NCBI GenBank assembly: GCA_038887515.1
Contig: JAWAKK010000001.1
Coordinates: 710,205 to 774,204, forward strand
From: Candidatus Nezhaarchaeales archaeon
GTDB lineage: Archaea; Thermoproteota; Methanomethylicia; Nezhaarchaeales; WYZ-LMO8
Length of the DNA stretch: 64,000 nucleotides
Reading direction: 5' to 3'
How positions within the stretch are numbered: the first letter of the stretch is position 1; each line of letters opens with the position of its first letter. The notes beneath the pieces were generated by a model. The model searched no databases and had not been told where the DNA came from. It worked only from the letters and a program-made list of their open reading frames with translations. A program made the position numbers and the translations under genes. Positions 1 to 64,000 of the stretch are shown in pieces.

Positions 1-1530
1 ATATACTGTTCCAACATAGTACGTGCAGAAAAAGGCTTTACATACGTTTTCGAAGTAGACGCTGAAGGGTATACTAGCGTTACGGTCCTTTTTTACGACA
101 ATAAAAATGGCAGTTCTTGGCTTCTAGTCCCTAAAGCTCAGAGAGAGGACATAAGCCTTATGGTGAACGAAGGTAGGCTAGTTAATGTAACGTACAGGAG
201 CCTAGTAGAGAAGGGAAAGGAAGATCCATTCTACGTAATCATGGAGTTCGAGTACGAGGCTTCTAGGATAGCCAACATAACCATAAGGTACTTTATGGAA
301 CATGGAGCGCTTATAATAGAGCCTAAGGCCGTATTTATTTCTCCTAGGGTCACTCATGAAGGACCTACGACTACTAGAGTGCTTGTCCACTTACCAAGCT
401 ACGCTACTGTTTCAAGAAGTAGAGTCTCTTCCTTTTCAGGGTTTATTAGAAATGTTGAAGTAATCGAAGGAAAAGGCTGTACCATCGTTGGCGCTATTGT
501 AGGGCCTGACGATAGGATAGTAGTGGAATACACAGTTCCCTTTAAAGGTAACATCACACATTTGACTGCCAACAACTTCACCTTCAGAACGGCTTCTAGA
601 TACCTAAGGTACGCTTACGATGTCCTTGAAACCTTAAACGATTGTTATCCGATTTATGAGAAACTCTTTGAAAACAAGCTATACAACGTAGAGGTAGAGT
701 TCTTTGTTCCATCGATAGAAGAGCTAATGTTAGGAATTGAAGGGTATGTACCCTTTTTAGGCGACAAATTGGGGGCTATTCACTTGAACCTCCTTTACAT
801 CCGAGGAGTTAAGGGTTTTATGGATATAATAGCAATGCATGAACTGGCTCACCACTTTCTATGGAGTATAGGAGTACCACCGTCAAAACTGTGGATTCAT
901 GAAGGGATTGCTGAGTACATAAGCCTAGCTTTAGGGCTACAGAGGGACTACTACGATGCTGTTGAAATTCACGAAAGCTTATTAACGACTGTTTGGAACA
1001 AAATGGACAACTACTTAGGCTTCATTCAGAAGTGGACCCCCTTTTACGTGCCATCGCAAGATCTTAGGTTATGTTATGCTGCCTCTTATTACATTTTCAA
1101 GACACTTTGTGATAGATATGGAGGTTTAGAGTACTTGAAGTCGCTCTTCAAAGCATTTAGGGACATCGATTGGAACAACGATACCCAAGTTATCGAGGCC
1201 TTCGGCATAGCTGCCGGTGATGTAAACGAAGTATTTAAGCTATTTCGCGAATGGGGATTTGAACTTGAAGAATCTTCGCAGCTAGTCCCAAGCCTCTCCA
1301 AAGTTAAGAGAAACGTTTCAGGCATGCCCACCTGGCTTAAACCATATAGGGACATTGCCCAAGCAGTTATTAATGTTGCCGAAGTGTTTCAACAGTACGA
1401 CCTGCCATACCTAAAGATGTTAGCGGTTAAGACTTCGCAAATAATATGCGAGACGAGTTGGGCACTTGCGGCCTTAAGCTTCATAATAGTTATAACGACC
1501 TTGGTCATATTAGTGAGGAGGTCGGCTTAA
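1..1530 (+). CDS. Membrane-anchored protein with HEXXH zinc-metallopeptidase motif (5' end truncated by window edge)
   Basis: Frame 1 is open from nt 1 with no stop, so the ORF starts upstream of the window. HELAHH (HEXXH) motif near nt 835-860. Hydrophobic C-terminal segment ALAALSFIIVITTLVILV suggests a TM anchor. No family recognised with confidence. Confidence 0.4.
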   Translation: MYCSNIVRAEKGFTYVFEVDAEGYTSVTVLFYDNKNGSSWLLVPKAQREDISLMVNEGRLVNVTYRSLVEKGKEDPFYVIMEFEYEASRIANITIRYFMEHGALIIEPKAVFISPRVTHEGPTTTRVLVHLPSYATVSRSRVSSFSGFIRNVEVIEGKGCTIVGAIVGPDDRIVVEYTVPFKGNITHLTANNFTFRTASRYLRYAYDVLETLNDCYPIYEKLFENKLYNVEVEFFVPSIEELMLGIEGYVPFLGDKLGAIHLNLLYIRGVKGFMDIIAMHELAHHFLWSIGVPPSKLWIHEGIAEYISLALGLQRDYYDAVEIHESLLTTVWNKMDNYLGFIQKWTPFYVPSQDLRLCYAASYYIFKTLCDRYGGLEYLKSLFKAFRDIDWNNDTQVIEAFGIAAGDVNEVFKLFREWGFELEESSQLVPSLSKVKRNVSGMPTWLKPYRDIAQAVINVAEVFQQYDLPYLKMLAVKTSQIICETSWALAALSFIIVITTLVILVRRSA

Positions 1531-1700
1531 GTCCCAGCCTTGTAGGAGGCTTCATGACAGTTTTCGACGGACTTAAATAGCTTTTCTAAACTTTAGAGCC
1601 CCTATGGGGGTTATAGATACTTACGCAATTATCAAAGACACCTTCGCCTCCACGCAATTAATATATCTTCTAGGCAAGAAGAAAAGTTTAGAGGTTCATC

Positions 1701-2936
1701 ATGGATCCTAGGAAGTTCAGGTACATAAGACTTGAAGAGGCCTTGAAAAAGATAGACGAGTGCATCAGGGTTACACTACCAGCGGAAGAAGTCAGGATCT
1801 GTGAGGCATATAACAGGTTCTTAGCAGAAGATGTAGTATCGAAAATCGATCTTCCCCCGCACGACGTAGCTCACTTTGACGGCTACGCCTTGAGGAGCCG
1901 TGATGTTGCCTGTGCCTCACCGGTTAACCCTGTAAAGCTGAAGATAAAGGCCAAGATCTTCCCATCATCGGCTGAGGCGCTGAGCATAGGCGCAGGAGAG
2001 GCAGCTTATGTTGCTACTGGTGCTATCATGCCCCTTGGAGCCGACAGCGTTTTACCAATAGAGGCGGCATTGGTTAAAGAGGGTCATGTAGAGGTAAAGT
2101 ATGCAGTTAAGCCAGGAGATCACATTATAAGGGCTGGCAGCGACGTTAAGCAAGGCGACTTGATCCTAAAGAGGGGGCATAGACTTAGGGGGCAGGATAT
2201 AGCTTTCCTAGCACTCGTAGGCTACTCTCAGGTGAAAGTCTCTTCAATGCCTAAGGTATGCATAATGCCTATAGGCGATGAGCTTACCGAAGACTACGGT
2301 ACTTTGAAGCCTGGAAAAGTTCCTTGTAGTCATACTTTAATGATTAGTAGCTTCGTCCTGAGAGATGGCGGAATACCAGTTTATCAAGGCATAGTACCAG
2401 ACGACGCGAATGCTATAAGTGAAGCGATAGCTAAAGCCTCTGCTAGGTTCGACGTTATATTGACTATAAGTGGTGCGTCGAGAGGCGAGAAGGACTTAGT
2501 CTGCGAAGCTATGTCGAGGATTGAAGGGGCGAACATCGTATTTCATGGAGTAATGACAAGGCCTGGCCGACAAACTGGGTTTGCCTTAATAAGAGGGAAG
2601 CCATTAATCATGCTACCAGGTTTATCGCATTCAACCATAGTAGGTTACCAACTAATAGCTAGAAGAGCTATTTCTAGGCTTATGGGCATAGAGGTAGACG
2701 ATTTACCGTTAAAAGCGAGAATAGCCTGCAACTTAGAGCTTCCTCCTCCAAAGGGGTTTAAAAGGATAGTTTTCGTTAGGCTTGAGAACTACGGCGATTA
2801 CTATAGAGCCTGGCCGCTAAAGGGAGAGTCGGCCCTTGCAAGCATACCGGTTAAAGGTCATGGCTACGTTATCTTTAACGAAGGGTTGGAGCGTGTGAAT
2901 GAAGGTTCTATAGTAGACGTTCACTTGCTATATTGA
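1701..2936 (+). CDS. moeA: Molybdopterin molybdenumtransferase MoeA
   Basis: 411 aa. MoeA-like N-terminal and MoCF-binding core (GDHIIRAGSDVKQGD, ISGASRGEKD, PGRQTGFALI...MLPG). Confidence 0.85.
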   Translation: MDPRKFRYIRLEEALKKIDECIRVTLPAEEVRICEAYNRFLAEDVVSKIDLPPHDVAHFDGYALRSRDVACASPVNPVKLKIKAKIFPSSAEALSIGAGEAAYVATGAIMPLGADSVLPIEAALVKEGHVEVKYAVKPGDHIIRAGSDVKQGDLILKRGHRLRGQDIAFLALVGYSQVKVSSMPKVCIMPIGDELTEDYGTLKPGKVPCSHTLMISSFVLRDGGIPVYQGIVPDDANAISEAIAKASARFDVILTISGASRGEKDLVCEAMSRIEGANIVFHGVMTRPGRQTGFALIRGKPLIMLPGLSHSTIVGYQLIARRAISRLMGIEVDDLPLKARIACNLELPPPKGFKRIVFVRLENYGDYYRAWPLKGESALASIPVKGHGYVIFNEGLERVNEGSIVDVHLLY

Positions 2937-2989
2937 TGATAGACAAGCTTATATGAATCATGAGTATTGCGGAGTATAGGGATTAAACC

Positions 2990-3739
2990 TTGAAGCTGGC
3001 CGTTTCGGGAAAAGGTGGTTGCGGTAAAAGCACTATCGTGGCGCTACTTTCCAAGGTCTTCGTAGAGATGGGCTTTAAGGTCTTGGTCGTAGACGCGGAC
3101 GAATCTAACGTAGGTTTGTTGAAGATGCTCGGCCTAGAGAACGTAAAATCATTGGTCGAAGTTTACGGCGGTCGAATAGGATTAAAAGCGGCCTTAGACA
3201 GAGGACTAGAGTTCCTACCGGACGTCAACGCCATAACTGCAGGTGAAGGCAAGCTAAGGGCTGTTAGAGTTGGCAAGATAGAGCGTGGTGGCGAGGGATG
3301 TGCATGTATATTCGGCATTCTAACTAAGGAAGTATTGAGCAAGCTGACGAGTTCAGGAGACGAGATCGTCCTGATAGACATGGAGGCTGGGGTCGAACAC
3401 TTGGGTAGAGGAATTGATCAAGTAGTTGACGCGATCCTCTTCGTAGTGGACCCAACGCTCGACTCTATAGTGCTTGCAGAGAGAGCGAACAAAATGGCTG
3501 CAGAACTAGGAGTGTCCAAGTTCATGGTCGTGCTAAATAAGATAGACTCAGAAACTGCAGAGGTGGTCCAAAGCAGATTACTAGGCTTGGGCGTTAAGAT
3601 TATTGGAAAGATTCGTTACGACCCCGAGGTCGTCAGGTCTGCGCTACTAGGCGAGACTATTAGAGCCCGTACAGCAATGGTTGACGCAGTTAATTTAGCC
3701 AAGGCAATTTTAGAGGAGTTAAGATATGGGATTAGTTGA
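2990..3739 (+). CDS. CooC/MinD-family P-loop ATPase (metal-centre maturation ATPase-like)
   Basis: Deviant Walker A GKGGCGKST at the N-terminus. ~250 aa. ParA/CooC-like architecture. TTG start. Confidence 0.65.
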   Translation: MKLAVSGKGGCGKSTIVALLSKVFVEMGFKVLVVDADESNVGLLKMLGLENVKSLVEVYGGRIGLKAALDRGLEFLPDVNAITAGEGKLRAVRVGKIERGGEGCACIFGILTKEVLSKLTSSGDEIVLIDMEAGVEHLGRGIDQVVDAILFVVDPTLDSIVLAERANKMAAELGVSKFMVVLNKIDSETAEVVQSRLLGLGVKIIGKIRYDPEVVRSALLGETIRARTAMVDAVNLAKAILEELRYGIS

Positions 3740-4508
3740 GGAACTAATTAATACCTTACTTACATTGAAGCCAGAAAATGGTGAGATTAGAGCTGAGAAG
3801 GTAATCATAGGCTTAGGATACACGTGCGTTCTAACAGAGAATGGGTACATAGGGTTATGTCAGACTTTACTGGGAGAGTTAAATGTCCGTTGTTGCAGGA
3901 TAGGAAACAAAGCCGGCACCCTTGCAGGTTCGAAGATGAGAGACCTAGTAGAGCTATCAAAATCGTGGGATTTAGGTGAAAGGATCGTGGGGGTTGCATC
4001 AATCAATGCTCTCTCAGCGCCCTACATAGCTGAAAGCAAAGGGGTTAAGCTTCTGAAGGGGAACCTAGTAAATTACATTGACCTTAGGAAGGGGGATCTA
4101 GTGGTCATGGTCGGAAACATGAGACCCTTTAAGGAGCCCATAAAGGAGAAGGGCTGCAACCTCATCGTTCTTGAGAGGAGCCCCCATCTAATGGACGATG
4201 ATACTTTTCCAGACCTAGCTGCTGAGGACGTTGTCCCTAAAGCTGACGTCCTAATAATCTCCGGTACGAGCATAGCTAACGGAACTATAGATAGACTGCT
4301 GAAATTAGCTAAGAGAGCTAGGGAGATAGCTTTGACAGGGCCTTCAGCGAGCGCTTGTCCTAAAGTACTATTCGACAACGGTATTACAGTGATAGGTTGT
4401 GTAAGGGTACTCGAGCCCTTCATGGTTGTTAAAGTTGTAAGCGAGGGGGGCGGAACATTAGCTTTAAAGCCCTACCTCGAACAAGTGGTTTTGAGGCCTA
4501 GTAGTTAA
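3726..4508 (+). CDS. DUF4213/DUF364-family protein (putative Rossmann-like heavy-metal chelation domain)
   Basis: 260 aa. Overlaps the preceding CooC-like gene by 14 nt (translational coupling). Sequence pattern recognised as DUF364-like from memory; not verified. Confidence 0.5.
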   Translation: MGLVEELINTLLTLKPENGEIRAEKVIIGLGYTCVLTENGYIGLCQTLLGELNVRCCRIGNKAGTLAGSKMRDLVELSKSWDLGERIVGVASINALSAPYIAESKGVKLLKGNLVNYIDLRKGDLVVMVGNMRPFKEPIKEKGCNLIVLERSPHLMDDDTFPDLAAEDVVPKADVLIISGTSIANGTIDRLLKLAKRAREIALTGPSASACPKVLFDNGITVIGCVRVLEPFMVVKVVSEGGGTLALKPYLEQVVLRPSS

Positions 4509-4539
4509 CTTTTTAAAGTTAAAGAGAAAGCTATCGACC

Positions 4540-5916
4540 GTGAATAGAGAAGACGTACTTTTATCACTTAAAAGCCTAGGTCTAACAGAGTACGAAAGTA
4601 GGGTTTACTTAGCCCTTATAGACCTCGGAAGGGCCAAGGCGAGAGATATAAGCGATGTCACATCTATAGCATATCCCAAAGTCTATAGTGTTCTGAACGA
4701 TTTAAAGGAGAAGGGCTTTGTTGAAGAGGAGTTGGGAAGGCCTAAATACTTTAGGCCCGTTAATCCCACTAAGGCCATTAAGAACTACGTCGAAGAAAAA
4801 GTATTCATTCTAAAGGATGTGGCAGAAAAGGTTCTAAGGGTTTTAGCTAATAGGTTTGAAGCTTCAACCAGCGAGAAGAATAGGACCCTTGTATTACAGA
4901 ATAAGCGGAGCGTCTTAGATAAGCTAAAAGATCTAATACTTAATGCTGGTAGAGAGGTTCTCATTTCGGCTCCGAGCTTTGAAGTTCTAGGGATTAAAGC
5001 CTTATTTCTTGATTTGAACGCCGCCAAGAGAAGGGGCGTCGATGTTAGGATATTAACATCTACATCAACGTCGAAAAAGGATGTAGAGAAAGTTATGGAA
5101 GTAGCTGACGTCAGAATTAAAGAGGGCCTTGAAAGTTACTACGTCATAACAGATGCCGGGTCTCTACTCATATCTGGCAAGCTTGATGATCTTAGGGCCA
5201 TACTAATTACAGATGAGCTTGGTGTAAAGCCAACGCGCGAGCATTTCAACTATACTTGGTTTGAAGCTATACCTGCTACAATATACTTGGGATTTAAGAG
5301 CGTTGAACGAGGAGTTATAGTTCTAGCTGGCGGTATGAGTAAACGCATGGGGAGAGATAAGACCTTACTCCCAGTTAAGGGTGTCCCGATGATTAGGAGG
5401 GTTACCGATGTAGCATTAAGTGTTGCAGGCGAAGTCGTAATCGTTACGGGTAGCCGAAGGATGGCGATGAACCTAAGCAGTGCCGTTGGAAAAGAAGTTA
5501 CGATAGTTGAGGACGAAGAAAGGGGTTGGGGGCCTATAATGGGCATACTAACTGGTTGTAAGAAAGCACGTGCTGAATACGTGGCTGTCGTTCCCTGCGA
5601 TGCACCTTTCTTGAATCCTAAAGTGATATTAGAGTTATTCAAAAGGGCTGAAGGACATGACGCTGCCATTCCTAGATGGCCCAATGGTTACTTAGAGCCA
5701 CTTCACTCCGTGTACCGAAGACAATCCGTATTAGAGGTGGCACAGAAACTCGTTGATAAAGGCTCTAGGTCGATACTTCACTTAATAGAGAACTTAAACG
5801 ACGTTGTCTACGTTCCAGTAGAGGAACTTAAGCTCATAGACGAAAAGCTGTTGACCTTCTTTAACGTCAACACGCCTAGGGACCTGTTGATGGCCGAGGC
5901 TATGGACATTTCATGA
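4540..5916 (+). CDS. mobA: TrmB-family HTH transcriptional regulator fused to MobA (molybdenum cofactor guanylyltransferase)
   Basis: N-terminal ~100 aa matches the TrmB wHTH (LGLTEYESRVYLALIDLGRAKARDIS). Middle ~140 aa is TrmB C-domain-like. C-terminal ~210 aa is MobA (VLAGGMSKRMGRDKTLLPVKG...VVPCDAPF). Single uninterrupted ORF. Confidence 0.75.
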   Translation: MNREDVLLSLKSLGLTEYESRVYLALIDLGRAKARDISDVTSIAYPKVYSVLNDLKEKGFVEEELGRPKYFRPVNPTKAIKNYVEEKVFILKDVAEKVLRVLANRFEASTSEKNRTLVLQNKRSVLDKLKDLILNAGREVLISAPSFEVLGIKALFLDLNAAKRRGVDVRILTSTSTSKKDVEKVMEVADVRIKEGLESYYVITDAGSLLISGKLDDLRAILITDELGVKPTREHFNYTWFEAIPATIYLGFKSVERGVIVLAGGMSKRMGRDKTLLPVKGVPMIRRVTDVALSVAGEVVIVTGSRRMAMNLSSAVGKEVTIVEDEERGWGPIMGILTGCKKARAEYVAVVPCDAPFLNPKVILELFKRAEGHDAAIPRWPNGYLEPLHSVYRRQSVLEVAQKLVDKGSRSILHLIENLNDVVYVPVEELKLIDEKLLTFFNVNTPRDLLMAEAMDIS

Positions 5917-6436
5917 AACTTTCTACTGCTCTAAGTAGTTTTTCTTCATCTCGCGGAAGTACTAAACAGTCGGCCCCCAGATATTGAAATTCGAGTAATC
6001 TTTGATTAAATGTACAGAAAGCTATTATTGGCGGCTCCGTTCCTTCGACCCTACACTTAAGGTCGTCGAGATCCTTAAAGGCTATAATCTTGCCGACATC
6101 GGTTCTCCTAGCAACAAGCCTATGGAAGCCTTCTATGACCACAACATCTATCTCTGCCATTTCAACAAGCTTTAAGACCTCTTCAAGCTTTTCAGGTTCT
6201 CCTCTAGTTCTTAATATTGTACCCGCCTCTGATGGAGAAAGATAGGCGGTTACCTTAGCCCCTGCAACCCTGTGCCTCCATGTGTCGCTACCCTCTTTAT
6301 CGATTGTAAAGCCGATGTGATGTATGTGCTTTATTGCGCCGACAGCAAAACCAAGCTTCGTAAGGTACCTTATTACTATCTCCGCAATGCTGGTTTTGCC
6401 CGATTTCTTGCTCCCAATTATGGCTATTTTTTTCAT
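5900..6436 (-). CDS. mobB: Molybdopterin-guanine dinucleotide biosynthesis adapter MobB
   Basis: 178 aa. P-loop GSKKSGKTS. MobB-like sequence (IAIIGSKKSGKTSIAE...AIKHIHH). Overlaps the 3' end of mobA convergently. Confidence 0.8.
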   Translation of the reverse strand: MKKIAIIGSKKSGKTSIAEIVIRYLTKLGFAVGAIKHIHHIGFTIDKEGSDTWRHRVAGAKVTAYLSPSEAGTILRTRGEPEKLEEVLKLVEMAEIDVVVIEGFHRLVARRTDVGKIIAFKDLDDLKCRVEGTEPPIIAFCTFNQRLLEFQYLGADCLVLPRDEEKLLRAVESFMKCP

Positions 6437-6583
6437 AAACCTCCTTACCCCAAGACTGTAAGCCTGAAAATAAATTCCTTTGGTCTCAGAACCGAGTTAC
6501 TAAGCAAGTTGCCCAAATTTACCTCGTTCATTGAGCTCTTAGGATACCTTAAAAAGCTTTGCTGAGAACACTCATAGTTAGTT

Positions 6584-7567
6584 GTGGTTAGTTGTAAAGG
6601 TGATTTTTCGTTGCTACTTGACAAGTACGGTAGACCAATAACCAACCTCAGGATTACGATAACCCATAGGTGCAATTATAGGTGTTTCTATTGTCACATG
6701 GAGGGGGAAAGGGGGTTTGACGAATTAACAGTCAGTGAAATAGCTAGGCTTGTAAGGATAGGTAAGAGGCTTGGCATGGACAAGGTCAAACTAACTGGAG
6801 GAGAGCCGCTTCTACGTTGCGATGTCGTCGACATCGTTAAGGCTGTAAGCGACGTAAAAGTGGCGGACTTGGCGATGACTACTAATGGGTCGTACTTAAA
6901 TAACCTCGCAACTCAGCTCGTTGAAGCCGGCCTAAAGAGAGTAAACGTCAGCTTACCCTCACTAAAGGAGGAAGTCTTCGAGAAAATAACCGGTGTTAGA
7001 TTGCTCAGCAACGTCATAAATGGCCTCCTCGTAGCCAAGGATTGCGGCTTAAGCCCTATTAAGCTTAACATGGTTCTGCTTAAGGGGCTTAATGACCGTG
7101 AAGTTTGGGATTTGATGGAATTCGCAAGGAGGCACGAGTTCATACTCCAGTTAATAGAGCTAGAGCCCGTAGGCATCGTTGATGAATTCTACAAGACATA
7201 CCATGTAAATCTTGACGATGTCGAGAAATGGCTTGAAAGTAGGGCCGTTAAGGTTGATGAGAGGAAAGCAATGCATAACAGGAGACAGTACGACCTCGGC
7301 GACCTCAAAGTTGAGGTCGTTAAGCCCCTTAACAATCCCGACTTCTGTATGCACTGTACGAGACTTAGGATTACTGTTGATGGAAAGTTAAAGCCCTGCC
7401 TCATGAGAAATGATAATCTAATTGACGTGCTCGGGGCTTTAAGGGGTGGAGCGAGCGATGAAGACCTCGTAAAGCTCTTCATCAAGGCTGTTGAAGTGAG
7501 AGAGCCATACTTCAAAGCTAGCTGCAAAGGAGGGCTTGAGGGATCTGTGAGGGCTAGGAGATGCTGA
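6584..7567 (+). CDS. moaA: GTP 3',8-cyclase MoaA (radical SAM)
   Basis: CNYRCFYC radical-SAM cluster motif (RITITHRCNYRCFYCHMEGE). MoaA C-terminal domain. Start could be GTG 6584 or TTG 6611. Confidence 0.9.
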   Translation: MVSCKGDFSLLLDKYGRPITNLRITITHRCNYRCFYCHMEGERGFDELTVSEIARLVRIGKRLGMDKVKLTGGEPLLRCDVVDIVKAVSDVKVADLAMTTNGSYLNNLATQLVEAGLKRVNVSLPSLKEEVFEKITGVRLLSNVINGLLVAKDCGLSPIKLNMVLLKGLNDREVWDLMEFARRHEFILQLIELEPVGIVDEFYKTYHVNLDDVEKWLESRAVKVDERKAMHNRRQYDLGDLKVEVVKPLNNPDFCMHCTRLRITVDGKLKPCLMRNDNLIDVLGALRGGASDEDLVKLFIKAVEVREPYFKASCKGGLEGSVRARRC

Positions 7568-7674
7568 ATACGTAAGTTGCTAATCTAGACGATGTTTGCG
7601 TAGCATAGACCTCACGAATATGTTAGCTCTGAAATGTTGAGGCGAGAAATCTTTATTGCAGATTACACTTAAGG

Positions 7675-8964
7675 ATGAGACAAGAAAGGGGAAGGATTGT
7701 GAGAATGATAAGGGAAGACTGGAAGAGAGTTTTAAAGCTGACTTCGCCCGAAGAGGCTGCTAAGAAGCTTTTGGAAGTAGTGAAAGTTAAGCCGAGGACT
7801 GAAGAGGTGAGCGTTGTTGATAGTCTCGGTAGGGTTTTGGCTGAAAACATTATAGCCAGCCAAGACGTACCACCTTATGACTGCGCTTGTTTTGAAGGCT
7901 ACGCCGTGAGGTCTAAGGATACTTCAAAGGCTTCTAGAGACTGCCCAGTTAAGTTGAAGGTGATAGGTAAAGTTTTGCCTGAAACACGTGAGCTTCCGAG
8001 GATTAAGGAAGGAGAGGCGGCATTCTTAGTTACTGGAGCACCAATCCCCCCGGGGGCAGACGCTCTCGTAAAAGTTGAGGAGACTAGGTTAGAGGATGGA
8101 TACGTATTGGTATTCAGGAAGATAGAAGAGCTTGAAAACGTTGCTGTTAAAGGTGAGGACATTAAAGCCGGGGAACCAGTACTGCGAAGCGGCCACACCA
8201 TAAGGCCAATAGACGTAGGACTGCTTATGGGGCTAGGGATATCTAAGGTTAAAGTCTACGTAAAGCCGAGGTTCGCTATACTATCTGTTGGAAAAGAACT
8301 TTACCTAAAAAGTTTAGAGACGAAGGACCCTCCACCAAACAACTACGCGTACGTCATTAAAGGTCTGATAGAGGAGCTCGGCGGATTGGCCGATGTGATT
8401 GGCATACTGCCCGATGACGTGGAGGCTGTTAAGGAGGCCATCTTGAAGGCAATTAATGAATACGACGTTTTAATAACCATGGGCAGTTGCAGTATTGGGA
8501 TTAACGATACGGTTCCTGACGCTATAAACGAACTAGGAGAACTAGGGGTAATAGTTCATGGTCTCACACTTAGCCCTGGAAAGCCTGCAGGCTTTGGGGT
8601 TTTAAAGGGAAAGCCTATCATAATGTTGCCCGGCCACATAGTCTCGGCTGTAGCGGCATTTTATTCTTTATGTTTGCCCCTAATAGCTTATCTTACAGGA
8701 AGAACCATGAATAACCTGCTACCCTACGTATACGCTGAGTTTAGGGAGGATGAAGAGCCCTGGGGAGGCTATAGGTTTCTGAGAGCTAGAGTCGAGGACT
8801 TGAACGGCAACTTTGTCGCAAAGCCCATGCACGGAGGGGCGAACGTCATGACTACGTTGCTTAAAGCAAACTATTTCGTATTGTTGCCACCTAAGACTGC
8901 TATCAAGAAGGGCGATAAGTTAAGGCTAACAGCATTAAGTCTCCTAGATTCATTGCCACAATAG
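7675..8964 (+). CDS. moeA: MoeA paralogue (second molybdopterin molybdenumtransferase)
   Basis: 429 aa. Same domain order as ORF 1701-2936 (GEDIKAGEPV, MGSCSIGIND, LSPGKPAGFGVL). Alternative start ATG 7705. Confidence 0.85.
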   Translation: MRQERGRIVRMIREDWKRVLKLTSPEEAAKKLLEVVKVKPRTEEVSVVDSLGRVLAENIIASQDVPPYDCACFEGYAVRSKDTSKASRDCPVKLKVIGKVLPETRELPRIKEGEAAFLVTGAPIPPGADALVKVEETRLEDGYVLVFRKIEELENVAVKGEDIKAGEPVLRSGHTIRPIDVGLLMGLGISKVKVYVKPRFAILSVGKELYLKSLETKDPPPNNYAYVIKGLIEELGGLADVIGILPDDVEAVKEAILKAINEYDVLITMGSCSIGINDTVPDAINELGELGVIVHGLTLSPGKPAGFGVLKGKPIIMLPGHIVSAVAAFYSLCLPLIAYLTGRTMNNLLPYVYAEFREDEEPWGGYRFLRARVEDLNGNFVAKPMHGGANVMTTLLKANYFVLLPPKTAIKKGDKLRLTALSLLDSLPQ

Positions 8965-9015
8965 CGTTGCCCTAAATCCTTTGAAGCACCTTATACCCTA
9001 CATTAATTTCAGGGA

Positions 9016-9831
9016 TTAAACCAATAGTCTTAAGGTTTCGACTATACGATCAAGAAATACCAAGTCTCGAACCCTTGGCGTCAAGCTTAGGCTTATCGGT
9101 GTTACGGATATGTAGCCAGATCTTACAGCCTCAACATCAGTATCTTCATAATCTTTGGGGTACAATGTTATATCCCATCTAGCTATCCTATAGCCTCCCG
9201 GGCAATCTACATGTATATCAGGGTAACCCTTTTTGGATGGGCGAGTCAACTTCACTCCTCTTATGCCGCTTCGATAATCTGGGACATTTATAGAGAGTAC
9301 GTCGATGTCTTCGGGCATCCCGACATCGATTACTAACTTTGCCAATAGCCTTGCAATCTTCGCAGCCAACTTTAAACCGGGATCTCGAAGGAGGCAATTA
9401 CTGATATCGTCGTCAAATTCCCTAGCTATGCAATACGAGATGGCGATCGACGGTATACCGTGTATCGCGGCCTCCATTGCGGCTCCTATCGTCCCTGAGT
9501 TTAAGATATCGTCGACTCCTAAATTAGGTCCAAGGTTTATGCCAGCTACAGCAACATCGGGTTTCTCCTTCAGTATTTTGTGTAACGCTATAAGCACGGC
9601 GTCCGCCGGTGTACCGTCTATTGAATAGGCTTCTCCGCATTGAAGCTTAACCTTCTCGACTTTAACTGCATCGCCAACCGTCAGCGCTTTTCCTATCCCG
9701 CTCCTTTCTCTCTTAGGGCCAACCATTATGCAATCGAATTCTGCACTAAGCTCTTCTTTCAACATCGCTATGCCTGTAGAATGAACTCCGTCATCGTTGA
9801 CCACGAGGGCTAACGGTCTCTTCACGTTCAA
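9016..9831 (-). CDS. surE: 5'/3'-nucleotidase SurE
   Basis: N-terminal LVVNDDGVHSTGI motif and overall SurE length and signature. Confidence 0.85.
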   Translation of the reverse strand: MNVKRPLALVVNDDGVHSTGIAMLKEELSAEFDCIMVGPKRERSGIGKALTVGDAVKVEKVKLQCGEAYSIDGTPADAVLIALHKILKEKPDVAVAGINLGPNLGVDDILNSGTIGAAMEAAIHGIPSIAISYCIAREFDDDISNCLLRDPGLKLAAKIARLLAKLVIDVGMPEDIDVLSINVPDYRSGIRGVKLTRPSKKGYPDIHVDCPGGYRIARWDITLYPKDYEDTDVEAVRSGYISVTPISLSLTPRVRDLVFLDRIVETLRLLV

Positions 9832-10463
9832 TCATCCCTTAACACTTTATGTAGATCTACGGTCTTTATGGCTCCTTCCCTAATGACCCTTACCTCTCCG
9901 TCCACTTCAACGACCATGGAAGGCACTCCGAGTGGGCAACTACCCCCATTGATGGCGACGTCGACTTGACTTAAAAGCCAAGTATCAACCTCTTCTAACG
10001 ATTTAGGTTCTCTTTCGCCGGTTTTATTAGCGCTCGTTCCCACTATTAATCCGCCTATGTTTTCAGCTAATATCCTTGCAACCATGCTGTTTGGAATTCT
10101 TACCCCAACCTTCGGTTTACCCATAGTCACTTGAACGGGTAGATAGGACTTTAGTGGCAATACCATCGTTAAAGGACCAGGCCAGAAGACACGGGCTAGC
10201 TTCTCTGCCTTAGAGGTCATATCGACTATTAACTTTATAGCCTCAATACCTGAAGCTAGTATCGGTAGAGGCTTCCCACGGCGACCCTTTAAGTTTAAAA
10301 GTCTCGTTAAGGCCTCTTCATTTCGAGGGTCGCAACCAATGCCATAGACTGTATCTGTAGGGTATATCACTATTCCGCCATCTCTTAGAGAGCTTATGGC
10401 TGGCTTTAAAGCTGCCTTTAATTCATGCTCTTCTCTAAGTCCTCTAATATCTATGGTTAGCAT
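9828..10463 (-). CDS. tsaC: L-threonylcarbamoyladenylate synthase (TsaC/YrdC/Sua5 family)
   Basis: YrdC fold signature VIYPTDTVYGIGCDP. 211 aa. Overlaps surE by 4 nt. Confidence 0.85.
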   Translation of the reverse strand: MLTIDIRGLREEHELKAALKPAISSLRDGGIVIYPTDTVYGIGCDPRNEEALTRLLNLKGRRGKPLPILASGIEAIKLIVDMTSKAEKLARVFWPGPLTMVLPLKSYLPVQVTMGKPKVGVRIPNSMVARILAENIGGLIVGTSANKTGEREPKSLEEVDTWLLSQVDVAINGGSCPLGVPSMVVEVDGEVRVIREGAIKTVDLHKVLRDD

Positions 10464-10525
10464 CGATAGGCACTAGTCTTAAAGCTCTATAAATACGCTT
10501 CGTCTCAAAGGCTCTACGAGCGCGT

Positions 10526-10927
10526 ATGGACAGGGGCGTAGCTTCTTCACTAGCACTCTTAGCTTCAATTATGATATTGATGAGTCAGATAAGCATAAAT
10601 GTAGCTTTCGTAGAGGTCGTAAACGAAGAGGTTGCGAAGACTGTTCAGAAGGTCGTTGAGAGGGCTCGTCTTAGTCAGCTAAACTTAGTCGTCGCTACTG
10701 AGGGTTCATCGATAATTGTGTTTAATGGTCGAGAGAGTGGGGTATCTATAACTAGCTTATCGCTATGCTACATCAACGGTAGCGTTGTGGACCTTAAAGT
10801 AGATTGGTTCATTCCAGCAAAATCTGCGTGTAAGCACCATGTTCCTTTATCCATCTCTGATTGCGTGGCAGTAATATTGGTGTTAAATGAAGGAGAAAGA
10901 ATGCTATTGCCCGTAAGTAAGGTTTAA
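10526..10927 (+). CDS. Hypothetical small protein with hydrophobic N-terminus
   Basis: 133-aa ORF from the track. N-terminal hydrophobic stretch may be a signal or TM segment. No recognisable domain. GTG start. Confidence 0.3.
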   Translation: MDRGVASSLALLASIMILMSQISINVAFVEVVNEEVAKTVQKVVERARLSQLNLVVATEGSSIIVFNGRESGVSITSLSLCYINGSVVDLKVDWFIPAKSACKHHVPLSISDCVAVILVLNEGERMLLPVSKV

Positions 10928-11899
10928 CTATGATGCTATGGGGATTTTGAGCTTCCTTATAAGCTCTTTGTACCGGTTCCTCACAGTTACCTCAGTGACT
11001 TGAGCTGCCCTAGCTATCTCCTTTTGAGTTTTTCTTTCACCAGTCAGTAGAGACGCTATGTATATAGAGGCTGCAGCTAGGCCGGCTGGATCCTTACCTG
11101 CTGTTAAGCCGGCTTTTCTAGCTTGCTGTATTATTTCGATGGCTTTCTTCTGTAGCACGCCGCTTAGACCTAGAGAACTAGTGATTCTCGGTACGAAATC
11201 TATCGGGTCTACTATCGGTATGTTAACTTTGACGTGTCTTAGCAATAATCGATAACACCTGGCAACGTCTTTTCTACCAGCTTTAGTGCAATCAGCTATT
11301 TCGTCGAGGGTTCTAGGAATTTTAAGCGTCCTGCAGGCAGCATGTATAGAGGCTGCCATAACCGATTCTATTGAACGCCCCCTAACTAGACCTGCTCTTA
11401 CGGCTTCTCTGTAGATCTTCAACGCCTCCTCCTTAACGTTCTGAGGTAGGTTTAACCTGAAGGCTATTCGTTCAAGGTGATTCGTTGCCTGCTGAATATT
11501 CCTATCTTGTGAAGTTTGGATCCTACTTCTTATCTGCCAGCGTCTCCACCTAGAGACTTCAAAAACCTTTTGAGGACTTAGCTTGTGGCCCGTCGCATCC
11601 CTAATGGGCCATTGTATAACCGTAGGAGAAACGCCTTCAGCTAATGTAGTGGAGATCGGGGGTCCAACTCTATCCCTCTTTTCCCTCTCTTCTGGCGTAA
11701 AAGCTCTCCACTCCGGGCCTTGATCAATAAGCCTTTCATCTATGACTAAACCGCAATTCATACATGTGAGTTCTCCACGATCATAACTCCTTACTATGTT
11801 CGAACTACCACATTCTGGGCACCGATCAATACCCTTAAAATCTACATCAGGCTTCTTATCCTCCATCCCCTTTCCAACATACAACTTATTCTCGGCCAT
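10928..11899 (-). CDS. tfb: Transcription initiation factor IIB (TFB)
   Basis: N-terminal zinc ribbon CPECGS...CMNCG followed by two cyclin-like repeats. GGAGG located 8 nt upstream of the ATG. Confidence 0.9.
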
Positions 11900-12114
11900 T
11901 CTCTAAACCTCCAAATTTGGTAATTAAATATCCACTTTACATACCATTACCTTAAAATACCCCGGTAAAGGGAGACCTCTACGATTAGAGATATTTAAAT
12001 TTTTCTGGTAAATTGAAGAAAACAGGAGAGACTTATATAACCTTTTCGCAACATTTTCCCCAAACGTCGTTAAGGCATTAAGGTTATAAGGAATCCACCC
12101 TTCTTCTTTAAAAA

Positions 12115-12211
12115 GGGCCCGTGGCGCAGCCCGGATAGCGCGGCGACAACCGTTAAGGTTGCCGTAAGCCTCCTAAGCCGTTGGTCGTGGGTTCAAATCC
12201 CACCGGGCCCG
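12115..12211 (+). tRNA. Intron-containing tRNA-Arg (anticodon CCU or CCG depending on intron position)
   Basis: 7-bp acceptor stem GGGCCCG/CGGGCCC. D-arm GCGC-AGCCCGGATA-GCGC. T-arm GTGGG-TTCAAAT-CCCAC. 97 nt, about 22 nt too long between the D- and T-arms. Removing nt 34-55 of the gene (genomic 12148-12169) gives a canonical loop CUCCUAA (U33, A37, anticodon CCU). A canonical 37/38 intron would give CCG with U at position 37. No CCA encoded. Confidence 0.7.
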
Positions 12212-12289
12212 TCATCTTCACTGCAAAACTTAAAATACTTCCGTATTAAAGCAAATTGACGTTATAGGAGCGAGGGCTGGTGCTAAGGG

Positions 12290-13180
12290 TTGGATGAGAA
12301 GGAGCCCTTAGTCTATATAGATGGACAACTAGTGCCTAAAAGCTCAGCTAAGATCTCCGTGTTCGATCACGGTTTTCTTTATGGCGACGGCGTTTTTGAG
12401 GGCATCATGGTCTACAACGGCGTTGCCTTCAAGCTCAAAGAGCATGTCGATAGGCTCTACGACTCTGCGAGAGCGCTATGTATAGACATACCCATGAAGG
12501 AGGAGGAAATGATAAAGACCATTGTAAACGTTATTCGCGCGAACGGCTTCAAGAATGCTTACGTAAGGGTAATAGTCACGAGGGGCGTTGGGGACTTAGG
12601 ATTGGATCCTAGAAAGTGCTCTAAACCGACGATAGTCATCATAGTGGACAAGATAAAGCTATTTGATGACGAGGTGTGGAAGAGGGGCATTACTGCTATA
12701 ATATCGTCCGTTAGGCGCGACAGCGTTGACGCTACAACTCATGAAATAAAATCGATGAACTACTTGAATAGCATATTAGCTAAGATAGAGGCCAATGCCG
12801 TGGGAGCCGATGAAGCGATAATGCTTGACGAGAGGGGGTTTGTAGCCGAAGGAACTGGCGAGAACGTATTCATCGTTAAAAATGGAGTGATATATACGCC
12901 TTCAAGGGCGAGCGGTATACTACCGGGTATCACCAGGGCTAGGGTTATAAAGCTCGCTGAAGAGATGGGGTATAAGGTCGTTGAAAGGGATATAACGCCG
13001 GCTGAATTACTAACTGCAGACGAAGTTTTCTTAACGGGTACAGCTGCTGGCATAGTCCCGGTTACCAAGATAGCTGGAAGAACTATAGGAGATGGCAAGC
13101 CAGGGCCGATTACGAGAAAGCTCATAGAGAAGTTTAGAGAGCTTAGAGAAGACCCTTCAGAAGGAGTCAAAATTTTTTGA
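12290..13180 (+). CDS. ilvE: Branched-chain amino acid aminotransferase (class IV PLP enzyme)
   Basis: Class IV aminotransferase motifs (VFDHGFLYGDGVFEGI, EVFLTGTAAGIVPV). TTG start; stop codon 3 nt upstream excludes extension. Confidence 0.85.
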   Translation: MDEKEPLVYIDGQLVPKSSAKISVFDHGFLYGDGVFEGIMVYNGVAFKLKEHVDRLYDSARALCIDIPMKEEEMIKTIVNVIRANGFKNAYVRVIVTRGVGDLGLDPRKCSKPTIVIIVDKIKLFDDEVWKRGITAIISSVRRDSVDATTHEIKSMNYLNSILAKIEANAVGADEAIMLDERGFVAEGTGENVFIVKNGVIYTPSRASGILPGITRARVIKLAEEMGYKVVERDITPAELLTADEVFLTGTAAGIVPVTKIAGRTIGDGKPGPITRKLIEKFRELREDPSEGVKIF

Positions 13181-13205
13181 GCAATAAAGAGAGTAAAGAA
13201 GTTTG

Positions 13206-13916
13206 TTAAGTAAATACTTCAGTACGCTGGTAGAAGGGCTGAACGGAAGCTACAACCTCTATCGGAAACGGATGCTCCGCTCTCAGGTTCTGGACTACCT
13301 CCTCGCCAACACTAACTAGAGCAAAAACACCAGCCACGTTAGCCTTCAACTTCTTAACTATATTTATGAGAGCTTGAATGGTACTTCCTGTCCTTATGAG
13401 GTCGTCAACTATTAGAACGTCATCCCTACTAGTTATCGAAGTCTTAGAAACGTAGAGCGAAGTTACGTAGGGGCCAGTCGGGTACGACTCTTCTATATAG
13501 TCCCTGACGCCCATTTCCTTAGTCCTCTTAGCTACTACCAAGGGTACTTCAAGTAAAAGAGATATGGAAGTGGCTATGGGGACTCCATTGACGGCAGGAG
13601 CCAATACCTTTGTTATCCTCTTACCCGCAAACTTCATCATCACGTAATGCGATGCCCTCATGAGGATTAAAGGGTCGTTGACTATGTTAGTTGTGTCAAC
13701 ATAACCGTACGGATCCACGGATATCTTTTCATATATTACTTGGTCAAACTGCTCAATCTTATCTAAGGAGTCCCAAAGCTTCTTGGCAGTATCATCCCCT
13801 GGAAGAACGTCCCCCTTAACGTACCTACAGAGGACTGTTTCGGGAATTCCGGTTCTTCTGGCAAGTTCACTATAAGAATAAAACTTTTTTAATAACCTCA
13901 ACCTTTCAATGGTCAT
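13206..13916 (-). CDS. HTH domain fused to phosphoribosyltransferase (PRTase) domain; putative PRPP/nucleotide-responsive regulator
   Basis: N-terminal HTH (YSELARRTGIPETVLCRYV). C-terminal type I PRTase PRPP-binding motif VLIVDDLIRTGSTI. Same architecture as GfcR-type archaeal regulators. Confidence 0.65.
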   Translation of the reverse strand: MTIERLRLLKKFYSYSELARRTGIPETVLCRYVKGDVLPGDDTAKKLWDSLDKIEQFDQVIYEKISVDPYGYVDTTNIVNDPLILMRASHYVMMKFAGKRITKVLAPAVNGVPIATSISLLLEVPLVVAKRTKEMGVRDYIEESYPTGPYVTSLYVSKTSITSRDDVLIVDDLIRTGSTIQALINIVKKLKANVAGVFALVSVGEEVVQNLRAEHPFPIEVVASVQPFYQRTEVFT

Positions 13917-14378
13917 GAACCTAAACCTTAAGCTGGCCTCGCGCCTTCTCGTAAGTACCTGCCCCCAAGTAATGTTCGACTTTATGGTCTTCTACGTAAT
14001 ACTTGATATTTATAAAATGCTTTTTAATTTTTACCCTTAAAAGCCCTAATTTACATAAAAAGTATCGGTACTGATGTGCTTCCCCACATAAAACTTTATG
14101 TAACATGAAGCGAGGGGGCCCGCTTTTAGGTCGACAATGTAAAGGTTTGAATACCTACGTGCAATCGTTTCAACGCACGATTTTCAAGTAATGTAAAGAG
14201 CTTTGACGTGATGTTCATTTATTTGAAGTAAAGTTTATTGGGATCCTTCTAAAGGAGTTTTCCCTATGGGAGGGAGACAAAGGACGACGCTACTGGAGAT
14301 TTTTGAAGAGAAGAAGAGTGGAACCGAGAAAAAAGCTAAAAAGTAGAAAGCCGTGAAAAATAAAAATGCGAAGTGTAA

Positions 14379-14398
14379 GGGGGGGGGGGGGGGGGGGG
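14379..14398. repeat. G20 homopolymer tract
   Basis: Twenty consecutive G at 14379-14398, read directly. Lies 31 nt upstream of the ATG at 14429. Overlapped only by an implausible poly-Gly N-terminal extension of the track ORF. Confidence 0.95.
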
Positions 14399-14428
14399 TC
14401 AACCGGAATTAATGAAAGGAGTAAGGGA

Positions 14429-15415
14429 ATGTCTCAGAAGCACAACGCCGTGGCAGAGAAGCTCTCAGAATATTGTAGATCTAATAAAGCTATAACCTCT
14501 TTCCTACAAGAAATGGTCCTAAGAGGTATTAGCGAAATAAGACCTATCATATCGAGTAACGTAGAATACCCCGAACTTTCAGAATTCTTTGGCAAAGAAG
14601 CCAGTAAGATGCTTGAAGTGATGATTAGGGATGGCATACTTAAAGGCGTGGTCGTTGATAGGATATTGATGTGCCCCGAGTGCAACGCAATAACAGTAAG
14701 GACGCGCTACTTATGTCCTAGCTGTAAGAGCTTTAACGTTGAGCGTGTCTCGCTTATAGAGCACATAATTTGCGGCTTTATTGGATCAAACAGGCTATTC
14801 AAGAAAGGTGAAAGCGAAGTGTGTCCACGCTGTGGCCGTACCTTAAAGAGGGCTCAAGTGGACTGGAGGATCATAGGTATGACCTTTGAATGCTACGATT
14901 GCGGACTCATGTTTGATGAGCCCAAGATAGCCCACAAGTGTCTACCAAACGGTCACGAATTCGACCCAACGAATTCGAAGTACGAAGCCGTTTACAAGTA
15001 CGTGATCAAAGACGAGGTCGTGAAAATGGTACAAGAAGGCTTCCTGGTAACTTCTACCATTCATCAAGTCCTCGCATCGTCAGGATACGAAGTCCATGTC
15101 GACGGGGCCGTAAGAGGCCTTTCTGGCGTCGACCATAGATTTAACGTCGTAGGATCAAAGGACGGAAAGTTGACAGTAATCGAAACTAGCAACTTGCAAT
15201 CGGGCAGAGAGCAGTTAATGCAGATGGTCGCTAAGGTCATAGACACCAAACCTTCGCGAGCACTATTAGTAGTGCTTTCTCAAAGCGAAGAGGGTTTAAG
15301 AGAGCTTGAATCTCTTGCCTCATCGTTAAACATACGACTTATTGCGGTCAAAAACTTAATGGAAATAGGGGAAGCTATCCGGCGGATATTAAGTGAGGAA
15401 AGCGAAAAATCTTAA
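14429..15415 (+). CDS. Multi-zinc-ribbon protein, candidate regulator of the adjacent type IV pilus locus
   Basis: Start moved to ATG 14429 (GGAG about 10 nt upstream), dropping the poly-Gly extension. Three CxxC pairs (CPECN...CPSCK, CPRCG, CYDCG) follow an N-terminal helical region. C-terminal ~130 aa of unknown fold. No confident family assignment. Confidence 0.5.
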   Translation: MSQKHNAVAEKLSEYCRSNKAITSFLQEMVLRGISEIRPIISSNVEYPELSEFFGKEASKMLEVMIRDGILKGVVVDRILMCPECNAITVRTRYLCPSCKSFNVERVSLIEHIICGFIGSNRLFKKGESEVCPRCGRTLKRAQVDWRIIGMTFECYDCGLMFDEPKIAHKCLPNGHEFDPTNSKYEAVYKYVIKDEVVKMVQEGFLVTSTIHQVLASSGYEVHVDGAVRGLSGVDHRFNVVGSKDGKLTVIETSNLQSGREQLMQMVAKVIDTKPSRALLVVLSQSEEGLRELESLASSLNIRLIAVKNLMEIGEAIRRILSEESEKS

Positions 15416-15419
15416 GAAC

Positions 15420-16280
15420 CTACAGTAGCTGCGTAAAGACTAAGATCAGTACCGCCAACATCAATGCCGAGTGCCTCAACCCAGTTAACATAGACCCCTT
15501 AGATATCTTTCCTATTGCAAGCCCAGCAGCTATGGCCTCTATTACCCCGCAATAGAAAAATATGGCTTTGTAGAAATCGATGCCCCTAAATCCCTTAACT
15601 ATCTCTCCAAAACCCTCCGTAAGCGTTAGGGGGGTTACTAGCTGAGTCATCAGTATGTAGACCGTTAACAGGTACACCACAAAGCTTACGTACATGATCC
15701 AGGTGTAGGACTTGAGCTCTGTCTCCTTCTCAGTTTCGTACGATTCCAAAGCTGAGTGTAATGTGAGGAAGGATTGAAGAATGTTTAGGGCTTTAGCTCC
15801 ACTCCTCATAACCTCTACGAGTAGTATAGATACCTTATCCATGAGCGGGGTCCTAGCCATCTTAGCTATGTCAATTATCGAAATTTCAGGGTCGAACCCT
15901 AACATCATCTTGGCGACTACTCTATTCAACTCCTTTGAAAGTGGACCGTAACGGTTTTTAGCGCACTCTTTAAGGGCAATCGTCAATGGAACGCCAGTCC
16001 TCACGTAATCTACTAAGTCCCTGATGAATTGGGAGACGCCTTTCTCAATCCCTCTCTTCCATCTATGCTCAAGGTCTTCAACCACTCCAACTATAAGGCA
16101 CAAGACCAAGATCCCTACACAGAATATAGAGTTGACCAGTTGGCTAGTAGGTATGAATATTGGAGGGGCGGGAGTGTAAAGCTTCAGGTAGAATGGCAAG
16201 TAGAATATCGCCACGGCAGATGCAATGGCCACAAAGTAAGTAGCCGCCTTCTGGCGGGGAGAGAAGAAGCGCCCGTTCAT
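15420..16280 (-). CDS. Type II secretion system F-domain membrane protein (TadC/FlaJ-like, second half)
   Basis: Polytopic membrane protein with one T2SSF-like domain. Its ATG lies one codon after an in-frame TAA that ends the upstream T2SSF gene (TAA-GCC-ATG). Confidence 0.6.
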   Translation of the reverse strand: MNGRFFSPRQKAATYFVAIASAVAIFYLPFYLKLYTPAPPIFIPTSQLVNSIFCVGILVLCLIVGVVEDLEHRWKRGIEKGVSQFIRDLVDYVRTGVPLTIALKECAKNRYGPLSKELNRVVAKMMLGFDPEISIIDIAKMARTPLMDKVSILLVEVMRSGAKALNILQSFLTLHSALESYETEKETELKSYTWIMYVSFVVYLLTVYILMTQLVTPLTLTEGFGEIVKGFRGIDFYKAIFFYCGVIEAIAAGLAIGKISKGSMLTGLRHSALMLAVLILVFTQLL

Positions 16281-16283
16281 GGC

Positions 16284-17174
16284 TTACACCGACGAAAGCG
16301 CCTTGTCCATCAATACCAACACTATGGCCGCGAGTACCGGCATCAATACGAATGCTGTAAGCATAGTTACTGAGACCGGGTCAACGCCGAAGAGTTGTTG
16401 GCCGAGCATGGCCACTATGATCAGTATGGTTATGATAATTATTGGACCTACTATAACCAAGGCTACGTACATCTCGGATAGATATCCCATAGCCGTCAGG
16501 ACCTTGCGTAGAGTTGATCTCCTGAACTCTACGAGACTTTTCGCGTAGTCCATTAAGTACCCCGATACGTCTCCGCTCGAGCCTATGACGGTTGAGAGTC
16601 CTTCCAATAGTGTCTTCAAATGAATCGAGGGGGACCTATTGGCTGCTTCGTATAGGGCTTTTATGGGATCTACGTTGAATATAGCCATCTGTCTAAGTAT
16701 AAAGCAGAACGTGTTTTTAATGGCTTTCTCGCTCTCGATCTCCACGGTCCTCCTGATCAAGGTCTCGATAGTTGTTCCAGCTGAAGCCAGCGCAGCCATG
16801 TACTCCACAGTATATGGGAGGGCTCTGTCTATTCTAAAAGCCAAGTTCTTGGACCTTACATAAGGGTAGTATGCGCCTACCGTAAAAGTGACCGAGAAGC
16901 CTAGGATAGCCCATACAACTACGAGCACCAGCACATAGAGCATGGGTAGGCCCAGCACTAGGGCGTTGACTATAAAGGAAACAATGGCCGAGGCTACGCA
17001 GACCATTATGCTCATGAAGACGACTGCTGAGGCGTAAGCCGGAAATGGAATGCCCATCTGAGCCTTAAGGTACCTCTCCCTTACGAAGGAGATGAATGGA
17101 GAATTTGAGCTAGGCTTAAAGAGCCTGTAACTGAATGAGGATATGGCTTCGAGGAGACCGTTTCCCTTCGACAT
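16284..17174 (-). CDS. Type II secretion system F-domain membrane protein (TadB/FlaJ-like, first half)
   Basis: 296 aa. Cytoplasmic T2SSF-like domain (LPYTVEYMAALASAGTTIETLIRR) flanked by TM segments. Follows the ATPase gene after a 6-nt gap. Confidence 0.6.
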   Translation of the reverse strand: MSKGNGLLEAISSFSYRLFKPSSNSPFISFVRERYLKAQMGIPFPAYASAVVFMSIMVCVASAIVSFIVNALVLGLPMLYVLVLVVVWAILGFSVTFTVGAYYPYVRSKNLAFRIDRALPYTVEYMAALASAGTTIETLIRRTVEIESEKAIKNTFCFILRQMAIFNVDPIKALYEAANRSPSIHLKTLLEGLSTVIGSSGDVSGYLMDYAKSLVEFRRSTLRKVLTAMGYLSEMYVALVIVGPIIIITILIIVAMLGQQLFGVDPVSVTMLTAFVLMPVLAAIVLVLMDKALSSV

Positions 17175-17182
17175 GGCCTCAC

Positions 17183-18703
17183 CTAAGGGGTAGCTACCAA
17201 CTTTAGCAACTCACTCCTAGCCCTCTCGTAGGTTTCTCGAGGCTTTAAGTAGTAGCTTCTAATAACCTTGGCTACGTCGTCGTGCCTCGATAGGTCCTTC
17301 TTCAACATCCATTCAAGCACAACCTTCCTGTTCTCTAGTTCACTCGTAACGTTATCAAAACCTAGCCTCTTGACTATGATGCTGCCATCTGCTATCAACC
17401 TAGTGAAGGAATCGGTAAGCGGATCCCAACGATATATGGGATTTATCATGATTTCCCCGCTTCTAGGGTCTATCCCCGTGACCTCGTTTACCTCTATAAC
17501 CCTTCTAACCGTAACCCCTCTCACTTTTCTTCTAGCAACTAGTATTATGGTTTCAATCATTGGTATAAGTTCTCTAGGAACATTCATAGGCTTAGACTCG
17601 AGCCTCCTTATGGCCGCCTCTATGTTTTCAGCGTGTATGGTGCATAGACCTCCGTGGCCTGTAGCCACGGCTTGAAAGAGAGCGTAGGCTTCTTCGCCCC
17701 TGACTTCGCCGACGATTATGTAGTCGGGCCTTTGCCTTAAAGCGGACTTTAATAGGTCGAACGCCGATATCTCTGGGGCTCCATCGGTCGTGCTGGGCCT
17801 AGTAACTAAAGGGACCCAGTTCTCATGTGGGAGCATTAGCTCCCTCGTTTCCTCTATAGTTATTACCTTGGCTTCAGGCCTTATCAGGGCGGCTATAGCG
17901 TTTAGGAGAGTAGTCTTGCCGGACGCAGTTGCACCGCAAATAAGCATAGACCTCATTTGCTCGACCATAATCCATAGGTAAGCTGCTACTTCGCTCGACA
18001 AAGTACCTAACTTTATTAGGTCTATTATAGTAAACTTTTCAGGCCTATACTTCCTAATGGTAAAGGTCGACCCCCTCTTAGAGACCACGTCTAGGGTTAG
18101 GTGGACTCGATGTCCTTCAGGTAGCACGCCATCGATGACCGGCCTTGCAATGGAAACCTGCTGCTTAGCCTTAAACGACAGGGTCATGACGAAGGAGTTT
18201 AGTTCCTCCTCACTTTCAAAGGATACGTTCGTTGGAAGCTCCTCGTACTTTACGTGCCAAACGTATATTGGGATCCCGACGCCAGCGCAGCTTATATCTT
18301 CGATGTTGGGATCCCTAACTATGCCGTCTATCTTTCCGTAGCCCAGCAGGTCCCTAACTATGTAATAAAGTATCTTATCTAGGGCTTCTGAGGCCACCTT
18401 GAAGCCGTACTTCTTAATAACTTTCTTAGTTGCTTGGACTATGAAGGACCTCGCCTTTTCCGGGTCTTCTACGTCCTCTACGTCTACGTCAACCGACTCC
18501 TTGATGAACTCCTTGACCCTACGTACTACCTCCACCTCGTCCTGTAGAAGCGTTGGCTCTACGACTTCGTACCTAAGCTTCCCGACGGGATCCATTACTA
18601 TAGCTATGTGGCAGAAGGGGGGATTCACGGCGTAGAAGTCTCTTAAACGAGCTAGCTCAACTTGTTCTAAGCCCTTAGAGTCTCCAGCCCGCTTAATACT
18701 CAT
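17183..18703 (-). CDS. Type IV pilus/archaellum-family secretion ATPase (FlaI/CpaF/VirB11 superfamily)
   Basis: Walker A GATASGKTT, Asp/His boxes and typical length of 506 aa. Confidence 0.85.
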   Translation of the reverse strand: MSIKRAGDSKGLEQVELARLRDFYAVNPPFCHIAIVMDPVGKLRYEVVEPTLLQDEVEVVRRVKEFIKESVDVDVEDVEDPEKARSFIVQATKKVIKKYGFKVASEALDKILYYIVRDLLGYGKIDGIVRDPNIEDISCAGVGIPIYVWHVKYEELPTNVSFESEEELNSFVMTLSFKAKQQVSIARPVIDGVLPEGHRVHLTLDVVSKRGSTFTIRKYRPEKFTIIDLIKLGTLSSEVAAYLWIMVEQMRSMLICGATASGKTTLLNAIAALIRPEAKVITIEETRELMLPHENWVPLVTRPSTTDGAPEISAFDLLKSALRQRPDYIIVGEVRGEEAYALFQAVATGHGGLCTIHAENIEAAIRRLESKPMNVPRELIPMIETIILVARRKVRGVTVRRVIEVNEVTGIDPRSGEIMINPIYRWDPLTDSFTRLIADGSIIVKRLGFDNVTSELENRKVVLEWMLKKDLSRHDDVAKVIRSYYLKPRETYERARSELLKLVATP

Positions 18704-18794
18704 CCTAAAGCGCCTAGAAAAATCTAGAAGGCGAAGCTCAAAACTTTTCCGGAGCGAGTAAAGCCTAGCAGACGAGTTCTTTTAACGATAGATT

Positions 18795-18808
18795 TATTTA
18801 AATGGTAT
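18795..18808 (+). promoter_or_regulatory. Putative BRE/TATA element for the pilin gene
   Basis: TTTATTTAAAT about 30-40 nt upstream of ATG 18837, in the divergent intergenic region between the ATPase operon and the pilin genes. Confidence 0.3.
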
Positions 18809-18836
18809 CGCAAATTATTATCGTTCGGTGAACACC

Positions 18837-19265
18837 ATGAAGAAGGTTAAAGGGGTCTCCCCCATAGTAGCAGTACTATTACTCATAGTCATAGCTGTAG
18901 CGGCAGCTGCAATGACGTATGGCTTCGTAATGGGCTTCATAGGTGGAGCCGCAACAACTACAACAACGACGCAAGCAATGATAAGGGTAGAAGCAGTAGA
19001 TGCCACTACTGGTACTGATGCCACAGTATACGTTAGGAACATAGGCTCCATCCCTGTAACTGTCGACTTCATATATGTGTACCACGCTAATGGAACCCTC
19101 ATGAGTACACAACGGCTTTCGACTTCGATCACGATTCCTCCGGGTAATGTAGGTATAGTTTATGTCGATGGCCTAGATTTAAGTGGAGGGGTTACGTACT
19201 ACGTCAAGGTAACGACCAAGGAAGGAGCTATCGCGACATCGGAGCCCTTTAAAGTTAAAAGCTAG
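18837..19265 (+). CDS. Archaeal type IV pilin (class III signal peptide, DUF361-like N-terminus) with one beta-domain
   Basis: N-terminus MKKVKGVSPIVAVLLLIVIAVAAA matches the K-G-(V/I)SP-hydrophobic class III pattern. C-terminal ~90-aa domain is homologous to the repeats of the next gene. Start set to ATG 18837 rather than the track's GTG 18828. Confidence 0.7.
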   Translation: MKKVKGVSPIVAVLLLIVIAVAAAAMTYGFVMGFIGGAATTTTTTQAMIRVEAVDATTGTDATVYVRNIGSIPVTVDFIYVYHANGTLMSTQRLSTSITIPPGNVGIVYVDGLDLSGGVTYYVKVTTKEGAIATSEPFKVKS

Positions 19266-19411
19266 CCCGTAGTAGTGTGAGTAATACTATACGCAGTTAC
19301 TATAGTGTTTCGGGTCTAGCTTTTTTAACATACAATCAATTTTTCCTCCTTGTTATGTTTACCACAATAGTTATACCTAAAGCTGTTATAAAGAAGGATT
19401 TAGCGACGCCT

Positions 19412-20707
19412 ATGAGTGGAGGCAAGGGGATCTCTCCGATAGCTTCTACGCTATTGCTAATAATGGTTGTAGTTGCTGCTACGGTAACCACGTACAACTT
19501 AGTTATTGGACTTGTAGGAGTAACCGCTACATCGCCTCTACGATCTGTAATAAGGGTGGACGAAGTTAGCATCTCTGGTAGCGAGCTTACTGTTTACGTC
19601 AGGAACCTTGGTCCGGCTCCAATGACGCTAGATTCGGTATACGTGTACTCTGTTGACGGGGTACTAGTCGGGCGCGTTCATATTAACCCCAAAACGATAG
19701 ATGCGGGAGAGGTTGAGGCTATTACGGGCATACCAATTGGTTACTTGAAGGAGGGGGGTGTCTACTACATCAAGGTAGCTACAATGGAGGGAGCTATCGC
19801 GTCTTCCCAAGCATTTAAAGTCGGATTAGCTAAATCAGCTAAAGCTATAATAGTGATAGAAAGATTGGAGACCGAGCCAGCTACATTGAACACATTCAAT
19901 GCTACACTGTACGTCAAGAATGCGGGCGACGTCCCAGTGACGATAGACGAAGTACGCGTATACTACTCGTTATCGAAGAAGACTTTACTGGAAAGCATTG
20001 ACATTGCAAAGAGATTAAATCCTGGAGAGACTGTGAGGATCGTTATTGACAAAATACCATACGACATAGAGCGGCAGAGGCCTAGCTACGAGATTGAAGT
20101 AACAACTATAGAAGGAGTTATAGCAACTACGAAGGCTATGGTACTAGCAAGAGAAATGTTGGTAGAAACAGGATTAAGTGCGGAAGGATTCAACATAGAC
20201 GCCTCCATATACGTTATAAATTATGGCGCTGCCCCAGCAATAATAGATAAAGTACAAGTATACATCGATGGAGAGTTGGACAGTATCGTAAACCTTGGGA
20301 ACTTGTCGCTAGGTGTGACGAGTTCAACAACCATTAATTTCAACGTTACTATAGATCCAAGCAAGTCCTACTCCTTCAAGATTGTAGGAAGTGATGAGGC
20401 TTTAACGTCGTGGCGAGCAATAGTGGTAGCTGAAGCGAGTGCAACACCGATAAACGATCGCAGTTACAGCGTTACTGTTTACGTTAGGAACGTCGGCTCC
20501 ACCCCCGTAACGATTTACGGCTTGTACATACAATCTGAACGAGGGGACTTAATAGTGCCCCTGATAGATGTAGGGGAGGTGATAAAGCCAAAAGAGATTA
20601 AAGAGATAATTAATCCAATTACCCTAACGAATGGGACATACTACATATTCGTGTTTACTGATGAGCCTTGGTTTTTAGAAGCGAAGACGAGGCTAGAATT
20701 GGTATGA
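19412..20707 (+). CDS. Modular type IV pilin/adhesin with class III signal peptide and four tandem beta-domain repeats
   Basis: Internal ATG 19412 gives MSGGKGISPIASTLLLIMVVVAA, a class III signal. Four ~90-aa repeats share an xxYVRNxGxxPVTID-like core (TVYVRNLGPAPMTLD, TLYVKNAGDVPVTID, SIYVINYGAAPAIID, TVYVRNVGSTPVTIY). The 45-aa extension in the track ORF is probably not translated. Confidence 0.65.
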   Translation: MSGGKGISPIASTLLLIMVVVAATVTTYNLVIGLVGVTATSPLRSVIRVDEVSISGSELTVYVRNLGPAPMTLDSVYVYSVDGVLVGRVHINPKTIDAGEVEAITGIPIGYLKEGGVYYIKVATMEGAIASSQAFKVGLAKSAKAIIVIERLETEPATLNTFNATLYVKNAGDVPVTIDEVRVYYSLSKKTLLESIDIAKRLNPGETVRIVIDKIPYDIERQRPSYEIEVTTIEGVIATTKAMVLAREMLVETGLSAEGFNIDASIYVINYGAAPAIIDKVQVYIDGELDSIVNLGNLSLGVTSSTTINFNVTIDPSKSYSFKIVGSDEALTSWRAIVVAEASATPINDRSYSVTVYVRNVGSTPVTIYGLYIQSERGDLIVPLIDVGEVIKPKEIKEIINPITLTNGTYYIFVFTDEPWFLEAKTRLELV

Positions 20708-20826
20708 TTAAGATAGCGGTCGAGGATAGAACGTTGAAGGGAGAAACTATTATTACCATAAACTCTCGTCTGAAGGCTTAATATGGTATCTGGGGTCTCG
20801 AGCGATATCCACCCGATTCCTTGCCC

Positions 20827-21417
20827 TTATTTAACTCTCTCGCGTTGCTTCTTCTTCCACTTGTAGTTGTGGGTCCCTCTTAGGCCCCTCGACTTCCTCA
20901 GGCCCCTCATCTTCTTTCCGGCTGAAGTTAATCCTCTGAACGCCCTTCCCCTGTTGGCTGGACTGCAAATCCAGTTTATGTCTGGGTCGTTTTGTACTGC
21001 TGGGTGGTGGGGGTCGACCATTATCACTTCGTACCACTTGTAGCGCCCATCCTCGCCGACGTAGTAGCTGTTGAGGACTTCTAAGTTCGGGAACTTCCTA
21101 GCCGCCCTCTCCTCAGCTATTAGCCTTAAGCTCTTCCAGGTTGCGTAGCCGTAGACCCCCATCCTCTTGGGTCTCCTACCAGAGTCCGGTCTCGGCTTCC
21201 TCTGTCCTCCCTTCCTTACCCTGACCCTTACAACTACGAATCCCTGCTTGGCTTTGTAGCCTAGAGCTCTAGCCCTGTTTAGCCTAGTGGGCTTCTCGAC
21301 TCTAACTACTGTTGGCTCTCTCCTCCATTCTATGAGGCGTTGCCTCATTATCTCCTTTATTTCTCCGCGATAAGGCTTCTTCCAGAGCTCTGCTATGTAG
21401 TGGTACACGGACTTCAA
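20827..21417 (-). CDS. rpl15e: 50S ribosomal protein L15e
   Basis: Strong L15e similarity ([21 protein letters not shown]). TTG start bounded by an upstream stop. Confidence 0.9.
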
Positions 21418-21526
21418 CTCCTACACCTCTCGGTGGTAAGGTTATGAGCTCACTTAAATGTTTTCGCTTAAATCTTGGACGGTGAGTTAATTTTCCTCCG
21501 ACTAAAATAACTTTTTGAGAGGTATA

Positions 21527-22636
21527 ATGTTCGAAGCCTTTCTACTGAGACCGGACGCTCATAGAGTTTGGAATAACCGTGAGGTTAAGAGGAGACTTAG
21601 CTGGTACTACGGGGTTATAGTTGACGAGAAACCATCAAAGTACAGAATATGTAAGAGGGTCGGTGTAGACGTCGACCTGTCTGCCGACGACGAGGAGCTT
21701 TGGAAGATGCATAGAGAAGGCTCCGCGAGGTTCGTTAATGTTTGGAGGAGAATAGCTTCTAGCGAGCTAAAGCTTGAGGATCTTGAGGAACCGGATGTAA
21801 GCCTGTTAGACGTTAAGATTGAGCTCGTTAAGAGGATGTTGAGGTCCTGCACATTTTGCGAGAGGAGATGTAAAGTCGACAGAGAGAAGGGCGAAGTAGG
21901 TTTTTGTAGGCTAGACGCTAAAGCTAGGGTTTCAAGCTTCTTCCACCACTACGGTGAAGAGGCACCTCTAGTGCCGAGCGGTACAATATTCTTTACAAGC
22001 TGTAGCTTCAAGTGCGTCTATTGCCAGAACTGGGACATATCGACAGATCCACACAACGGAGTTGAAGTGACCGCAAGGCAGCTCGCCTCCATAGCTACCA
22101 AGCTTAGGAGAGAAGGTTGCAGAAACGTAAATTACGTAGGCGGGAACCCAGATCAGTCCATGCACGTAATCGTCGAGTCCCTGAGGTACATGGACGTTAA
22201 TGTGCCAATACTTTGGAATAGCAATGCCTATGCCAGCTTAGAGGCCATGGAGATATTGAAGGACCTTGTCGACATATGGCTACCGGACTTCAAGTACGGT
22301 AACGACAGGTGTGCTGAGAGACTTTCTATGGTTCCCAAGTACTTTGAAGTCGTTACTAGGAACCTGAAGATAATGCACGAGAGTGGAGACATGATAGTTA
22401 GGCACCTAGTCCTTCCAAACCATGTAGAGTGCTGTACCAAGCAGGTGCTAGAGTGGTTAGCTAGAAACTGTCCTAGGTGCCTAGTTAACATAATGGAGCA
22501 GTATAGGCCGGAGCATGAGGTTGCTAGAAGACCGCAGTTGTACCCGGACATTAGTAGGAGGCCCACGGCGGGCGAGATGAATAGGGCTTATAGCATAGCT
22601 AAGGAGCTTGGGATAGTGTGGGAGCCTGTATCTTAA
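21527..22636 (+). CDS. Radical SAM protein, PflX-like (COG1313 family)
   Basis: CSFKCVYCQN radical-SAM Cx3Cx2C motif. N-terminal Cys-rich extension (CTFCERRC) typical of PflX-like proteins. ATG 21527 preferred over TTG 21515. Confidence 0.65.
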   Translation: MFEAFLLRPDAHRVWNNREVKRRLSWYYGVIVDEKPSKYRICKRVGVDVDLSADDEELWKMHREGSARFVNVWRRIASSELKLEDLEEPDVSLLDVKIELVKRMLRSCTFCERRCKVDREKGEVGFCRLDAKARVSSFFHHYGEEAPLVPSGTIFFTSCSFKCVYCQNWDISTDPHNGVEVTARQLASIATKLRREGCRNVNYVGGNPDQSMHVIVESLRYMDVNVPILWNSNAYASLEAMEILKDLVDIWLPDFKYGNDRCAERLSMVPKYFEVVTRNLKIMHESGDMIVRHLVLPNHVECCTKQVLEWLARNCPRCLVNIMEQYRPEHEVARRPQLYPDISRRPTAGEMNRAYSIAKELGIVWEPVS

Positions 22637-22651
22637 CGTGGAGCCTTAACT

Positions 22652-23200
22652 TCAACTCCTTAGGGCTGAGGAGATCCTTTGAACTATCAAGTTCGTTAAC
22701 GAATCCCTATTCGATAGCGTAAGCTCTATAACTTCGAAATCCCTTCCGCTCCTTATGTAGTCTAGGAGCGGGTGCCTAAGCTTATAGTGGAGCGTCGCTA
22801 GTAGAGGCTTCTCAGAATCTAAAGCTCTCTCGACCGCTTCAATGAACCTCTGGGACTTGAGCTCCATGGGTCCTATCTCGTCTACGACTAACAAGTCGCA
22901 TTTTTCTAAAGCTCTCGATATAGAGTTAACGGCGAAGGAGTCCAAGTTCTCTACGTGTACCAGGTACTTACCAACCCTAGGCCCTGAAGCCGAGCTTACT
23001 GATGCCAGTTGGGCTTCGGCCCCGCTTTCAACGTCAACGATCTTGAAGCCCGTTCTAACCCCCCTACTTCTAACTTCAAGCGTTACTATTCCGCCAACCT
23101 TAAATTTCATGCTTTTTAGCTTTTCAACCACTTTAAATACCAGTGTGGTCTTACCTACCCCGGGTCTACCAGTCACAAATATCTTGTTCTTCAGGGCCAT
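22652..23200 (-). CDS. Nucleoside-triphosphatase THEP1 family
   Basis: FVTGRPGVGKTT Walker A. ~180 aa. THEP1/COG1618 architecture. Confidence 0.75.
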   Translation of the reverse strand: MALKNKIFVTGRPGVGKTTLVFKVVEKLKSMKFKVGGIVTLEVRSRGVRTGFKIVDVESGAEAQLASVSSASGPRVGKYLVHVENLDSFAVNSISRALEKCDLLVVDEIGPMELKSQRFIEAVERALDSEKPLLATLHYKLRHPLLDYIRSGRDFEVIELTLSNRDSLTNLIVQRISSALRS

Positions 23201-23268
23201 CCTAACTACATCTTGAAGGCTTAATAATTAAGTGTTACTTAGGTATTTTTATCTACTTGAAGCTTCTT

Positions 23269-24018
23269 ATGGAACCTGACGTTGATATTGCATGTTTGGA
23301 GTTAAGGGCCAGCCTAACGAACAGCGAAGCGATAATAATGGTTGGAGGCTGCGAAGTCGAATATAGTGGGCGCGCAAGCTCAACGTTGACTAGGGGTGAA
23401 AAATAGTCGTAGTAAAGCAAGATGGCTCTGTTCTAGTCCATGGACCTGAAGGTTACGAGCCCGTTAACTGGCAACCGCCCGGCTGTCTATTTAAGGTGGC
23501 TAGCCTAAGTGGACTACTAAAGATCGTTGCTACGAGGCCTAGCCCTCGCGAGGTTTTGACGATATCGTTCCATAAGATCCATATGATGGCCTGTAGGAAG
23601 CTACATGACGCAGGAGCATTCTCTATGTATGTGAGCGAGGACGAGATGAAGGAGGCTATAAGGCTTAACCCATCGTTAATCGAGGAGGGGGCTTAAAATC
23701 TTGACCTCAGAGAAGGGTCTCGGAGAAGCTGGCTACGCAGGTTTTGTAGGCGAGGATTCTAAAGGAAACTTCGTAGTGATAGAAGTCAAGAGAGGAACTA
23801 CGGGAGAAGAAGTCATACAGCTCGCTAGGTACGTTAACGAAGCTAAACAGAGGGTTAATAGATCCGTTAGGGGAATACTCGTCGCCTCCCCATTGAAGAA
23901 GAAGGGGCAACTACTCTTAGAACGATTTAAGCTCGACTTCAAGGCGTTAACGCCTGAGAATTGTAGGAAGTTCTTAAAGAAAGCTTCAGGTACGAGCCTA
24001 CTTGAGTTCATGGAGTGA
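23269..24018 (+). pseudogene. nucS: NucS/EndoMS mismatch endonuclease gene interrupted by two frameshifts
   Basis: Three consecutive frame segments read as one NucS. Segment 1 (23269-23409): MEPDVDIACLELRASLTNSEAIIMVGGCEVEYSGRASSTLTRGEK. Segment 2 (23403-23696): KIVVVKQDGSVLVHGPEGYEPVNWQPPG. Segment 3 (23680-24018): GYAGFVGEDSKGNFVVIEVKRG, the PD-(D/E)xK nuclease core. Frame shifts occur at an A5 run (23402-23406) and at a G5/A4 run (23687-23698). Confidence 0.7.
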
Positions 24019-25540
24019 GCGAGATTAGCTTCAAAACTGCGCTGTTCATCTCTTCAGTAAAGATCGTCGGGTACAAGCCCAGGAACAGCGATATGATAGC
24101 CATGACTATTAGCGGAGCGAGGAAACTTAATGAGGCCTCTTTAACTCCATTAAGTTGCGGTGGGGTTTGTCCGAAAAGTATTCTCCTTATGGGCCAAAGC
24201 GCGTAAGCGAATGTTAAGACTGTTGCCACTATGGCCACTACGACTATAAATATCTTAAACGACTCGGAGGCTAGAGAGGCAGAACCTATAGCGCTCGTAA
24301 ATATCATCCATTCACTTATGAAGCCGCTAGTGAAGGGTACTCCCATTAGTGTGAAGAAGCCTATAAACATAGTTACAGCAGTGTAAGGCATTTTACCCGC
24401 TAGCCCTCCCATCTGGCTTATGCTCCTCGTACCGACTTGGAGCGTAAATACGCCGACTAAGAGGAACAATATCGCTTTGCCCATGGCGTGGGCTACGTAA
24501 TGAAACATGGAGCCCGTGGCGCCTATAATGGCTAAGTTCTCGGCTTTCATGCTTATTGCTAAGGCCGCAGCTCCAAGGCCTAGCAATATGTAGCCCATCT
24601 GGCTTATGCTCGAGTAGGCTAGCAACCTCTTAAGGTCCTCTTGACTTAAAGCGTTGGCAGCTCCGTATATCATAGTTATAGTGGCTAGGACTATCATCGC
24701 CGTAGAGACGTATTGCAAGGCAGGCGTGTAGAGGAAAACTATCCTAACTATGGCGTAGGCCGCCAAACCGCTCATAGCTGACGAGAGCAGAGCCGTTATC
24801 GGTGTAGGGGCTTCGACGTAGGTGTCTGGAAGCCAGCTGTGAAGTGGGAAGATCGCCATCTTCACGAAGAAGCCTATGAGCATCGCCGAAACGATTGCCG
24901 TTAGGACCTCAACGCTAGGGTTAAGTTGCGCTATCTTTAATGGAATTTCATATATCTCAAGAGTATGAAGGTAGCCGTTGGTCGCAACTATCCCTGCTAG
25001 GAAGCAAAGCGCTCCAGCTTCGGTGAACAAGAAGTACTTTAAAGCGACCTTCTCCTTCTCGCCGGTGCCCCACTCGTTTATTAGGGCCCAAGAGGCTACG
25101 ACCGCGATTTCGAAGAATACGAAGAACTCTACTAGGTTTGTGGAGAGAGCTAGCCCTATCATTCCTAGGAAGAATAGCTGGTAGAGACTGAAGAAGATGC
25201 CCATGTTTGGCGAGTCCTTCATGAGTTTTATCGTGTATAGAGCAGTTAGAGCCGCGACTATTGCTACCGTCAAAGCTATTGGCGAGCTTAGGCCGTCAGC
25301 CTTGAAACCAAACCTCAACGCTATGCTGTCCGTTATAACCCAATCGTACACCTTCTCATAGGATGAAGCTACGCCCGTAAAGATCTTATACGTCGAAATT
25401 CCGAAAATTCCTATCGAAAATAATGAGAGTAAGAAGGATATAAGGCCATTCCACCTGCCTAAGAGCTTGTTGAGCCCTAAGATTATTAGCGACGCTATCG
25501 CAGGTAATATTACGGTGTAAGGAAGAAGTTCTTCTATCAT
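24008..25540 (-). CDS. nuoN: NADH-quinone oxidoreductase antiporter-like subunit (NuoN-like)
   Basis: 510-aa polytopic membrane protein of the Mrp-antiporter/NuoLMN family. Last gene of the nuo cluster. Assignment of N versus M is by position only. Confidence 0.75.
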   Translation of the reverse strand: MIEELLPYTVILPAIASLIILGLNKLLGRWNGLISFLLSLFSIGIFGISTYKIFTGVASSYEKVYDWVITDSIALRFGFKADGLSSPIALTVAIVAALTALYTIKLMKDSPNMGIFFSLYQLFFLGMIGLALSTNLVEFFVFFEIAVVASWALINEWGTGEKEKVALKYFLFTEAGALCFLAGIVATNGYLHTLEIYEIPLKIAQLNPSVEVLTAIVSAMLIGFFVKMAIFPLHSWLPDTYVEAPTPITALLSSAMSGLAAYAIVRIVFLYTPALQYVSTAMIVLATITMIYGAANALSQEDLKRLLAYSSISQMGYILLGLGAAALAISMKAENLAIIGATGSMFHYVAHAMGKAILFLLVGVFTLQVGTRSISQMGGLAGKMPYTAVTMFIGFFTLMGVPFTSGFISEWMIFTSAIGSASLASESFKIFIVVVAIVATVLTFAYALWPIRRILFGQTPPQLNGVKEASLSFLAPLIVMAIISLFLGLYPTIFTEEMNSAVLKLISLTP

Positions 25541-27586
25541 CTACCACAACCCCCCTAGCTTAAGCAACATTAATGCTATTATTATGAGTCCTATCAACAT
25601 GCCTACGATGTTGTAGTTGAGGAAACCTGTCTGCAACCTCCTAAACCTGGAGGCAAAGCCTACAACGCTCGATGCAAAGCCGGTTACTGCTCGATAGAAC
25701 CCCTTGACTTCAATCCAGTTGTAGAGGCCCCGAGACGCTGAAATTAGAGGGTACACAAAAGCGTTGTAGTACATTTTATTTATGAACCACCTCTTGAAGA
25801 AGAACGTATGGAGTGCACGTAGCACCAGACTCTTAGACACTATAGCTGAAGGATTTACCCTCTTACTTATGTACATGAAGTACGCTGGGACTGCGCCTAT
25901 AATGAGCATGGCTATCGCTATTGGTAACGTTATGAACTGGGGACTTACCGCCTCGGCTTCTACATGCATCGCTAGCGAATGTAATACCGAGTATGGAGCC
26001 ATGCTTGAGAAAGCATGGTGAAGAGATTCTTCTACCCACAATCCAACAATCCCTATGCCGAGGGAGGATATAGCCAGTATTGCGTAGGGCACGTACATTA
26101 TCGGGCTTGCCTCCTCGATCTTATGCCCTTCAGCCTCGAGCTCTATAATCCTATGACTTTTCTCTCCATGGAACGTAAGCCCCATCATTCTAACAGTGTA
26201 AAAGGCCGTTAGCGCCGCTGTTACTATTGCTAATACGAATGGGCCTACTAGACCCGCCTCCCAGCTTACAGTTAAGACGGCTTCTTTACTCCAGAAACCG
26301 CTGAATGGTGGTACTCCTGCTAGCGATAGGGCGGCAAGCCAAGTTGCTACATACGTTATAGGCATATACTTTCGGAGGCCACCCATGTGGTACATAAACC
26401 TAGACTCGACAGCGTGTATTATAGCTCCAGCCGCGAGGAATAGAGCTGCTTTAAAGATTGCGTGGCTCATTAAGTGAAACATTCCTGAAGTTAACCCTTC
26501 AACTACTCCGTGCGCTAATAGGCCCCCAGCCCCCAGCGCTAAGAACATGTAACCTATTTGGCTAATGGTTGAATAGGCCAACACCTTCTTTATCTCCCTT
26601 GAAACCATTGCTTGTGTCGCAGCGAGGAAGGCTGTAAAGGCACCTATCCACGCAATCGTAGTGAAGAAGGTCGATAGTTCCGATATACCTAGTACGTGAT
26701 AGGCAAACCAGAATATAGGGAGGACTCTTGCTACTAGGTACACTCCAGCCTTAACCATGGTAGCAGCATGTATAAGGGCGCTAACGGATGTTGGACCAGC
26801 CATAGCGTCGGGAAGCCATTCGTGAAGCGGAAACTGAGCCGACTTTCCCACCGGGCCCATGAAGAATAGGATTGCCGCCGGAAGTAGAAGCCCAGCGCTT
26901 CTTAACGCCGGAGCCCACTGATCAACCTTATGTAGGAGCTCTGAGTAGCTGAAGGTTCCTGCAAATGCATAGATCATGAATATCGAGGCTAGCAAGCATA
27001 TGTCACCAATTCTGGTGGTTATGAAGGCTTTCATACCTGCATGTGATGGTGGATAGGCCTCATCGCCTTCCCCAACCCAACACTTCAACCAGTCATCCTT
27101 CGAGTCCCTATACCAAAAACCTATGAGAGCGTAGCTGCAGATGCCTACGCCCTCCCAGCCAAAGAACATAAGGAGCAAGTTGTCGGACATCACCAAGAGG
27201 AGCATACTACCGATGAAGAAGTTCATAAAGAACCAATACCTAGTAAGGCCCGGTTCTCCGTGCATGTACTTCAAGGAGTAGATCATTATCAGAAAGCTGA
27301 TCCAGGCGACTACGTTGGCCATTATTATGCTTAAGGGGTCTACTACGACGCCCATATCGATTCTTAGCGACGGTATCCAGCTAAAGCTCTCAGAGTTAAA
27401 TAGCGGAGGGGGTTCCTTGAACAATAGTGGTATCATGGTCGAGGCGGATACGGCTGCGAATAGCGAAAATAGAACGGCAACGTAATCCCTAACGCGCGAA
27501 TTAATTTTTGCGAATAGTGGAGTTAAAGTGGCGCCAACCATTGGCAGGATCCAGCAAAGCCAAGCGCCGACGTATTTAGGCAACAA
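25541..27586 (-). CDS. nuoL: NADH-quinone oxidoreductase subunit L (NuoL-like)
   Basis: 681 aa, the longest antiporter-like subunit, with a C-terminal extension. TTG start bounded by an upstream stop. Confidence 0.8.
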   Translation of the reverse strand: MLPKYVGAWLCWILPMVGATLTPLFAKINSRVRDYVAVLFSLFAAVSASTMIPLLFKEPPPLFNSESFSWIPSLRIDMGVVVDPLSIIMANVVAWISFLIMIYSLKYMHGEPGLTRYWFFMNFFIGSMLLLVMSDNLLLMFFGWEGVGICSYALIGFWYRDSKDDWLKCWVGEGDEAYPPSHAGMKAFITTRIGDICLLASIFMIYAFAGTFSYSELLHKVDQWAPALRSAGLLLPAAILFFMGPVGKSAQFPLHEWLPDAMAGPTSVSALIHAATMVKAGVYLVARVLPIFWFAYHVLGISELSTFFTTIAWIGAFTAFLAATQAMVSREIKKVLAYSTISQIGYMFLALGAGGLLAHGVVEGLTSGMFHLMSHAIFKAALFLAAGAIIHAVESRFMYHMGGLRKYMPITYVATWLAALSLAGVPPFSGFWSKEAVLTVSWEAGLVGPFVLAIVTAALTAFYTVRMMGLTFHGEKSHRIIELEAEGHKIEEASPIMYVPYAILAISSLGIGIVGLWVEESLHHAFSSMAPYSVLHSLAMHVEAEAVSPQFITLPIAIAMLIIGAVPAYFMYISKRVNPSAIVSKSLVLRALHTFFFKRWFINKMYYNAFVYPLISASRGLYNWIEVKGFYRAVTGFASSVVGFASRFRRLQTGFLNYNIVGMLIGLIIIALMLLKLGGLW

Positions 27587-27723
27587 AGCTTGTCACCTTC
27601 GCAACGCCTTTCTCTGGTTTTGTAGAAATGTATTTAACATTTACTCGTTGAATTACTTGGAGATTAAGCTTCAAATATAATTATAATGCTAGGTGCAATG
27701 CATTGGTAGACGTGGTTTCGTTG

Positions 27724-28353
27724 ATGATGAGTTTTGCAGCGAAGTACTCTTATCTAGGGGTTTTCATAGTCTCGATACTTTCGAACATGGTGCTATTCCT
27801 TCCTATGCCGTACTTGGCAGCCATACTTCTTCTAGCTGCAACAACCAATATGAATCCATTACTACTTGCCGTCGCAAGCGGCTTAGGATCGGGCGTTGGA
27901 AAGTTGTTTGCTTACTTTATAGGATTCTTTGGAAGAACCTTCCTAAAAGGAAGGCGTAGAGAGAACCTTGACTCCTTAGCTAAAATCGTGGGCAGAGGCG
28001 GGATGATAGCCGCGCTAGTAGTTTCAGCCATCCCTCTCCCGGACGATATAGTCCTTGTCCCCCTAGGAACTATAAAGTACAGCCTAATGAAGTTCTGGGT
28101 GGCGACTACGCTCGGAAAGACGCTCTTAGCGCTACTTACCTGCTACTTTGGAAAAACGCTAGCCATTTTCGTGGAGTACGTCGGTGGGACGCCGTTAATG
28201 TCGGCTCTGATATCAATAGCTATAGTCGTCATAGGCATGGCCATCGTCATAAAAGTCGACTGGATAAGGATAGCGACGATAATCGACGAGGAAGGATTAA
28301 GAGGGGTCGCTAAGAGGATAAGACGCGAAGGGTTTAAGTGGCTATTTACTTAA
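27724..28353 (+). CDS. DedA/TVP38-family membrane protein
   Basis: Polytopic membrane protein with DedA-like pattern (SYLGVFIVSILSNMVLFLPMPY). Start set to ATG 27724 rather than the track start 27703. Confidence 0.65.
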   Translation: MMSFAAKYSYLGVFIVSILSNMVLFLPMPYLAAILLLAATTNMNPLLLAVASGLGSGVGKLFAYFIGFFGRTFLKGRRRENLDSLAKIVGRGGMIAALVVSAIPLPDDIVLVPLGTIKYSLMKFWVATTLGKTLLALLTCYFGKTLAIFVEYVGGTPLMSALISIAIVVIGMAIVIKVDWIRIATIIDEEGLRGVAKRIRREGFKWLFT

Positions 28354-29644
28354 AGAAGTCTGCGATACTTGTTTGGCCTCGGCGATCTCTAGTAGCTGTG
28401 TTAGAGTTAAGGCATTCGTCGTCGAGCATGAGCTTACCATATACGCCGTCGTAACCCGGCTTTACAGCGATAAGCCCACTCCTTACTTTAACTATAGCTT
28501 CAGCTATCCTACCCGGAACTATGCTCTGGAGTTCTTTAAGGTTAGCGTTCAAGAGTACATTGAACTCGTTGCCAAAGCCCTTTATCAACCTCATGTATAG
28601 CTCCCACACTTGCCCGGAGTATAGCTTTGCCTCCCCTCTAACCTTCAGGCACTCTGCTATGATCTCTGCTAATGGAAGAAGTTTTTTAAAGCCTATAACA
28701 TTAGGAGGTTTAAACCCTCTAGGTCTGTCAGCAAGCTCTTCGACCCTCTGTTCGACGCCCTTAGTTAATGGCTTTCCACAAACTGGACATTTATTGCCCA
28801 GCTTAATAGCCTCTTCAGGGGGCATTGAAACTCCACACCTTCTATGGCCGGTCCAATGGTACTTACCATAAGCTGGGTCTACCTCTATGGTCATTAGGAA
28901 CTTAGAAGGATTCTTGCTAACTATAGCCTCCATTAGTTCTCGATAAGAGGGCTCTTTCAAGTAGAAGACGTTCGATTCTCTGCCTAGTCTGTGAGGGTAG
29001 GGGCTATGACTGTCGCTGTTACTCAGGAGGGCTAACCTGTCAAGCGATGAAACTCGCCAGTTCATCTCCGGGTCGGAGCTAAGCCCCGTTTCAAGAGCCT
29101 TTATCTTGTGGCTCTTGTCTCCATAGCATTCTTCAAGGCTATCTACACCACCAATAGAGCCAAAGATCGACCACCACGGAGTCCAAGCGTGAGCGGGAAA
29201 TACGAAGACGTCGTCGTCTATATGCAGGAGCGTTTCTACAAGTTCTGCCGGACTTATGGTAAAAACCGGGCGACCATCAGCCTTAAGGTCGCAAAGGTTA
29301 GAGAAAACATCAATTACTTGCTCCGCGACTTCAAGGCTTGGCATCAGTAGGACGTGGTGTATCCTTCTCTTCTTTTTGTCAACTTCATGTATCGTTCCAA
29401 CTTCTGCCTGAACCACGAAGTACAGGTCGACCTGAGAATTCTTGATCCTATATAAGCCTGTACCAGGTACTTCTTCTAAGTTTTCCTTTAGCTCTTTAAG
29501 CCACAGCGGGTGAAGTGCGTCACCGGTTCCAATGAGGTTTACTCCCTTTATAGGGGCATATATTGAGAGCCCCTTTATATCCATCTTCTCAGAGGTAGCT
29601 CCGCTATACTTCGAATGGATGTGTAGGTCCGCGTATATAATCAA
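28346..29644 (-). CDS. endoQ: PHP-domain phosphoesterase with zinc ribbon, EndoQ-like (COG1379)
   Basis: N-terminal PHP motif YADLHIHSKYS. Internal C...CPVCG zinc-binding segment. 432 aa, matching archaeal endonuclease Q architecture. Assigned from memory of the family. Confidence 0.55.
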   Translation of the reverse strand: MIIYADLHIHSKYSGATSEKMDIKGLSIYAPIKGVNLIGTGDALHPLWLKELKENLEEVPGTGLYRIKNSQVDLYFVVQAEVGTIHEVDKKKRRIHHVLLMPSLEVAEQVIDVFSNLCDLKADGRPVFTISPAELVETLLHIDDDVFVFPAHAWTPWWSIFGSIGGVDSLEECYGDKSHKIKALETGLSSDPEMNWRVSSLDRLALLSNSDSHSPYPHRLGRESNVFYLKEPSYRELMEAIVSKNPSKFLMTIEVDPAYGKYHWTGHRRCGVSMPPEEAIKLGNKCPVCGKPLTKGVEQRVEELADRPRGFKPPNVIGFKKLLPLAEIIAECLKVRGEAKLYSGQVWELYMRLIKGFGNEFNVLLNANLKELQSIVPGRIAEAIVKVRSGLIAVKPGYDGVYGKLMLDDECLNSNTATRDRRGQTSIADFFK

Positions 29645-29727
29645 TTGAGGTTACCCGCTTACAGCTACGGTTTACGGTTTCGCAGGGAAAAATGTTTCTT
29701 AACTTAATTTATGGATATGTTGTGGAG

Positions 29728-31290
29728 TTACGGCAATCTGAATAGGGATATCGCTGCTTTCTGGGCTGCATCTATTATTGGCCAAGGATAGCACCCGATC
29801 ACTATTAGGACTACCATGAGAATTACGAGCGGTGCGACCACTATCGGTGAGACCTCGCTGAGCCCTTTAGTTCTCTCTCCTTTCTGTCTAATAACGCATA
29901 TTTGGAGTAGCCTCAAGTAGTACGCCGCGGCAAAGACGCTGTTTACAAGCATTAGTGAGGTTGCTACGTTCATAAACAAGTCGCCTACGCTGTAACCAGC
30001 CATCAATAGTACAAACTTGCTAACAAAGCCAGCTAGAGGAGGAGCTCCACTTAACGATAGTAGACCTATAGAGAATGAGGCCCCCGCCCACGGCATTGCC
30101 CTCCCCACGCCCTCGAGGTCATAGATGTTCCTCGTCTTTGCCTTCGTGATGAAGGATCCTGCCGCAAGGAAGAGTAACCCTTTACCTACCGCGTGTGATA
30201 ATACATGCAGTAACGCTCCTACAATGCCCATCATTCCTGCGACGAGCGCCGGCTCGGCGCCAGTCATTGACCATAATCGTAGACTGTAGGCTGCTACACC
30301 TAGCCCGAAGATTATGAAGCCTATATTGACGGTACTGGAGAAAGCTAGGAGTCTCTTTAGGTCCCTCTGTAGCAGGGCCATGATGTTTGCGACCGTTGCA
30401 GTTATAATGGCGAAGACTACGAAGAGGACTCCATAACTAAATGCGGATGGAGAGAATATCGTAAAAGAGCTCCTCGTAATAGCGTAAACAGCCACTTTGA
30501 TTACTAAACCAGACAACATTGCACTTATGGAGCTCGGAGCGGCTGGGTGAGCGTCTGGAAGCCACGTGTGGAAGGGTACTATTGATGCCGTGACGCCGAA
30601 ACCTACGAATATAAGCGCCAAAGTGATATAGCCGAACCAAGGATCAATAGTAGACTTGGAAAATATCACAGAAAGAGCGGAGAAGTTTAGTGTACCAGCA
30701 TAACCATAAAGTAGAGCGATGCCTAGCAACGCTATGAGCGAACCGAAAGTGCTCATAACTAAGTACTTGAACCCAGCTTCTATGGGCTCCCACCTGTACT
30801 TCCTGAACGAAACTAGGGAGTACGAAGATATGCTCATAAGCTCCCAGAATACGAAGAGCGTGAAGAAGTCTCCGGCAACCGCCACCCCAATCATGCCAGC
30901 CACCAATAAGAGTAACAACGTGTAGTACCTGTCTAGGCCCGTATCGTGCTCCATGTACTTTATGGAATAAATAGACACGAGTAACCCTAGTGCACTAAAT
31001 AGTAGGACCATGAACATGCTCAACGCATCTACCTTGACCTCGACCCCTAATGGTGGCCCAAACCCTGGGAACGACGATACAATACCTTCAGCTGGCAGAA
31101 GCCCATACATATCTATAGATAGAACTAGAGCTATTAGGAAGCCCAGTGTAGCAAAGATCCCTGAAGAATACTTGAACCCAGCCTTTCCCTCTATATAGCC
31201 TACTATCGGAGTTAAGGCTGAAAAGACCATAAGCGCTATTATTGGCTTTAAGGCGGTTACAATATCTACCTCGATTGCCAAAGCTACCAC
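29728..31290 (-). CDS. nuoM: NADH-quinone oxidoreductase antiporter-like subunit (NuoM-like)
   Basis: 520-aa NuoLMN-family membrane protein. Overlaps nuoK by 7 nt. GTG start. Confidence 0.75.
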   Translation of the reverse strand: MVALAIEVDIVTALKPIIALMVFSALTPIVGYIEGKAGFKYSSGIFATLGFLIALVLSIDMYGLLPAEGIVSSFPGFGPPLGVEVKVDALSMFMVLLFSALGLLVSIYSIKYMEHDTGLDRYYTLLLLLVAGMIGVAVAGDFFTLFVFWELMSISSYSLVSFRKYRWEPIEAGFKYLVMSTFGSLIALLGIALLYGYAGTLNFSALSVIFSKSTIDPWFGYITLALIFVGFGVTASIVPFHTWLPDAHPAAPSSISAMLSGLVIKVAVYAITRSSFTIFSPSAFSYGVLFVVFAIITATVANIMALLQRDLKRLLAFSSTVNIGFIIFGLGVAAYSLRLWSMTGAEPALVAGMMGIVGALLHVLSHAVGKGLLFLAAGSFITKAKTRNIYDLEGVGRAMPWAGASFSIGLLSLSGAPPLAGFVSKFVLLMAGYSVGDLFMNVATSLMLVNSVFAAAYYLRLLQICVIRQKGERTKGLSEVSPIVVAPLVILMVVLIVIGCYPWPIIDAAQKAAISLFRLP

Positions 31291-31610
31291 CTCAACCTCC
31301 GGAGCTTCTTTAAGTCAAGGGTCTTAAAGTGGCGGTAGGCGTTGATTACCAATGAGAGGGCTAACGCGGCTATCGCTCCTCCAATTACTATCGATATTAT
31401 GACGAAAGTCTGAGCTAAAGGATCTATAATATTGGCAGGATACATCCTCATCCAGCCCAACGATATGAAGGCTGTGTTAACGGCTATGGTCATTATTTCT
31501 ATGCCTATAACGGTCTTTATCATGTTCCTCTTTGAAGCAAGACAGTAGACTCCTATCGCTAGCAGTATTATGGATGTTGCAAAGTAGGCTTGAGGTGGTA
31601 AATACTCCAC
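31284..31610 (-). CDS. nuoK: NADH-quinone oxidoreductase subunit K
   Basis: 108 aa with three TM segments. Conserved position between nuoJ and nuoM. Confidence 0.75.
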   Translation of the reverse strand: MEYLPPQAYFATSIILLAIGVYCLASKRNMIKTVIGIEIMTIAVNTAFISLGWMRMYPANIIDPLAQTFVIISIVIGGAIAALALSLVINAYRHFKTLDLKKLRRLRW

Positions 31611-31613
31611 TCC

Positions 31614-31985
31614 TTACACCTCCTCCTCAATAGCTTCCTCGCCAAGGGGTTCTACAACAGCTTCCTCTTCTTTAATCACTTCTTTGGGGGGCTCAATTCT
31701 AAATAGAGCCGTTACACCACAAGCAGCCCCCAATATCAGGAAGGCTTGAGCAAGCATGTCTATTGCCCTATAGTTCCATAGAGTCGTACCCAGCTCTAGG
31801 TTGGATAAGAAAGCCTTGTTGTATAGCTCCTGGGGTACTATGTTCCACCACTTTACTTCAAGTTCTCTAAGCCCTTGACTTAACGTTGAAGCATCCACGT
31901 AAGGTTGCGGTAGAGGCATAAAGTAGAGGACTGCCAATACCGCTAACGCTAGAATAGCGCTACACGTCACAAGCCCCTTACTCAT
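31614..31985 (-). CDS. nuoJ: NuoJ C-terminal module (split nuoJ, second part) with acidic tail
   Basis: 123 aa. Two TM segments followed by a Glu-rich C-terminus. Overlaps the upstream nuoJ N-terminal ORF by 4 nt. Confidence 0.5.
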   Translation of the reverse strand: MSKGLVTCSAILALAVLAVLYFMPLPQPYVDASTLSQGLRELEVKWWNIVPQELYNKAFLSNLELGTTLWNYRAIDMLAQAFLILGAACGVTALFRIEPPKEVIKEEEAVVEPLGEEAIEEEV

Positions 31986-32218
31986 GCTGCCCGCCTCCTC
32001 CTAATGGTATGTTCAGTTACTGCAAGGAGAACCGAGACGGCGCCAGCGTATATTAGGAGCTGGAACACTGAAGCATAGGGTGCGCCCATCAAATAGTAGA
32101 TTATAGCGACGAAGACACTCATTGCCGAGAACGCTATTATGCACCTTACGAGATTTTTAGACTCGACGGCAAATATAGCCGTCAATAACGTTAAGAATAT
32201 CAGCACTATTTCCCACAT
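31982..32218 (-). CDS. nuoJ: NuoJ N-terminal module (split nuoJ, first part)
   Basis: 78 aa. NuoJ-like N-terminal TM pattern (IVLIFLTLLTAIFAV...LLIYAGAVSVLLAV). Confidence 0.6.
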   Translation of the reverse strand: MWEIVLIFLTLLTAIFAVESKNLVRCIIAFSAMSVFVAIIYYLMGAPYASVFQLLIYAGAVSVLLAVTEHTIRRRRAA

Positions 32219-32565
32219 GGCTCAACCACCTCTATCCTCCTATTGTAAGTGGCTAATTCGTAAACTTGAGTCATCTTAATAGCTTTCCGAGGACAGGATT
32301 CGGCACACTGAGAACAGAAGGTACATCTGGATACGTAATATTTGGGCTTCTTTTTGCCGTCAGGGGTCACGACAAGCTCAAGAGCGCTCGACGGGCAATC
32401 CTTAACGCATAGGCCGCAACCAATGCATGTATTGTAGTCTATCTCGATCTTACCTCTATAGTCCGGAGGAGGGTTTCTCTTCTCGAATGGATAAAGGATT
32501 GTAGCTCTCTTTTGAAATGCGTTTTTCAGCACTTCACCGAATAGTGGCACTGCCAACCACCTCAA
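32206..32565 (-). CDS. nuoI: NADH-quinone oxidoreductase subunit I (2x[4Fe-4S] ferredoxin)
   Basis: Two CxxCxxCxxxCP motifs (CIGCGLCVKDCP, CTFCSQCAESCP). Confidence 0.85.
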   Translation of the reverse strand: MRWLAVPLFGEVLKNAFQKRATILYPFEKRNPPPDYRGKIEIDYNTCIGCGLCVKDCPSSALELVVTPDGKKKPKYYVSRCTFCSQCAESCPRKAIKMTQVYELATYNRRIEVVEPCGK

Positions 32566-33557
32566 CTAAATAATAAGCGTGGAATTATTACGGCTAAGAA
32601 TAGTTGGAGAATAGAAAGCGGCACTAAGTATTTCCAAGCAAAATTAACCATTTGATCTATCCTAAACCTAGACATGGCTGCCCTTATGGTTGTTAGGATT
32701 AGAAGTATTATGACCGACTTAACCACGAAAAGTATCGTTGAAAGGATTGCTCCTAAAATGCCTGGAAGTATTGGTTGAGGCCCACCTAGAAATAGCGTTG
32801 CCCCTAGACCACAAAGGAAGGCTAGCTCTATGTCCCTCGCCAATCTAAGTAGCGCAAGCTTCTTCCCCGAATACTCTGTAAGCCACCCAGCAACTATCTC
32901 AGTCTCTGCTTCTGGTATATCAAATGGAACCCTCTCAAGCTCGGCCTGCGCTGACAATAGAAATATCGCGAAGCCAATTGTCTGAATTCCAAGTATTCCC
33001 CACCAGCCGCTTTGAGCCTCCACAATACTCTTAATTGATAGCGAGCCACCCACTTGAATAGTCACGGCCGCCGCTCCCAGAACTGAAGCTACGAGAGGTA
33101 TCTCGTAGCCCAAAAGTTGTAGTATCGACCTTTCAGCCCCCACCTCAGAGTACCTACTCGCAGATGATAATCCTCCCAAAAAGACTAAGATTACGAAAAA
33201 TGTTAACACAGTCATTATTACGATCACGTCCCCTTCAAATGATAGTACGCCTCGAACTTCGTACACTGGCAAGAAGAGTACAGCAAATAGGCTTAATGCT
33301 AGGGCAAATACGGGGATTGAAGAGAATACAGGTTTGTCGGCTCCCTCCGGCACTACGTCCTCCTTAGCCATAAGCTTAACAAAGTCAGCAAAGGGTTGGA
33401 ATAAGCCCCAAGGCCCAGCGTAGAGCGGGCCAACCCTATTTTGAAGCTTTGCATAAAACTTTCTATCTATCCACTCAAATAGGAGGCCTAAGATGGAAAA
33501 GAATAGAAAGCCTGGAAATACAAGTATTCTAAAGAGGTCTACGAGTTCTTGAACCAT
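32562..33557 (-). CDS. nuoH: NADH-quinone oxidoreductase subunit H
   Basis: 331-aa polytopic NuoH/ND1-like membrane protein in the conserved position. Confidence 0.85.
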   Translation of the reverse strand: MVQELVDLFRILVFPGFLFFSILGLLFEWIDRKFYAKLQNRVGPLYAGPWGLFQPFADFVKLMAKEDVVPEGADKPVFSSIPVFALALSLFAVLFLPVYEVRGVLSFEGDVIVIMTVLTFFVILVFLGGLSSASRYSEVGAERSILQLLGYEIPLVASVLGAAAVTIQVGGSLSIKSIVEAQSGWWGILGIQTIGFAIFLLSAQAELERVPFDIPEAETEIVAGWLTEYSGKKLALLRLARDIELAFLCGLGATLFLGGPQPILPGILGAILSTILFVVKSVIILLILTTIRAAMSRFRIDQMVNFAWKYLVPLSILQLFLAVIIPRLLFS

Positions 33558-33561
33558 GATT

Positions 33562-34743
33562 TCAACACCTCCAGTACATACGCTTTATCTGGTTAAAACT
33601 CCATATCCAACTCCTTCCACTTGAGACGTCAACGAACTTTACAGCTCTATCAGTACAACTCATGCAGGGGTCTATGCTAGCAAAGGTTATGGGGACGTCG
33701 GCTATGTGGACTACGTAGTCCCCCTTAGACGTAAGCATAACAGGTATTGAGAGAAAGTTAGCTAATGTCGGTGCTCTTACCTTCCACCTAAATGGCTTTT
33801 CAGTTCCGTTAGCTCTAACGTAGTGAAAGACCTCTCCCCTAGGCGCTTCCGTTCTTCCAACCCCCTCTCCAGTCGGCACAACTCTTGGTAACCTAACCCT
33901 TATCGGTCCAGAAGGCATCTTCTTTATGGCTTCTCTCACTATGTTTATCGATTCGAGCGTCTCATCGATCCTAACTAGAAGCCTAGCCGTCACGTCGCAG
34001 GTATCATATGTAATGACCTTAAACGGGATCTCGCCATAGGCTGCATGCGGATCATCTGCCCTAACGTCAAAGAGAACTCCCGACGCCCTTGCCGTAGGAC
34101 CTACGGCACAAAGTGCTATTGCATCCTCCTTTCTCAGTATTCCGACACCATCACATCGCATCCTTATGGTCCTTTCTTCTAAGCACATCTTCTTGTACTT
34201 CTTAACCCTATCCTCGAGGACGTCCATTACCTTCAGTATCTTCTCGGCCTTCTCTTGTGGCACGTCCCTCCTAACGCCACCTATAGTTACTAATGCATAC
34301 GTAACTCTGTTGCCAGTTAACTCCTCTATCACGTCCATTACCATCTCTCTGTCCCTCCAAACGTACATGAAGAGTGTGTCGAAGCCTATCTCATGGGCTG
34401 CGACCCCGAGCCATAGTAGGTGGCTATGTATCCTGTTGAGTTCTAAACCCATGGTCCTTATGTAGTCAGCCCTTTTGGGTATCTCCTTGCCTATAATGTC
34501 TTCAGTAGCTTGAGCAAGACTAAAAGCATGAACTATTCCACAAATCCCACAAATCCTTTCAGCTATATAGAGGTTCTGGATATAAGTTTGATATTCACCA
34601 GCCTTCTCGATGCCTCTATGGTTGTAACCTAACCTAAGCCTAGCTCCAACAACCTGTTCGCCATCTACGTAACAAGTTACATTAATAGGTTCTTTGAGTG
34701 CGGGGTGTTGAGGACCTATAGGTATATCGACTATGCTACTCAT
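33562..34743 (-). CDS. nuoD: NADH-quinone oxidoreductase subunit D (49 kDa)
   Basis: 393 aa. NuoD/NiFe-hydrogenase large-subunit-like sequence (RICGICGIVHAFS, TLFMYVWRDRE). Confidence 0.9.
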   Translation of the reverse strand: MSSIVDIPIGPQHPALKEPINVTCYVDGEQVVGARLRLGYNHRGIEKAGEYQTYIQNLYIAERICGICGIVHAFSLAQATEDIIGKEIPKRADYIRTMGLELNRIHSHLLWLGVAAHEIGFDTLFMYVWRDREMVMDVIEELTGNRVTYALVTIGGVRRDVPQEKAEKILKVMDVLEDRVKKYKKMCLEERTIRMRCDGVGILRKEDAIALCAVGPTARASGVLFDVRADDPHAAYGEIPFKVITYDTCDVTARLLVRIDETLESINIVREAIKKMPSGPIRVRLPRVVPTGEGVGRTEAPRGEVFHYVRANGTEKPFRWKVRAPTLANFLSIPVMLTSKGDYVVHIADVPITFASIDPCMSCTDRAVKFVDVSSGRSWIWSFNQIKRMYWRC

Positions 34744-34745
34744 AT

Positions 34746-35222
34746 CTAGTCCCTCTCTTTCGTTATCCTCCTAACTAGGTCTTGAAGGTCAACGTCCTTC
34801 CTGAGCGGGTATAGGCCTTCAGGCCAATCGTCCGGCAACTCTAGGTGAGTAAGATCTGGATGATCCTTAATATTTATACCAAACATTTCGTGAACCTCCT
34901 TCTCGTAGAATAGCGCCCCAGGAATTACATCGCTTATCGTATCAATTTCGGGGTTGTCTTTTGGAATCAACCCCCTAACCGATATGACTATTCCCTTATA
35001 CGAAAAGTGAGGAATTACTTCAAACCTATCTATTGCGTCTACGCCCGACATTGTGGATAGGTGGGTTACACCGATCTCGTCCCTCAAGAACTTGACGACA
35101 TCTTTGTAAGCTGACCTGTCAACCGTTATGAATATCCTCCTAGCCCTTTGAATCTTAGCTTCCGATATTTTATCCTTAAACCTGTCCCTAAGTTTACTTA
35201 TGACTTCTTCCTCAAGGTTCAA
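34746..35222 (-). CDS. nuoC: NADH-quinone oxidoreductase subunit C (30 kDa)
   Basis: 158 aa with NuoC-like sequence. Sits between nuoB and nuoD. Confidence 0.8.
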   Translation of the reverse strand: MNLEEEVISKLRDRFKDKISEAKIQRARRIFITVDRSAYKDVVKFLRDEIGVTHLSTMSGVDAIDRFEVIPHFSYKGIVISVRGLIPKDNPEIDTISDVIPGALFYEKEVHEMFGINIKDHPDLTHLELPDDWPEGLYPLRKDVDLQDLVRRITKERD

Positions 35223-35647
35223 GAACCGCCACCCCTAAGCTTCTCAATAAGCTTGACTACTCCATTTATTATTGCCTCAGGCTTTGGAGGACAACCCATA
35301 ACGTACACGTCAACTGGTATTACGTTGTCAAGTCCAGGATAGACGTTGTAGCAGTTTCTGAAAGCTCCGCTACTGGCACAACAATTTCCAACAGCCACTA
35401 CGAATTTTGGTTCGGGCATCTGTTCGTAAATTCTCTTGAGTCTCTTCTCTACTTGCTTAGTTACCGGGCCTGTGACTACCAGTATGTCGGCGTGTCTCGG
35501 CGAGCCTACAAGTCTTATCCCGAACCTCTCAACGTCATACCTAGGAGTAAGCGCTGCAACTACTTCGATATCGCAGCCATTACATGCACCAGTATTAAAG
35601 TGTAATACCCAAGGGCTCCTAATTCTAGCCCAGTCTATTAGCCCCAT
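35219..35647 (-). CDS. nuoB: NADH-quinone oxidoreductase subunit B (20 kDa, N2 cluster)
   Basis: Conserved Cys pattern GACNGC...GNCC...GCPP of NuoB. Confidence 0.9.
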   Translation of the reverse strand: MGLIDWARIRSPWVLHFNTGACNGCDIEVVAALTPRYDVERFGIRLVGSPRHADILVVTGPVTKQVEKRLKRIYEQMPEPKFVVAVGNCCASSGAFRNCYNVYPGLDNVIPVDVYVMGCPPKPEAIINGVVKLIEKLRGGGS

Positions 35648-35648
35648 A

Positions 35649-35990
35649 TCACCACTTCCTCCTAGCTAGCAAGAGTATGGCTTCTAAAGTTATCAAAGCA
35701 TATATTGCAACTAAGAAGGATGTTTGAAGTAACATTGACGGTGATAATATGGCGAATGCTATGACCATGGAGACCATGTCGAAGACCAGAAACAAAGTTG
35801 CGAAATTTATGAGGTGAATGGTTATCGGAACGACTTCAGCGGGGACATCTTCACCGCACGCATACGGCTTAATTTTTTCAGGACTAGGTTTCGGCTTGGG
35901 AGCCGTTTTGGCGCCCCAGGCATACGTCAAGGCGGAGACGATAAGAGCTACAACAAAGGATATTATGGGGACCGTGACCGTCGAATTCAT
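35649..35990 (-). CDS. nuoA: NADH-quinone oxidoreductase subunit A
   Basis: 113 aa, three TM segments. First gene of the cluster. No nuoEFG nearby, consistent with an archaeal 11-subunit complex. Confidence 0.7.
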   Translation of the reverse strand: MNSTVTVPIISFVVALIVSALTYAWGAKTAPKPKPSPEKIKPYACGEDVPAEVVPITIHLINFATLFLVFDMVSMVIAFAILSPSMLLQTSFLVAIYALITLEAILLLARRKW

Positions 35991-36106
35991 GTCGCAACCC
36001 TCTATGGGTACACTAGTCCATCTCTCTCGACTTGGAGTTTAAAATATAAATCCTTCGACTAGCTTCACATAAAGGGCAAAACCGAGTAATAGTGGTGCCT
36101 GAAGTT

Positions 36107-37543
36107 ATGGTGTTGCCGCGAAGTAAAAAGAGCGAGAACTTTAGTGAATGGTTTGAAGAGGTCACGCTGACGACTATGGTTTACGACTATAGGTTCCCCG
36201 TGAAGGGCTGCGGAGTCTGGCCTGGCTACGGGTTTAAGCTTAGAAAGCTAGTGCTAGACATCATGAGGAGATTACTTGACGAGAGCGGCCACGAAGAGTG
36301 TCTTTTCCCAATGCTAATCCCAAAGAGCTTGTTAGAAAGAGAGGCCGAACACATAAAGAGCTTTGAGGGAGAGGTCTTCTGGGTCACGAAAGGAGGATTT
36401 ACAGAGCTCGGAGAGAAACTAGCCCTAAGACCGACCAGCGAGTCCATAATAATGCCCATGTTGAGCCTGTGGATTAAGGACCACAAAGATTTACCAGTTA
36501 AGCTCTACCAAATAGTGAGCGTTTTCAGGTATGAGACTAAAGCTACTCATCCGATGATAAGGGTGAGAGAGGTAACGACTTTTAAAGAGGGGCATTCAGC
36601 CCATGCAACTTATGAGGACGCCGAGAACCATGTGTGGAACATGGTTGAGCTATACAAGAAGTTCTTCGATGAGCTCTGCATACCTTACCTGATATCAAAA
36701 AGGCCTGACTGGGACAAGTTTGCTGGAGCTCTTTACAGCATAGCCTTTGATACCATTATGCCGGATGGAAGGGCCCTCCAGATAGGCACCGTTCACCATC
36801 TAGGACAAAATTTCTCGAAAGCCTTTGACGTCAAGTATTTGAAGCCTGATGGAAGTCACGAGTATGTGTGGACTACTAGTTACGGCATATCTGAACGTGT
36901 AATAGCTGCTCTGATAGCAATACATGGAGACGACCGTGGCTTAGTGATACCACCCAACGTCGCGCCGATACAAGTAGTAGTCATTCCAATACCCTATAAG
37001 GGAAAGGAGCTAGAGGTTTATTCTGAAGCTGAGAAGATACACAGCGAGCTTAAGTCGGCCGGCTTTAGAGTAGCCATCGACGATAGAAAGGAGGTTACCC
37101 CTGGCTCTAAGTTTTACGAGTGGGAACTGAAGGGGGTCCCAATTAGGGTTGAAATAGGCCCTCGAGACGTCGAGAGAGGGACCGCTACGGTAGTTAGGAG
37201 AGATAACTTATCCAAAGAAGTCATTCCTCGAAGCGAACTCGTAAGCTCACTTCGCATGTTATCCGAGAAACTCGTAAGAGACCTTAGAGATGTTGCCTGG
37301 AACCATTTGAAGGAGAGAACATTAAGGACTTGTAAGCTTGAAGAGGCCGGGGAGTACATTAAGGCTAGAAGGGGGATAGTAGAGGTAACGTGGTGTGGAC
37401 GTAGCGAGTGCGGTTCAGCCCTCGAAGAAAGCCTTGAAGCCAAGATACTGGGATCGGCAATAGAGTATGTAAAAGTTGAAGGGAAGTGCGTTAATTGTAA
37501 TGGAGAGGCAATAAAGATTTTGAGGGTCGCCAAGAGCTACTAA
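36107..37543 (+). CDS. proS: Prolyl-tRNA synthetase (archaeal/eukaryotic type)
   Basis: Class II aaRS motifs with an archaeal ProRS N-terminus ([10 protein letters not shown]) and C-terminal zinc-binding domain. ATG 36107 preferred over GTG 36092. Confidence 0.9.
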
Positions 37544-37611
37544 GGATAGCGCAAAATCCTTATAAGATAAGGAAGTCTCCTGCTTTACACAGCTAGAATT
37601 ATTAGGGTTGA

Positions 37612-37947
37612 TTGGAATTGCCAAAAAAGAGGAAGAATCGAGGAAGATCTAAGGGTGATAAGGGAAGGGACTCGATAGTATTATGCGATGGTTGTGGAAG
37701 GCCGATCCCCAGGGGAAAGGCAATAAAAGTGACTAAGTATGTGAGCTTTGTGGATCCTCAATTGAGGAAAGAGCTTGAAGATAAGGGGGTCTCGATAAGC
37801 AAGACCTTAGTCACCAAGTACCTCTGCGTCAGTTGCGCTATATTTCAAGGTGTGAGGAAAGTTAGATCTGAAGAGGGAAGGAAAATACTCCCAGGTCAAT
37901 CCAAGCCAAAGATAATTAGAGGGGAAGGCTGGAAGGGCTCAGCTTAA
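37612..37947 (+). CDS. rps26e: 30S ribosomal protein S26e
   Basis: Basic N-terminus KKRKNRGRSKG, then CDGCG...VSCAIFQG zinc-finger-like S26e signature. Start is TTG 37612 or 37618. Confidence 0.8.
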   Translation: MELPKKRKNRGRSKGDKGRDSIVLCDGCGRPIPRGKAIKVTKYVSFVDPQLRKELEDKGVSISKTLVTKYLCVSCAIFQGVRKVRSEEGRKILPGQSKPKIIRGEGWKGSA

Positions 37948-37988
37948 AAATCTTTAAATTTCTTTAGGATGAGCACTAGTGGTGTTCC

Positions 37989-38573
37989 TTGCTTGGCAAG
38001 CTAAGAGAAAAGTATGAAAGGTTCATGGAACCAATTGGCAAGTTGCTGAGTAACCTTGGATTATCGCCCAACGCTTTGACAATACTTAGCGTTATCTTGG
38101 CTTGCTTAGCCGGGACCTTATTTTACTTAAGAAAACCAATACTAGGCGTTATTGGGATCATAGCAACTGGAATTGTTGATATGCTCGATGGAGCCCTCGC
38201 ACGGGCGATTGGCAAGGTTACAAGGTTTGGCGGCGTTCTTGATCACGTGTTAGATAGATACGCAGAGTTCGCGATAATAACCGGGATGACCTTAGGCGAC
38301 TACCTAAACCCCCTTTTTGCGCTCTACGCCATCTTCGGGATGGTTATGGCAAGCTACGTTAGAGCTAAGGCCGAGTCCATCGGAGGCTTAAAGAGCTGTA
38401 CCGTTGGGATAATGGAAAGGCAGGAGAAGCTCGTACTGCTGATGGTAGGGGGAACGCTCGTTTATTGGCTTAAAGATGTGTTGAACGTGGTAGCAATAAT
38501 AGTTGGCACGCTATCCCACGTAACTGCCTTCCAGAGACTCCTCTACACATATAAGCAGACGGGTGGTGCATAA
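37989..38573 (+). CDS. CDP-alcohol phosphatidyltransferase family protein (archaetidyl-inositol-phosphate/serine synthase-like)
   Basis: D-G-x2-A-R-x8-G-x3-D-x3-D motif (DMLDGALARAIGKVTRFGGVLDHVLD). 194-aa membrane protein. Confidence 0.75.
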   Translation: MLGKLREKYERFMEPIGKLLSNLGLSPNALTILSVILACLAGTLFYLRKPILGVIGIIATGIVDMLDGALARAIGKVTRFGGVLDHVLDRYAEFAIITGMTLGDYLNPLFALYAIFGMVMASYVRAKAESIGGLKSCTVGIMERQEKLVLLMVGGTLVYWLKDVLNVVAIIVGTLSHVTAFQRLLYTYKQTGGA

Positions 38574-38574
38574 A

Positions 38575-39495
38575 ATGTTTAATTTGGTGGCCGTCGGCAA
38601 TCCGGTTTACGATATCATTAAGACCCCCTTCGTCGAAAGCCTGGGTAGAGTTTTATCGGGGTGTAGCGTTAACGCTGCTTTGACGGCCAGAAAGCTGGGA
38701 ATGAAGAACGTAGTAGTGGTTGGCCGCATAGGAAGGGACTTCGAGAAGCGCTTTGTCAGCGAATTGAGGAGTAAAGATGTACAATTCATGAAGGTCGGAA
38801 CGGCTAACGAGACTACAGGCTTTAAGCTAAGGTACATCGACTTCTCGGGCAATAGGGAGCTGGAGATCCTTGGATCAAGCGGTAAGATTTCTCTAAGTGA
38901 TATACCTAGAGAGGCATTTGACACCAAGGCAGTAATAGTTGGCCCTGTCATAGGCGAAGTCGAAGTAGACATCCCCTCTTCCTTTAAGAGGAGGGGCGTA
39001 ACGGTTTTCCTCGATCCTCAAGGCTTCCTCCGCCGAGTGAATAATAGGGTTGTCGAGCACTACGCTAGCTCTGAAGCGATAGAAGCTTGCTGTGAAAGCC
39101 ACTTCGTAAAGCCAAACGAGTTAGAGGCAAAGTTACTTTCGGGAGTTGATGAACCGTTGAAAGCCGCTCTCTCCATTTATAGCAAGACTGAAGCAATAAC
39201 GGCTCTAACGTTAGCTGAAAGAGGCTCAATAGTTGTCGATGGAAAGAGGGCAATAATAGTCCCAGCCTACCCCACTTACCTTGTAGACCCTACAGGAGCT
39301 GGAGACGTCTACTTTGGGGCTCTAGCTTACTATCTGCTTAATGGATTTAGCCTAGAGGATGCTGCATCTTATGCTTCAGCCGTCGCTTCCATAAAGGTTG
39401 AGAACGTAGCTGCGCACTTTAACTTTTGTCAAAGTGAAGTTATCACTAGGGCTTCGTGGATAAGATCTAACATTAAGATAAAGCAACTACATTAA
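38575..39495 (+). CDS. PfkB-family carbohydrate/nucleoside kinase
   Basis: Ribokinase-like motifs (VAVGNPVYDII, DPTGAGDVYFGALAY). ATG 38575 preferred over GTG 38563. Confidence 0.75.
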   Translation: MFNLVAVGNPVYDIIKTPFVESLGRVLSGCSVNAALTARKLGMKNVVVVGRIGRDFEKRFVSELRSKDVQFMKVGTANETTGFKLRYIDFSGNRELEILGSSGKISLSDIPREAFDTKAVIVGPVIGEVEVDIPSSFKRRGVTVFLDPQGFLRRVNNRVVEHYASSEAIEACCESHFVKPNELEAKLLSGVDEPLKAALSIYSKTEAITALTLAERGSIVVDGKRAIIVPAYPTYLVDPTGAGDVYFGALAYYLLNGFSLEDAASYASAVASIKVENVAAHFNFCQSEVITRASWIRSNIKIKQLH

Positions 39496-39526
39496 ACCAT
39501 ACATTCTAAATCGTTCGTTATCTAAA

Positions 39527-39688
39527 TCATATAGGCCATTCGTGCCCGCAACTCGGGCATCTAGCATACTTACATCCTACAGCCGCTGAGGGACAACCTC
39601 CACAGGCAAATGTTCTAGCATAGGTTATATCGAATTCGTAGCCACACTTAGGGCACCTTACTAGCTTAGTAGAGCCTCTTAGCCTCAT
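39527..39688 (-). CDS. Small zinc-ribbon protein (53 aa), absent from the supplied ORF track
   Basis: Reverse strand translates to MRLRGSTKLVRCPKCGYEFDITYARTFACGGCPSAAVGCKYARCPSCGHEWPI. It has CxxC...CxxC...CxxC spacing. Intergenic between the PfkB kinase and the peptidase gene. Confidence 0.4.
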   Translation of the reverse strand: MRLRGSTKLVRCPKCGYEFDITYARTFACGGCPSAAVGCKYARCPSCGHEWPI

Positions 39689-39761
39689 TCTCCTTCTCCT
39701 CCATTAACAGAGGATAAAAGCCCTTTAAAAATAGTTCTACAAAAAATAGTTGAGATGAGCC

Positions 39762-40574
39762 TTGAATCTACTTCACCTAACCGCTATTGCTAAGATTTCG
39801 TTGTGCTCCATAATTCTCGGCTTCGCATCCTTTCAGGATTGGAGGACCAGGGAGATAAGCGACGTAGTCTGGATAGTCATGGGGGGCTTTGGGGCTACGC
39901 TAACCACCATAGAGTTGTTGACCGACTTCTCTTACGGCTTCCTTCTAATGCTTGCTGCATCGGTAGCCACGTGTTTCTTCCTTGGCTTCGGCCTATACCG
40001 CTTGGGCTTCTTTGGAGGAGCAGATGCAAAGTGCTTGTGGTGTATAGGCGTAACCCTCCCCTATAACCCGCTTACCAGCCTAGGGCTTAGCCCCGTTGGC
40101 CTTCAAAACCCCATCTTCTCGATCTCAATATTCAATAACTCCATATTGACTGCCGCTTTCTTAGCGTTGGGCATCATGTGCTTTAACGCCGTAATGAAGA
40201 CGAGGCGCCATCTATTTTCAGAAAGCGAAGAAAAGAGTTTATGGAAGAGGTTCGTTGTCCTAGCATTGGGCTACAAGATGAAGATATCAAGAGTCTTAGA
40301 GAAGAAAGACTTCTACTTCCCTCTTGAGGTATTCTCACACGAAAACGGCCGTGTTAAAAGGAGATTTAAGTTTACGGCAAGGTGTATGGACGACGATCCC
40401 TACGCAGAGCTTACGAGACTTGTAAACGCTGGAATTGTAAGTGTAGACGAGGAGATATGGGTCTCTCCAGCAATCCCGCTTATAATCAACATAACAGTCG
40501 GGTTCCTGGTATCATTACTTTACGGCGACTTAGTACTATCTATAGCTAGGGCAGCCCTAAGCTTAACACTATAA
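39762..40574 (+). CDS. Prepilin/preflagellin peptidase (A24 family, PibD/FlaK-like)
   Basis: Polytopic membrane protein with the second catalytic-Asp motif FGGADAKCL and a conserved Asp in the first cytoplasmic loop (REISDVVW). TTG start. Confidence 0.55.
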   Translation: MNLLHLTAIAKISLCSIILGFASFQDWRTREISDVVWIVMGGFGATLTTIELLTDFSYGFLLMLAASVATCFFLGFGLYRLGFFGGADAKCLWCIGVTLPYNPLTSLGLSPVGLQNPIFSISIFNNSILTAAFLALGIMCFNAVMKTRRHLFSESEEKSLWKRFVVLALGYKMKISRVLEKKDFYFPLEVFSHENGRVKRRFKFTARCMDDDPYAELTRLVNAGIVSVDEEIWVSPAIPLIINITVGFLVSLLYGDLVLSIARAALSLTL

Positions 40575-41579
40575 CGTTGCAAGTATATTCTTAGCAAGCC
40601 TTGCAATTTCACCCGCTACATCAAGTGTCTTAGCGCAACCGCCCATATCTGGCGTCAACACCTTACCGTCCGAGATTAACTTGTCGACAGCCATCTCTAT
40701 CGCTATGGCCTTCTTAGTCTCCTTTAAGTGTCTTAACATAAGTGCCGAGGAGAGTATTGACGCTACTGGGTTTGCTATGCCCTTGCCAGCTATGTCGAGA
40801 GCTACTCCGTGAACTGGCTCAAACATGGCGTACTTGTCACCTATATTGGCCGAGGGCGCAAGCCCTAGACCGCCAACGACTCCTGCAGCGACGTCGGAAA
40901 GAATGTCTCCAAACATGTTTGTAGTCACCAGGACGTCAAGGGTCTCCGGGGCCACCACTATCCTGTACCCAGCTGCATCGACGACCAGCTCGTCTGCCTG
41001 AATTTCAGGGTATAACTTAGCGATTTCGAAGAAGGCTGAGCGAAAGAGACCGCAGGATTCCTTCATTACGTTTGCTTTGTGGACTACTGTAACTCTCCTC
41101 CTTCCCTCTCTCTTAGCTAATTCAAAGGCGAACTTTGCTATTCTCTTAGAAGCCTTCTCGCTTACGATCCTTAACGTGATAGCCGTAGAGCTAACCTTGA
41201 ACTCTAGACCCGAGTAAAGGTCTTCGGTGTTTTCCCTAACGATTACCATATCTACTTTCTTTGGGCTCCTACCAAAGGTCTTAAATGGTCTAACGTTAGC
41301 GTAAAGGTCTAGCTCTCGCCTCAAAGCTACGGTAACAGATTTATAGCTCTCGGGACCTGGAGGCGTCATCAATGGCCCTTTCAATATACAGTTGCAGCTC
41401 TTTATGGTGTTAAGCGCTCCATCTTCGATAGGCTTACCTGTCTTTCTCCAATACTCGTAGCCAGCCTTTATCTCTACGTACTCAGCATCGAAGTCCAGAG
41501 CCTCCAAGACCTTGAGGGTGGAATCGATTACCTCCGGCCCTATCCCGTCGCCACGTATGACCGCTATCTTAAAATTCAA
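40569..41579 (-). CDS. leuB: 3-isopropylmalate/isocitrate/homoisocitrate dehydrogenase family enzyme
   Basis: N-terminal KIAVIRGDGIGPEV motif and overall length of the family. Start set to TTG 41579 so the product begins MNFKIAV. Specific substrate not assignable. Confidence 0.8.
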   Translation of the reverse strand: MNFKIAVIRGDGIGPEVIDSTLKVLEALDFDAEYVEIKAGYEYWRKTGKPIEDGALNTIKSCNCILKGPLMTPPGPESYKSVTVALRRELDLYANVRPFKTFGRSPKKVDMVIVRENTEDLYSGLEFKVSSTAITLRIVSEKASKRIAKFAFELAKREGRRRVTVVHKANVMKESCGLFRSAFFEIAKLYPEIQADELVVDAAGYRIVVAPETLDVLVTTNMFGDILSDVAAGVVGGLGLAPSANIGDKYAMFEPVHGVALDIAGKGIANPVASILSSALMLRHLKETKKAIAIEMAVDKLISDGKVLTPDMGGCAKTLDVAGEIARLAKNILATL

Positions 41580-41636
41580 GTTAAGGGCCCCCACACTTTT
41601 AGGAACTTAAAGTCTTGAGATTTAGGTGCTTAAAAA

Positions 41637-42590
41637 GTGAGATTTAAGGATTTATGCGAGGAATTAGACAAGACCTTGAGACTGGACCTAGGGTTTAGAG
41701 GTATAGTCGACGAGCTATACTTAGCGGCTAGATCCCGCGTTAACAAGCCCCTCGTACAGCTAGCCGTAGAGTTAATTGCTAGCGTAGAACCTAAAAGAGC
41801 GGTAATAGCTACTGGATTTAAAGTAACGCCTAAGTTCGTTCAAGAGACCGACGGGCCTCTAGGTGCATTAGTTTTAGCTCAAACGCTTGATGTGCTAGGT
41901 TTCGACGTCCTCCTCCTTATAGAGGAAGACTCCACCGGAGTTTTAAACGCTGGGCTTGATGTGCTAGGTTTAAGCTGTAAGGTATGTCCTCTGCCAGTAA
42001 ACTCGTCTTTAGCGCCTTTCTCTCGTAGATTGATGGAAGATTTCGGACCTAAGGTACTGATATTCGTTGAGAAGGTTGGAGCGAATGACGTCGGAGTTTA
42101 TCATACGATGTCTGGGGTCGACGTCAGTAGGTATCACGCTAGAGTTGAAGAGATAATATATGAAGCCCGGAGAGTGGGCTGTAAAGTTATGTCTGTAGGT
42201 GATGGTGGTAACGAAGTCGGGTTCGGACTCATAAAGGAGGCAGTAGAACTGCTAGTTCCTCGAGCACGGGATTGTGGTTGTCCATGTGGTAGAGGTATAG
42301 CCGCATCATCGATGGTTGATGTATTGGTAGTTTCTTCCATATCTAATGTCGGGTGCTATGCCATTTCCTCCGCACTTTCAGCTTTTTACGGTTATGAGTG
42401 GCCGCATAATCACGAAGTGGACCTTAAACTGTTGAAAGCAATTGTAGATGCAGGTGCGGTTGATGGATTAACAGGCGAAGGCGACATGAAGGTTGACGGC
42501 GTGCCGGCCCAAGTCCTAGCATTAATGGTTGACTTGGATTCCTACCTCGCTACTAAGTTCCTTGGCAAAATGGGAGTATTAAAGAGGTAG
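41637..42590 (+). CDS. Conserved hypothetical protein (possibly DUF4392/DUF1445-like)
   Basis: 317-aa ORF with no motif recognised with confidence. Domain guess is from weak recollection only. Confidence 0.35.
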   Translation: MRFKDLCEELDKTLRLDLGFRGIVDELYLAARSRVNKPLVQLAVELIASVEPKRAVIATGFKVTPKFVQETDGPLGALVLAQTLDVLGFDVLLLIEEDSTGVLNAGLDVLGLSCKVCPLPVNSSLAPFSRRLMEDFGPKVLIFVEKVGANDVGVYHTMSGVDVSRYHARVEEIIYEARRVGCKVMSVGDGGNEVGFGLIKEAVELLVPRARDCGCPCGRGIAASSMVDVLVVSSISNVGCYAISSALSAFYGYEWPHNHEVDLKLLKAIVDAGAVDGLTGEGDMKVDGVPAQVLALMVDLDSYLATKFLGKMGVLKR

Positions 42591-43092
42591 GGGGTAGTCC
42601 CAAGCGGCGATACGTTCCCTCGACGAACTTTATGCATTCATGAGCGCTCGAAAACGGTAAGAGCGCTAAGTGAGAATTGCATTTGCAGTCGCTACACCCA
42701 AAACCTTCAACGAATCTCGTCAGGGAATTAAGCGTAGAAGCTACTATGCACTCAAACTTCCTATCAACAAGTGAGGCAACGATCCCAACTACTACAGACG
42801 ATCTAGAGGAAGTGAGGTAGTCTATGTGCCACCTCAACTTTTTATCCCTTTTGATATGCCTCAGAACTCTACTTCGAAGGCTTAAGGCTCCTCTACCCAT
42901 GGCCGAGCCAGTGTACGCATAAAAACCCTTTCCTACGGTTATGGTACCCAAGGAGCCGACCCTTATCTCCTCATCTTCTTTTAGCTGAACTACTATAGTA
43001 TATATGCCGTTTCGTGGAAGAAGGCTTAGGGCAGGAGGCTCATCGAGCCTGTCAACATCACTCAAAATATCAGGACCCGGGTTACAAATCAT
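42553..43092 (-). CDS. DUF123-family protein (GIY-YIG/Uri-superfamily endonuclease-like)
   Basis: GIYTIVVQL...GFYAYTGSA GIY-YIG-like N-terminus. Characteristic DUF123 motifs WHIDYL and GFGCSDCKCNSHL. ATG 43092 preferred over GTG 43101. Confidence 0.65.
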   Translation of the reverse strand: MICNPGPDILSDVDRLDEPPALSLLPRNGIYTIVVQLKEDEEIRVGSLGTITVGKGFYAYTGSAMGRGALSLRSRVLRHIKRDKKLRWHIDYLTSSRSSVVVGIVASLVDRKFECIVASTLNSLTRFVEGFGCSDCKCNSHLALLPFSSAHECIKFVEGTYRRLGLPPTSLILPFCQGT

Positions 43093-43315
43093 TGCCCCCA
43101 CCCACTACGTAGGCTAGAAGAGCATTAAAGTTTTGCATATATACGCGGTTATCTAGGTTCTTGCCGGGGCTGTGATCGGGGGGTTCAAAGCGCTGAGGAG
43201 TGAGGAGGCCGACTACATGGTGAGCCCCTAGAAACCTTTAAAGTTAAGCAATTAAGTGCTTAAGTGTAGGACTATGTTGTATGTGTCCATACTTTGAACT
43301 GTGAGGGTGTAGCTG

Positions 43316-43837
43316 ATGTCTAAACATAAAGACTTGAAGAAGCAGGAGCTCCATGAAGAAAGTACTGAAAAGTCCATACTCATACACTCCGAAAGGGGGA
43401 ATATCAAGAGAGTTGTTGAGATGGACGGGCCCCTTCATGAAACTGTTAAGAAGGCTGCTCTTGAGGCTCTACAGATGTGGAACCCCGAGACTTCGGACTT
43501 TGTAGTCATGAAGGACAGCTACACTAAAACCCTTAAGCTTCCACTATCCAAAGAAGACTACGATTTCTACTCGAAGTTCGAATTGCGTCGAAGCTCCAAA
43601 GAGGCTGAAGTCGTAATACCGATCTACATAACGTCGTTTAATAACGAGTGGAGAGAGACCGATTACTATGACAATGAAATTTTCATAATTGCCCCTAAAC
43701 TTCCTCCCGAAGACTTGGAGGAACTCAAGAAGAGAGCCATGATAGCTACTTCCGAAGAGCAACTCGAAGCTAGCGACTTGGGCGGACTAGTTGAAGACAT
43801 GGAAGAGCTAGGCGAGGAGGAAGAGGAAGAAGAGTAG
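43316..43837 (+). CDS. Hypothetical acidic protein with poly-Glu C-terminus
   Basis: 173-aa ORF. Charged and low-complexity, with a C-terminal EELGEEEEEEE tail. No known domain recognised. Confidence 0.35.
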   Translation: MSKHKDLKKQELHEESTEKSILIHSERGNIKRVVEMDGPLHETVKKAALEALQMWNPETSDFVVMKDSYTKTLKLPLSKEDYDFYSKFELRRSSKEAEVVIPIYITSFNNEWRETDYYDNEIFIIAPKLPPEDLEELKKRAMIATSEEQLEASDLGGLVEDMEELGEEEEEEE

Positions 43838-46447
43838 TCACTTACTATTGCAGAAAAACGAAGTTATACTTCTAACTCCAAGGATCTCGTCGAAGTCTAA
43901 ACCTAGAGCCGTAAGTACTTGCTCGAAAGTAGTCCTCATATGTTCCACGTACTTCTCTACGTCTACTTCATCTATCCTAGCCAACTGGATAGGTTTAACG
44001 CCAGGTTCTCCCTTAACCTTTACGAACCTTATTATCGAGCCTGCGTCCACGTTCTTCTTGTAAGCCATTAAGAGTTTGGCAGCCTTCACATGTTGGGAAG
44101 ATACGGCATAATCTGACGGATGTTTTGATAGCATGACGGTAAAGGCCAGCTCGTCTAAGCTATACTTCCTCTCTCTCAGTTTCTCGTAGACCTTTCGAGC
44201 CAAGTCCCTAATAACCTCCTTCGATCTTTCGAAATCTTCAGGGGTCCTTACTCTGCTCAATATGCTTACAAAGTTTAAGAAGGCCTCCTTTAAGAATGGG
44301 GGCGTGTTCCTCTTCTTTCCTACAAGACCTTTAATATCCACTTCGCCGTTGACTAGCGTGCCTACGTAGTTCTTCTTTAAGCCTGAGAAGGCAACGAACT
44401 TGTAGTTCTTGTCGTAGTCTAGGTCGACTTTAAGTACCTCCTCGGCCCACTCCATGAGTTCCTTGATCTTCGATTCGTCGGGGTTATGTATGAAAATACT
44501 GTCCGTATCGCCATATACGACCTCAAGCCCTAGGCTTTGAGCTTTTTCAATGGTCTTAGTTATTATGTATCTGCCTATCGCTGTTGTACTCTCAGCAACT
44601 GGCGGGCAATATAGAGAGAAGTTTGAGGATCCCATCACACCGTAGGAGGCATTCAATATGACCTTTAAGCTCTTCTCTACAACCTCGTAGAGACTCTTTT
44701 TAGCCGGATCCTTTACTTTCTTCGACATAGGCTTAAACCACAGAGCCCTTATGTCCCGCAACATCCCTATCAATATCGATGTTAAGCCCTGTCTCTTAGT
44801 GCAGACCCAGTGAGGCGTTGAAGGTATCACGTTAGACCTACATTCTTGGTGGTTACAGTTTATAACTTCGTAGGATAGGTTCCTCGTTTTAACTATGCTT
44901 GGATACAGTGATGTGAAGTCGAGGACCGCTACATTGAAATATACCCCAGCGGGTGGCTTCAGCACTATTGCTCCCATGTACTTCTTGCCTTTAATCTTAG
45001 CTTCAGTTGCCGCCTGACCCTTAACGGCTATTATCTCGTCCTTCCTAGGTATCAAGAAGTTCCTCTTGCGATGCTCAAAGTATAGCATGTTCCTTATCCA
45101 GTTGGATATGCCCTGCCTCGTTACGTCCTCCATGCTCATCTTGGATATGCGCATGAAAAGCACTATGAGCTTCATTATGAGGTTATCGTTGAACTTAGTA
45201 AATTGAAGAGTTATGTATGCGTCCCTTAAACAGTAAGCTGCTAGCTGAGCATAACTTAACTGCGATACTGAAACTCTAAGTTGAATCTTCTTGACTGATA
45301 GAAGAGCTTCGGCTACTGCATCTAAAGTCACGTCTCTGTACTTATTACCGAAAGCATAACCTTGAATCGACCTGTTGTGGAAGAACTTGTAGAGGTCTAC
45401 GTGAACCGATGCCGGTAGCAGAGCAGAGGGGTTTTCGCCTGCAGTCATTGATATAGGCACTTTATCTCGAGGGAAGCCAAGCTTAATGGCTCTGTGAAGA
45501 ATGTAATTTAAGTCGAAGTTATCTCCATTAAAAGTTAGCACTATCGGGTAATCGTTTAAAAGCTTGAATATCTCCTCCAACATCTTGTACTCATCGTAGA
45601 AGAACCTTACTTCAGCATCTTCAGGAAGTTCCTCCGACTGACCAGCTTCCACGCCGTCCCTCCTCAATAAGAAAACTAGCTTCCTTCCATCAGAGTCTAC
45701 AAGGCTGAAGGCTATTATTGGGTATAGTGCCTCCTTAGGGTTTGGAAGCTTATCTGGGTCTGGAGAGTAAACCTCTATGTCTATCGCTGCCCTCCTTATG
45801 TCCGGTATAGGAGCTAGGAATAAGGGGAGCCATTCTTTGACAACTTCTTTGGCCGCTTCTTGACCTTCAAAAAGCTTCATAACGTCTTCGGTTTCATCCC
45901 CACCAAACTTTGCATCAGTTTTGAGTAGCTTTCCATCCTCAATTCTATAGAACATGCCTGGCACGAGCTGCTTATCGAAAATGTAGCAGTTATGATACTT
46001 TATATCGGCCTCCCAAGCTTTAGGTAGAAGGTCCCTTATAGCCCCCTTCTTACCGCCTATAGCGAGAGGATCTGACGCCATTACTTTTATCAGCTCGACC
46101 TCCTTCTCCCTCAGGACGTCAAATTTCCTAACTTTCTCGAAGCCAATAAATCCTGGGTGGGCTACAACCTTGCTTCTCTTAAGCTCCTCAATGCTCATAT
46201 CCGTTAAACAGTAGGGCTTGTGTCCGGAATCGTCGTACCAAAAGTGCATAACTCTCTTTTCAATATCGTAGAGCTTAAGGAGGGCTTTCTTAGTCTCGCC
46301 ACTATATGATACAGACAAGAGGATGCATGTACCTGAGCTTCGAGAGGGCTTGAGGTCTATCTTTCCCGTGATGTAAAGTTCTTCTTCGTGTTCGGTTTCA
46401 AGTACCTCTTCAGTCTCTAGGTATTCTTCAAGTAGTTCGCTCACCAT
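43838..46447 (-). CDS. polB: Family B DNA polymerase
   Basis: Exo I motif IDIEVYS. Pol motifs including YGDTDSIF and KxxxNSxYG. 869 aa. Confidence 0.9.
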   Translation of the reverse strand: MVSELLEEYLETEEVLETEHEEELYITGKIDLKPSRSSGTCILLSVSYSGETKKALLKLYDIEKRVMHFWYDDSGHKPYCLTDMSIEELKRSKVVAHPGFIGFEKVRKFDVLREKEVELIKVMASDPLAIGGKKGAIRDLLPKAWEADIKYHNCYIFDKQLVPGMFYRIEDGKLLKTDAKFGGDETEDVMKLFEGQEAAKEVVKEWLPLFLAPIPDIRRAAIDIEVYSPDPDKLPNPKEALYPIIAFSLVDSDGRKLVFLLRRDGVEAGQSEELPEDAEVRFFYDEYKMLEEIFKLLNDYPIVLTFNGDNFDLNYILHRAIKLGFPRDKVPISMTAGENPSALLPASVHVDLYKFFHNRSIQGYAFGNKYRDVTLDAVAEALLSVKKIQLRVSVSQLSYAQLAAYCLRDAYITLQFTKFNDNLIMKLIVLFMRISKMSMEDVTRQGISNWIRNMLYFEHRKRNFLIPRKDEIIAVKGQAATEAKIKGKKYMGAIVLKPPAGVYFNVAVLDFTSLYPSIVKTRNLSYEVINCNHQECRSNVIPSTPHWVCTKRQGLTSILIGMLRDIRALWFKPMSKKVKDPAKKSLYEVVEKSLKVILNASYGVMGSSNFSLYCPPVAESTTAIGRYIITKTIEKAQSLGLEVVYGDTDSIFIHNPDESKIKELMEWAEEVLKVDLDYDKNYKFVAFSGLKKNYVGTLVNGEVDIKGLVGKKRNTPPFLKEAFLNFVSILSRVRTPEDFERSKEVIRDLARKVYEKLRERKYSLDELAFTVMLSKHPSDYAVSSQHVKAAKLLMAYKKNVDAGSIIRFVKVKGEPGVKPIQLARIDEVDVEKYVEHMRTTFEQVLTALGLDFDEILGVRSITSFFCNSK

Positions 46448-46677
46448 CTCAACCTCTCAAGATCGCGTTCCTCCTTGCTCTTCTTCTTATATTCCTTATA
46501 GTGCTTCTTGCATAGGTAAATTCTTCCACGTGCCTCGGGCTTGATGTTAAAGTACTTAGCAGCTTTAACGGTAGAGACGGATCTTACCGCAATATCATCG
46601 CAGAAGGCGCACTTCTCCCCCTTAGAGGTCCTACTCAAGTTAACTTGCCTCCTCAGTAGAAAGGTTAGGGTAACCAA
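46441..46677 (-). CDS. Small basic zinc-finger protein translationally coupled to polB (candidate PolB-binding accessory subunit, PBP2-like)
   Basis: 78 aa. CAFCDD...CKKHY Cys2-Cys/His pattern. Lys/Arg-rich. Stop overlaps the polB ATG by 7 nt. TTG start, so the true start is uncertain. Function inferred from position only. Confidence 0.4.
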   Translation of the reverse strand: MVTLTFLLRRQVNLSRTSKGEKCAFCDDIAVRSVSTVKAAKYFNIKPEARGRIYLCKKHYKEYKKKSKEERDLERLRW

Positions 46678-46836
46678 CTTTTAAGGTTACCATGGATTGA
46701 AGTGTTAAGCTACTCTAGGTAATATCAAAAAGAATTTAAGTTTTGAAGTGAAGCGACAAGTTCATAAACGTTGGAGGAGCTTACTGTCTAACCTTACCTT
46801 CATTTAAAGGCCTATGCGGCTACCTTTAATAAGTAT

Positions 46837-47670
46837 GTGTTCGAAGCACATACTACATCGAGGGGACGAGAAATCACGGAAGGAAGGAAAACAGCGAAGG
46901 ATGCTTCGCTCGCCTCCCTATTCGGCTTAACCATCGGGTGTGTTGCTGGACTAATAGGTGTCGGTGGAGGCGAATTTAGGATCCCAGTCTTGCTTCACAT
47001 TCTTAGGCTCTCAGCCGTCACAGCCGTGACAGTTAACCTCTTTGTGGGCCTGCTAGTGGTCGTTGCCTCCTTTTTTAGGCGCCTTCAATTAGGCTTATTA
47101 AGTAGCTGTTACGCCAACATAGCCTTTGCAATGTCGGTGTCATCGATCGTCGGCGCCTATGTAGGCGCCCGCTTGTCAGGTAAGCTCCCTGAAAAGACTT
47201 TAAGAAAGTTTCTGGCGGCGTTCCTCGTCATAATCGGCTTAAAAATCGGGATAGAACCGTTTGTCGAACTACCAGCACCCTTTACTTTAACGCTCGACTT
47301 TGCAGGAGAAACCATACTATCCGTGATTATAGGCTTAACGATAGGCATCGTATCGGGGTACTTTGGTGTTGCGGGCGGCGAGTTCCGCATTCCAGCATTG
47401 ATTTACATCTTCGGCATAGATGTCGTCGATGCTGGAACGCTCAGTCTACTCGTCTCCATACCAACAGTATCTTCAGGTCTCTTAAAGCACCATAGGATGG
47501 GACATTTTAACAGAGGAGCGTTTATCATAGCTATCGCTATGGGAACTAGCTCGGTTGTAGGTGCCTCGATTGGAGCTTCTTTCGTAGGAGCCATGGATAA
47601 GGACTTGCTTAAGGTGCTGCTCGGCGTAATTCTTGTATCATCAACTATTCGGATCGTAACTAAACCTTAG
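46837..47670 (+). CDS. TauE/SafE (DUF81) family membrane transporter
   Basis: Two internal repeats, each with the G(V)GGGEFRIP motif (GLIGVGGGEFRIPVL and GVAGGEFRIPAL). GTG start. Confidence 0.75.
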   Translation: MFEAHTTSRGREITEGRKTAKDASLASLFGLTIGCVAGLIGVGGGEFRIPVLLHILRLSAVTAVTVNLFVGLLVVVASFFRRLQLGLLSSCYANIAFAMSVSSIVGAYVGARLSGKLPEKTLRKFLAAFLVIIGLKIGIEPFVELPAPFTLTLDFAGETILSVIIGLTIGIVSGYFGVAGGEFRIPALIYIFGIDVVDAGTLSLLVSIPTVSSGLLKHHRMGHFNRGAFIIAIAMGTSSVVGASIGASFVGAMDKDLLKVLLGVILVSSTIRIVTKP

Positions 47671-47784
47671 ACGTCACCCTAATAGATACTTCTTAGATGT
47701 TAAGTTAATGCGCCTTCTAAACTACATTTAAGTTCGCGACGTGTAAGCTATAAGAGACACAATGACGCTTAAGTGAAAGAAAGT

Positions 47785-47873
47785 GGGCCCGTCGTCTAGT
47801 TTGGATAGGACGCCAGCCTGCGGTTCACGTAGAAAGCTGGAGGTCCGGGGTTCAAGTCCCCGCGGGCCCGCCA
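47785..47873 (+). tRNA. tRNA-Arg (anticodon GCG) with an ~11-nt intron at the canonical 37/38 position and genomically encoded CCA
   Basis: Acceptor stem GGGCCCG/CGGGCCC. D-arm GTCT/GGAC. Anticodon stem CCAGC/GCTGG perfectly paired. Loop CUGCGG followed by insert TTCACGTAGAA then A38. A 4-bp helix TGCG/CGTA flanked by 3-nt bulges resembles a BHB-like motif. T-arm CGGGG-TTCAAGT-CCCCG. 3' end ...G-CCA is encoded. Confidence 0.75.
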
Positions 47874-48270
47874 TCTTTCTAAATAATTAACCTGGCCCTC
47901 CTTTCTTAGGAACCACCGCACGTGAGGTCATTGAAGTTCGCGGGTAGCAAATCTTAAGTAGTAATAGAACGAAACAGTTGTGGTGATGTCTAGCTCGGAG
48001 GGCCAAGGCTCGAGCTGCCTTCACGATAAACTGGAACTATTAGGGGAGCAGAGAGGGGAGAAAGGAGTAAATAAGTACTTTAGATGTTTAAGGTGCGGAA
48101 ACGTCTTGATATTATCGGAGAACGGAGCATTGTACGAGGTGCCTTCAGCTAAGAAGAGTTAAACTACTGGCAAATTGACTTGGCCCCTATCTTCCCTTAC
48201 ACTGTAGGGCAAGTTTAGCAGGACTTCAATAACGAAGGTCGACAAGTTAAAAATAGTCGAAAGTCTCGAG

Positions 48271-50223
48271 CTACATTCTTTGAGCTAACTTAAAGTTTAG
48301 CGCCCTAGCACAGCTCTCGATTACGCTCTTGATCGCGTAGACCAGCATCAACCTTGCTTTGCGGGTCTCCTCATCCTTTTCCTTAATTACGTTGACTTTC
48401 TCGTAGTATGCGTTAAACAGTTCGCTTATCTGGTTTAAGTAGTTTGTAAGCAGTTCTGGCTTAAGTTCATCCGCAGCCTCCACGAAGACTTTGGGGTACT
48501 TAGCCATTTGTATTATGAGTTCCCTCTCATAGCCGTGAGTTAGCTTCGTAGTATCGACTTCTGAAGTGGGCGTAAACCCGCTCTTCCTAAGTATTCCCAG
48601 CGCTCTAACGTAGGTGTAGTTTATGAAGGGGAAACTGTTTCTCTCGAAGTTGATAACTTGGTTCCAGTCGAACGTTATCGGCTTGCTTGCCGTAACGCTT
48701 AGAAGAGCGTACTTGACCGCGCCTACCCCTATGATCTCAGCTATTTCTCTCTTCTCCTCTTCACTTAGCTCCCAGCCCCTCTTCTCGACTTCAAGTTTTA
48801 CCCTATTGACGGCTTCGTTTAGAAGATCGTCCAAAGCAATGTACCTACCTCGCCTACTAGACATCTTAGCCCCGGGGAGCCTTACCAACTCGTACGCATA
48901 GTGTATGTACCGCTTCTCTACATCCCTTACCCCGAGAAGTGCGAGCACGATCTTTAACTGCAACTGGGCTAGGCTCTGCTCTGCGCCTATCACATTTATG
49001 ACCTTATCGGCTTTCGCAAGCTTCCAAAGTGCGTAAGCTATATCCCTGGTAGTATAGAGAGTTGTTCCATCGGCCCTCTTTAATGTCAGCTTTGGAATCT
49101 CCTTTTCCTCCAAGTTCCACTTCTCCTTAAGGCCTAGGAGCGACGCTATTTTGTCAACATTCAATATTAGAGCCCCATCAGATTCCTCGAAGGCCCAAGG
49201 TGCTACCTTCCTTATATCGTCGATTACTTTCTCCGTTGCTCCGCTCCATACCGTTATCTCGCTTTCCCAGTCCCATTCGTCGAAGCGTATCCATAGTCTC
49301 TCCAAAGTCTGCTTGAAGCCTTCTATGACCGCGTTGCATAGCTCCCTAACTATCCTTACGGCTTCTTTGGATCCCCCTTCGTAGTCCCTATTTAGCCTAG
49401 ATATCGTTGCCCTCGGGTCTCCATCAATCGTTATCTTATCTAGTAATAGGTCAAAGAGTTCTGGGTACCTGCTCTTAAGGTCGTAGGCTACTCCAACCCA
49501 TTCGTCGATCTCTTTTATTATTTCCTGTCTCTCATCGTCCGTAGAGACGTTTTCGAGCCTCTTCTTTAAGCTAAGTATTTCAACTATGGCGTTAGTTATT
49601 GGGTAAATTGCCCCTATCGAGTGATCCGGCTTTCCACCTAGAACTTTCTCTTTTACCTTCGAGTGACCGTAGGCAGCTATCATTACTTGAAGACCCATGT
49701 CGTTTATGTAGAAATGCGTCTCCACTTTATGACCTCGAGCCCTTAGTAACGATGCTAAGCTATCGCCTATGATGGCGTTCCTGGCCGTACCTATCGTAAG
49801 CGGGTGTACGGGGTTCCCGCTCGTATGCTCTACTATCGTCTTTAAGGGGTTACTTGTCTCGACTAAGCCGTAGTTTGACTGAAGATTTATTATGGTGGAA
49901 AAAAGTTCTCTTGCAAGCTCGTAGTGATTAGCGTAGAAGTTTACGTAGCCTGCTCCAGCTGATTCAGCTTTATCTACGTACCTCCTATCTTGAGCCATTA
50001 TCCTTGATGCGATGTCGTCCGCTAACCTCCTAGGATTTACCCCAAAGGTTCTAGCTACTTCGAAGCATGGGTATGCTAACTCGCCCATCTCTCTATTAGG
50101 GGGAGGCTCAAGGCCCTTAGCTAAACTCTTCTCAATAATGTCCTTTAAGGGCTCGTCCACAGATTCCCTTATCAGCCTTATACATTCCTCTTCAAACAGT
50201 TGGAACGGAATTACGTGAGGCAT
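48271..50223 (-). CDS. argS: Arginyl-tRNA synthetase
   Basis: 650 aa. Class I aaRS with a degenerate HIGH region (HTSGNPVHPLTIG), KMSSRRG (KMSKS-like) and an ArgRS anticodon-binding C-terminus ending ...QRM. Confidence 0.9.
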   Translation of the reverse strand: MPHVIPFQLFEEECIRLIRESVDEPLKDIIEKSLAKGLEPPPNREMGELAYPCFEVARTFGVNPRRLADDIASRIMAQDRRYVDKAESAGAGYVNFYANHYELARELFSTIINLQSNYGLVETSNPLKTIVEHTSGNPVHPLTIGTARNAIIGDSLASLLRARGHKVETHFYINDMGLQVMIAAYGHSKVKEKVLGGKPDHSIGAIYPITNAIVEILSLKKRLENVSTDDERQEIIKEIDEWVGVAYDLKSRYPELFDLLLDKITIDGDPRATISRLNRDYEGGSKEAVRIVRELCNAVIEGFKQTLERLWIRFDEWDWESEITVWSGATEKVIDDIRKVAPWAFEESDGALILNVDKIASLLGLKEKWNLEEKEIPKLTLKRADGTTLYTTRDIAYALWKLAKADKVINVIGAEQSLAQLQLKIVLALLGVRDVEKRYIHYAYELVRLPGAKMSSRRGRYIALDDLLNEAVNRVKLEVEKRGWELSEEEKREIAEIIGVGAVKYALLSVTASKPITFDWNQVINFERNSFPFINYTYVRALGILRKSGFTPTSEVDTTKLTHGYERELIIQMAKYPKVFVEAADELKPELLTNYLNQISELFNAYYEKVNVIKEKDEETRKARLMLVYAIKSVIESCARALNFKLAQRM

Positions 50224-50420
50224 TCTAGTTCACGCTAGTGTAAAGAGGGGCTGCAATATAGGTGTTAGGGCCTTGGTAAGTTTCGTAAAGGAGAACAGCT
50301 CGATTAAAAGTTGCTCGTCCAAGACTAACATTTAAAGTCGGTCCACGAGTATACATAGCCCTTGGAGTCTGCTTACCTACAATTACGTAACTTCAGCGTT
50401 CCGACGTCGCTCGCAGGATC

Positions 50421-51953
50421 TTAACTAGTTCTTTCGAAGCAAAATACCTCTTCTAGGACGAACCTCTTAGCTGCTCTCAGGAAATCTCTAAACCAAGGAG
50501 ATAGGGCATAGCTTATCGCGAAGTAGATGAGGGCTGCAACGACTACGTGGACCAATAGGATTGGCATATCTCGCCAAAAGGCTTCTACCGTTATGCTGTA
50601 GGATCCAAGTAATTGGTAACATACACCGCTACACAAGCCTGCAATAACGAAGGGGGCTATGTCTCTCCAAGGAAACTTAAATTGCAAGGAGCTCTTAGCC
50701 ATACGGTAATATCTTAGCAGGAAGATGCATGTCCCAGCGAGCCAACCAATTGGATACGCAGAAGCAAGTAAGATTACGTTGTTTAATGGCATGAATGCTA
50801 CAAGTAAAGTAGAACCGACAACTAAACTAACGATTTGAGACATTGCCCCCGTAGAAGACCACTTAAACAGCCTACTCTTGACATAGTCTTTAACTGAAAC
50901 CTCTGGCTTTAAATCTACTTCCTCACGGCCTACGACTACTGTTCCGAAAATTCCTATAGTTCCTTGAAGTATAGCGAGCACGCCAGCAATAAAGACGATC
51001 CAATAGGCATCACGATATGCAGGGTTCAAAAGCGACATTAATGGGTGGGCGAGGCATATAACAGTAATGAAGGTAAACGTAGTGATCGCAAAGTAAAGCC
51101 TAGAAACCTCTTCAACATCGCTGGCACTACCTCCACGAAGCATCTTAGCATATAGTCCTGAAACGGTAGCTCCACCATAAGCTATTGGATTCCTTAAGCT
51201 GTAGCTTGCACTCATGTAAGCGACCGGGACCTCAGAGCCAGATATACATGCAAGTAGGACGCGATCGCTACTACCGAGAAAACCGCTAACGACGTCTATT
51301 ATTGGGATAGAAAAGCCCTTGAACCACTTTTTAGCGAGAGATGAATCAAACCCATCCCATCTAACCCCCCTCCTACGTAGTAGAGCTACGTTGACAGTAC
51401 ATGAAAAAGAGTATGAGAGAGCTAAGGCCATTATTGCTCCGTTAACCCCAAAGCGTAAGACGACTACAAAGATGTAGGCTAAGGGGAGCCTTAAAATTTC
51501 GTGTACGAGACCACTATAACCATAGACCTCGGGCGCAATAGCTCCCGGTAGCGATGTGAAGAAGGAGGATATTAATGAAACAATAAGAAGAACACTGCCG
51601 TACAGAAGCATGCTTTCAAAGCCCCAGCCAATCACTTGCAAGTACATGACATAGGCTATTGCGCAATACGTTACTAAGGCTATAGGAAGATACGTAAAGG
51701 TGATCGTAAGGCCGGTTCCAAAAGATCTAGGTACGTTACGAGCAATTGATCTAGGACACCAGTAGGTCCATAGACCTATCGGCACAAGCGGATAGCTTAT
51801 CAAGCTTCCAATCAACGCCCATAATCCAAACTCTTCAACACTAAGCCTACGAGTAATGATCATAACGAAACCCATACTAATGAGGAGTCTAAACACAGTG
51901 ACGAGGTAATTCATTAGTCCAGCGTAACGAAGTCTAACCTTATTAGGGCACAT
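50421..51953 (-). CDS. Polysaccharide/oligosaccharide flippase (Wzx/MOP-superfamily)
   Basis: 510-aa protein with more than 10 predicted TM helices. Adjacent to sugar-nucleotide and glycosyltransferase genes. Confidence 0.65.
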   Translation of the reverse strand: MCPNKVRLRYAGLMNYLVTVFRLLISMGFVMIITRRLSVEEFGLWALIGSLISYPLVPIGLWTYWCPRSIARNVPRSFGTGLTITFTYLPIALVTYCAIAYVMYLQVIGWGFESMLLYGSVLLIVSLISSFFTSLPGAIAPEVYGYSGLVHEILRLPLAYIFVVVLRFGVNGAIMALALSYSFSCTVNVALLRRRGVRWDGFDSSLAKKWFKGFSIPIIDVVSGFLGSSDRVLLACISGSEVPVAYMSASYSLRNPIAYGGATVSGLYAKMLRGGSASDVEEVSRLYFAITTFTFITVICLAHPLMSLLNPAYRDAYWIVFIAGVLAILQGTIGIFGTVVVGREEVDLKPEVSVKDYVKSRLFKWSSTGAMSQIVSLVVGSTLLVAFMPLNNVILLASAYPIGWLAGTCIFLLRYYRMAKSSLQFKFPWRDIAPFVIAGLCSGVCYQLLGSYSITVEAFWRDMPILLVHVVVAALIYFAISYALSPWFRDFLRAAKRFVLEEVFCFERTS

Positions 51954-52204
51954 AAAACGTCAGATAAAAGGATAGTAATAGCGAATACTTGAAACTTATC
52001 CATAGCATCTAGAGACGCTAAATGCGGTTTAGCAATATGCTAAGAATTAAAGGTTGATAGACAATTCAATACCGATGAGATTTTGGACCACTTACATCCT
52101 AAAAGTGTATTATTTCGCAATTTTATGTCACAATTTATATAATCTGTACTAAAAAATATTTAAATTTCGTAAATTTTCGTGTTAACAACGAGGATGTAAG
52201 AAGA

Positions 52205-53077
52205 ATGATCAAGAAAGTTGTTATTACTGCCGCGGGTCTTGGTACGAGGCTGCTACCAATAACTAAAGAGATACCCAAAGAGATGCTACCAATATGTCTT
52301 GATAATAGTAACGGTCCTACTCTTAAGCCTCTCCTTCAAGCGCTTTTTGAACAACTGTATTCGTTCGGATTTAGAGACTTTTGTTTTGTTGTTGGTAGAG
52401 GGAAGAGGGCTATTGAGGATCATTTTACTCCGGATTGGAATTTCGTCAATAGTTTAAGAAGTAAGGGTAAATTAAACATTGCCGAGGAATTGGAAAATTT
52501 CTATAGGATGATAGAAAGCTCAAGGATACTATTCGTTAATCAACCCGAGCCAAAGGGGTTTGGGCATGCAGTTTTAATGGCTAAACCTTTTGTGGGGAAA
52601 GAGCCCTTCATGGTTTGTGCTGGAGATACTTACATAATTTCAACTAATAACGACTTCTTAAAGAGGTTGGTGTCGGCTTTTTCAGATGATGTTACAGCGG
52701 CAATTCTTCTTCAGAGGGTTGAAGATCCTTGGAATTATGGCGTTGCTCTTGTTAAGCCGAGTAATAGCTTATTATTAGATATAATAGAGGTTGTCGAAAA
52801 ACCCAAAGCTCCTAAGTCAAATATAGCAATAATGCCATTCTACATATTCAAGCCGGAAATAATAGGGGTATTAGAGAATTTGGAGCCAGGCGTTGGCAAT
52901 GAATACCAGCTTACAGATGCCATTCAAAAGATAATTATGATGGGTCGAAGAGTTGTTGGTGTCTTACTTGAAGAAGACGAATTGAGGCTCGATATAGGAA
53001 CGCCAAAGACATACATCGAGGCTTTAAAAGTGTCTTACGAATATCATCGTAGGAGGAATTATAATGTCACATATTAA
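52205..53077 (+). CDS. Sugar-1-phosphate nucleotidyltransferase (GalU/RmlA-like)
   Basis: N-terminal VVITAAGLGTRLLPITKEIPKEMLPI nucleotidyltransferase signature. 290 aa. Confidence 0.8.
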   Translation: MIKKVVITAAGLGTRLLPITKEIPKEMLPICLDNSNGPTLKPLLQALFEQLYSFGFRDFCFVVGRGKRAIEDHFTPDWNFVNSLRSKGKLNIAEELENFYRMIESSRILFVNQPEPKGFGHAVLMAKPFVGKEPFMVCAGDTYIISTNNDFLKRLVSAFSDDVTAAILLQRVEDPWNYGVALVKPSNSLLLDIIEVVEKPKAPKSNIAIMPFYIFKPEIIGVLENLEPGVGNEYQLTDAIQKIIMMGRRVVGVLLEEDELRLDIGTPKTYIEALKVSYEYHRRRNYNVTY

Positions 53078-54068
53078 ATTCGAAGTACGACTACCTTCAA
53101 ATCTTGAGGAGATGGTAAAAGATAAAACATTTCTAATAACCGGGGGGGCTGGTTTTATTGGAAGCTGGCTTACAGAAACTTTAGTTGAACTAGGAGCAAA
53201 AGTAACCGTTTTGGATAATCTCTCATCAGGAAGTATCGAGAACATTAAACATTTGTTTAATTGCGGGAACTTCGACTTTATCGAAGCCGATGTTTCAAAC
53301 TACAAAAACAATAGAATTTATGATTACATAGTTCACGCAGCAAGCATCCCAGCGCCTGATATGTACGTTACGAGACCCGTTGAGACAATGTTACCAAATA
53401 GCATTGGTACGTTAAACATCTTAGAAGTCTCAAGAAAGTATGGAAGTCGAGTCTTATTTCTATCGACTTCTGAAGTTTATGGAGATGCGAGAGTTGTCCC
53501 AACCCCAGAAAACTACTGGGGATATGTAAATCCTATAGGTATAAGGTCTTGTTATGACGAATCCAAGCGCTTTGGCGAAGCATTATGTATGGCATATTTT
53601 AGACAGTATGGTATTGACGTTAGAATTGCCCGAATTTTTAATACGTACGGGCCAAGGCTTGACCCAAATGCTTGTTATGCAAGGGTTATTTCTAAATTTA
53701 TAATCCAAGCCTTAAGAGGTGATCCTATAACAATTTATGGTGATGGAAAACAAACTCGAAGTTTCCTGTATATAACTGATGCGATTGAGGCACTAGTTAA
53801 GTTCCTTTTAATAGATGGGCTAAGTGGAGAAGTTGTTAATATAGGCAGTCCGCACGAAATAACGATATTAGAGTTGGCTAACATTATAAAAAGACTCACC
53901 GGTTCTAATTCTCCAATAGAGTTTCATCCACCAAGACCTGATGATCCAAAAAGAAGGTGCCCCGATATTTCTAAGGCACAGAGAATTTTGAACTGGAACC
54001 CCAAAGTTTCATTACACGATGGACTCGAACTTACCATTGCATGGTTTAAGAAGGTGATAATAATATGA
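53064..54068 (+). CDS. NAD-dependent sugar-nucleotide SDR, UDP-glucuronate decarboxylase (UXS)-like
   Basis: Extended SDR. GGAGFIGS Rossmann motif. YxxxK catalytic region. ARIFNTYGPRL motif characteristic of UXS/ArnA-type decarboxylases. Confidence 0.7.
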   Translation: MSHIKFEVRLPSNLEEMVKDKTFLITGGAGFIGSWLTETLVELGAKVTVLDNLSSGSIENIKHLFNCGNFDFIEADVSNYKNNRIYDYIVHAASIPAPDMYVTRPVETMLPNSIGTLNILEVSRKYGSRVLFLSTSEVYGDARVVPTPENYWGYVNPIGIRSCYDESKRFGEALCMAYFRQYGIDVRIARIFNTYGPRLDPNACYARVISKFIIQALRGDPITIYGDGKQTRSFLYITDAIEALVKFLLIDGLSGEVVNIGSPHEITILELANIIKRLTGSNSPIEFHPPRPDDPKRRCPDISKAQRILNWNPKVSLHDGLELTIAWFKKVIII

Positions 54069-55423
54069 CTGTCATCTCGTACATAGGCATGGGATATGTA
54101 GGACTGGCGAGCGCTGTATGCTTGGCATATAAAGGCTTTAGGGTAATAGGTGTAGACATAGATCCTTTAAAAGTTAAAATTATAAACTCGGGTAAGCCGC
54201 CATACTATGAGCCTAAAGTTGAAGAACTTTTAAAAGATGTGTTAAAAAAAGACCTTTTTTATTGCACCACCGATTACATCAAAGCGGTGCAAGGTTCAAA
54301 TATAACGTTTATAGCTGTTGGCACTCCAAGCAATCCGGATGGAAGCATAAATCTTGATCAAATAAAAAGGGCTGCGAAATACATTGGAGAGGCGCTAAGA
54401 GACAAACATGAATATCACTTAGTAGTTGTCAGAAGCACCGTTGTCCCTGGAACTACGGAGAAAGTGGTTAAACCCATAATTGAGCAAGCTTCAGGAAAGA
54501 GTTGTGGTAGTGAGTTCGGCTTGTGCTTCAACCCAGAATTCCTTAGAGAAGGTTCGGCTGTGGATGATACCTTTAATCCTGATAGGGTAGTTATAGGTGA
54601 ATTTGATGAACGGTCTGGCAATACGCTTGAAAAACTATATAGGGACTTCCACGGAGATGAAGTACCTGTAATCATGAGAACTAATATAGTTAATGCTGAG
54701 CTCATAAAATATGCTAATAATGCATTTTTAGCGATGAAGGTTAGTTTCATCAACATGATAGCAAACCTATGCCAAAAGCTTCCAGGAGCTGACGTTGAGG
54801 TTGTAGCCAAGGGTATAGGTTTAGATAAGAGAATAGGACCTCTCTTTCTTAAAGCCGGGGCTGGATGGGGGGGAAGCTGTTTTCCAAAAGACCTTAAAGC
54901 ATTACTTCATTTCGGCTTAAAGAGTGGCGTAGAACTACCGCTCGTTGAATCAACGTTGAAGGTCAATGAAAATCAACCCTATAAACTCATTGAATTAGCC
55001 AAAAGTCTTATTGGAACCTTGCGTGGAAGGAGGGTTTCCATACTTGGGCTAGCTTTTAAAGCTGGAACGGACGATATGAGAGAGGCCGTTTCAATAAAGG
55101 TTGTTGAGAGACTTTTAGACGAGGGTGCCAACTTAATAGTATACGATCCTAAAGCCATGGAAAACGCTAAGAAAATCTTCGGTAGTCGTATTGAATATGC
55201 TAATAACATTGAAGAGTGCTTAAAGGGATCTGAGTGCGCAATAATAGTTACAGAGTGGGATGAATTTCGTAAGTTAACACCCGAGCGTTACATAGAGCTA
55301 ATGAAAATTCCAGCAATCGTAGATGGGAGAAGAATTTACGATCCACGCGAGTTCTCACGTAAACTTAGATTTGCAGCTATAGGGTATGGACAAGAAACTT
55401 CGGCAACAATTCATTATTCATAA
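54065..55423 (+). CDS. ugd: UDP-glucose 6-dehydrogenase
   Basis: N-terminal GMGYVGL Rossmann motif. Catalytic GGSCFPKD motif. 452 aa. Overlaps the upstream gene by 4 nt. Confidence 0.85.
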   Translation: MTVISYIGMGYVGLASAVCLAYKGFRVIGVDIDPLKVKIINSGKPPYYEPKVEELLKDVLKKDLFYCTTDYIKAVQGSNITFIAVGTPSNPDGSINLDQIKRAAKYIGEALRDKHEYHLVVVRSTVVPGTTEKVVKPIIEQASGKSCGSEFGLCFNPEFLREGSAVDDTFNPDRVVIGEFDERSGNTLEKLYRDFHGDEVPVIMRTNIVNAELIKYANNAFLAMKVSFINMIANLCQKLPGADVEVVAKGIGLDKRIGPLFLKAGAGWGGSCFPKDLKALLHFGLKSGVELPLVESTLKVNENQPYKLIELAKSLIGTLRGRRVSILGLAFKAGTDDMREAVSIKVVERLLDEGANLIVYDPKAMENAKKIFGSRIEYANNIEECLKGSECAIIVTEWDEFRKLTPERYIELMKIPAIVDGRRIYDPREFSRKLRFAAIGYGQETSATIHYS

Positions 55424-55843
55424 CCAAATATGATAATTTCATTTTTACTACGAGAAGGAATTTTTAAAATACATTTTTAAGTTTGTAAAATCTTCTAAAA
55501 AGTTCTGTCAAAAACAAGATGAAGTAAAAGCAGGATATACTCCAGTATTTAATAAATATTGGAGTTTTAGAATTAGACGAATGTTGAGGCGTTTACCTAA
55601 ATCTCCTTTAAGTTCGCAAGGACTTACCGTTTTATAACTTATAATTATTTATTACCTTATAGCTATGCTACTGATGTACCATTACCTGATAGTCAAGTTC
55701 CAGTGGTTGAGATCACTTTGGATGAGCCCTCATGATATTAAATTATAGCTTTAATTGTTGAATTAAGAATGCTGGCTAATCATCAACGTACTCGCCTATT
55801 TTACGAATACTAATACTTAAGCTTACTTTGATTAAAAGCAAGG

Positions 55844-55877
55844 TAAGATATAAGTAGTGTTAAGATATAAGTAGTGT
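55844..55877. repeat. Perfect 17-nt tandem duplication (TAAGATATAAGTAGTGT x2)
   Basis: Read directly. Two adjacent identical 17-mers in the AT-rich intergenic region upstream of the disrupted GT2 gene. Confidence 0.85.
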
Positions 55878-55894
55878 AAGGATGCAACTGTTAA

Positions 55895-57039
55895 GGTAAG
55901 TCAAGGAAGGGGGATTTTGATATAAAAACTGCCATTCTAGTGCCTACATATTGCGGTGCAGATGTATTACCATACTTACTTGAGAGCTTAATAAAAAGTG
56001 GATCTATGCCAGACATGATATTATTTGTTGTAAAGGCTTGTCCTATATCTGAGCTTGAAGGAATTAAAGTTATAGAGGATTTCGTTGAAAAAACATAAAA
56101 GGTCAAACAAAAGCATCTATCATTAAATATAAAGGTCCTTACGGATTAGTTAGACAAATATTGATTGGATTAAGGACTTTATACAAATTAAATTATGACA
56201 TCGTTATATTCTTAGATGATGATTCGTACATTGTTTCTAATAAGTTTGTTGAATTACATGAAAAATGGTACGAAGTAAATGAAGTTGGTGGAGTAGCAGG
56301 TTGTATAATAGACGTATGGAAGCGTGGCGAGGACTTTGTACAAATAGCTGGAAATGTGTCTATACCTCCCAAAAGGCTTTACTTGTGGAGAGAGCCAGCT
56401 ATTAAGATTCTCAATAGGTTTATACCTCAAACATATTTTACAAAGGGAGGCTATGTTGCAGTATGTGGAAACGATACTTATCATCTTAAGAGGGGTGCAA
56501 GGCATGTATTCTCTTTACTGGGCGGCGGATCAAACATGTCAATAAGGTTAGCAGCACTTAGTTGCTTTCTGAAAGGGGATAATATCGCAAAACTTTTACC
56601 TAATACTCCAATCGCTATGAGGTACGAACAGATACTAGCTTATCACATAGTTAAAAGAGGTTACGTAATAGTTAAAGATTACAACATAAAGACTTACCAC
56701 ATATTCAGAGAAGGAGGCGAGACAAGAGCTCCTAGGAATTATCGAAGGAGTACAATTACTGCAACGGATGATTTCCTGTACTTTTACATGAAGCATTCGT
56801 ATCCATGTGATTTTTCATTTATACATAAAATTTTGGCTGTTATACAGAGGCTATATCGATCCATAGTTGTAGAACAAAAGAAAAGTAGTGATATCGAACT
56901 ACTTCTTGCCCGTCTTTTTGGTCACTTATTTGGAAATAGTGTCGGAATATGGTGGAGCCTATCGTCTAACAAAGAGTACGTATATCAATTATTTAGGAGG
57001 TATGAAAGTTTTATGAAGGGTATACTTAAGGAATCGTAA
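55895..57039 (+). pseudogene. Family 2 glycosyltransferase disrupted by a -1 frameshift in an A6 run and lacking an ATG start
   Basis: N-terminal fragment ...DIKTAILVPTYCGADVLPYLLESL...FVEKT*. Reading resumes in the +1 frame as KNIKGQTKASIIKYKGPYGLVRQILIGL...IVIFLDDDSY (DxD motif). One extra A in the A6 run at 56088-56093 would give a continuous ORF. The expected start codon position reads ATA. Confidence 0.65.
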
Positions 57040-57447
57040 TTATAATGATAGGCTTTACAACCATAAAGTAACTTATGGACCACTTTATTAATCGCATGTT
57101 TTCTCTGAAGTACTTCACCAAGAACGTTGAGATTTAAGGTCTAAGCATGCGGTTCGCCCATAAAGATCGGAAGAAGCCGAGAATAAATGCCAGTCCAAGC
57201 CTTTACCATCTTGGCTCATCTACTCTCCGGTAAAGGTCTTGTAACTAAAATCGAAAGGAACAAGTTTAGAAGTTTAGCCTATACTAATAAGCCAAAGATA
57301 TTTACGCTCTTCTTCTGAAGATTACCTCCTTCGTCGGCTTGACGTAAACAATTTCCAGACACCATACGTGATAAGCCTTATTACTTGTTTCCGATAACTT
57401 TTTTGGACGAATAGTCATTGAAGTTAAGCTCGGAGGTCGTTATTTAA

Positions 57448-58689
57448 TTGAAGAAAGCCGTTGTTTCTCACCACTTTTGGGATAGACCTGGTGGTGGGCA
57501 ACTCGTATGTAGTGCTGTGGCTTACGCTTTAAAGGTCCTCGGTTTTAACCCTGTTTTAACGTCTATTTCGTTGTTTGAGAGGGATAAGTATATTGATTGG
57601 TTCGGAATAAACTTGCAGGACTATGAAGTTATACCGTTTTTGAAATTTAGGTTGAGGGCATTTGGGATATACATGAGGCTCCTCGTTTGGGTGCCAATGA
57701 AAAAAGCCATAGAAAAGCTTAACCCGGATATAGTCTTTACTGACGAATGCACCTATAGGCCTGTAGAGAAGCTTGTCGATCGCGAGAAAACCCTATTTGT
57801 TGAGTACATACATTTTCCAATTGAAGTCTCGATTCTAGAGGAGTATAAAGGTAGTGGCTTGTACTATGGTGAGGATCCTTACCTATTAGAGCGCTATAGT
57901 AGGTTCCCCATGAACATATATTGGTGGGGGTACGCGAAGCTTCTCCCCCTCTTTCTACGCAGGAACCCGTTTGAAGTGGCTTCATTGGTGCTGACGAATT
58001 CTAAGTGGACAGCCGAAATCGCAGGAAAGATCTACGGAGAGAGACCTCAGGTGCTGAATCCACCTATAGCGCCAAACGTCGAAATAGCCCAAGAACCTAA
58101 GGTGTTCGAAGAGAGGGAGAACGCCATAGTTATGCTTGGACGCTTCTCCGAAGAGAAGAGGTACCACTGGGTTGTGGAGGAGGTTATGCCGAGACTTCGC
58201 AGAGAGCTAGGAGGTGTAAAGCTGTACGTCTTTGGTGGTGCTAGGACCAAGACCAGTATGATGTATCTAAGCGAAGTAGGAGAAAGGGCTACAAGGAGAG
58301 GCTTAAAAGTGTCTAATAACATTAAAGACTTGGCTGACATATATCTGGTACCTGACGCTCCCAGAAAAGTCATAAACAATGTAATGGACAAGGCGAAGGT
58401 CTTTTTACATGCAACCATAAACGAGCACTGGGGCATAGCGCCAGCCGAAGCCATGGCTAGAGGGTTACCAATAGTAGTTCACAAATCGGGTGGAACTTGG
58501 AGCGATCTTGCTGTCGAAGGTGAGTACGGGCTGGGGTATAATAATATCGAAGAGGTCATAGAATTGCTGTCTAAACTTCTAAATGACGAAAACGTGTGGA
58601 GACATTACTCGAAAAGGTCTATCCTTAAAGCAGGAGATTTAACAATAATTAAGTTCATAGACAGGCTCAAAGGGTTGATTAAAGCTTGA
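57448..58689 (+). CDS. Family 4 (GT-B, retaining) glycosyltransferase
   Basis: C-terminal EX7E-type motif region (NEHWGIAPAEAMARGLPIVVHKSGG). 413 aa. TTG start. Confidence 0.75.
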   Translation: MKKAVVSHHFWDRPGGGQLVCSAVAYALKVLGFNPVLTSISLFERDKYIDWFGINLQDYEVIPFLKFRLRAFGIYMRLLVWVPMKKAIEKLNPDIVFTDECTYRPVEKLVDREKTLFVEYIHFPIEVSILEEYKGSGLYYGEDPYLLERYSRFPMNIYWWGYAKLLPLFLRRNPFEVASLVLTNSKWTAEIAGKIYGERPQVLNPPIAPNVEIAQEPKVFEERENAIVMLGRFSEEKRYHWVVEEVMPRLRRELGGVKLYVFGGARTKTSMMYLSEVGERATRRGLKVSNNIKDLADIYLVPDAPRKVINNVMDKAKVFLHATINEHWGIAPAEAMARGLPIVVHKSGGTWSDLAVEGEYGLGYNNIEEVIELLSKLLNDENVWRHYSKRSILKAGDLTIIKFIDRLKGLIKA

Positions 58690-58805
58690 GATCATTGTTT
58701 ATTAATTTATTAAGAGGGATTTTGAAAGATGGCTTTTTATCAACTACATTCTTAGTTTTTGATGGGATTCTCTAGAGGTTAATAGAATTGGTAATGTTCT
58801 AGAGA

Positions 58806-59090
58806 TTATACTAGTCCTTTCACTTCCTCTTCGCCCGCTTTAAGCTGAGAGTCCTGCTCATTATCGAGTTCCTTGAGTATTGCTAGTAACTCGCCTACGT
58901 GGGTTTTCTCCTCCCTAGCTATGTCCTCTAAGATCCTTCTAACCTTCTCATTTACGCATGCCTTGGCGAACTGTAGGTAGAGGTTAATGGCATCTAGCTC
59001 AGCTATTATCGACATCCTGATGGCTTCTATCATTTCATCGAATGTAAATCTCCTATCTTTAAGCAAGTCTAGAGGGTTCCTCGCCATCAA
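58806..59090 (-). CDS. Small ferritin-like/rubrerythrin-family diiron-motif protein
   Basis: 94-aa helical protein with E...EEKTHVGEL (ExxH) motif pairs typical of ferritin-like four-helix bundles. Confidence 0.45.
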   Translation of the reverse strand: MMARNPLDLLKDRRFTFDEMIEAIRMSIIAELDAINLYLQFAKACVNEKVRRILEDIAREEKTHVGELLAILKELDNEQDSQLKAGEEEVKGLV

Positions 59091-59239
59091 AGTTTTCCAC
59101 CCTTTAAATCGTAATAAAGGAAGTACTATTATTTTATGCTCGAACAGTGGAAAAAGTAGTTATGAGGGACCACTTACATGAATTAAAAGTGCAACCATTG
59201 TAGGCGAATGAATAATATCGCTATTTACAGAAAGGAAAG

Positions 59240-59339
59240 TGGCCCGGCCGGGATTTGAACCCGGGTCTCCGGCTCGAAAGGCCGGGATACTTGACCTGGC
59301 TGTACGGCCCACGCAGGCTGGCCTCTATACGACCGGGCC
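59240..59339 (-). tRNA. tRNA-Glu (anticodon UUC) with a ~25-nt intron in the D-loop (non-canonical position)
   Basis: Reverse complement gives acceptor GGCCCGG/CCGGGCC. T-arm CCGGG-TTCAAAT-CCCGG. Anticodon arm CCGGC-CUUUCGA-GCCGG with U33, anticodon UUC and G37, then a 4-nt variable loop. The region between positions 8 and 26 is 47 nt instead of about 19. Removing about 25 nt (AGGCCAGCCTGCGTGGGCCGTACAG) leaves D-stem GTAT/GTAT and D-loop AGCCAGGTCAA. Discriminator A. No CCA. Confidence 0.7.
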
Positions 59340-59432
59340 TTGCTTTTGTGATTTTTAGAACACACTCTTAAATGTTAGGTTTTTGAATTCTTACGTTAGC
59401 TTTATCTCATTATAAGGATTATTCTATTCTCG

Positions 59433-60176
59433 GTGTTAAACTTGGAAGTAAGGATAGTAGGCAGAGGATTTAAAGGGAGTTGGCTTGTAGTTGGGCTCCC
59501 GGACGCTGGCCTTGTAGGCGCCATATCCGCATCGCACATGGTTAGAATGTTGGGTTTAGAAACTATAGCTCACGTGGAGAGCGAGCTCCTCCCGCCCATG
59601 ATAGTCATCCATCAATCTAAGGTGTACGACCCCGTTAGGGTTTTTGGAAGAGAAGGATTGATGGTTTTGAGCAGCGAAGTACCGTTACCCCCCTCACTTA
59701 TACATCCTTTAGGAAGAAGTGTAGTAGAGTGGGCCGTCAGGGAGGGGGTCAAGGGGATTATCTCCATAACCGGGATAGCCGTTCCCAACAGGCTTGACAT
59801 AGAGACGCCGGAGGTCTATGGCGTAGCTGGAGCTATGGAGTTATATGATTTGTTCGCAAAGGCTAACATTAAAAGCTTCGAGGAGGGATTTGTTGTTGGG
59901 CCTGCAGCCGTAATGATTAGGGAGAGCATGAGGAAGGGGTTATCCTCCTTCATGTTGTTGGTTCAATGCTTCCTCGAATATCCTGACCCGGGGGCCGCAG
60001 CCCAAGCATTGCTAGCCTTAAACCGAATTCTTAACCTTAACATTGACGTAAAGCCGCTACTTGACGAGGCAGAGATGATAAGGGTAAGGACGCGTGAACT
60101 TATGAGACGTACGGCGGAAGCTATGAAGCAAATGAAGAAAGCCCACGAGTTTGAAGTCCCGTTGATGTATACGTAG
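59433..60176 (+). CDS. PAC2-family protein (proteasome assembly chaperone-like, COG1938)
   Basis: N-terminal LVVGLPDAGLVGAISASHMV pattern typical of archaeal PAC2/PbaA-like proteins. 247 aa. TTG start. Confidence 0.55.
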   Translation: MLNLEVRIVGRGFKGSWLVVGLPDAGLVGAISASHMVRMLGLETIAHVESELLPPMIVIHQSKVYDPVRVFGREGLMVLSSEVPLPPSLIHPLGRSVVEWAVREGVKGIISITGIAVPNRLDIETPEVYGVAGAMELYDLFAKANIKSFEEGFVVGPAAVMIRESMRKGLSSFMLLVQCFLEYPDPGAAAQALLALNRILNLNIDVKPLLDEAEMIRVRTRELMRRTAEAMKQMKKAHEFEVPLMYT

Positions 60177-60178
60177 AG

Positions 60179-60610
60179 GTGCAGAACTTGTTTAGAAGGA
60201 GGAAAACCCTCTTCGAATCCATCTCTGAAGTTGTGGAAGAACTTAGAGAGGAAGTTGAAAGGCTGTATTCTTTCTTTGAAGATGTGGACGAACCGATGTG
60301 GGACACGAGCGAATGCTGCCTGACCCCATTGTCAAGCGTGAAGGATCTTGGAGACGAGTATGAAGTGATCGTAGATCTACCGCTAGTGGATAAAGGGAAG
60401 GTAAGTGTTTACGTCGAAGGTAACGATACTTTAAAGATTGAAGCAGAGATAAGAGAGAAAGTTAGGTTTGAACGTTGGGGAACCGTCCAGAAGAATGTTG
60501 AGTTCAGTCGATATAAGAAGGTCATAAGGTTCCCGGAACCCCTGGATCCAACAACCCTTAGAGTGACGTTTAAGCAAGGGTTCCTAATAGCTAGAGTTAA
60601 GAAAACTTGA
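60179..60610 (+). CDS. hsp20: Small heat shock protein (Hsp20/alpha-crystallin family)
   Basis: Alpha-crystallin domain (DEYEVIVDLPLVDKGKVSVYVEGNDTLKIEAE...). 143 aa. GTG start. Confidence 0.85.
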   Translation: MQNLFRRRKTLFESISEVVEELREEVERLYSFFEDVDEPMWDTSECCLTPLSSVKDLGDEYEVIVDLPLVDKGKVSVYVEGNDTLKIEAEIREKVRFERWGTVQKNVEFSRYKKVIRFPEPLDPTTLRVTFKQGFLIARVKKT

Positions 60611-61997
60611 CTGTCAGTTCTACGTCTCCCTTCTTTAATAGGGCCTCCTTGACCTTTTCGGCCATCTCAATGATAGCATTGTAGAGCCTATTAGTTATAA
60701 GGCCCTCGTCCACTAGTCTCTTTGCTTTATCGAGATCTACGATGTTGACCTCGCCGTCGGGTTTAGCGATGACGTCGACTTCAAGGTCTACGTACCTGAC
60801 CTTTCTTGGAGCAAGCTCTACTGACGTAGATATGTTCACGTATACTCCCTTTAAATTATTCCTTTCATCATAGTACTTCGTCTTTGAAATCGGCGAGCCT
60901 ACCCTATACGTTGATAGTCCATAGTCTCCACGTTCCTTTGGCACTCCAAGTCCGTCATAAACTCCCCCTCCCTTAAACTCCCTTTTCAAGGTTATAGTCA
61001 TTTCCTCTTCATCGAATTCCTCTACGACTCCGGGGGTTAACATGTAGACCTTACCATCAGGTTTCATGTGTTCTATCATCATTTTGGCGCCTTCCTTAAC
61101 TAAGCCTCTCATAATTACACGTGCAGCCTCGATGCCCACTTCAGCTCCTAGGGATGGCATTAGTTCCTCGATTACGTCGACAGTGTATGCATATTTCCTC
61201 CCCCAGCTCTTTATTAGGTGATGGTAAGGCATCGTCGCAGCTACGAGGCTCCTCAACTCGTCTAGGGACTTCTTGCTGTCGTAAGGTAACATCACTACAT
61301 AGCAGGTTGGCGGATCGTAAATTAAGTATGGCGCCTTAGATTCGGATGCTTTCTGCAAGACGTTCATTGCCTCCTCCTTCAACCTTTGAAGTTCTTCTAT
61401 CAGCTCACCCATACTTGCCCGCAAGGCCTCCTTCTTCCATTGTATACCCCAGCCTGAAGGTTTTAACATGTGGCCCAGATTCATTAGTTTATTAAATATA
61501 GGTGCCGGTATCCCCTTCGGCGCTGAGACCCAGCCCTCTTTTACTAAGTCAGCGTAGTGGCCAACTATCCTTATCTTTCTAGTTAAAGTAGCCAAGTTAC
61601 CTCTATAAACTTCATTCTTTATAGGCGAGACCACGACTTCCTGCCCTTCGACTAGTTTCTCCGGTAAAAAGCCTATACCGTTACCGTAGTTTACGTAACT
61701 CCCCTTTTCGTTGACTTCTTCCACTATTCCTTTATAAATTTCGTAGCCCACCTTCTTACGGTTCAATATAGAATCAGGCAATGCCTCCATTACGGCAGAG
61801 GCGACTTGAGGGGCCATTAAGCCGTCAATTATTATGGAACCCTTTAGTGGCTTGTAGTCCCTAATCCTCGCGTTCCAATCTTTAGGGGCCTCTTTAAGCC
61901 CAAACCTCCTAGAAGTCGTGGTTGAGGGCTTAGCTATTTTGAAGCCACGGTCTAATAGTAACTTAACTAGAGCCGTAGTGAAAATCCCCCTAACCAT
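60597..61997 (-). CDS. FAU-1-like RNase E/G-family RNA-binding protein
   Basis: N-terminus MVRGIFTTALVKLLLDRGFKI matches archaeal FAU-1 starts (VRIRGIYATALTKLL-like). ~470 aa. ATG 61997 preferred over TTG 62015. Confidence 0.55.
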   Translation of the reverse strand: MVRGIFTTALVKLLLDRGFKIAKPSTTTSRRFGLKEAPKDWNARIRDYKPLKGSIIIDGLMAPQVASAVMEALPDSILNRKKVGYEIYKGIVEEVNEKGSYVNYGNGIGFLPEKLVEGQEVVVSPIKNEVYRGNLATLTRKIRIVGHYADLVKEGWVSAPKGIPAPIFNKLMNLGHMLKPSGWGIQWKKEALRASMGELIEELQRLKEEAMNVLQKASESKAPYLIYDPPTCYVVMLPYDSKKSLDELRSLVAATMPYHHLIKSWGRKYAYTVDVIEELMPSLGAEVGIEAARVIMRGLVKEGAKMMIEHMKPDGKVYMLTPGVVEEFDEEEMTITLKREFKGGGVYDGLGVPKERGDYGLSTYRVGSPISKTKYYDERNNLKGVYVNISTSVELAPRKVRYVDLEVDVIAKPDGEVNIVDLDKAKRLVDEGLITNRLYNAIIEMAEKVKEALLKKGDVELTVKFS

Positions 61998-62142
61998 TAC
62001 TGAGGGCTCCTTCAAACCTTAAACACCCGTTCACCAGTTCTCTCGCAACTTCAAATTTAAATATGAAAGGTTTTTAAGAAAGAGTTTAAGCCTCTCTTAG
62101 TGGGCTTTGTTTATTACGATCTCTTAATGTACCTCGTTTGAG

Positions 62143-62421
62143 GTGTGGTTCGTGTCTGCTGAGAGTAATGTTGAACAGAAAATAGAGCAGGCAATTATGG
62201 TCTTGCAGAGGATAGCTGATGACCTTGGAGTCCCTAGAAACATTAGGAGGGCGTGTAGCGAATCCATAAAGATACTAAGGACTAAGAAGTATACGCCCGG
62301 CGTAAGGGCGTCGAATGCTATAAGTATACTTGATGAATGTAGCCAAGATCCTAACATGCCCCTCTTCGCTAGGACCGCAATATGGCAGGCAGTAAGTATT
62401 TTAGAGCAAGTTAAAGATTAG
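62143..62421 (+). CDS. UPF0147-family small conserved archaeal protein
   Basis: 92-aa helical protein with VPRNIRRA motif typical of UPF0147. Confidence 0.55.
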   Translation: MWFVSAESNVEQKIEQAIMVLQRIADDLGVPRNIRRACSESIKILRTKKYTPGVRASNAISILDECSQDPNMPLFARTAIWQAVSILEQVKD

Positions 62422-62477
62422 AATCTTAAGGCCTGGTGAAGATAGCTGTGAGCAAGAGTGGAGACGATACGGCCAAG

Positions 62478-62810
62478 ATGAGGAGGATGGTAGACCTACT
62501 TAGAAGCGGGGCAACTATGTTAGCTGATGTGTGTCCGATATGCAACTCACCTCTCTTTAAATTAAAGAGTGGAGAGATTTACTGCCCTGGATGCGAGAAG
62601 AGAGTTGTATTCGTAAAGGAAGGAGAAGACGTGGCTAAGGCTACTCAGATTCAAGTTATAAGCGAACTCTCATCAACTGCGAGCCAGAAACTCATGGAGC
62701 TTACGAATATGGCGAAGTACGAGAGCGACGTAGATAGGCTATACGAGCTTGGACGATGTGTACTAACTTGGCTTGAAATATTTGAGAGGGTAAGGAAAAT
62801 ACAGACCTAA
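62478..62810 (+). CDS. UPF0148-family zinc-ribbon protein (autoantigen p27-like)
   Basis: LLRSGATMLADVCPICNSPLF...GEIYCPGCE zinc ribbon typical of UPF0148. ATG 62478 preferred over GTG 62436. Confidence 0.5.
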   Translation: MRRMVDLLRSGATMLADVCPICNSPLFKLKSGEIYCPGCEKRVVFVKEGEDVAKATQIQVISELSSTASQKLMELTNMAKYESDVDRLYELGRCVLTWLEIFERVRKIQT

Positions 62811-64000
62811 CTTGAAGCTCTCTTTTCTCTTAAGACCTTAACAGCCTCACGTAACAAAATTCTGGCCATAGCCCTTTTAGTGACCTTATTAACCTTGAAT
62901 ACGTAGCTCTTCGTTATTACATAGCCTTCGTTGAAGTCAGAGCCGAAACCTACATCAAGTCTTGAGACGTCGTTCGCCAAGACTATGTCGAAGCCGTATC
63001 CTTCCATTCTAGCTTTCGCCCTATCAATGAGCTTCTCGAGGGGCACATCGTGTTCAGCCTTGAAGCCAACTATTATTGCCTCCGGATTTCTTTCTCTAAG
63101 AGCTTTCGATATCTTGGGTGTAGGTTTTAAAGTGACGTGGTAAGCTACGTCCGAGACGACCTTATCGTTAAAGCGCTCTTCGAAGTAGAAGTCGGACGGA
63201 GCTGCTGCGAGCACTATTATCTCTATATCTTTGTTACATACTATGTCCAGACATGCATCGAGCATCTCCCTAGTCGAGGTAACGCTCTTGAAGTGCACGC
63301 CTCTAGGAGGCTTAAGGTTTGTGGGGCCCGAAACAAGGTAGGTCTCAGCACCATTGTTTACGCATACAGATGCTAGGGCATACCCCATTTTTCCAGAGCT
63401 AGCATTACTTAGGAACCTTACTGGATCGAGATGTTCGCGCGTGGGTCCCGCAGTTACGAGGACCTTTAAGCCCCTCAAATCGCTTATTGGATTTAGGACG
63501 TCTTCTACGACGTCGGCTACATCTTCCACCGAGGCCATCTTCGACCTGTTACCTTCAATTTCCGGCTCAACAACTACTATTCCTATCTCCTTCAACCTCT
63601 CAATTCCACTTCTAACTGTCGGGGATGAATACATGTCGATATGCATGGTCGGAGCAATGACCACTGGCTTCTTTGAACCTAAGGCTGTAGTTAGTACGTC
63701 CATAACTACATTGTCACATATTCCGTAAGCTAACTTACATATGGTGTTGGCGGATGCAGGGGCAACGATTATCGCGTGAGCCCACCCGCCTTTACCCGCT
63801 ATTGATATGTGTTCTGTCATCCCTGAAGCTTTAATTATGGGCTTCATCCCCGAAGCCCAGTACATAAGCGTTGGGGTTATGAATTTTAGCGAATTCCGTG
63901 TAGCTATAAACCGCACATTGGCTCCTCGCCTTATCAGCTCGCGAGCTAAGTCGATGGCTCTATAAGCTGCAACACTTCCAGTGACGCAGAGCGCTATATT
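62807..64000 (-). CDS. coaBC: Bifunctional phosphopantothenoylcysteine decarboxylase/phosphopantothenate-cysteine ligase CoaBC (N-terminus continues beyond window edge)
   Basis: CoaC flavoprotein motifs (IALCVTGSVAAYRAIDLAREL readable in frame up to nt 64000, APASANTICKLAYGICDN) and CoaB ligase domain (TAGPTREHLDPVRFLSNASSGKMG). The track start at 63916 is an internal GTG. The frame stays open to the end of the window. Confidence 0.85.
   Translation of the reverse strand, partial: NIALCVTGSVAAYRAIDLARELIRRGANVRFIATRNSLKFITPTLMYWASGMKPIIKASGMTEHISIAGKGGWAHAIIVAPASANTICKLAYGICDNVVMDVLTTALGSKKPVVIAPTMHIDMYSSPTVRSGIERLKEIGIVVVEPEIEGNRSKMASVEDVADVVEDVLNPISDLRGLKVLVTAGPTREHLDPVRFLSNASSGKMGYALASVCVNNGAETYLVSGPTNLKPPRGVHFKSVTSTREMLDACLDIVCNKDIEIIVLAAAPSDFYFEERFNDKVVSDVAYHVTLKPTPKISKALRERNPEAIIVGFKAEHDVPLEKLIDRAKARMEGYGFDIVLANDVSRLDVGFGSDFNEGYVITKSYVFKVNKVTKRAMARILLREAVKVLREKRASS

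Follow-up and report, generated by a model that had tools for sequence, protein, structure and literature searches.

The window that we analysed is a stretch of 64 kb from a Candidatus Nezhaarchaeales MAG. Just two proteins in the 64 kb carry a class III signal, and they are encoded by adjacent genes that we call pA and pB. These lie beside the genes of a small pilus system, and the order is two TadC-like genes (minus strand), an ATPase (minus), pA (plus), pB (plus), ribosomal protein L15e (minus), a radical-SAM gene, and an NTPase. With positions counted from the first letter of the window, the features are:

15420 to 16280, minus strand: TadC/T2SSF-like membrane platform protein, second of two half-size genes (Pfam T2SSF, E = 2.7e-11)
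16284 to 17174, minus strand: TadC/T2SSF-like membrane platform protein, first of the two (Pfam T2SSF, E = 6.2e-12)
17183 to 18703, minus strand: pilus assembly ATPase, T2SSE/FlaI-like, divergent from the pilin genes (Pfam T2SSE, E = 2.6e-36)
18837 to 19265, plus strand: pA, single-domain pilin of 142 aa, presumed to be the major pilin
19320 to 19393, plus strand: intergenic signals, read from the sequence, namely a T6 run (19320-19325) and TTATAAAG (19386-19393, ~20 nt before the ATG at 19412)
19412 to 20707, plus strand: pB, four-domain pilin gene, 431 aa plus stop (ATG at 19412, stop codon at 20705-20707)
19412 to 19522, plus strand: class III signal of pB, with leader MSGGKG, predicted cleavage before Ile7, and a hydrophobic helix at aa 7-37
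39762 to 40574, plus strand: prepilin/preflagellin peptidase of the A24 family (Pfam Peptidase_A24, E = 6.5e-11, and the archaeal C-terminal domain Arc_PepC_II, E = 1.4e-20)

The pair of TadC-like genes recurs in a related locus, L001. The top NCBIfam match of the ATPase is FlaI (NF058587), but at 395 bits it is under the cut-off of 550, and Pfam scans of most of the long open reading frames in the window found none of the archaellum accessory genes (ArlF/G/H/J/X), so we rejected an archaellum. We also rejected UpsA (NF046073; 25.7 for pB and 40.6 for pA against a cut-off of 130) and the archaellum stator ArlG (NF052591; 26.8 against a cut-off of 110) as identities for the pilins, as these scores reflect distant homology only. 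The A24 peptidase lies 19 kb from the pilin genes and matches NCBIfam's FlaK at 83 bits, below the cut-off. Going by its sequence, it is the enzyme that we would expect to cut both pA and pB.

pA passes the thresholds of both Pfam Pilin_N (33.1 bits against a cut-off of 25.2) and TIGR02537 (27.9 against a cut-off of 20). The top match of its structural model (pLDDT 86) in the PDB is 8fk7_A (E = 2e-10, 34% identity, TM 0.61/0.64), with FlaG/FlaF and further archaeal pilins ranking next. A word-indexed search gave 55 homologues of pA, mostly from Nezhaarchaeales-like and Methanosuratincola MAGs; these are 129-155 aa long, except for one truncated hit of 87 aa.

NCBI annotates pB as a hypothetical protein of 450 aa that starts at the ATG at 19355, and the two sequences are 100% identical where they overlap. 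The mature protein would be identical under either start, and we lean towards 19412 because of the T6 run, the TTATAAAG box, and the short leaders of the orthologues. Read in the same light, the T6 run is a possible terminator for pA and TTATAAAG is a possible TATA box, which would make the pB transcript nearly leaderless. The N-terminus of pB is MSGGKG/ISPIASTLLLIMVVVAATVTTY (the slash marks the predicted cleavage site), which fits the archaeal class III motif of [KR]G, then [VIL]SP, and then a hydrophobic helix. The leader and the start of the helix can also be given as MSGGKG/ISPIAS or, in longer stretches, as MSGGKG/ISPIASTLLLIMVVVAATVTTYNLVIGLVG and MSGGKG/ISPIASTLLLIMVVVAATV. So pB has the signal of an archaeal type IV pilin: a short charged leader, [KR]G, [VIL]-S/T-P, and a helix of ~25-30 aa, which AlphaFold predicts at aa 9-37. 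In an alignment with 54 other pilins, every one of the invariant columns is retained in pB (G6, S8, L14, L15, L16, I17, V21, and Y28), and the helix together with the first domain, R1, matches a profile of 53 members of the family (E = 3e-31). Neither Pfam Pilin_N (PF07790, at E <= 1) nor TIGR02537 reports pB, so we assign it to the pilins from the family alignment and from its match to the Pyrobaculum calidifontis "flagellar-like" type IV pilin (8FK7; PMC10334743).

That pilin is the nearest solved structure to pB, by phmmer (E = 4.6e-9 for aa 5-132 of pB) and by Foldseek (helix and R1 against 8fk7_A, TMt 0.62, 28% identity). The two proteins share a class III signal, a helix, and one Ig-like beta-sandwich, and both systems have a FlaI-like ATPase. 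On the other hand, the P. calidifontis pilin has one domain (144 aa) and pB has four; the P. calidifontis locus includes a KaiC/FlaH-like ATPase, and we saw none adjoining pA and pB; and the P. calidifontis pilin has a disulfide, while neither pA nor pB contains any cysteine.

Following its helix, pB consists of four diverged all-beta domains, ~92-106 aa each, that are homologous to the lone globular domain of pA:

19532 to 19822, plus strand: R1 (aa 41-137), proximal Ig-like domain, which together with the helix makes up the pilin moiety
19823 to 20140, plus strand: R2 (aa 138-243), second beta domain, including the 15-residue linker between R1 and R2
20141 to 20416, plus strand: R3 (aa 244-335), third and most diverged domain, which begins with a low-confidence linker (aa 244-258)
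20417 to 20704, plus strand: R4 (aa 336-431), distal beta domain

A comparison of pA and pB by blastp gives four separate matches (E = 2e-31, 1.5e-12, 1.6e-5, and 3e-9); the first of these is to the region of R1 (43.8% identity over aa 5-137), the second is to R2, and the last is to R4. Also, an HMM of foreign pilins finds four domains in pB (i-E = 3.3e-31 for the first, and 3.6e-10, 1.6e-5, and 2.2e-10 for R2, R3, and R4). This HMM was built from 53 homologues with the sequences from the window left out, so the test is not circular. The core motif is present in every repeat, as TVYVRNLGPAPMTLD, TLYVKNAGDVPVTID, SIYVINYGAAPAIID, and TVYVRNVGSTPVTIY, and its counterpart in pA is TVYVRNIGSIPVTVD. 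In Smith-Waterman alignments against 1000 shuffles, pairs of repeats had z = 6.6-13.3, except for R3-R4 (z = 2.2); when the four repeats and the domain of pA were taken together, the scores were 5-26 standard deviations above the shuffles, again except for R3-R4. At the level of DNA, the similarity among repeats is confined to the core motif (63-84% over 38 nt, with the core of R4 being 84% identical to that of pA). Because only this 38-nt core is still similar, the duplication is old, and a recent tandem duplication of DNA is ruled out. We conclude that R2-R4 descended from the pilin's own head domain by ancient tandem duplication.

The AlphaFold2 model of pB (mean pLDDT 79) has one helix and, after it, four all-beta domains (aa 47-131, 147-243, 260-326, and 338-430), each with seven to eight strands. 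R1 is modelled at pLDDT 81-97 and is an Ig-like sandwich, as in an archaeal pilin. R3 matches Pfam's CARDB family (PF07705), which is a seven-strand Ig-like sandwich, in a single stretch at aa 259-324 (E = 2.3e-10, 41.0 bits against a gathering cut-off of 22.7). The same scan of pB does not report R1, R2, or R4 as CARDB, and the repeats are nearer to the head domains of archaeal pilins. Foldseek finds that the rest of pB, beyond aa 5-132, resembles tandem arrays of Ig domains, such as transglutaminase C-terminal barrels, macroglobulin domains, and an adhesin repeat region. The sequence of pB at the junction of R1 and R2 reads ...AFKVGLAKSAKAIIVIER..., and the low-confidence linkers and the pTM of 0.37 suggest that the modelled domains may be arranged like beads on a flexible string.

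Most of this agrees with the initial annotation, which had proposed a class III pilin at these coordinates, with four divergent copies of a domain that the pilin upstream (18837-19265) has exactly once, and had suspected that pB arose by amplification of this domain. The amplified unit is the pilin's own globular domain, and the Ig-like or beta-sandwich fold that was to be checked by structure prediction is what the model, the CARDB match, and Foldseek all give. That account had also named, beforehand, two findings that would count against it, namely a lack of significant internal repeats or an N-terminus that is not class III, and we found neither. It was mistaken about the setting, which it took to be the Crenarchaeota: the host belongs to the Nezhaarchaeales and is not a classical crenarchaeote.

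Class III signals are also found on non-pilin surface proteins in the Sulfolobales. If pB were a protein of this kind, then the signal would serve for export and anchoring only, and the Ig stalk would stand at the cell envelope outside of any filament, like the sugar-binding proteins of the Sulfolobus bindosome. The ATPase does have a partial match to the bindosome ATPase BasE, but at 233 bits this is far under the cut-off of 1000, and it is weaker than the match to FlaI. Also, the helix and R1 of pB are 44% identical to the bona fide pilin next door and are homologous to a pilin in a solved filament, and scans with Pfam and NCBIfam found no substrate-binding domain in pB. So we consider a surface protein of this kind to be very doubtful.

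Relatives of pB that contain all four domains are very rare. An exhaustive HMMER search of 1.84 billion representative proteins found coverage of R2-R4 in only two proteins, P0057 and P0058, which are ~40% identical to pB, and it found the helix and R1 in a third, P0059 (48% identity to pB). These three proteins lie on two short metagenome contigs, L006 and L007, from one sequencing run, and both contigs are syntenic with the window (the end of a pA-like gene, a pB-like gene, and L15e). Another entry in the HMMER list, P0076 (1135 aa, 8 stretches), is a TPR-like repeat protein and was a false lead. A word-indexed search of 5.8 billion sequences, with either the whole of pB or R2-R4 alone, returned only pB itself, and peptide patterns from pB or from the alignment of R2-R4 found no relative in GTDB genomes or JGI metagenomes.

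The initial annotation had also suggested comparing the number of repeats, and across related loci the second pilin has 0, 1, 2, or 4 domains. Specifically, among syntenic loci of the closest relatives, L001 and L003 have just one pilin ahead of L15e, and L004 and L005 have another pilin of one domain (148-151 aa), which is nearer to pA (54-58%) than to pB (37%). On an unrelated contig, L008, a two-domain pilin lies downstream of a pA-type pilin. As for the two orthologues, each domain of pB has as its top match the same-numbered domain of the orthologues, which implies that the four-domain form is older than the split of these lineages. The amplification is neither recent nor specific to one strain, as the two orthologues (~40% identity) share R2-R4 domain for domain.

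In modular pilins, as defined by Pelicic (PMC9934059), a complete pilin moiety is followed by extra folded C-terminal modules, and this is what we see in pB: its helix and R1 align end to end with the one-domain pilins, whose ends fall 1-3 residues past FKV. Long pilins are not unusual among its relatives. About 22 of the best 150 share the helix and the first domain and then continue into other modules, such as DUF2341 plus LamG/pentaxin, so this family often acts as a carrier for displayed modules. Modular pilins are therefore common in the family of pB, and a self-derived repeat module is rare. In targeted literature searches, we found no published account of a modular pilin with a self-derived tandem Ig array. 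Modular type IV pilins are known; in pB, the module is a self-derived tandem Ig array, and the host is an uncultured TACK archaeon.

The domains of pB have not diverged at the same rate. Between the window and L007, the identity is 48.5% for R1, 45.7% for R2, 35.6% for R3, and 34.6% for R4. Between L006 and L007, R1 is 79% identical in amino acids (83% in nucleotides) and R2-R4 are 22-36% identical in amino acids, with synonymous differences saturated; the flanks of these two contigs are 81-83% identical in nucleotides, including 81% for the L15e flank. Thus, the distal module is either diversifying very fast or has been exchanged between lineages, and the breakpoint is the R1/R2 junction. That the pilin moiety is conserved while the distal domains change fast suggests selection on an exposed surface, by attachment partners or by viruses. 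R2-R4 are open for 264-294 codons in the window, L006, and L007, and dN is well below dS.

In both of the orthologous contigs, the pB-like gene is interrupted near this border, and gene callers split both loci. L007 has a single in-frame TGA precisely where the one-domain pilins end (FKAKTI-stop). The first strand of R2 can still be aligned to the 12 codons past this TGA, and AIIEVERV, which lies between the TGA and the called start of the downstream gene, corresponds to AIIVIERL in R2 of pB. L006 has one extra T that truncates R1, ~15 codons earlier than the TGA of L007; if the T is removed, then the frame continues into R2-R4 without a stop. The pilin of L008 has a frameshift as well, in an A7 run in its leader. 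As a separate observation, nucS of the window MAG is frameshifted twice, at homopolymers, which is a sign of indel errors or of pseudogenes. The frameshifts in L008 and nucS make sequencing or assembly error a live explanation for the interruptions at the border, which may also be due to pseudogenisation, phase variation, or recoding.

These interruptions raise the question of whether the 431-aa chain is a normal product at all. There might instead be a gene for a one-domain pilin and a separate R2-R4 region, which in the window are fused by the loss of a stop or by assembly error, or the locus might be decaying. The stop in L007 at the end of a one-domain pilin, the truncation of R1 in L006, and the division of both loci by gene callers would all fit, as would the frameshifted nucS in the window MAG, and the border is also the homology breakpoint between L006 and L007 (79% for R1 against about 32% for R2-R4). 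But R2-R4 alone lack a signal peptide and could not be exported, the first strand of R2 is still recognisable past the TGA of L007, and L006 reads through once its one T is removed. Also, R2-R4 have remained open in the window, L006, and L007, where dN is well below dS, and the Logan contigs contain an indel elsewhere, in the A7 run of L008. All told, it seems unlikely, if somewhat less so than that pB stands outside of a filament, that the single chain is not the normal product.

Another idea is that the R1/R2 border is a regulated switch. A leaky stop (L007), a frameshift (L006), or homopolymer slippage (in the leader of L008) would yield mostly the short shaft pilin and occasionally the long pilin with its stalk, which would resemble A1, the minor coat protein that phage Q-beta makes by read-through. 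In the window genome, the long form would have become fixed as a gene of its own beside pA, and R2-R4 would then be a swappable or diversifying surface cassette between conserved flanks. The RNA after the TGA of L007 is no more stable in structure than shuffled sequence (z = 0.24), which does not support a structured read-through signal, and the site of the shift in L006 (ACC-T-AAG) is not recognisable as a slippery site. We therefore do not count either interruption as a sign of recoding, and we regard a switch as a long shot.

Our preferred reading, to which we give a probability of roughly 0.6, is that pB belongs to a simple TACK-type pilus system, as an accessory type IV pilin of the modular kind, and that it displays a flexible stalk of Ig domains. 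An accessory role is suggested by the rarity of pB, by relatives that manage with pA-type pilins, by the divergence of the distal domains, by the flexible linkers, by the modular family, by the adjacent machinery, and by the homology to 8FK7. The interruptions between R1 and R2 count against this reading, and because they occur in both orthologous contigs, the long form may not always be one chain. Also against it are the silence of Pilin_N on pB, the expectation of Makarova et al. that both pilins of loci like this one are major, and the signs of indel errors or pseudogenes elsewhere in the window MAG. The initial annotation suggested that pA is a major pilin and pB a minor pilin or tip adhesin; we infer these roles from conservation, from rarity, and by analogy with the modular pilins of bacteria.

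If pB is an accessory pilin, then the A24 peptidase would cut it after Gly6, and the neighbouring FlaI-like ATPase, together with both TadC-like proteins, would insert its helix and R1 into a filament that is mainly pA. R2-R4 would be unable to pack in the shaft and would stick out as a flexible stalk, roughly 10 nm in length, either from the tip or from sparse positions on the shaft, where the stalk might act as an adhesin or as a spacer. Packing in the filament would keep the pilin moiety constant, while the exposed distal domains would be able to diversify quickly.

Alternatively, pB might itself be a major pilin, with the same ATPase and TadC-like proteins building a second and thicker filament that bears a stalk on every subunit, like a bottle brush. 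The locus has the same minimal set of genes as the clade 4B loci of the Thermoproteales (Makarova et al. 2016, PMC4858521), with one ATPase, two TadC-like proteins, and two PilA pilins, although the likeness is one of gene content and the host of the window is from the Nezhaarchaeales. In clade 4B, both pilins are small and are taken to be major, with each predicted to suffice for a pilus (PMC4858521, section 14). Furthermore, pB keeps all of the invariant residues of the helix, it may have a promoter-like TATA of its own, and the outer domains of archaeal pilins and flagellins vary greatly in size (PMC10334743). However, with ~290 more residues on flexible linkers in each subunit, such a filament would be very crowded; relatives do without pB, which is extremely rare; and its distal domains are hypervariable, as opposed to being constrained by packing. 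So a filament made of pB is improbable, though not negligibly so.

Returning to pB as an accessory pilin, there are partial precedents. The arCOG02911 pilins of the Euryarchaeota have class III signals, are ~250-550 aa long, and are prone to duplication; they are all-beta, an Ig-like fold has been suggested, and they are predicted to be minor (PMC4858521). They resemble pB by description, but they come from another archaeal group, and their description does not include an internal tandem origin from the domain of a neighbouring major pilin. The closest functional analogy is to the modular pilins of Streptococcus sanguinis, where PilB carries a vWA module and PilC carries Ig-like and ConA-like lectin modules. 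There, the extra C-terminal modules are held on short flexible loops, and both a location at the pilus tip and a role in adhesion have been proposed or shown (PMC9934059). The common plan is a pilin moiety with bulky C-terminal modules, and relatives of pB hold DUF2341 plus LamG/pentaxin lectin-like modules in the position of those of PilB and PilC. Nevertheless, PilB and PilC are bacterial, and their globular pilin fold is unrelated to that of pB. Also, the module of pB is three diverged copies of its own head domain and has no recognisable ligand-binding domain.

To our knowledge, the structures of archaeal type IV pili so far are of pilins with a single domain, and minor or tip pilins have hardly been characterised. 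The locus that we describe is a minimal system, consisting of a single ATPase, two TadC halves, and two pilins, one small and one long. Because the long subunit clearly descends from the short one, the locus offers a clean test of how archaeal pili display extra domains, whether at the tip or on the shaft. It is also an example of a filament subunit that has grown a stalk through duplication of its own head domain, in a pilin family of Nezhaarchaeales, Methanosuratincola, and relatives that is a frequent carrier of grafted modules (DUF2341 plus lectin-like). None of this overturns current views; rather, it extends the concept of the modular pilin to an uncultured lineage of TACK archaea.

Compared over their whole contigs, the two metagenome orthologues of the four-domain pilin gene pB (L006 and L007) are conserved as a mosaic. 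The proximal domain, R1, is 83% identical between them at the nucleotide level, and the tail of the ribosomal protein gene L15e that follows pB is 81% identical. The three domains between, R2-R4, can hardly be aligned as DNA and share 22-36% of their amino acids. This pattern of sequence conservation points to R2-R4 being a hypervariable or exchanged cassette.

In both orthologues, the border between R1 and R2 is interrupted (L007:587-625 and L006:244-308, equivalent to window 19780-19850). In L007, the frame meets a TGA at the point where one-domain pilins end, and in L006 a single base is inserted within the VKVVTKEGA motif. Past both of these interruptions, R2-R4 are still an open frame and are still homologous. 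A two-domain pilin on an unrelated contig also has a disrupted frame:

L008:480-1235, two-domain pilin, downstream of a pilin of the same type as pA (the single-domain neighbour of pB), from another metagenome

One surplus A in an A7 run (ATGTTGAAAAAAAGG) puts the leader of this pilin out of frame. Either the extra base is an error or the run is prone to slippage. The nucS endonuclease gene of the window (23257-24018) is spread across three reading frames whose pieces align to a relative's NucS as q1-49, q47-145, and q145-253. Both shifts are at short homopolymers (A5 near 23400 and G5 near 23688), and the gene is either a pseudogene or affected by indel errors in the metagenome-assembled genome.

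Several other features of the window lie beside the pilus locus or farther away:

10928-11899, TFIIB homologue, with the pilus locus about 3.5 kb away
12115-12211, 97-nt "tRNA-???" with a four-base anticodon (ARAGORN)
14366-15415 (L001:1596-2567 in a related contig), gene for a protein with a TACK output domain (TackOD1)
24008-35990, minus strand, long cluster of subunits of a complex I / Mrp-type membrane-bound oxidoreductase
52000-58700, glycan-synthesis cluster in a low-GC island (38% vs. about 46%)

The position of the TackOD1 gene is conserved: both here and in L001 it directly adjoins the TadC genes that belong to the pilus locus, and its product is a possible pilus regulator. Its true start is probably the ATG at 14429. 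Shortly upstream is a run of 20 G (14379-14398), which may have arisen in sequencing or may be a genuine, unusual homopolymer that sits beside the pilus locus. As for the TFIIB homologue, some archaeal type IV pilus loci have such homologues associated with them (Makarova et al., PMC4858521). The tRNA call is probably an intron-containing archaeal tRNA. The oxidoreductase cluster includes three Proton_antipo_M genes, NADHdh, 49-kDa/NiFe-like, 30-kDa, and 20-kDa subunits, and a ferredoxin. The glycan-synthesis cluster, which was possibly acquired horizontally, encodes a nucleotidyl transferase, an epimerase/dehydratase, a UDP-glucose dehydrogenase, a GT1 glycosyltransferase, and two ORFs without a family. 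We also note that pB contains four N-x-S/T sequons.

Proteins of 350-1500 amino acids are numerous among the relatives of this pilin family (for example P0070, P0120, P0131, P0136, and P0145), and in them the pilin moiety is followed by DUF2341 and LamG/pentaxin-like lectin modules or by other large beta-rich regions. Together, these long relatives make up a set of archaeal modular pilins that lacks annotation.

Follow-up and report, generated by a model that had tools for sequence, protein, structure and literature searches.

Is a nucS/endoMS gene that lies broken across reading frames in an uncultured archaeon a true casualty of gene decay, or has it been broken only in the assembly? In most Thermoproteota no mismatch-repair system other than NucS/EndoMS is known. 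The gene lies in a 64-kb stretch of DNA (the window) that was taken from a 776,437-bp contig of a hot-spring MAG listed at NCBI as "Candidatus Nezhaarchaeales archaeon" (locus tags QW701_). Our analyses indicate that it is, with high probability, a pseudogene, the relic without function of what was a single-copy, syntenic nucS/endoMS gene in a Nezhaarchaeales archaeon (WYZ-LMO8 family).

The nucS locus and its reading frames

The whole nucS pseudogene spans positions 23251-24018 on the forward strand, between a divergent NTPase gene upstream (22652-23200, reverse strand) and a convergent nuo/Mrp-type antiporter-subunit gene downstream (24008-25540, reverse strand). According to the ORF list, the 807 bp between the flanking genes hold no long ORF and form the largest such gap in the window. 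Three-frame translation revealed three collinear coding pieces on the forward strand. Segment 1 (23257-23406) contains the N-terminal 49 codons with the first part of the NucS_N domain; it may start at TTG 23257 or ATG 23269, is coding to 23403, and is closed by a premature TAG (23404-23406). Segment 2 (23400-23696), in the -1 frame, carries the remainder of NucS_N, then the linker and the beginning of NucS_C (KIVVVKQDG...LIEEGA), is coding to 23693, and ends in a TAA (23694-23696). Segment 3 (23692-24018, stop TGA 24016-24018) regains the frame of segment 1 and encodes the RecB-like nuclease core and the C-terminal tail; its overlap of 11 nt with the convergent nuo gene is the same in the relatives.

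The first break is a 1-nt deletion at an A5 run (23399-23403, forward strand), and the second a 1-nt insertion at a G5 run (23687-23691, forward strand). An A6 run gives back the reading ...GEKIVVV..., as an earlier note on this DNA had proposed, and a G4 run gives back ...LIEEGLKILTSEK...; adding one A and removing one G joins the pieces into a protein of 249-253 aa. All NucS motifs quoted in that note (CEVEYSGRASSTL, KQDGSVLVH, PVNWQPPG, and FVVIEVKRG) were recovered by translation, and its coordinates for the G5 run and the A4 run (23695-23698) were correct. It had placed the A5 run at 23402-23406, which is 3 nt off, as 23404-23406 is the TAG stop. It also described three successive frames; the pieces in fact follow the order a, a-1, a, so that two frames are used and the two indels cancel each other.

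Both fragments are listed by NCBI as ordinary products: the 49-aa piece (23257-23406) as a hypothetical protein (MEM4576590.1), and the ORF at 23701-24018 (105 aa) as 'endonuclease NucS' (MEM4576592.1). Since the latter bears the family name, repair-gene surveys would wrongly score the genome as NucS-positive.

Family identity and comparison with relatives

The frame-repaired protein matched the Pfam profiles NucS_N (PF21003, PH-like; E = 1.6e-20, profile positions 4-96 of 100) and NucS_C (PF01939, RecB-like; E = 6.3e-17, profile positions 1-113 of 124). Single pieces were sufficient for a match, with values of 2.9e-12 for segment 2 against NucS_N and 1.5e-12 for segment 3 against NucS_C. Alignments with T. 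kodakarensis EndoMS (5gke, E = 4.9e-39) and P. abyssi NucS (2vld, E = 1.4e-33) extended over about 217-223 residues and were gap-free at the junctions. The family match of the repaired protein is far above chance. The two reference enzymes and the window gene have a two-domain architecture in common, an N-terminal PH-like dimerisation/DNA-binding domain followed by a C-terminal RecB-like nuclease. The window copy keeps the catalytic E-x-K as well as the mismatch-binding Arg and Trp; the 5gke alignment places the equivalents of Tko R44 and W77 in YSGRASS and PVNWQPPG, respectively. Compared with 5gke and 2vld, the window copy differs by its two frame breaks, by Gly in place of the catalytic Asp, by the loss of the start codon, and by one missing codon. 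Pfam, the structure alignments and tblastn agree on a NucS/EndoMS gene with two homopolymer-associated frameshifts, the reading first put forward in the earlier note.

The two closest relatives encode intact NucS proteins of 254-256 aa with an ATG start. One is a 2.1-kb Logan contig (P0001, run SRR32459162; 79% identity) and the other belongs to MAG JAWBUB01 (P0002, genome L016, Nezhaarchaeales WYZ-LMO8 sp004347965; 75% identity). More distant homologs from Nezhaarchaeota/Thermoprotei (59-66% identity) are intact as well, and intact homologs measure about 254-260 aa overall. The comparison with the nucS genes of relatives that the earlier note had called for showed that the ORF is continuous in all of them (59-79% identity) and that only the window copy is broken. 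A C-terminal SLLEFME tail is common to the window copy and the closest relatives; it is a candidate counterpart of the PCNA-interacting tail of the family (the PIP motif QKTLF in Tko).

The order NTPase, nucS, convergent nuo/Mrp-like antiporter subunits is the same in the window, L016, and L017, and by synteny the nucS genes of the closest relatives are orthologous to that of the window. L016 is syntenic with the window across about 20 genes. In tblastn its NucS yielded three HSPs in the window (frames 1, 3, and 1), and each of its 19 syntenic neighbour proteins (19/19) yielded one full-length HSP.

Lesions beyond the frameshifts

A working nucS should be one unbroken ORF of about 250 aa that begins at a start codon, whereas the window copy has premature TAG and TAA stops and a mutated start. 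The ancestral start position (23251-23253, forward strand) now reads ATC, and the DNA alignment shows ATG there in L017 and L016; an in-frame TTG (23257) and an in-frame ATG (23269) lie downstream of the lost ATG. The catalytic motif D...E-x-K is incomplete. At the position of the catalytic Asp (Tko D165) the window codon is GGT (23740-23742, forward strand), giving D162G; relatives have GAT/GAC, the two closest among them, and Asp is found in 120/120 homologs. The E-x-K part (23782-23790, forward strand) is kept in the alignment, with Glu encoded by GAA (23782-23784) and Lys by AAG (23788-23790).

Further conserved sites were changed, all on the forward strand. These were R63G in the 253-aa numbering (GGA, 23442-23444; Arg in 118/120 homologs), P211S (TCC, 23887-23889; Pro in 120/120), and R49K (invariant in 120/120). 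An in-frame 3-nt deletion near 23804 (23798-23810) is seen as RGTTG-EEV against RE(A/V)AGEEEV of the two closest relatives, and the same region contains A182T, where 116/120 homologs have Ala. No nonsense substitutions were seen within the segments by three-frame translation.

In the T. kodakarensis enzyme D165A, E179A and K181A each abolish mismatch cleavage (PMC4838380). Because D165A alone does so, any read-through product of the window gene would be expected to be nuclease-dead. Because of the two frameshifts, the premature stops and the change of ATG to ATC, the window gene is, as read from its sequence, a putative pseudogene derived from the NucS/EndoMS family and not a functional member of it.

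Sequencing error, functional fragments or recoding

The earlier note had left open whether the frameshifts are real or artefactual; the Logan contigs, the intact neighbours and the further lesions now favour real decay. An intact nucS in the organism, with both indels introduced at homopolymers by faulty sequencing or assembly, is very improbable. The two shifts fall exactly on the only two homopolymers of at least 5 bases in nucS, which are classic error sites, and their indels cancel each other. A third homopolymer frameshift is found in the window, at the A6 run at 56088 of a GT2-like gene, and the species is known from a single run. Exact-protein look-ups with the NTPase, L15e, UDP-glucose dehydrogenase, and the NucS fragments returned run SRR21619495 only, and the NucS fragment clusters were singletons; the species has been seen in one sample only. 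Scans of JGI metagenomes and GTDB genomes for other strains or an intact allele gave only relatives of at most 75% identity.

Against an error, Logan contigs from run SRR21619495 were identical to the window (100% identity, zero gaps) over 23.8 kb, both shifts included; these contigs were assembled independently, possibly from the same reads as the MAG. The first contig (12,352 bp, window positions 14425-26776) covers nucS, and the second (11,434 bp) corresponds to positions 47840-59273. The window contains 198 homopolymers of at least 5 bases, and 149 of these lie in unbroken ORFs; all 19 syntenic neighbours are intact. The chance that two of the three homopolymer frameshifts in the window would hit the two nucS sites is about 2.6e-4. 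Such clustering in nucS is the pattern expected of lesions that build up after inactivation. Moreover, an error would leave unexplained the loss of the catalytic Asp, the substitutions at other invariant sites, the mutated start codon, and the 3-nt deletion, which are types of lesion that homopolymer errors cannot make. For a related Tengchong MAG collection, reads came from an Illumina HiSeq 4000 and SPAdes was the assembler (PMC11094006). The window MAG may belong to this collection and hence may derive from Illumina reads; given that link, indel errors at 5-mers should be rare in the HiSeq consensus.

In a Pfam scan about 40 further ORFs gave no sign of truncation; matched ORFs covered essentially the full length of their profiles, and the few domain matches that were partial lay away from ORF edges. 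A gene ending at 63916 had been considered as N-terminally truncated on its Pfam match, and was rejected as it runs off the window end instead.

Real lesions could also have left fragments that are expressed with residual or new function, for instance a lone N-terminal dimerisation/DNA-binding piece or a nuclease-dead, PCNA-binding C-terminal piece. The AT-rich, promoter-like region upstream is conserved with the relatives, but it also serves the divergent NTPase gene. The gene callers of NCBI and Logan predict ORFs of 49 aa and 105 aa; however, the break at codon 49 splits NucS_N in mid-domain, the 105-aa ORF requires a TTG start and is without the first ~30 profile positions of NucS_C, and no fragment holds a complete domain. 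The equivalents of Tko R44 and W77 and the C-terminal LLEFME tail are kept and nonsense substitutions are absent from the segments, as function would predict, yet no homolog that is split alike was found in 5.8 billion protein clusters, in which the fragments form singletons. We consider functional fragments unlikely, and strongly so.

Programmed recoding, in which ribosomes would slip by -1 at GAA-AAA-TAG and by +1 at GGG-G and so make full-length NucS at a regulated low level, is the least credible explanation and strongly disfavoured: perfect P-site tRNA re-pairing is possible at both sites (as it is for any homopolymer indel) and at site 1 the A site is occupied by a stop codon, but the shifts are not conserved and the ORF is continuous in every relative, site 1 (T-GAA-AAA-TAG) lacks an X-XXY-YYZ heptamer and allows a single-tRNA slip only, the 70 nt downstream fold no better than shuffled sequences (z = +1.1 and +1.0), two independent low-efficiency events would both be required, and the product would be without the catalytic Asp.

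Origin and timing of the decay

For the pseudogene, the alignment gives an order of events. At site 1 the closest relatives read GAG AGG ATC/GTC and lack an A-run, where the window has GAA AAA (A)TA. The run is therefore lineage-specific, having arisen in the window lineage through substitutions that include the codon change of R49K. In a first step, GAG-AGG-AT(C) became GAA-AAA-ATA by substitution, which formed an A6 run. In a second step, replication slippage, of which both indels are typical, probably dropped one A from this run and likewise added one G to the G4 run at site 2. The deletion of the A places a TAG after codon 49, and the insertion of the G regains the frame 290 nt later, just ahead of a TAA in the shifted frame. 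Short indels are not corrected by NucS (reviewed in PMC8228993), so that the nucS indels are uninformative as to whether loss of NucS preceded them.

Relative-rate comparisons of the NucS amino-acid sequences revealed an excess of changes in the window copy, with 28 unique changes vs. 14 in P0001 (p = 0.03) and, with a true outgroup, 26 vs. 13 in P0002 (p = 0.04). Changes were balanced between P0001 and P0002, and also in the adjacent nuo protein (17 vs. 16 and 30 vs. 29). At the codon level the ratio of non-synonymous to synonymous changes in nucS was 0.75-0.9 on the window branch vs. 0.4-0.75 on the sister branches, a difference that was not significant (Fisher p = 0.1-0.5). Codon-level evidence for relaxed selection on nucS is weak, being in the expected direction and not significant.

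An intact radical-SAM gene beside the NTPase gene (21515-22636, forward strand) showed 45-48 non-synonymous changes vs. 18-19 in L016 when outgroups L020 and L021 were used, and synonymous counts were similar. This excess is an unexplained, lineage-specific acceleration of the protein. As this neighbour has a similar non-synonymous excess, the rate evidence is not specific to nucS.

Synonymous changes outnumber non-synonymous ones on the nucS branch and there are no nonsense substitutions, for which reason we infer that the gene was inactivated comparatively recently, when set against the roughly 20% by which its protein differs from that of the nearest known relative. Most of the window branch would then have evolved under constraint.

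Consequences of the probable loss of NucS

The organism is probably without NucS-dependent mismatch repair, unless a further copy of the gene is present elsewhere in its genome. Neither MutS/MutL nor a second NucS locus was found within the 64-kb window. That we are dealing with a natural NucS-null population, with no second nucS and no MutS/MutL, is conceivable, though we would sooner doubt it than assume it. If true, a wild lineage would be living without any known post-replicative mismatch repair, and a time series from Tengchong hot springs could test whether its substitution rate has risen or NucS is dispensable.

The earlier note had raised the prospect of a mutator phenotype. We found no signature of one: branch lengths of neighbouring genes and their transition/transversion ratios equalled those of sister lineages. 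With outgroups L020 and L002, synonymous changes in nuo numbered 57 vs. 66 and 64 vs. 64, and transition/transversion ratios of the neighbour genes showed no difference between branches. An apparent mutator signal, a 1.5x synonymous excess on the window branch in three-taxon parsimony with L016 as outgroup, was discarded; L016 does not make a clean outgroup, which had produced the excess, and it was gone with the true outgroups L020 and L002.

Known loss-of-function alleles of nucS include the gene deletions in S. islandicus and S. acidocaldarius and missense variants in M. tuberculosis, and in the lineages of these alleles NucS is the predominant mismatch-repair pathway (PMC8228993, PMC7736090). 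Deletion of endoMS in S. islandicus increased the mutation rate about 1100-fold, and deletion of nucS in S. acidocaldarius did not raise it (PMC7736090, PMC8228993). Mutation rates have been measured for those alleles, which are either knock-outs made in the laboratory or missense polymorphisms, whereas the window allele is natural, multiply lesioned, and located in an uncultured archaeon. Our literature search for a NucS pseudogene returned nothing relevant. As a natural null allele from an uncultured lineage of putative methanogens, the window copy is a small data point suggesting that NucS can be lost in the wild.

The decay of nucS is otherwise ordinary gene decay in a well-known family. 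Of its roughly 63 genes the window has about 2 that are broken, a share that would fall within the usual pseudogene fraction of prokaryotes. Twenty kb from nucS lies a gene for a family-B DNA polymerase (43838-46447, reverse strand; 869 aa) that is intact and includes the exonuclease domain; as judged from this gene, replicative proofreading is not visibly affected.

Other features of the window

The second broken gene encodes a GT2-like glycosyltransferase (55895-57039, forward strand). Its N-terminal ~66 aa (KTAILVPTYCG...) and the remainder (ORF 56161-57039) are read in different frames, and one A added to the A6 run at 56088-56093 joins the two. A homolog search decided the case: homologs of 363-377 aa share 50-55% identity with the joined protein and cover 97% of it. 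The separate pieces gave no Pfam match, and the joined N-terminal part matched GT2 weakly. The conserved N-terminal motif has no ATG, GTG or TTG ahead of it. In the NCBI record the C-terminal piece alone is annotated (292 aa, hypothetical, QW701_04085), and a Logan contig (L071) is identical to the window at the frameshift.

The GT2-like gene lies in a cluster of low GC content (52000-59000; 38.7% vs. 45% for the window) with sugar-nucleotide and glycosyltransferase genes: NTP-transferase, epimerase/dehydratase, UDP-glucose dehydrogenase, the broken GT2-like gene, and GT4. The cluster resembles a variable glycosylation island.

A run of 20 G residues (14379-14398) was observed inside the 5' end of the ORF at 14366-15415 (TackOD1 domain). 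It marks the left edge of a block of about 6.4 kb (14366-20707) encoding the TackOD1 protein, two T2SSF proteins, a T2SSE ATPase, an archaeal pilin, and a CARDB protein; the block is absent from L016 between the phosphoribosyltransferase and L15e genes. The Logan contig starts shortly after the G run, at 14425, so that its agreement with the window does not extend to the junction at the run. This junction may mark the boundary of an insertion or a join made during assembly.

Two tRNA genes on the forward strand are longer than usual. One (12115-12211) received no assignment from ARAGORN, which read the anticodon loop as 'cgtt', and was not reported by Rfam at the gathering threshold; the other (47785-47873) is tRNA-Ala. 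Both genes probably carry introns.

Follow-up and report, generated by a model that had tools for sequence, protein, structure and literature searches.

The archaeal RNA-splicing endonuclease EndA acts on a 4-bp helix between two 3-nt bulges, the bulge-helix-bulge (BHB), and in canonical pre-tRNA the first two anticodon bases lie within that helix (PMC4090602). Short introns with BHB, HBh' or hBH motifs also lie away from position 37/38 in Thermoproteales and in other Crenarchaeota/Thaumarchaeota, and standard gene finders mis-bound or miss the genes that carry them (PMC4090602, PMC8450103); the archaeal mode of tRNAscan-SE 2.0 includes a search for them by default (PMC8450103). In Methanopyrus kandleri, pre-tRNA-Glu(UUC) has a D-loop intron with an HBh' motif at 20b/21; the (alpha-beta)2 enzyme of Aeropyrum pernix removes it in vitro (Kaneta et al. 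2018, PMC5829648). [quoted passage not shown] 2011, PMC3241643). The non-canonical positions listed in one review (20/21, 22/23, 25/26, 29/30, 30/31, 45/46, 53/54, 56/57, 59/60, 3/4, 'etc.'; PMC4090602) do not include 15/16, and our literature search found no paper joining Nezhaarchaeota with tRNA introns.

The window analysed here is a stretch of 64,000 nt, and the minus strand from 59339 to 59240 very probably holds a functional tRNA-Glu(UUC) gene with one non-canonical 25-nt D-loop intron at 15/16, an HBh' substrate of EndA. The sequences show the gene structure, a splicing motif in the proper register and the conservation, throughout a clade, of the gene, its intron site and its promoter box. 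The D-loop is a rare position for what is otherwise a well-known kind of protein-spliced tRNA intron.

The precursor gene is 100 nt long, and its strand is absent from the first-pass annotation of this DNA. The reverse complement of 59240-59339, with the intron in brackets, reads GGCCCGG UC GUAU AG [ AGGCCAGCCUGCGUGGGCCGUACAG ] CCAGGUCAA GUAU C CCGGC CUUUCGA GCCGG AGAC CCGGG UUCAAAU CCCGG CCGGGCC A; the features are collected in Table 1. All seven acceptor pairs form between GGCCCGG (59339-59333) and CCGGGCC (59247-59241), with 2 nt separating the 5' acceptor strand from the D-stem 5' strand that follows it; CCA is not encoded. Such a tRNA decodes GAA, and GAG too unless the genome has a tRNA-Glu(CUC) elsewhere. 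The first-pass annotation had named the isoacceptor as tRNA-Glu(UUC) and had placed the whole excess of about 25 nt between the D-stem halves, with the anticodon arm, variable loop, T-arm and acceptor contiguous. Both readings hold. ARAGORN calls Glu with anticodon ttc and no tool assigns another isotype; there is no interruption in the anticodon arm, the 4-nt variable loop, the T-arm or the 3' acceptor strand; and, since the D-stem halves, each of them GUAU, stand 36 nt apart instead of the 11 nt of a normal D-loop, the excess is exactly 25 nt.

Excising precursor nucleotides 16-40 leaves a 75-nt cloverleaf with arms of 4, 5 and 5 bp and a 7-bp acceptor stem, and this spliced form has the conserved core of U8, A14, G15, G18G19, A21 and C48. 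Its D-loop is AGCCAGGUCAA, of 11 nt with G15 opposite C48, and is given by the same junctions as the splicing motif. Intron-less tRNA-Glu(UUC) genes met in the genome scan described below have uninterrupted D-arms that closely resemble the one so restored (L055, GTAT AGCCAGGCCCA GTAT; L046, GTAT AGCCCGGTCAA GTAT). There is no canonical 37/38 intron, the anticodon arm CCGGC CUUUCGA GCCGG being unbroken, and the colinear exons, 25 nt apart and with one promoter box, are not those of a split or permuted tRNA gene.

Table 1. Features of the interrupted tRNA-Glu(UUC) gene, in positions of the window; a slash between bases marks a predicted cut.
Feature	Position	Strand	Basis
Putative BRE/TATA promoter, conserved box CTAACATTTAAGAG, 26-39 nt upstream of 5' exon	59365..59378	-	conserved in syntenic relatives
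Pre-tRNA-Glu(UUC) gene, 100 nt, acceptor G1 (59339) to discriminator A (59240)	59240..59339	-	7/7 acceptor pairing, anticodon UUC
5' exon, 15 nt, GGCCCGG UC GUAU AG, tRNA positions 1-15	59325..59339	-	identical in every class-A relative
Central helix H, 5' strand: D-stem 5' strand GUAU, positions 10-13	59327..59330	-	pairs with 59305-59302: G-C, U-A, A-U, U-G
5' splice-site bulge, A14 G15 / A(intron), predicted cut 59325/59324	59324..59326	-	BHB rule from PMC4090602; register scan
Intron, 25 nt, AGGCCAGCCUGCGUGGGCCGUACAG, between tRNA positions 15 and 16	59300..59324	-	sole junction pair giving 4 bp in both H and h'; orthologous introns
Helix h', 5' strand GGCC	59320..59323	-	
Helix h', 3' strand GGCC	59306..59309	-	C-G to U-A compensatory changes in relatives
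Central helix H, 3' strand: intronic GUAC, mimic of D-stem 3' strand	59302..59305	-	3 pairs invariant in 8/8
3' splice site, A G / C16, predicted cut 59300/59299	59299..59301	-	relatives AG/C, AA/C, AA/U or AC/U, always 2 nt after GUAN
3' exon, 60 nt, tRNA positions 16-73	59240..59299	-	
Anticodon UUC	59276..59278	-	ARAGORN and sequence
T-rich trailer CTTTCCTTTCTG, probable transcription stop	59228..59239	-	

The register of the motif fixes the junctions. Because the first two anticodon bases of a canonical pre-tRNA sit in the 4-bp helix (PMC4090602), each cut falls after the second bulge nucleotide, and all junction pairs in the precursor were scanned for this EndA register. Only a cut after nucleotide 15 together with an intron length of 25 gives 4 bp in the central helix H plus 4 bp in h'. 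H and h' occur together in this register in 0.036% (3.6e-4) of 200,000 intron shuffles, and the HBh' arrangement in the exact tRNA-junction register is beyond chance. The GGCC palindromes (59323-59320 and 59309-59306), which had been proposed as parts of a relaxed BHB-like motif, do form one: they make up h', closed by a 10-nt loop, and the resulting HBh' stands at the junctions where excision restores a canonical D-loop. Reading the window's sequence for an outer helix h beside the 3' site, we found none; C9/C42, U8/A43 and G7/G44 form no helix, and the motif is thus a relaxed HBh' and not a strict BHB (hBHBh'). In class-A sequences with the 15/16 junction recovered by the scan (L009, L010, L049), the outer helix is 0 or 1 bp long. 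A pseudoknot between intronic CCUG and CAGG of the D-loop was considered as a stand-in for h and rejected: the D-loop has CCCGG or UCCGG in relatives, and the intron still has CCUG.

Folding the precursor had been suggested as a check for a BHB. The junction-register scan returns HBh' at 15/16, and unconstrained minimum-free-energy (MFE) folding does not. Applied to precursor and mature tRNA alike, plain MFE folding was uninformative: it missed both the motif and the cloverleaf and gave instead long GGCC/CCGG mispairings, at -47.1 kcal/mol versus -41.2 kcal/mol for the HBh' model; failure to give a cloverleaf is usual for G+C-rich tRNAs. Among defined conformers of the precursor, HBh' is favoured over the form in which the D-stem is made (-36.9 kcal/mol), and pairing intronic GUAC with the D-stem 3' strand gives a competing conformer of almost the same energy as HBh', -40.7 kcal/mol. 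ARAGORN run on 224 computationally spliced variants did not tell the junctions apart, as nearly every deletion still yielded a Glu call, and the program gave no score.

Relatives of the gene came from two scans. A genome collection was searched with a pattern demanding extra bases in the D-arm of tRNA-Glu(UUC), and of that tRNA only, which gave 49 loci; in 44 of these a 7/7 acceptor stem encloses the insert. The junction results used here are restricted to the D-arm; an unconstrained scan of the 44 loci sometimes removed the anticodon, that of the window included. The window's tRNA body and 15/16 insertion site are common to five genome contigs, labelled Nezhaarchaeota or Nezhaarchaeales (L008, L009, L054), Methanomethylicota (L010) or, in a third-party MAG, 'Nitrososphaerota' (L049). 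A metagenome scan found the interrupted gene on 22 further contigs (L056-L077), and from the 5 genome and 22 metagenome contigs there are 8 distinct precursor sequences that share the intron site.

Among these relatives the exons are ~99% identical, with 15/15 positions the same in the 5' exon and the changes mostly at D-loop positions 16-17. Their introns, 21-29 nt long, start directly after GUAUAG and end with GUAN plus 2 nt before Y16 in 8/8 variants. When the 8 sequences are aligned with MAFFT, 93% of cells are paired in register versus 26-47% with slid partners. The outer pair of H, G10-N, is G-C in 4/8 and mismatched in 4/8, and the other three pairs are invariant; across the relatives 89% of the h' cells are paired, with two h' pairs altered on both strands, from C-G to U-A. 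One sequence (L008) requires a 4-nt bulge. With n=8, none of five covariation measures is convincingly above control (in 61-166 of 500 shuffles the value is at least as high), and the covariation may be counted as supportive, not decisive. The gene order tRNA-Glu / PAC2 / HSP20 / DUF402 / UPF0147 / p27 / DFP is kept on the 5' side of the tRNA as far as the contigs reach, and the flanking proteins of syntenic relatives are 56-92% identical. Conserved gene order at such identities indicates orthologous loci of a fairly deep clade, with the intron inherited in place. One window protein (59433-60176) has its only other exact copy on record on a single Logan contig, from run SRR21619495; the host is thus an uncultured relative of the Nezhaarchaeota MAGs. 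The Thermoproteales-type lineage implied in the first-pass annotation did not stand: the syntenic relatives are MAGs labelled Nezhaarchaeota, Nezhaarchaeales and Methanomethylicota, and D-arm introns in tRNA-Glu(UUC) occur in many phyla.

Two metagenome contigs deserve separate mention. On L066 (Ga0190367_1018959), the tRNA-Glu at ~220-288 (minus strand) has the 15/16 intron and a second insert of ~29 nt in the variable region (~45/46), in the context GCCGGAG[ TTGGAGCCCATATTTGGGCTCCATCGGTA ]ACCCGGG, which makes it a two-intron version of the same gene. L076 (Ga0326760_1005712), a G+C-rich contig, lacks synteny with the window; its tRNA-Glu(UUC) differs in the D-loop, variable loop and T-loop, yet L010 has the identical intron. 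In the region about 60 nt upstream of this tRNA-Glu, a further tRNA gene has its end ~22 nt from it.

Conservation extends to the upstream box. Its 11-nt core ACATTTAAGAG is unchanged, and its distance nearly so, in every syntenic relative whose contig extends to it; the exception is L069, with one substitution (ACGTTTAAGAG). The 3 bases preceding the core vary in a few relatives, and the surrounding leader DNA diverges. General knowledge of archaeal promoters suggests that the box is a BRE/TATA promoter, and it is positioned for a transcript start just before 59339 and not near 59310. Abutting the 3' side of the gene is an island of 38% G+C (~52000-58700) in a window of 46% G+C. It encodes an NTP transferase, an epimerase/dehydratase and a UDP-glucose dehydrogenase, which are sugar-nucleotide enzymes, and a GT4 glycosyltransferase; a small rubrerythrin/EncFtn-like ORF (58806-59090) follows these genes. 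Synteny with the relatives is present 5' of the tRNA-Glu gene and lost on the island side. A search for att-like repeats of the tRNA 3' end bounding the low-G+C island found none.

An insertion of 25 nt could instead have inactivated the gene, leaving a tRNA-Glu pseudogene that is no longer spliced or used. The lack of an outer helix at the 3' site would suit this reading, as would a second tRNA-Glu(UUC) copy, which is possible elsewhere in the genome. However, the promoter box is preserved, and relatives whose flanking proteins are down to 56-80% identity still share essentially invariant exons, the insertion site, H and h'; the insert also fits an EndA register that shuffled introns meet at a frequency of 3.6e-4. 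This combination of invariant exons with a kept site, motif, promoter and register argues against a decaying pseudogene, and we consider inactivation very unlikely.

We give even less credence to a mature tRNA that retains the insert as an enlarged D-loop with an extra GGCC hairpin. The fold is feasible, with the D-stem formed and the GGCC hairpin within the loop at the -36.9 kcal/mol given above, and the core of the hairpin loop, CCUGCGUGG, is unexpectedly conserved. Yet a D-loop of 36 nt would part A14 and G15 from G18G19 and disrupt the tRNA core, the insert ranges from 21 to 29 nt across relatives, and its 3' end is always GUAN plus 2 nt in the exact BHB register, which would be purposeless in a retained loop. 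We know of no tRNA described with a hairpin-bearing D-loop enlarged in this way.

The intron also accounts for what the common gene finders report. ARAGORN gives tRNA-Glu(ttc) at 59239-59310, and the Rfam model RF00005 matches 59240-59309 with 40.4 bits (gathering score 29); in both, the gene is ~70 nt and its 5' end falls inside the intron. The Rfam alignment deletes 5 consensus positions and flags 3 acceptor pairs as non-standard, so that the ~70-nt reading has 4/7 acceptor pairs and no positions 8-9. These boundaries arise because the 3' end of the intron, GGCC-GUAC-AG, imitates the acceptor and D-stem 5' strands in the alignment. A covariance model that placed the intron elsewhere had been named as grounds for dropping the D-loop intron; RF00005, which has no intron states for the D-loop, truncates the acceptor stem and hence offers no such refutation. 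The finders mis-bound the tRNA-Glu gene rather than overlook it, and the earlier expectation that they often miss such genes fails here and is borne out at 12115-12211 in the same window, which is mis-typed or missed. The agreement of two programs speaks for an intron-less tRNA of ~70 nt (59240-59309/10) preceded by plain upstream DNA (59311-59339), a reading we dismiss as barely credible: beyond the defects just listed, it leaves unused the upstream 15 nt that provide a perfect acceptor strand, U8 and the D-stem strand and are 100% conserved while the adjoining leader diverges, it puts the promoter box 55-68 nt from a start at 59310, and its cloverleaf energy is worse (-25.0 versus -31.7 kcal/mol for the spliced 75-mer).

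For the spliced D-loop intron we infer cleavage, ligation, folding order and enzyme type as follows. In the precursor, the D-stem 5' strand GUAU would pair with intronic GUAC and not with its mature partner, which would give the 4-bp H. A14, G15 and the first intron base would form the 3-nt bulge, and the GGCC tetramers would form h' with its 10-nt loop, the whole making a relaxed substrate for EndA. EndA would cut after G15 and, symmetrically, 2 nt after GUAC (AG/C), and an RtcB-type ligase would then join the exons. With H built from a strand of the mature D-stem, the tRNA core could not fold before splicing, and the D-stem GUAU/GUAU, the U8-A14 and G15-C48 pairs and the elbow contacts of G18G19 with the T-loop would form only afterwards. 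The host of a relaxed-motif intron is expected to encode a broad-specificity EndA, of the (alpha-beta)2 type with a Crenarchaea-specific loop or of the epsilon2 type, and TACK affiliation suggests one here (PMC5829648). The enzyme is presumably the broad-specificity (alpha-beta)2 type, as in TACK archaea; no EndA gene or domain was found in the 20 ORFs scanned out of about 65 in the window, so the type rests on lineage.

The intron may have a role beyond being removed, although we think this unlikely. The hairpin core CCUGCGUGG is invariant in 8/8 distinct intron variants (L008-L010, L049, L054, L056-L077) at loci whose flanking proteins are 56-92% identical, and the splicing motif makes no demand on the sequence of that loop, nor should EndA. 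The predicted 5' cut lies directly 3' of G15, which is the archaeosine position (PMC4770233). A single site kept clade-wide, the invariant CCUGCGUGG, the sequestering of the D-stem 5' strand in H and a cut next to G15 would fit an intron that gates the folding order of the D-arm and the modification of G15, or that recruits a factor; alternatively, the D-loop of tRNA-Glu(UUC) might be a selected hot spot, for example one at which an intron disrupts the target of a mobile element.

The other two tRNAs in the window also bear EndA-type introns. The 97-nt gene at 12115-12211 (plus strand) is a 'tRNA-???' with a 4-base anticodon to ARAGORN and goes unmatched by Rfam even at E<=1. Manual reading gives tRNA-Arg(CCU), with the anticodon loop CUCCUAA at 12170-12176; its anticodon stem is interrupted at 29/30 by a 22-nt intron (12146-12167). 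Its motif is a near-canonical hBHBh', with H formed by GCGG (12140-43) and CCGU (12162-65), bulges CG/A and AA/G, and h' formed by CAACC and GGUUG. The gene at 47785-47873 (plus strand) is called Ala(TGC) by ARAGORN, a reading that needs C33 and a 4-bp anticodon stem; the third acceptor pair is G3-C70, so that G3:U70, the identity pair of tRNA-Ala, is absent. Setting U33 in its place gives the anticodon GCG (47820-47822) and hence tRNA-Arg(GCG), with A20, a G discriminator and an encoded CCA. Its 11-nt mini-intron (47824-47834) lies at 37/38; CUGC and GUAG form H, and a 7-nt hairpin loop holds the 5' site (BHL type). An arginyl-tRNA synthetase gene (48271-50223, minus strand) is ~400 nt away from this tRNA-Arg(GCG). 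An 11-nt identity, GCCAGCCTGCG, links the tRNA-Glu intron (59312-59322, minus strand) with the anticodon arm of tRNA-Arg(GCG) (47812-47822, plus strand); relatives with shorter introns share only 7 nt of it, and the identity is therefore probably due to chance.

The tRNA-Glu(UUC) gene is an essential one, and the value of the finding lies mainly in annotation, with current understanding unchanged: two common finders give the gene a wrong 5' end, and one neighbouring tRNA is missed or mis-typed altogether. Position 15/16 and a Nezhaarchaeota-type lineage join the catalogue of non-canonical tRNA introns, and the gene is a clean example of a splicing motif whose central helix borrows a strand of the mature D-stem. 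In the genome scan, tRNA-Glu(UUC) inserts (L007-L055) lie at 15/16, ~17/18, 20/21, 20b/21 and ~27/28, in groups that include Sulfolobales, Desulfurococcales, Aigarchaeota, Bathyarchaeia, Woesearchaeota, Nezhaarchaeota and others; this recurrence was seen in a search for Glu(UUC) only and says nothing of enrichment over other tRNAs. D-arm inserts at several positions of this one tRNA, in many phyla, may interest work on the co-evolution of tRNA introns and EndA. Aigarchaeota have theirs in the anticodon stem, and several Woesearchaeota-labelled MAGs at 15/16 or 20/21, with unrelated sequences.

How the window's intron compares with those of other archaea depends on whether position, design or descent is considered. 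Four tRNA-Glu(UUC) genes, from Woesearchaeota-labelled MAGs (L022, L023, L025) and from the Methanosarcinales-labelled L041, have the same junction after G15. L041 also has the same design: its H pairs the D-stem 5' strand GUGU with intronic GCAC, and a long h' follows. The introns of all four, 32 nt long and A+U-rich, are nevertheless unrelated to the window's, as are the tRNA body and the lineage, and these 15/16 inserts look like an independent gain. The reviewed introns away from 37/38 belong to Thermoproteales and other Crenarchaeota/Thaumarchaeota; the host here is Nezhaarchaeota-like, not Thermoproteales. The intron resembles that of A. pernix tRNA-Thr2(UGU) as an EndA-type D-loop intron of a TACK archaeon; the A. 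pernix intron, however, is a strict BHB in a different tRNA, and the window's 3' site has no outer helix. With M. kandleri it shares the isoacceptor, the D-loop location and a relaxed HBh' rather than a strict BHB. The M. kandleri gene differs in having an additional canonical 37/38 intron and in lineage, and there is no similarity of intron sequence. The tRNA-Glu(UUC) inserts of Sulfolobales and Desulfurococcales in the genome scan come after 20b, which is the M. kandleri site, whereas the junction here is at 15/16 and the central helix of the motif is drawn from the 5' strand of the D-stem.
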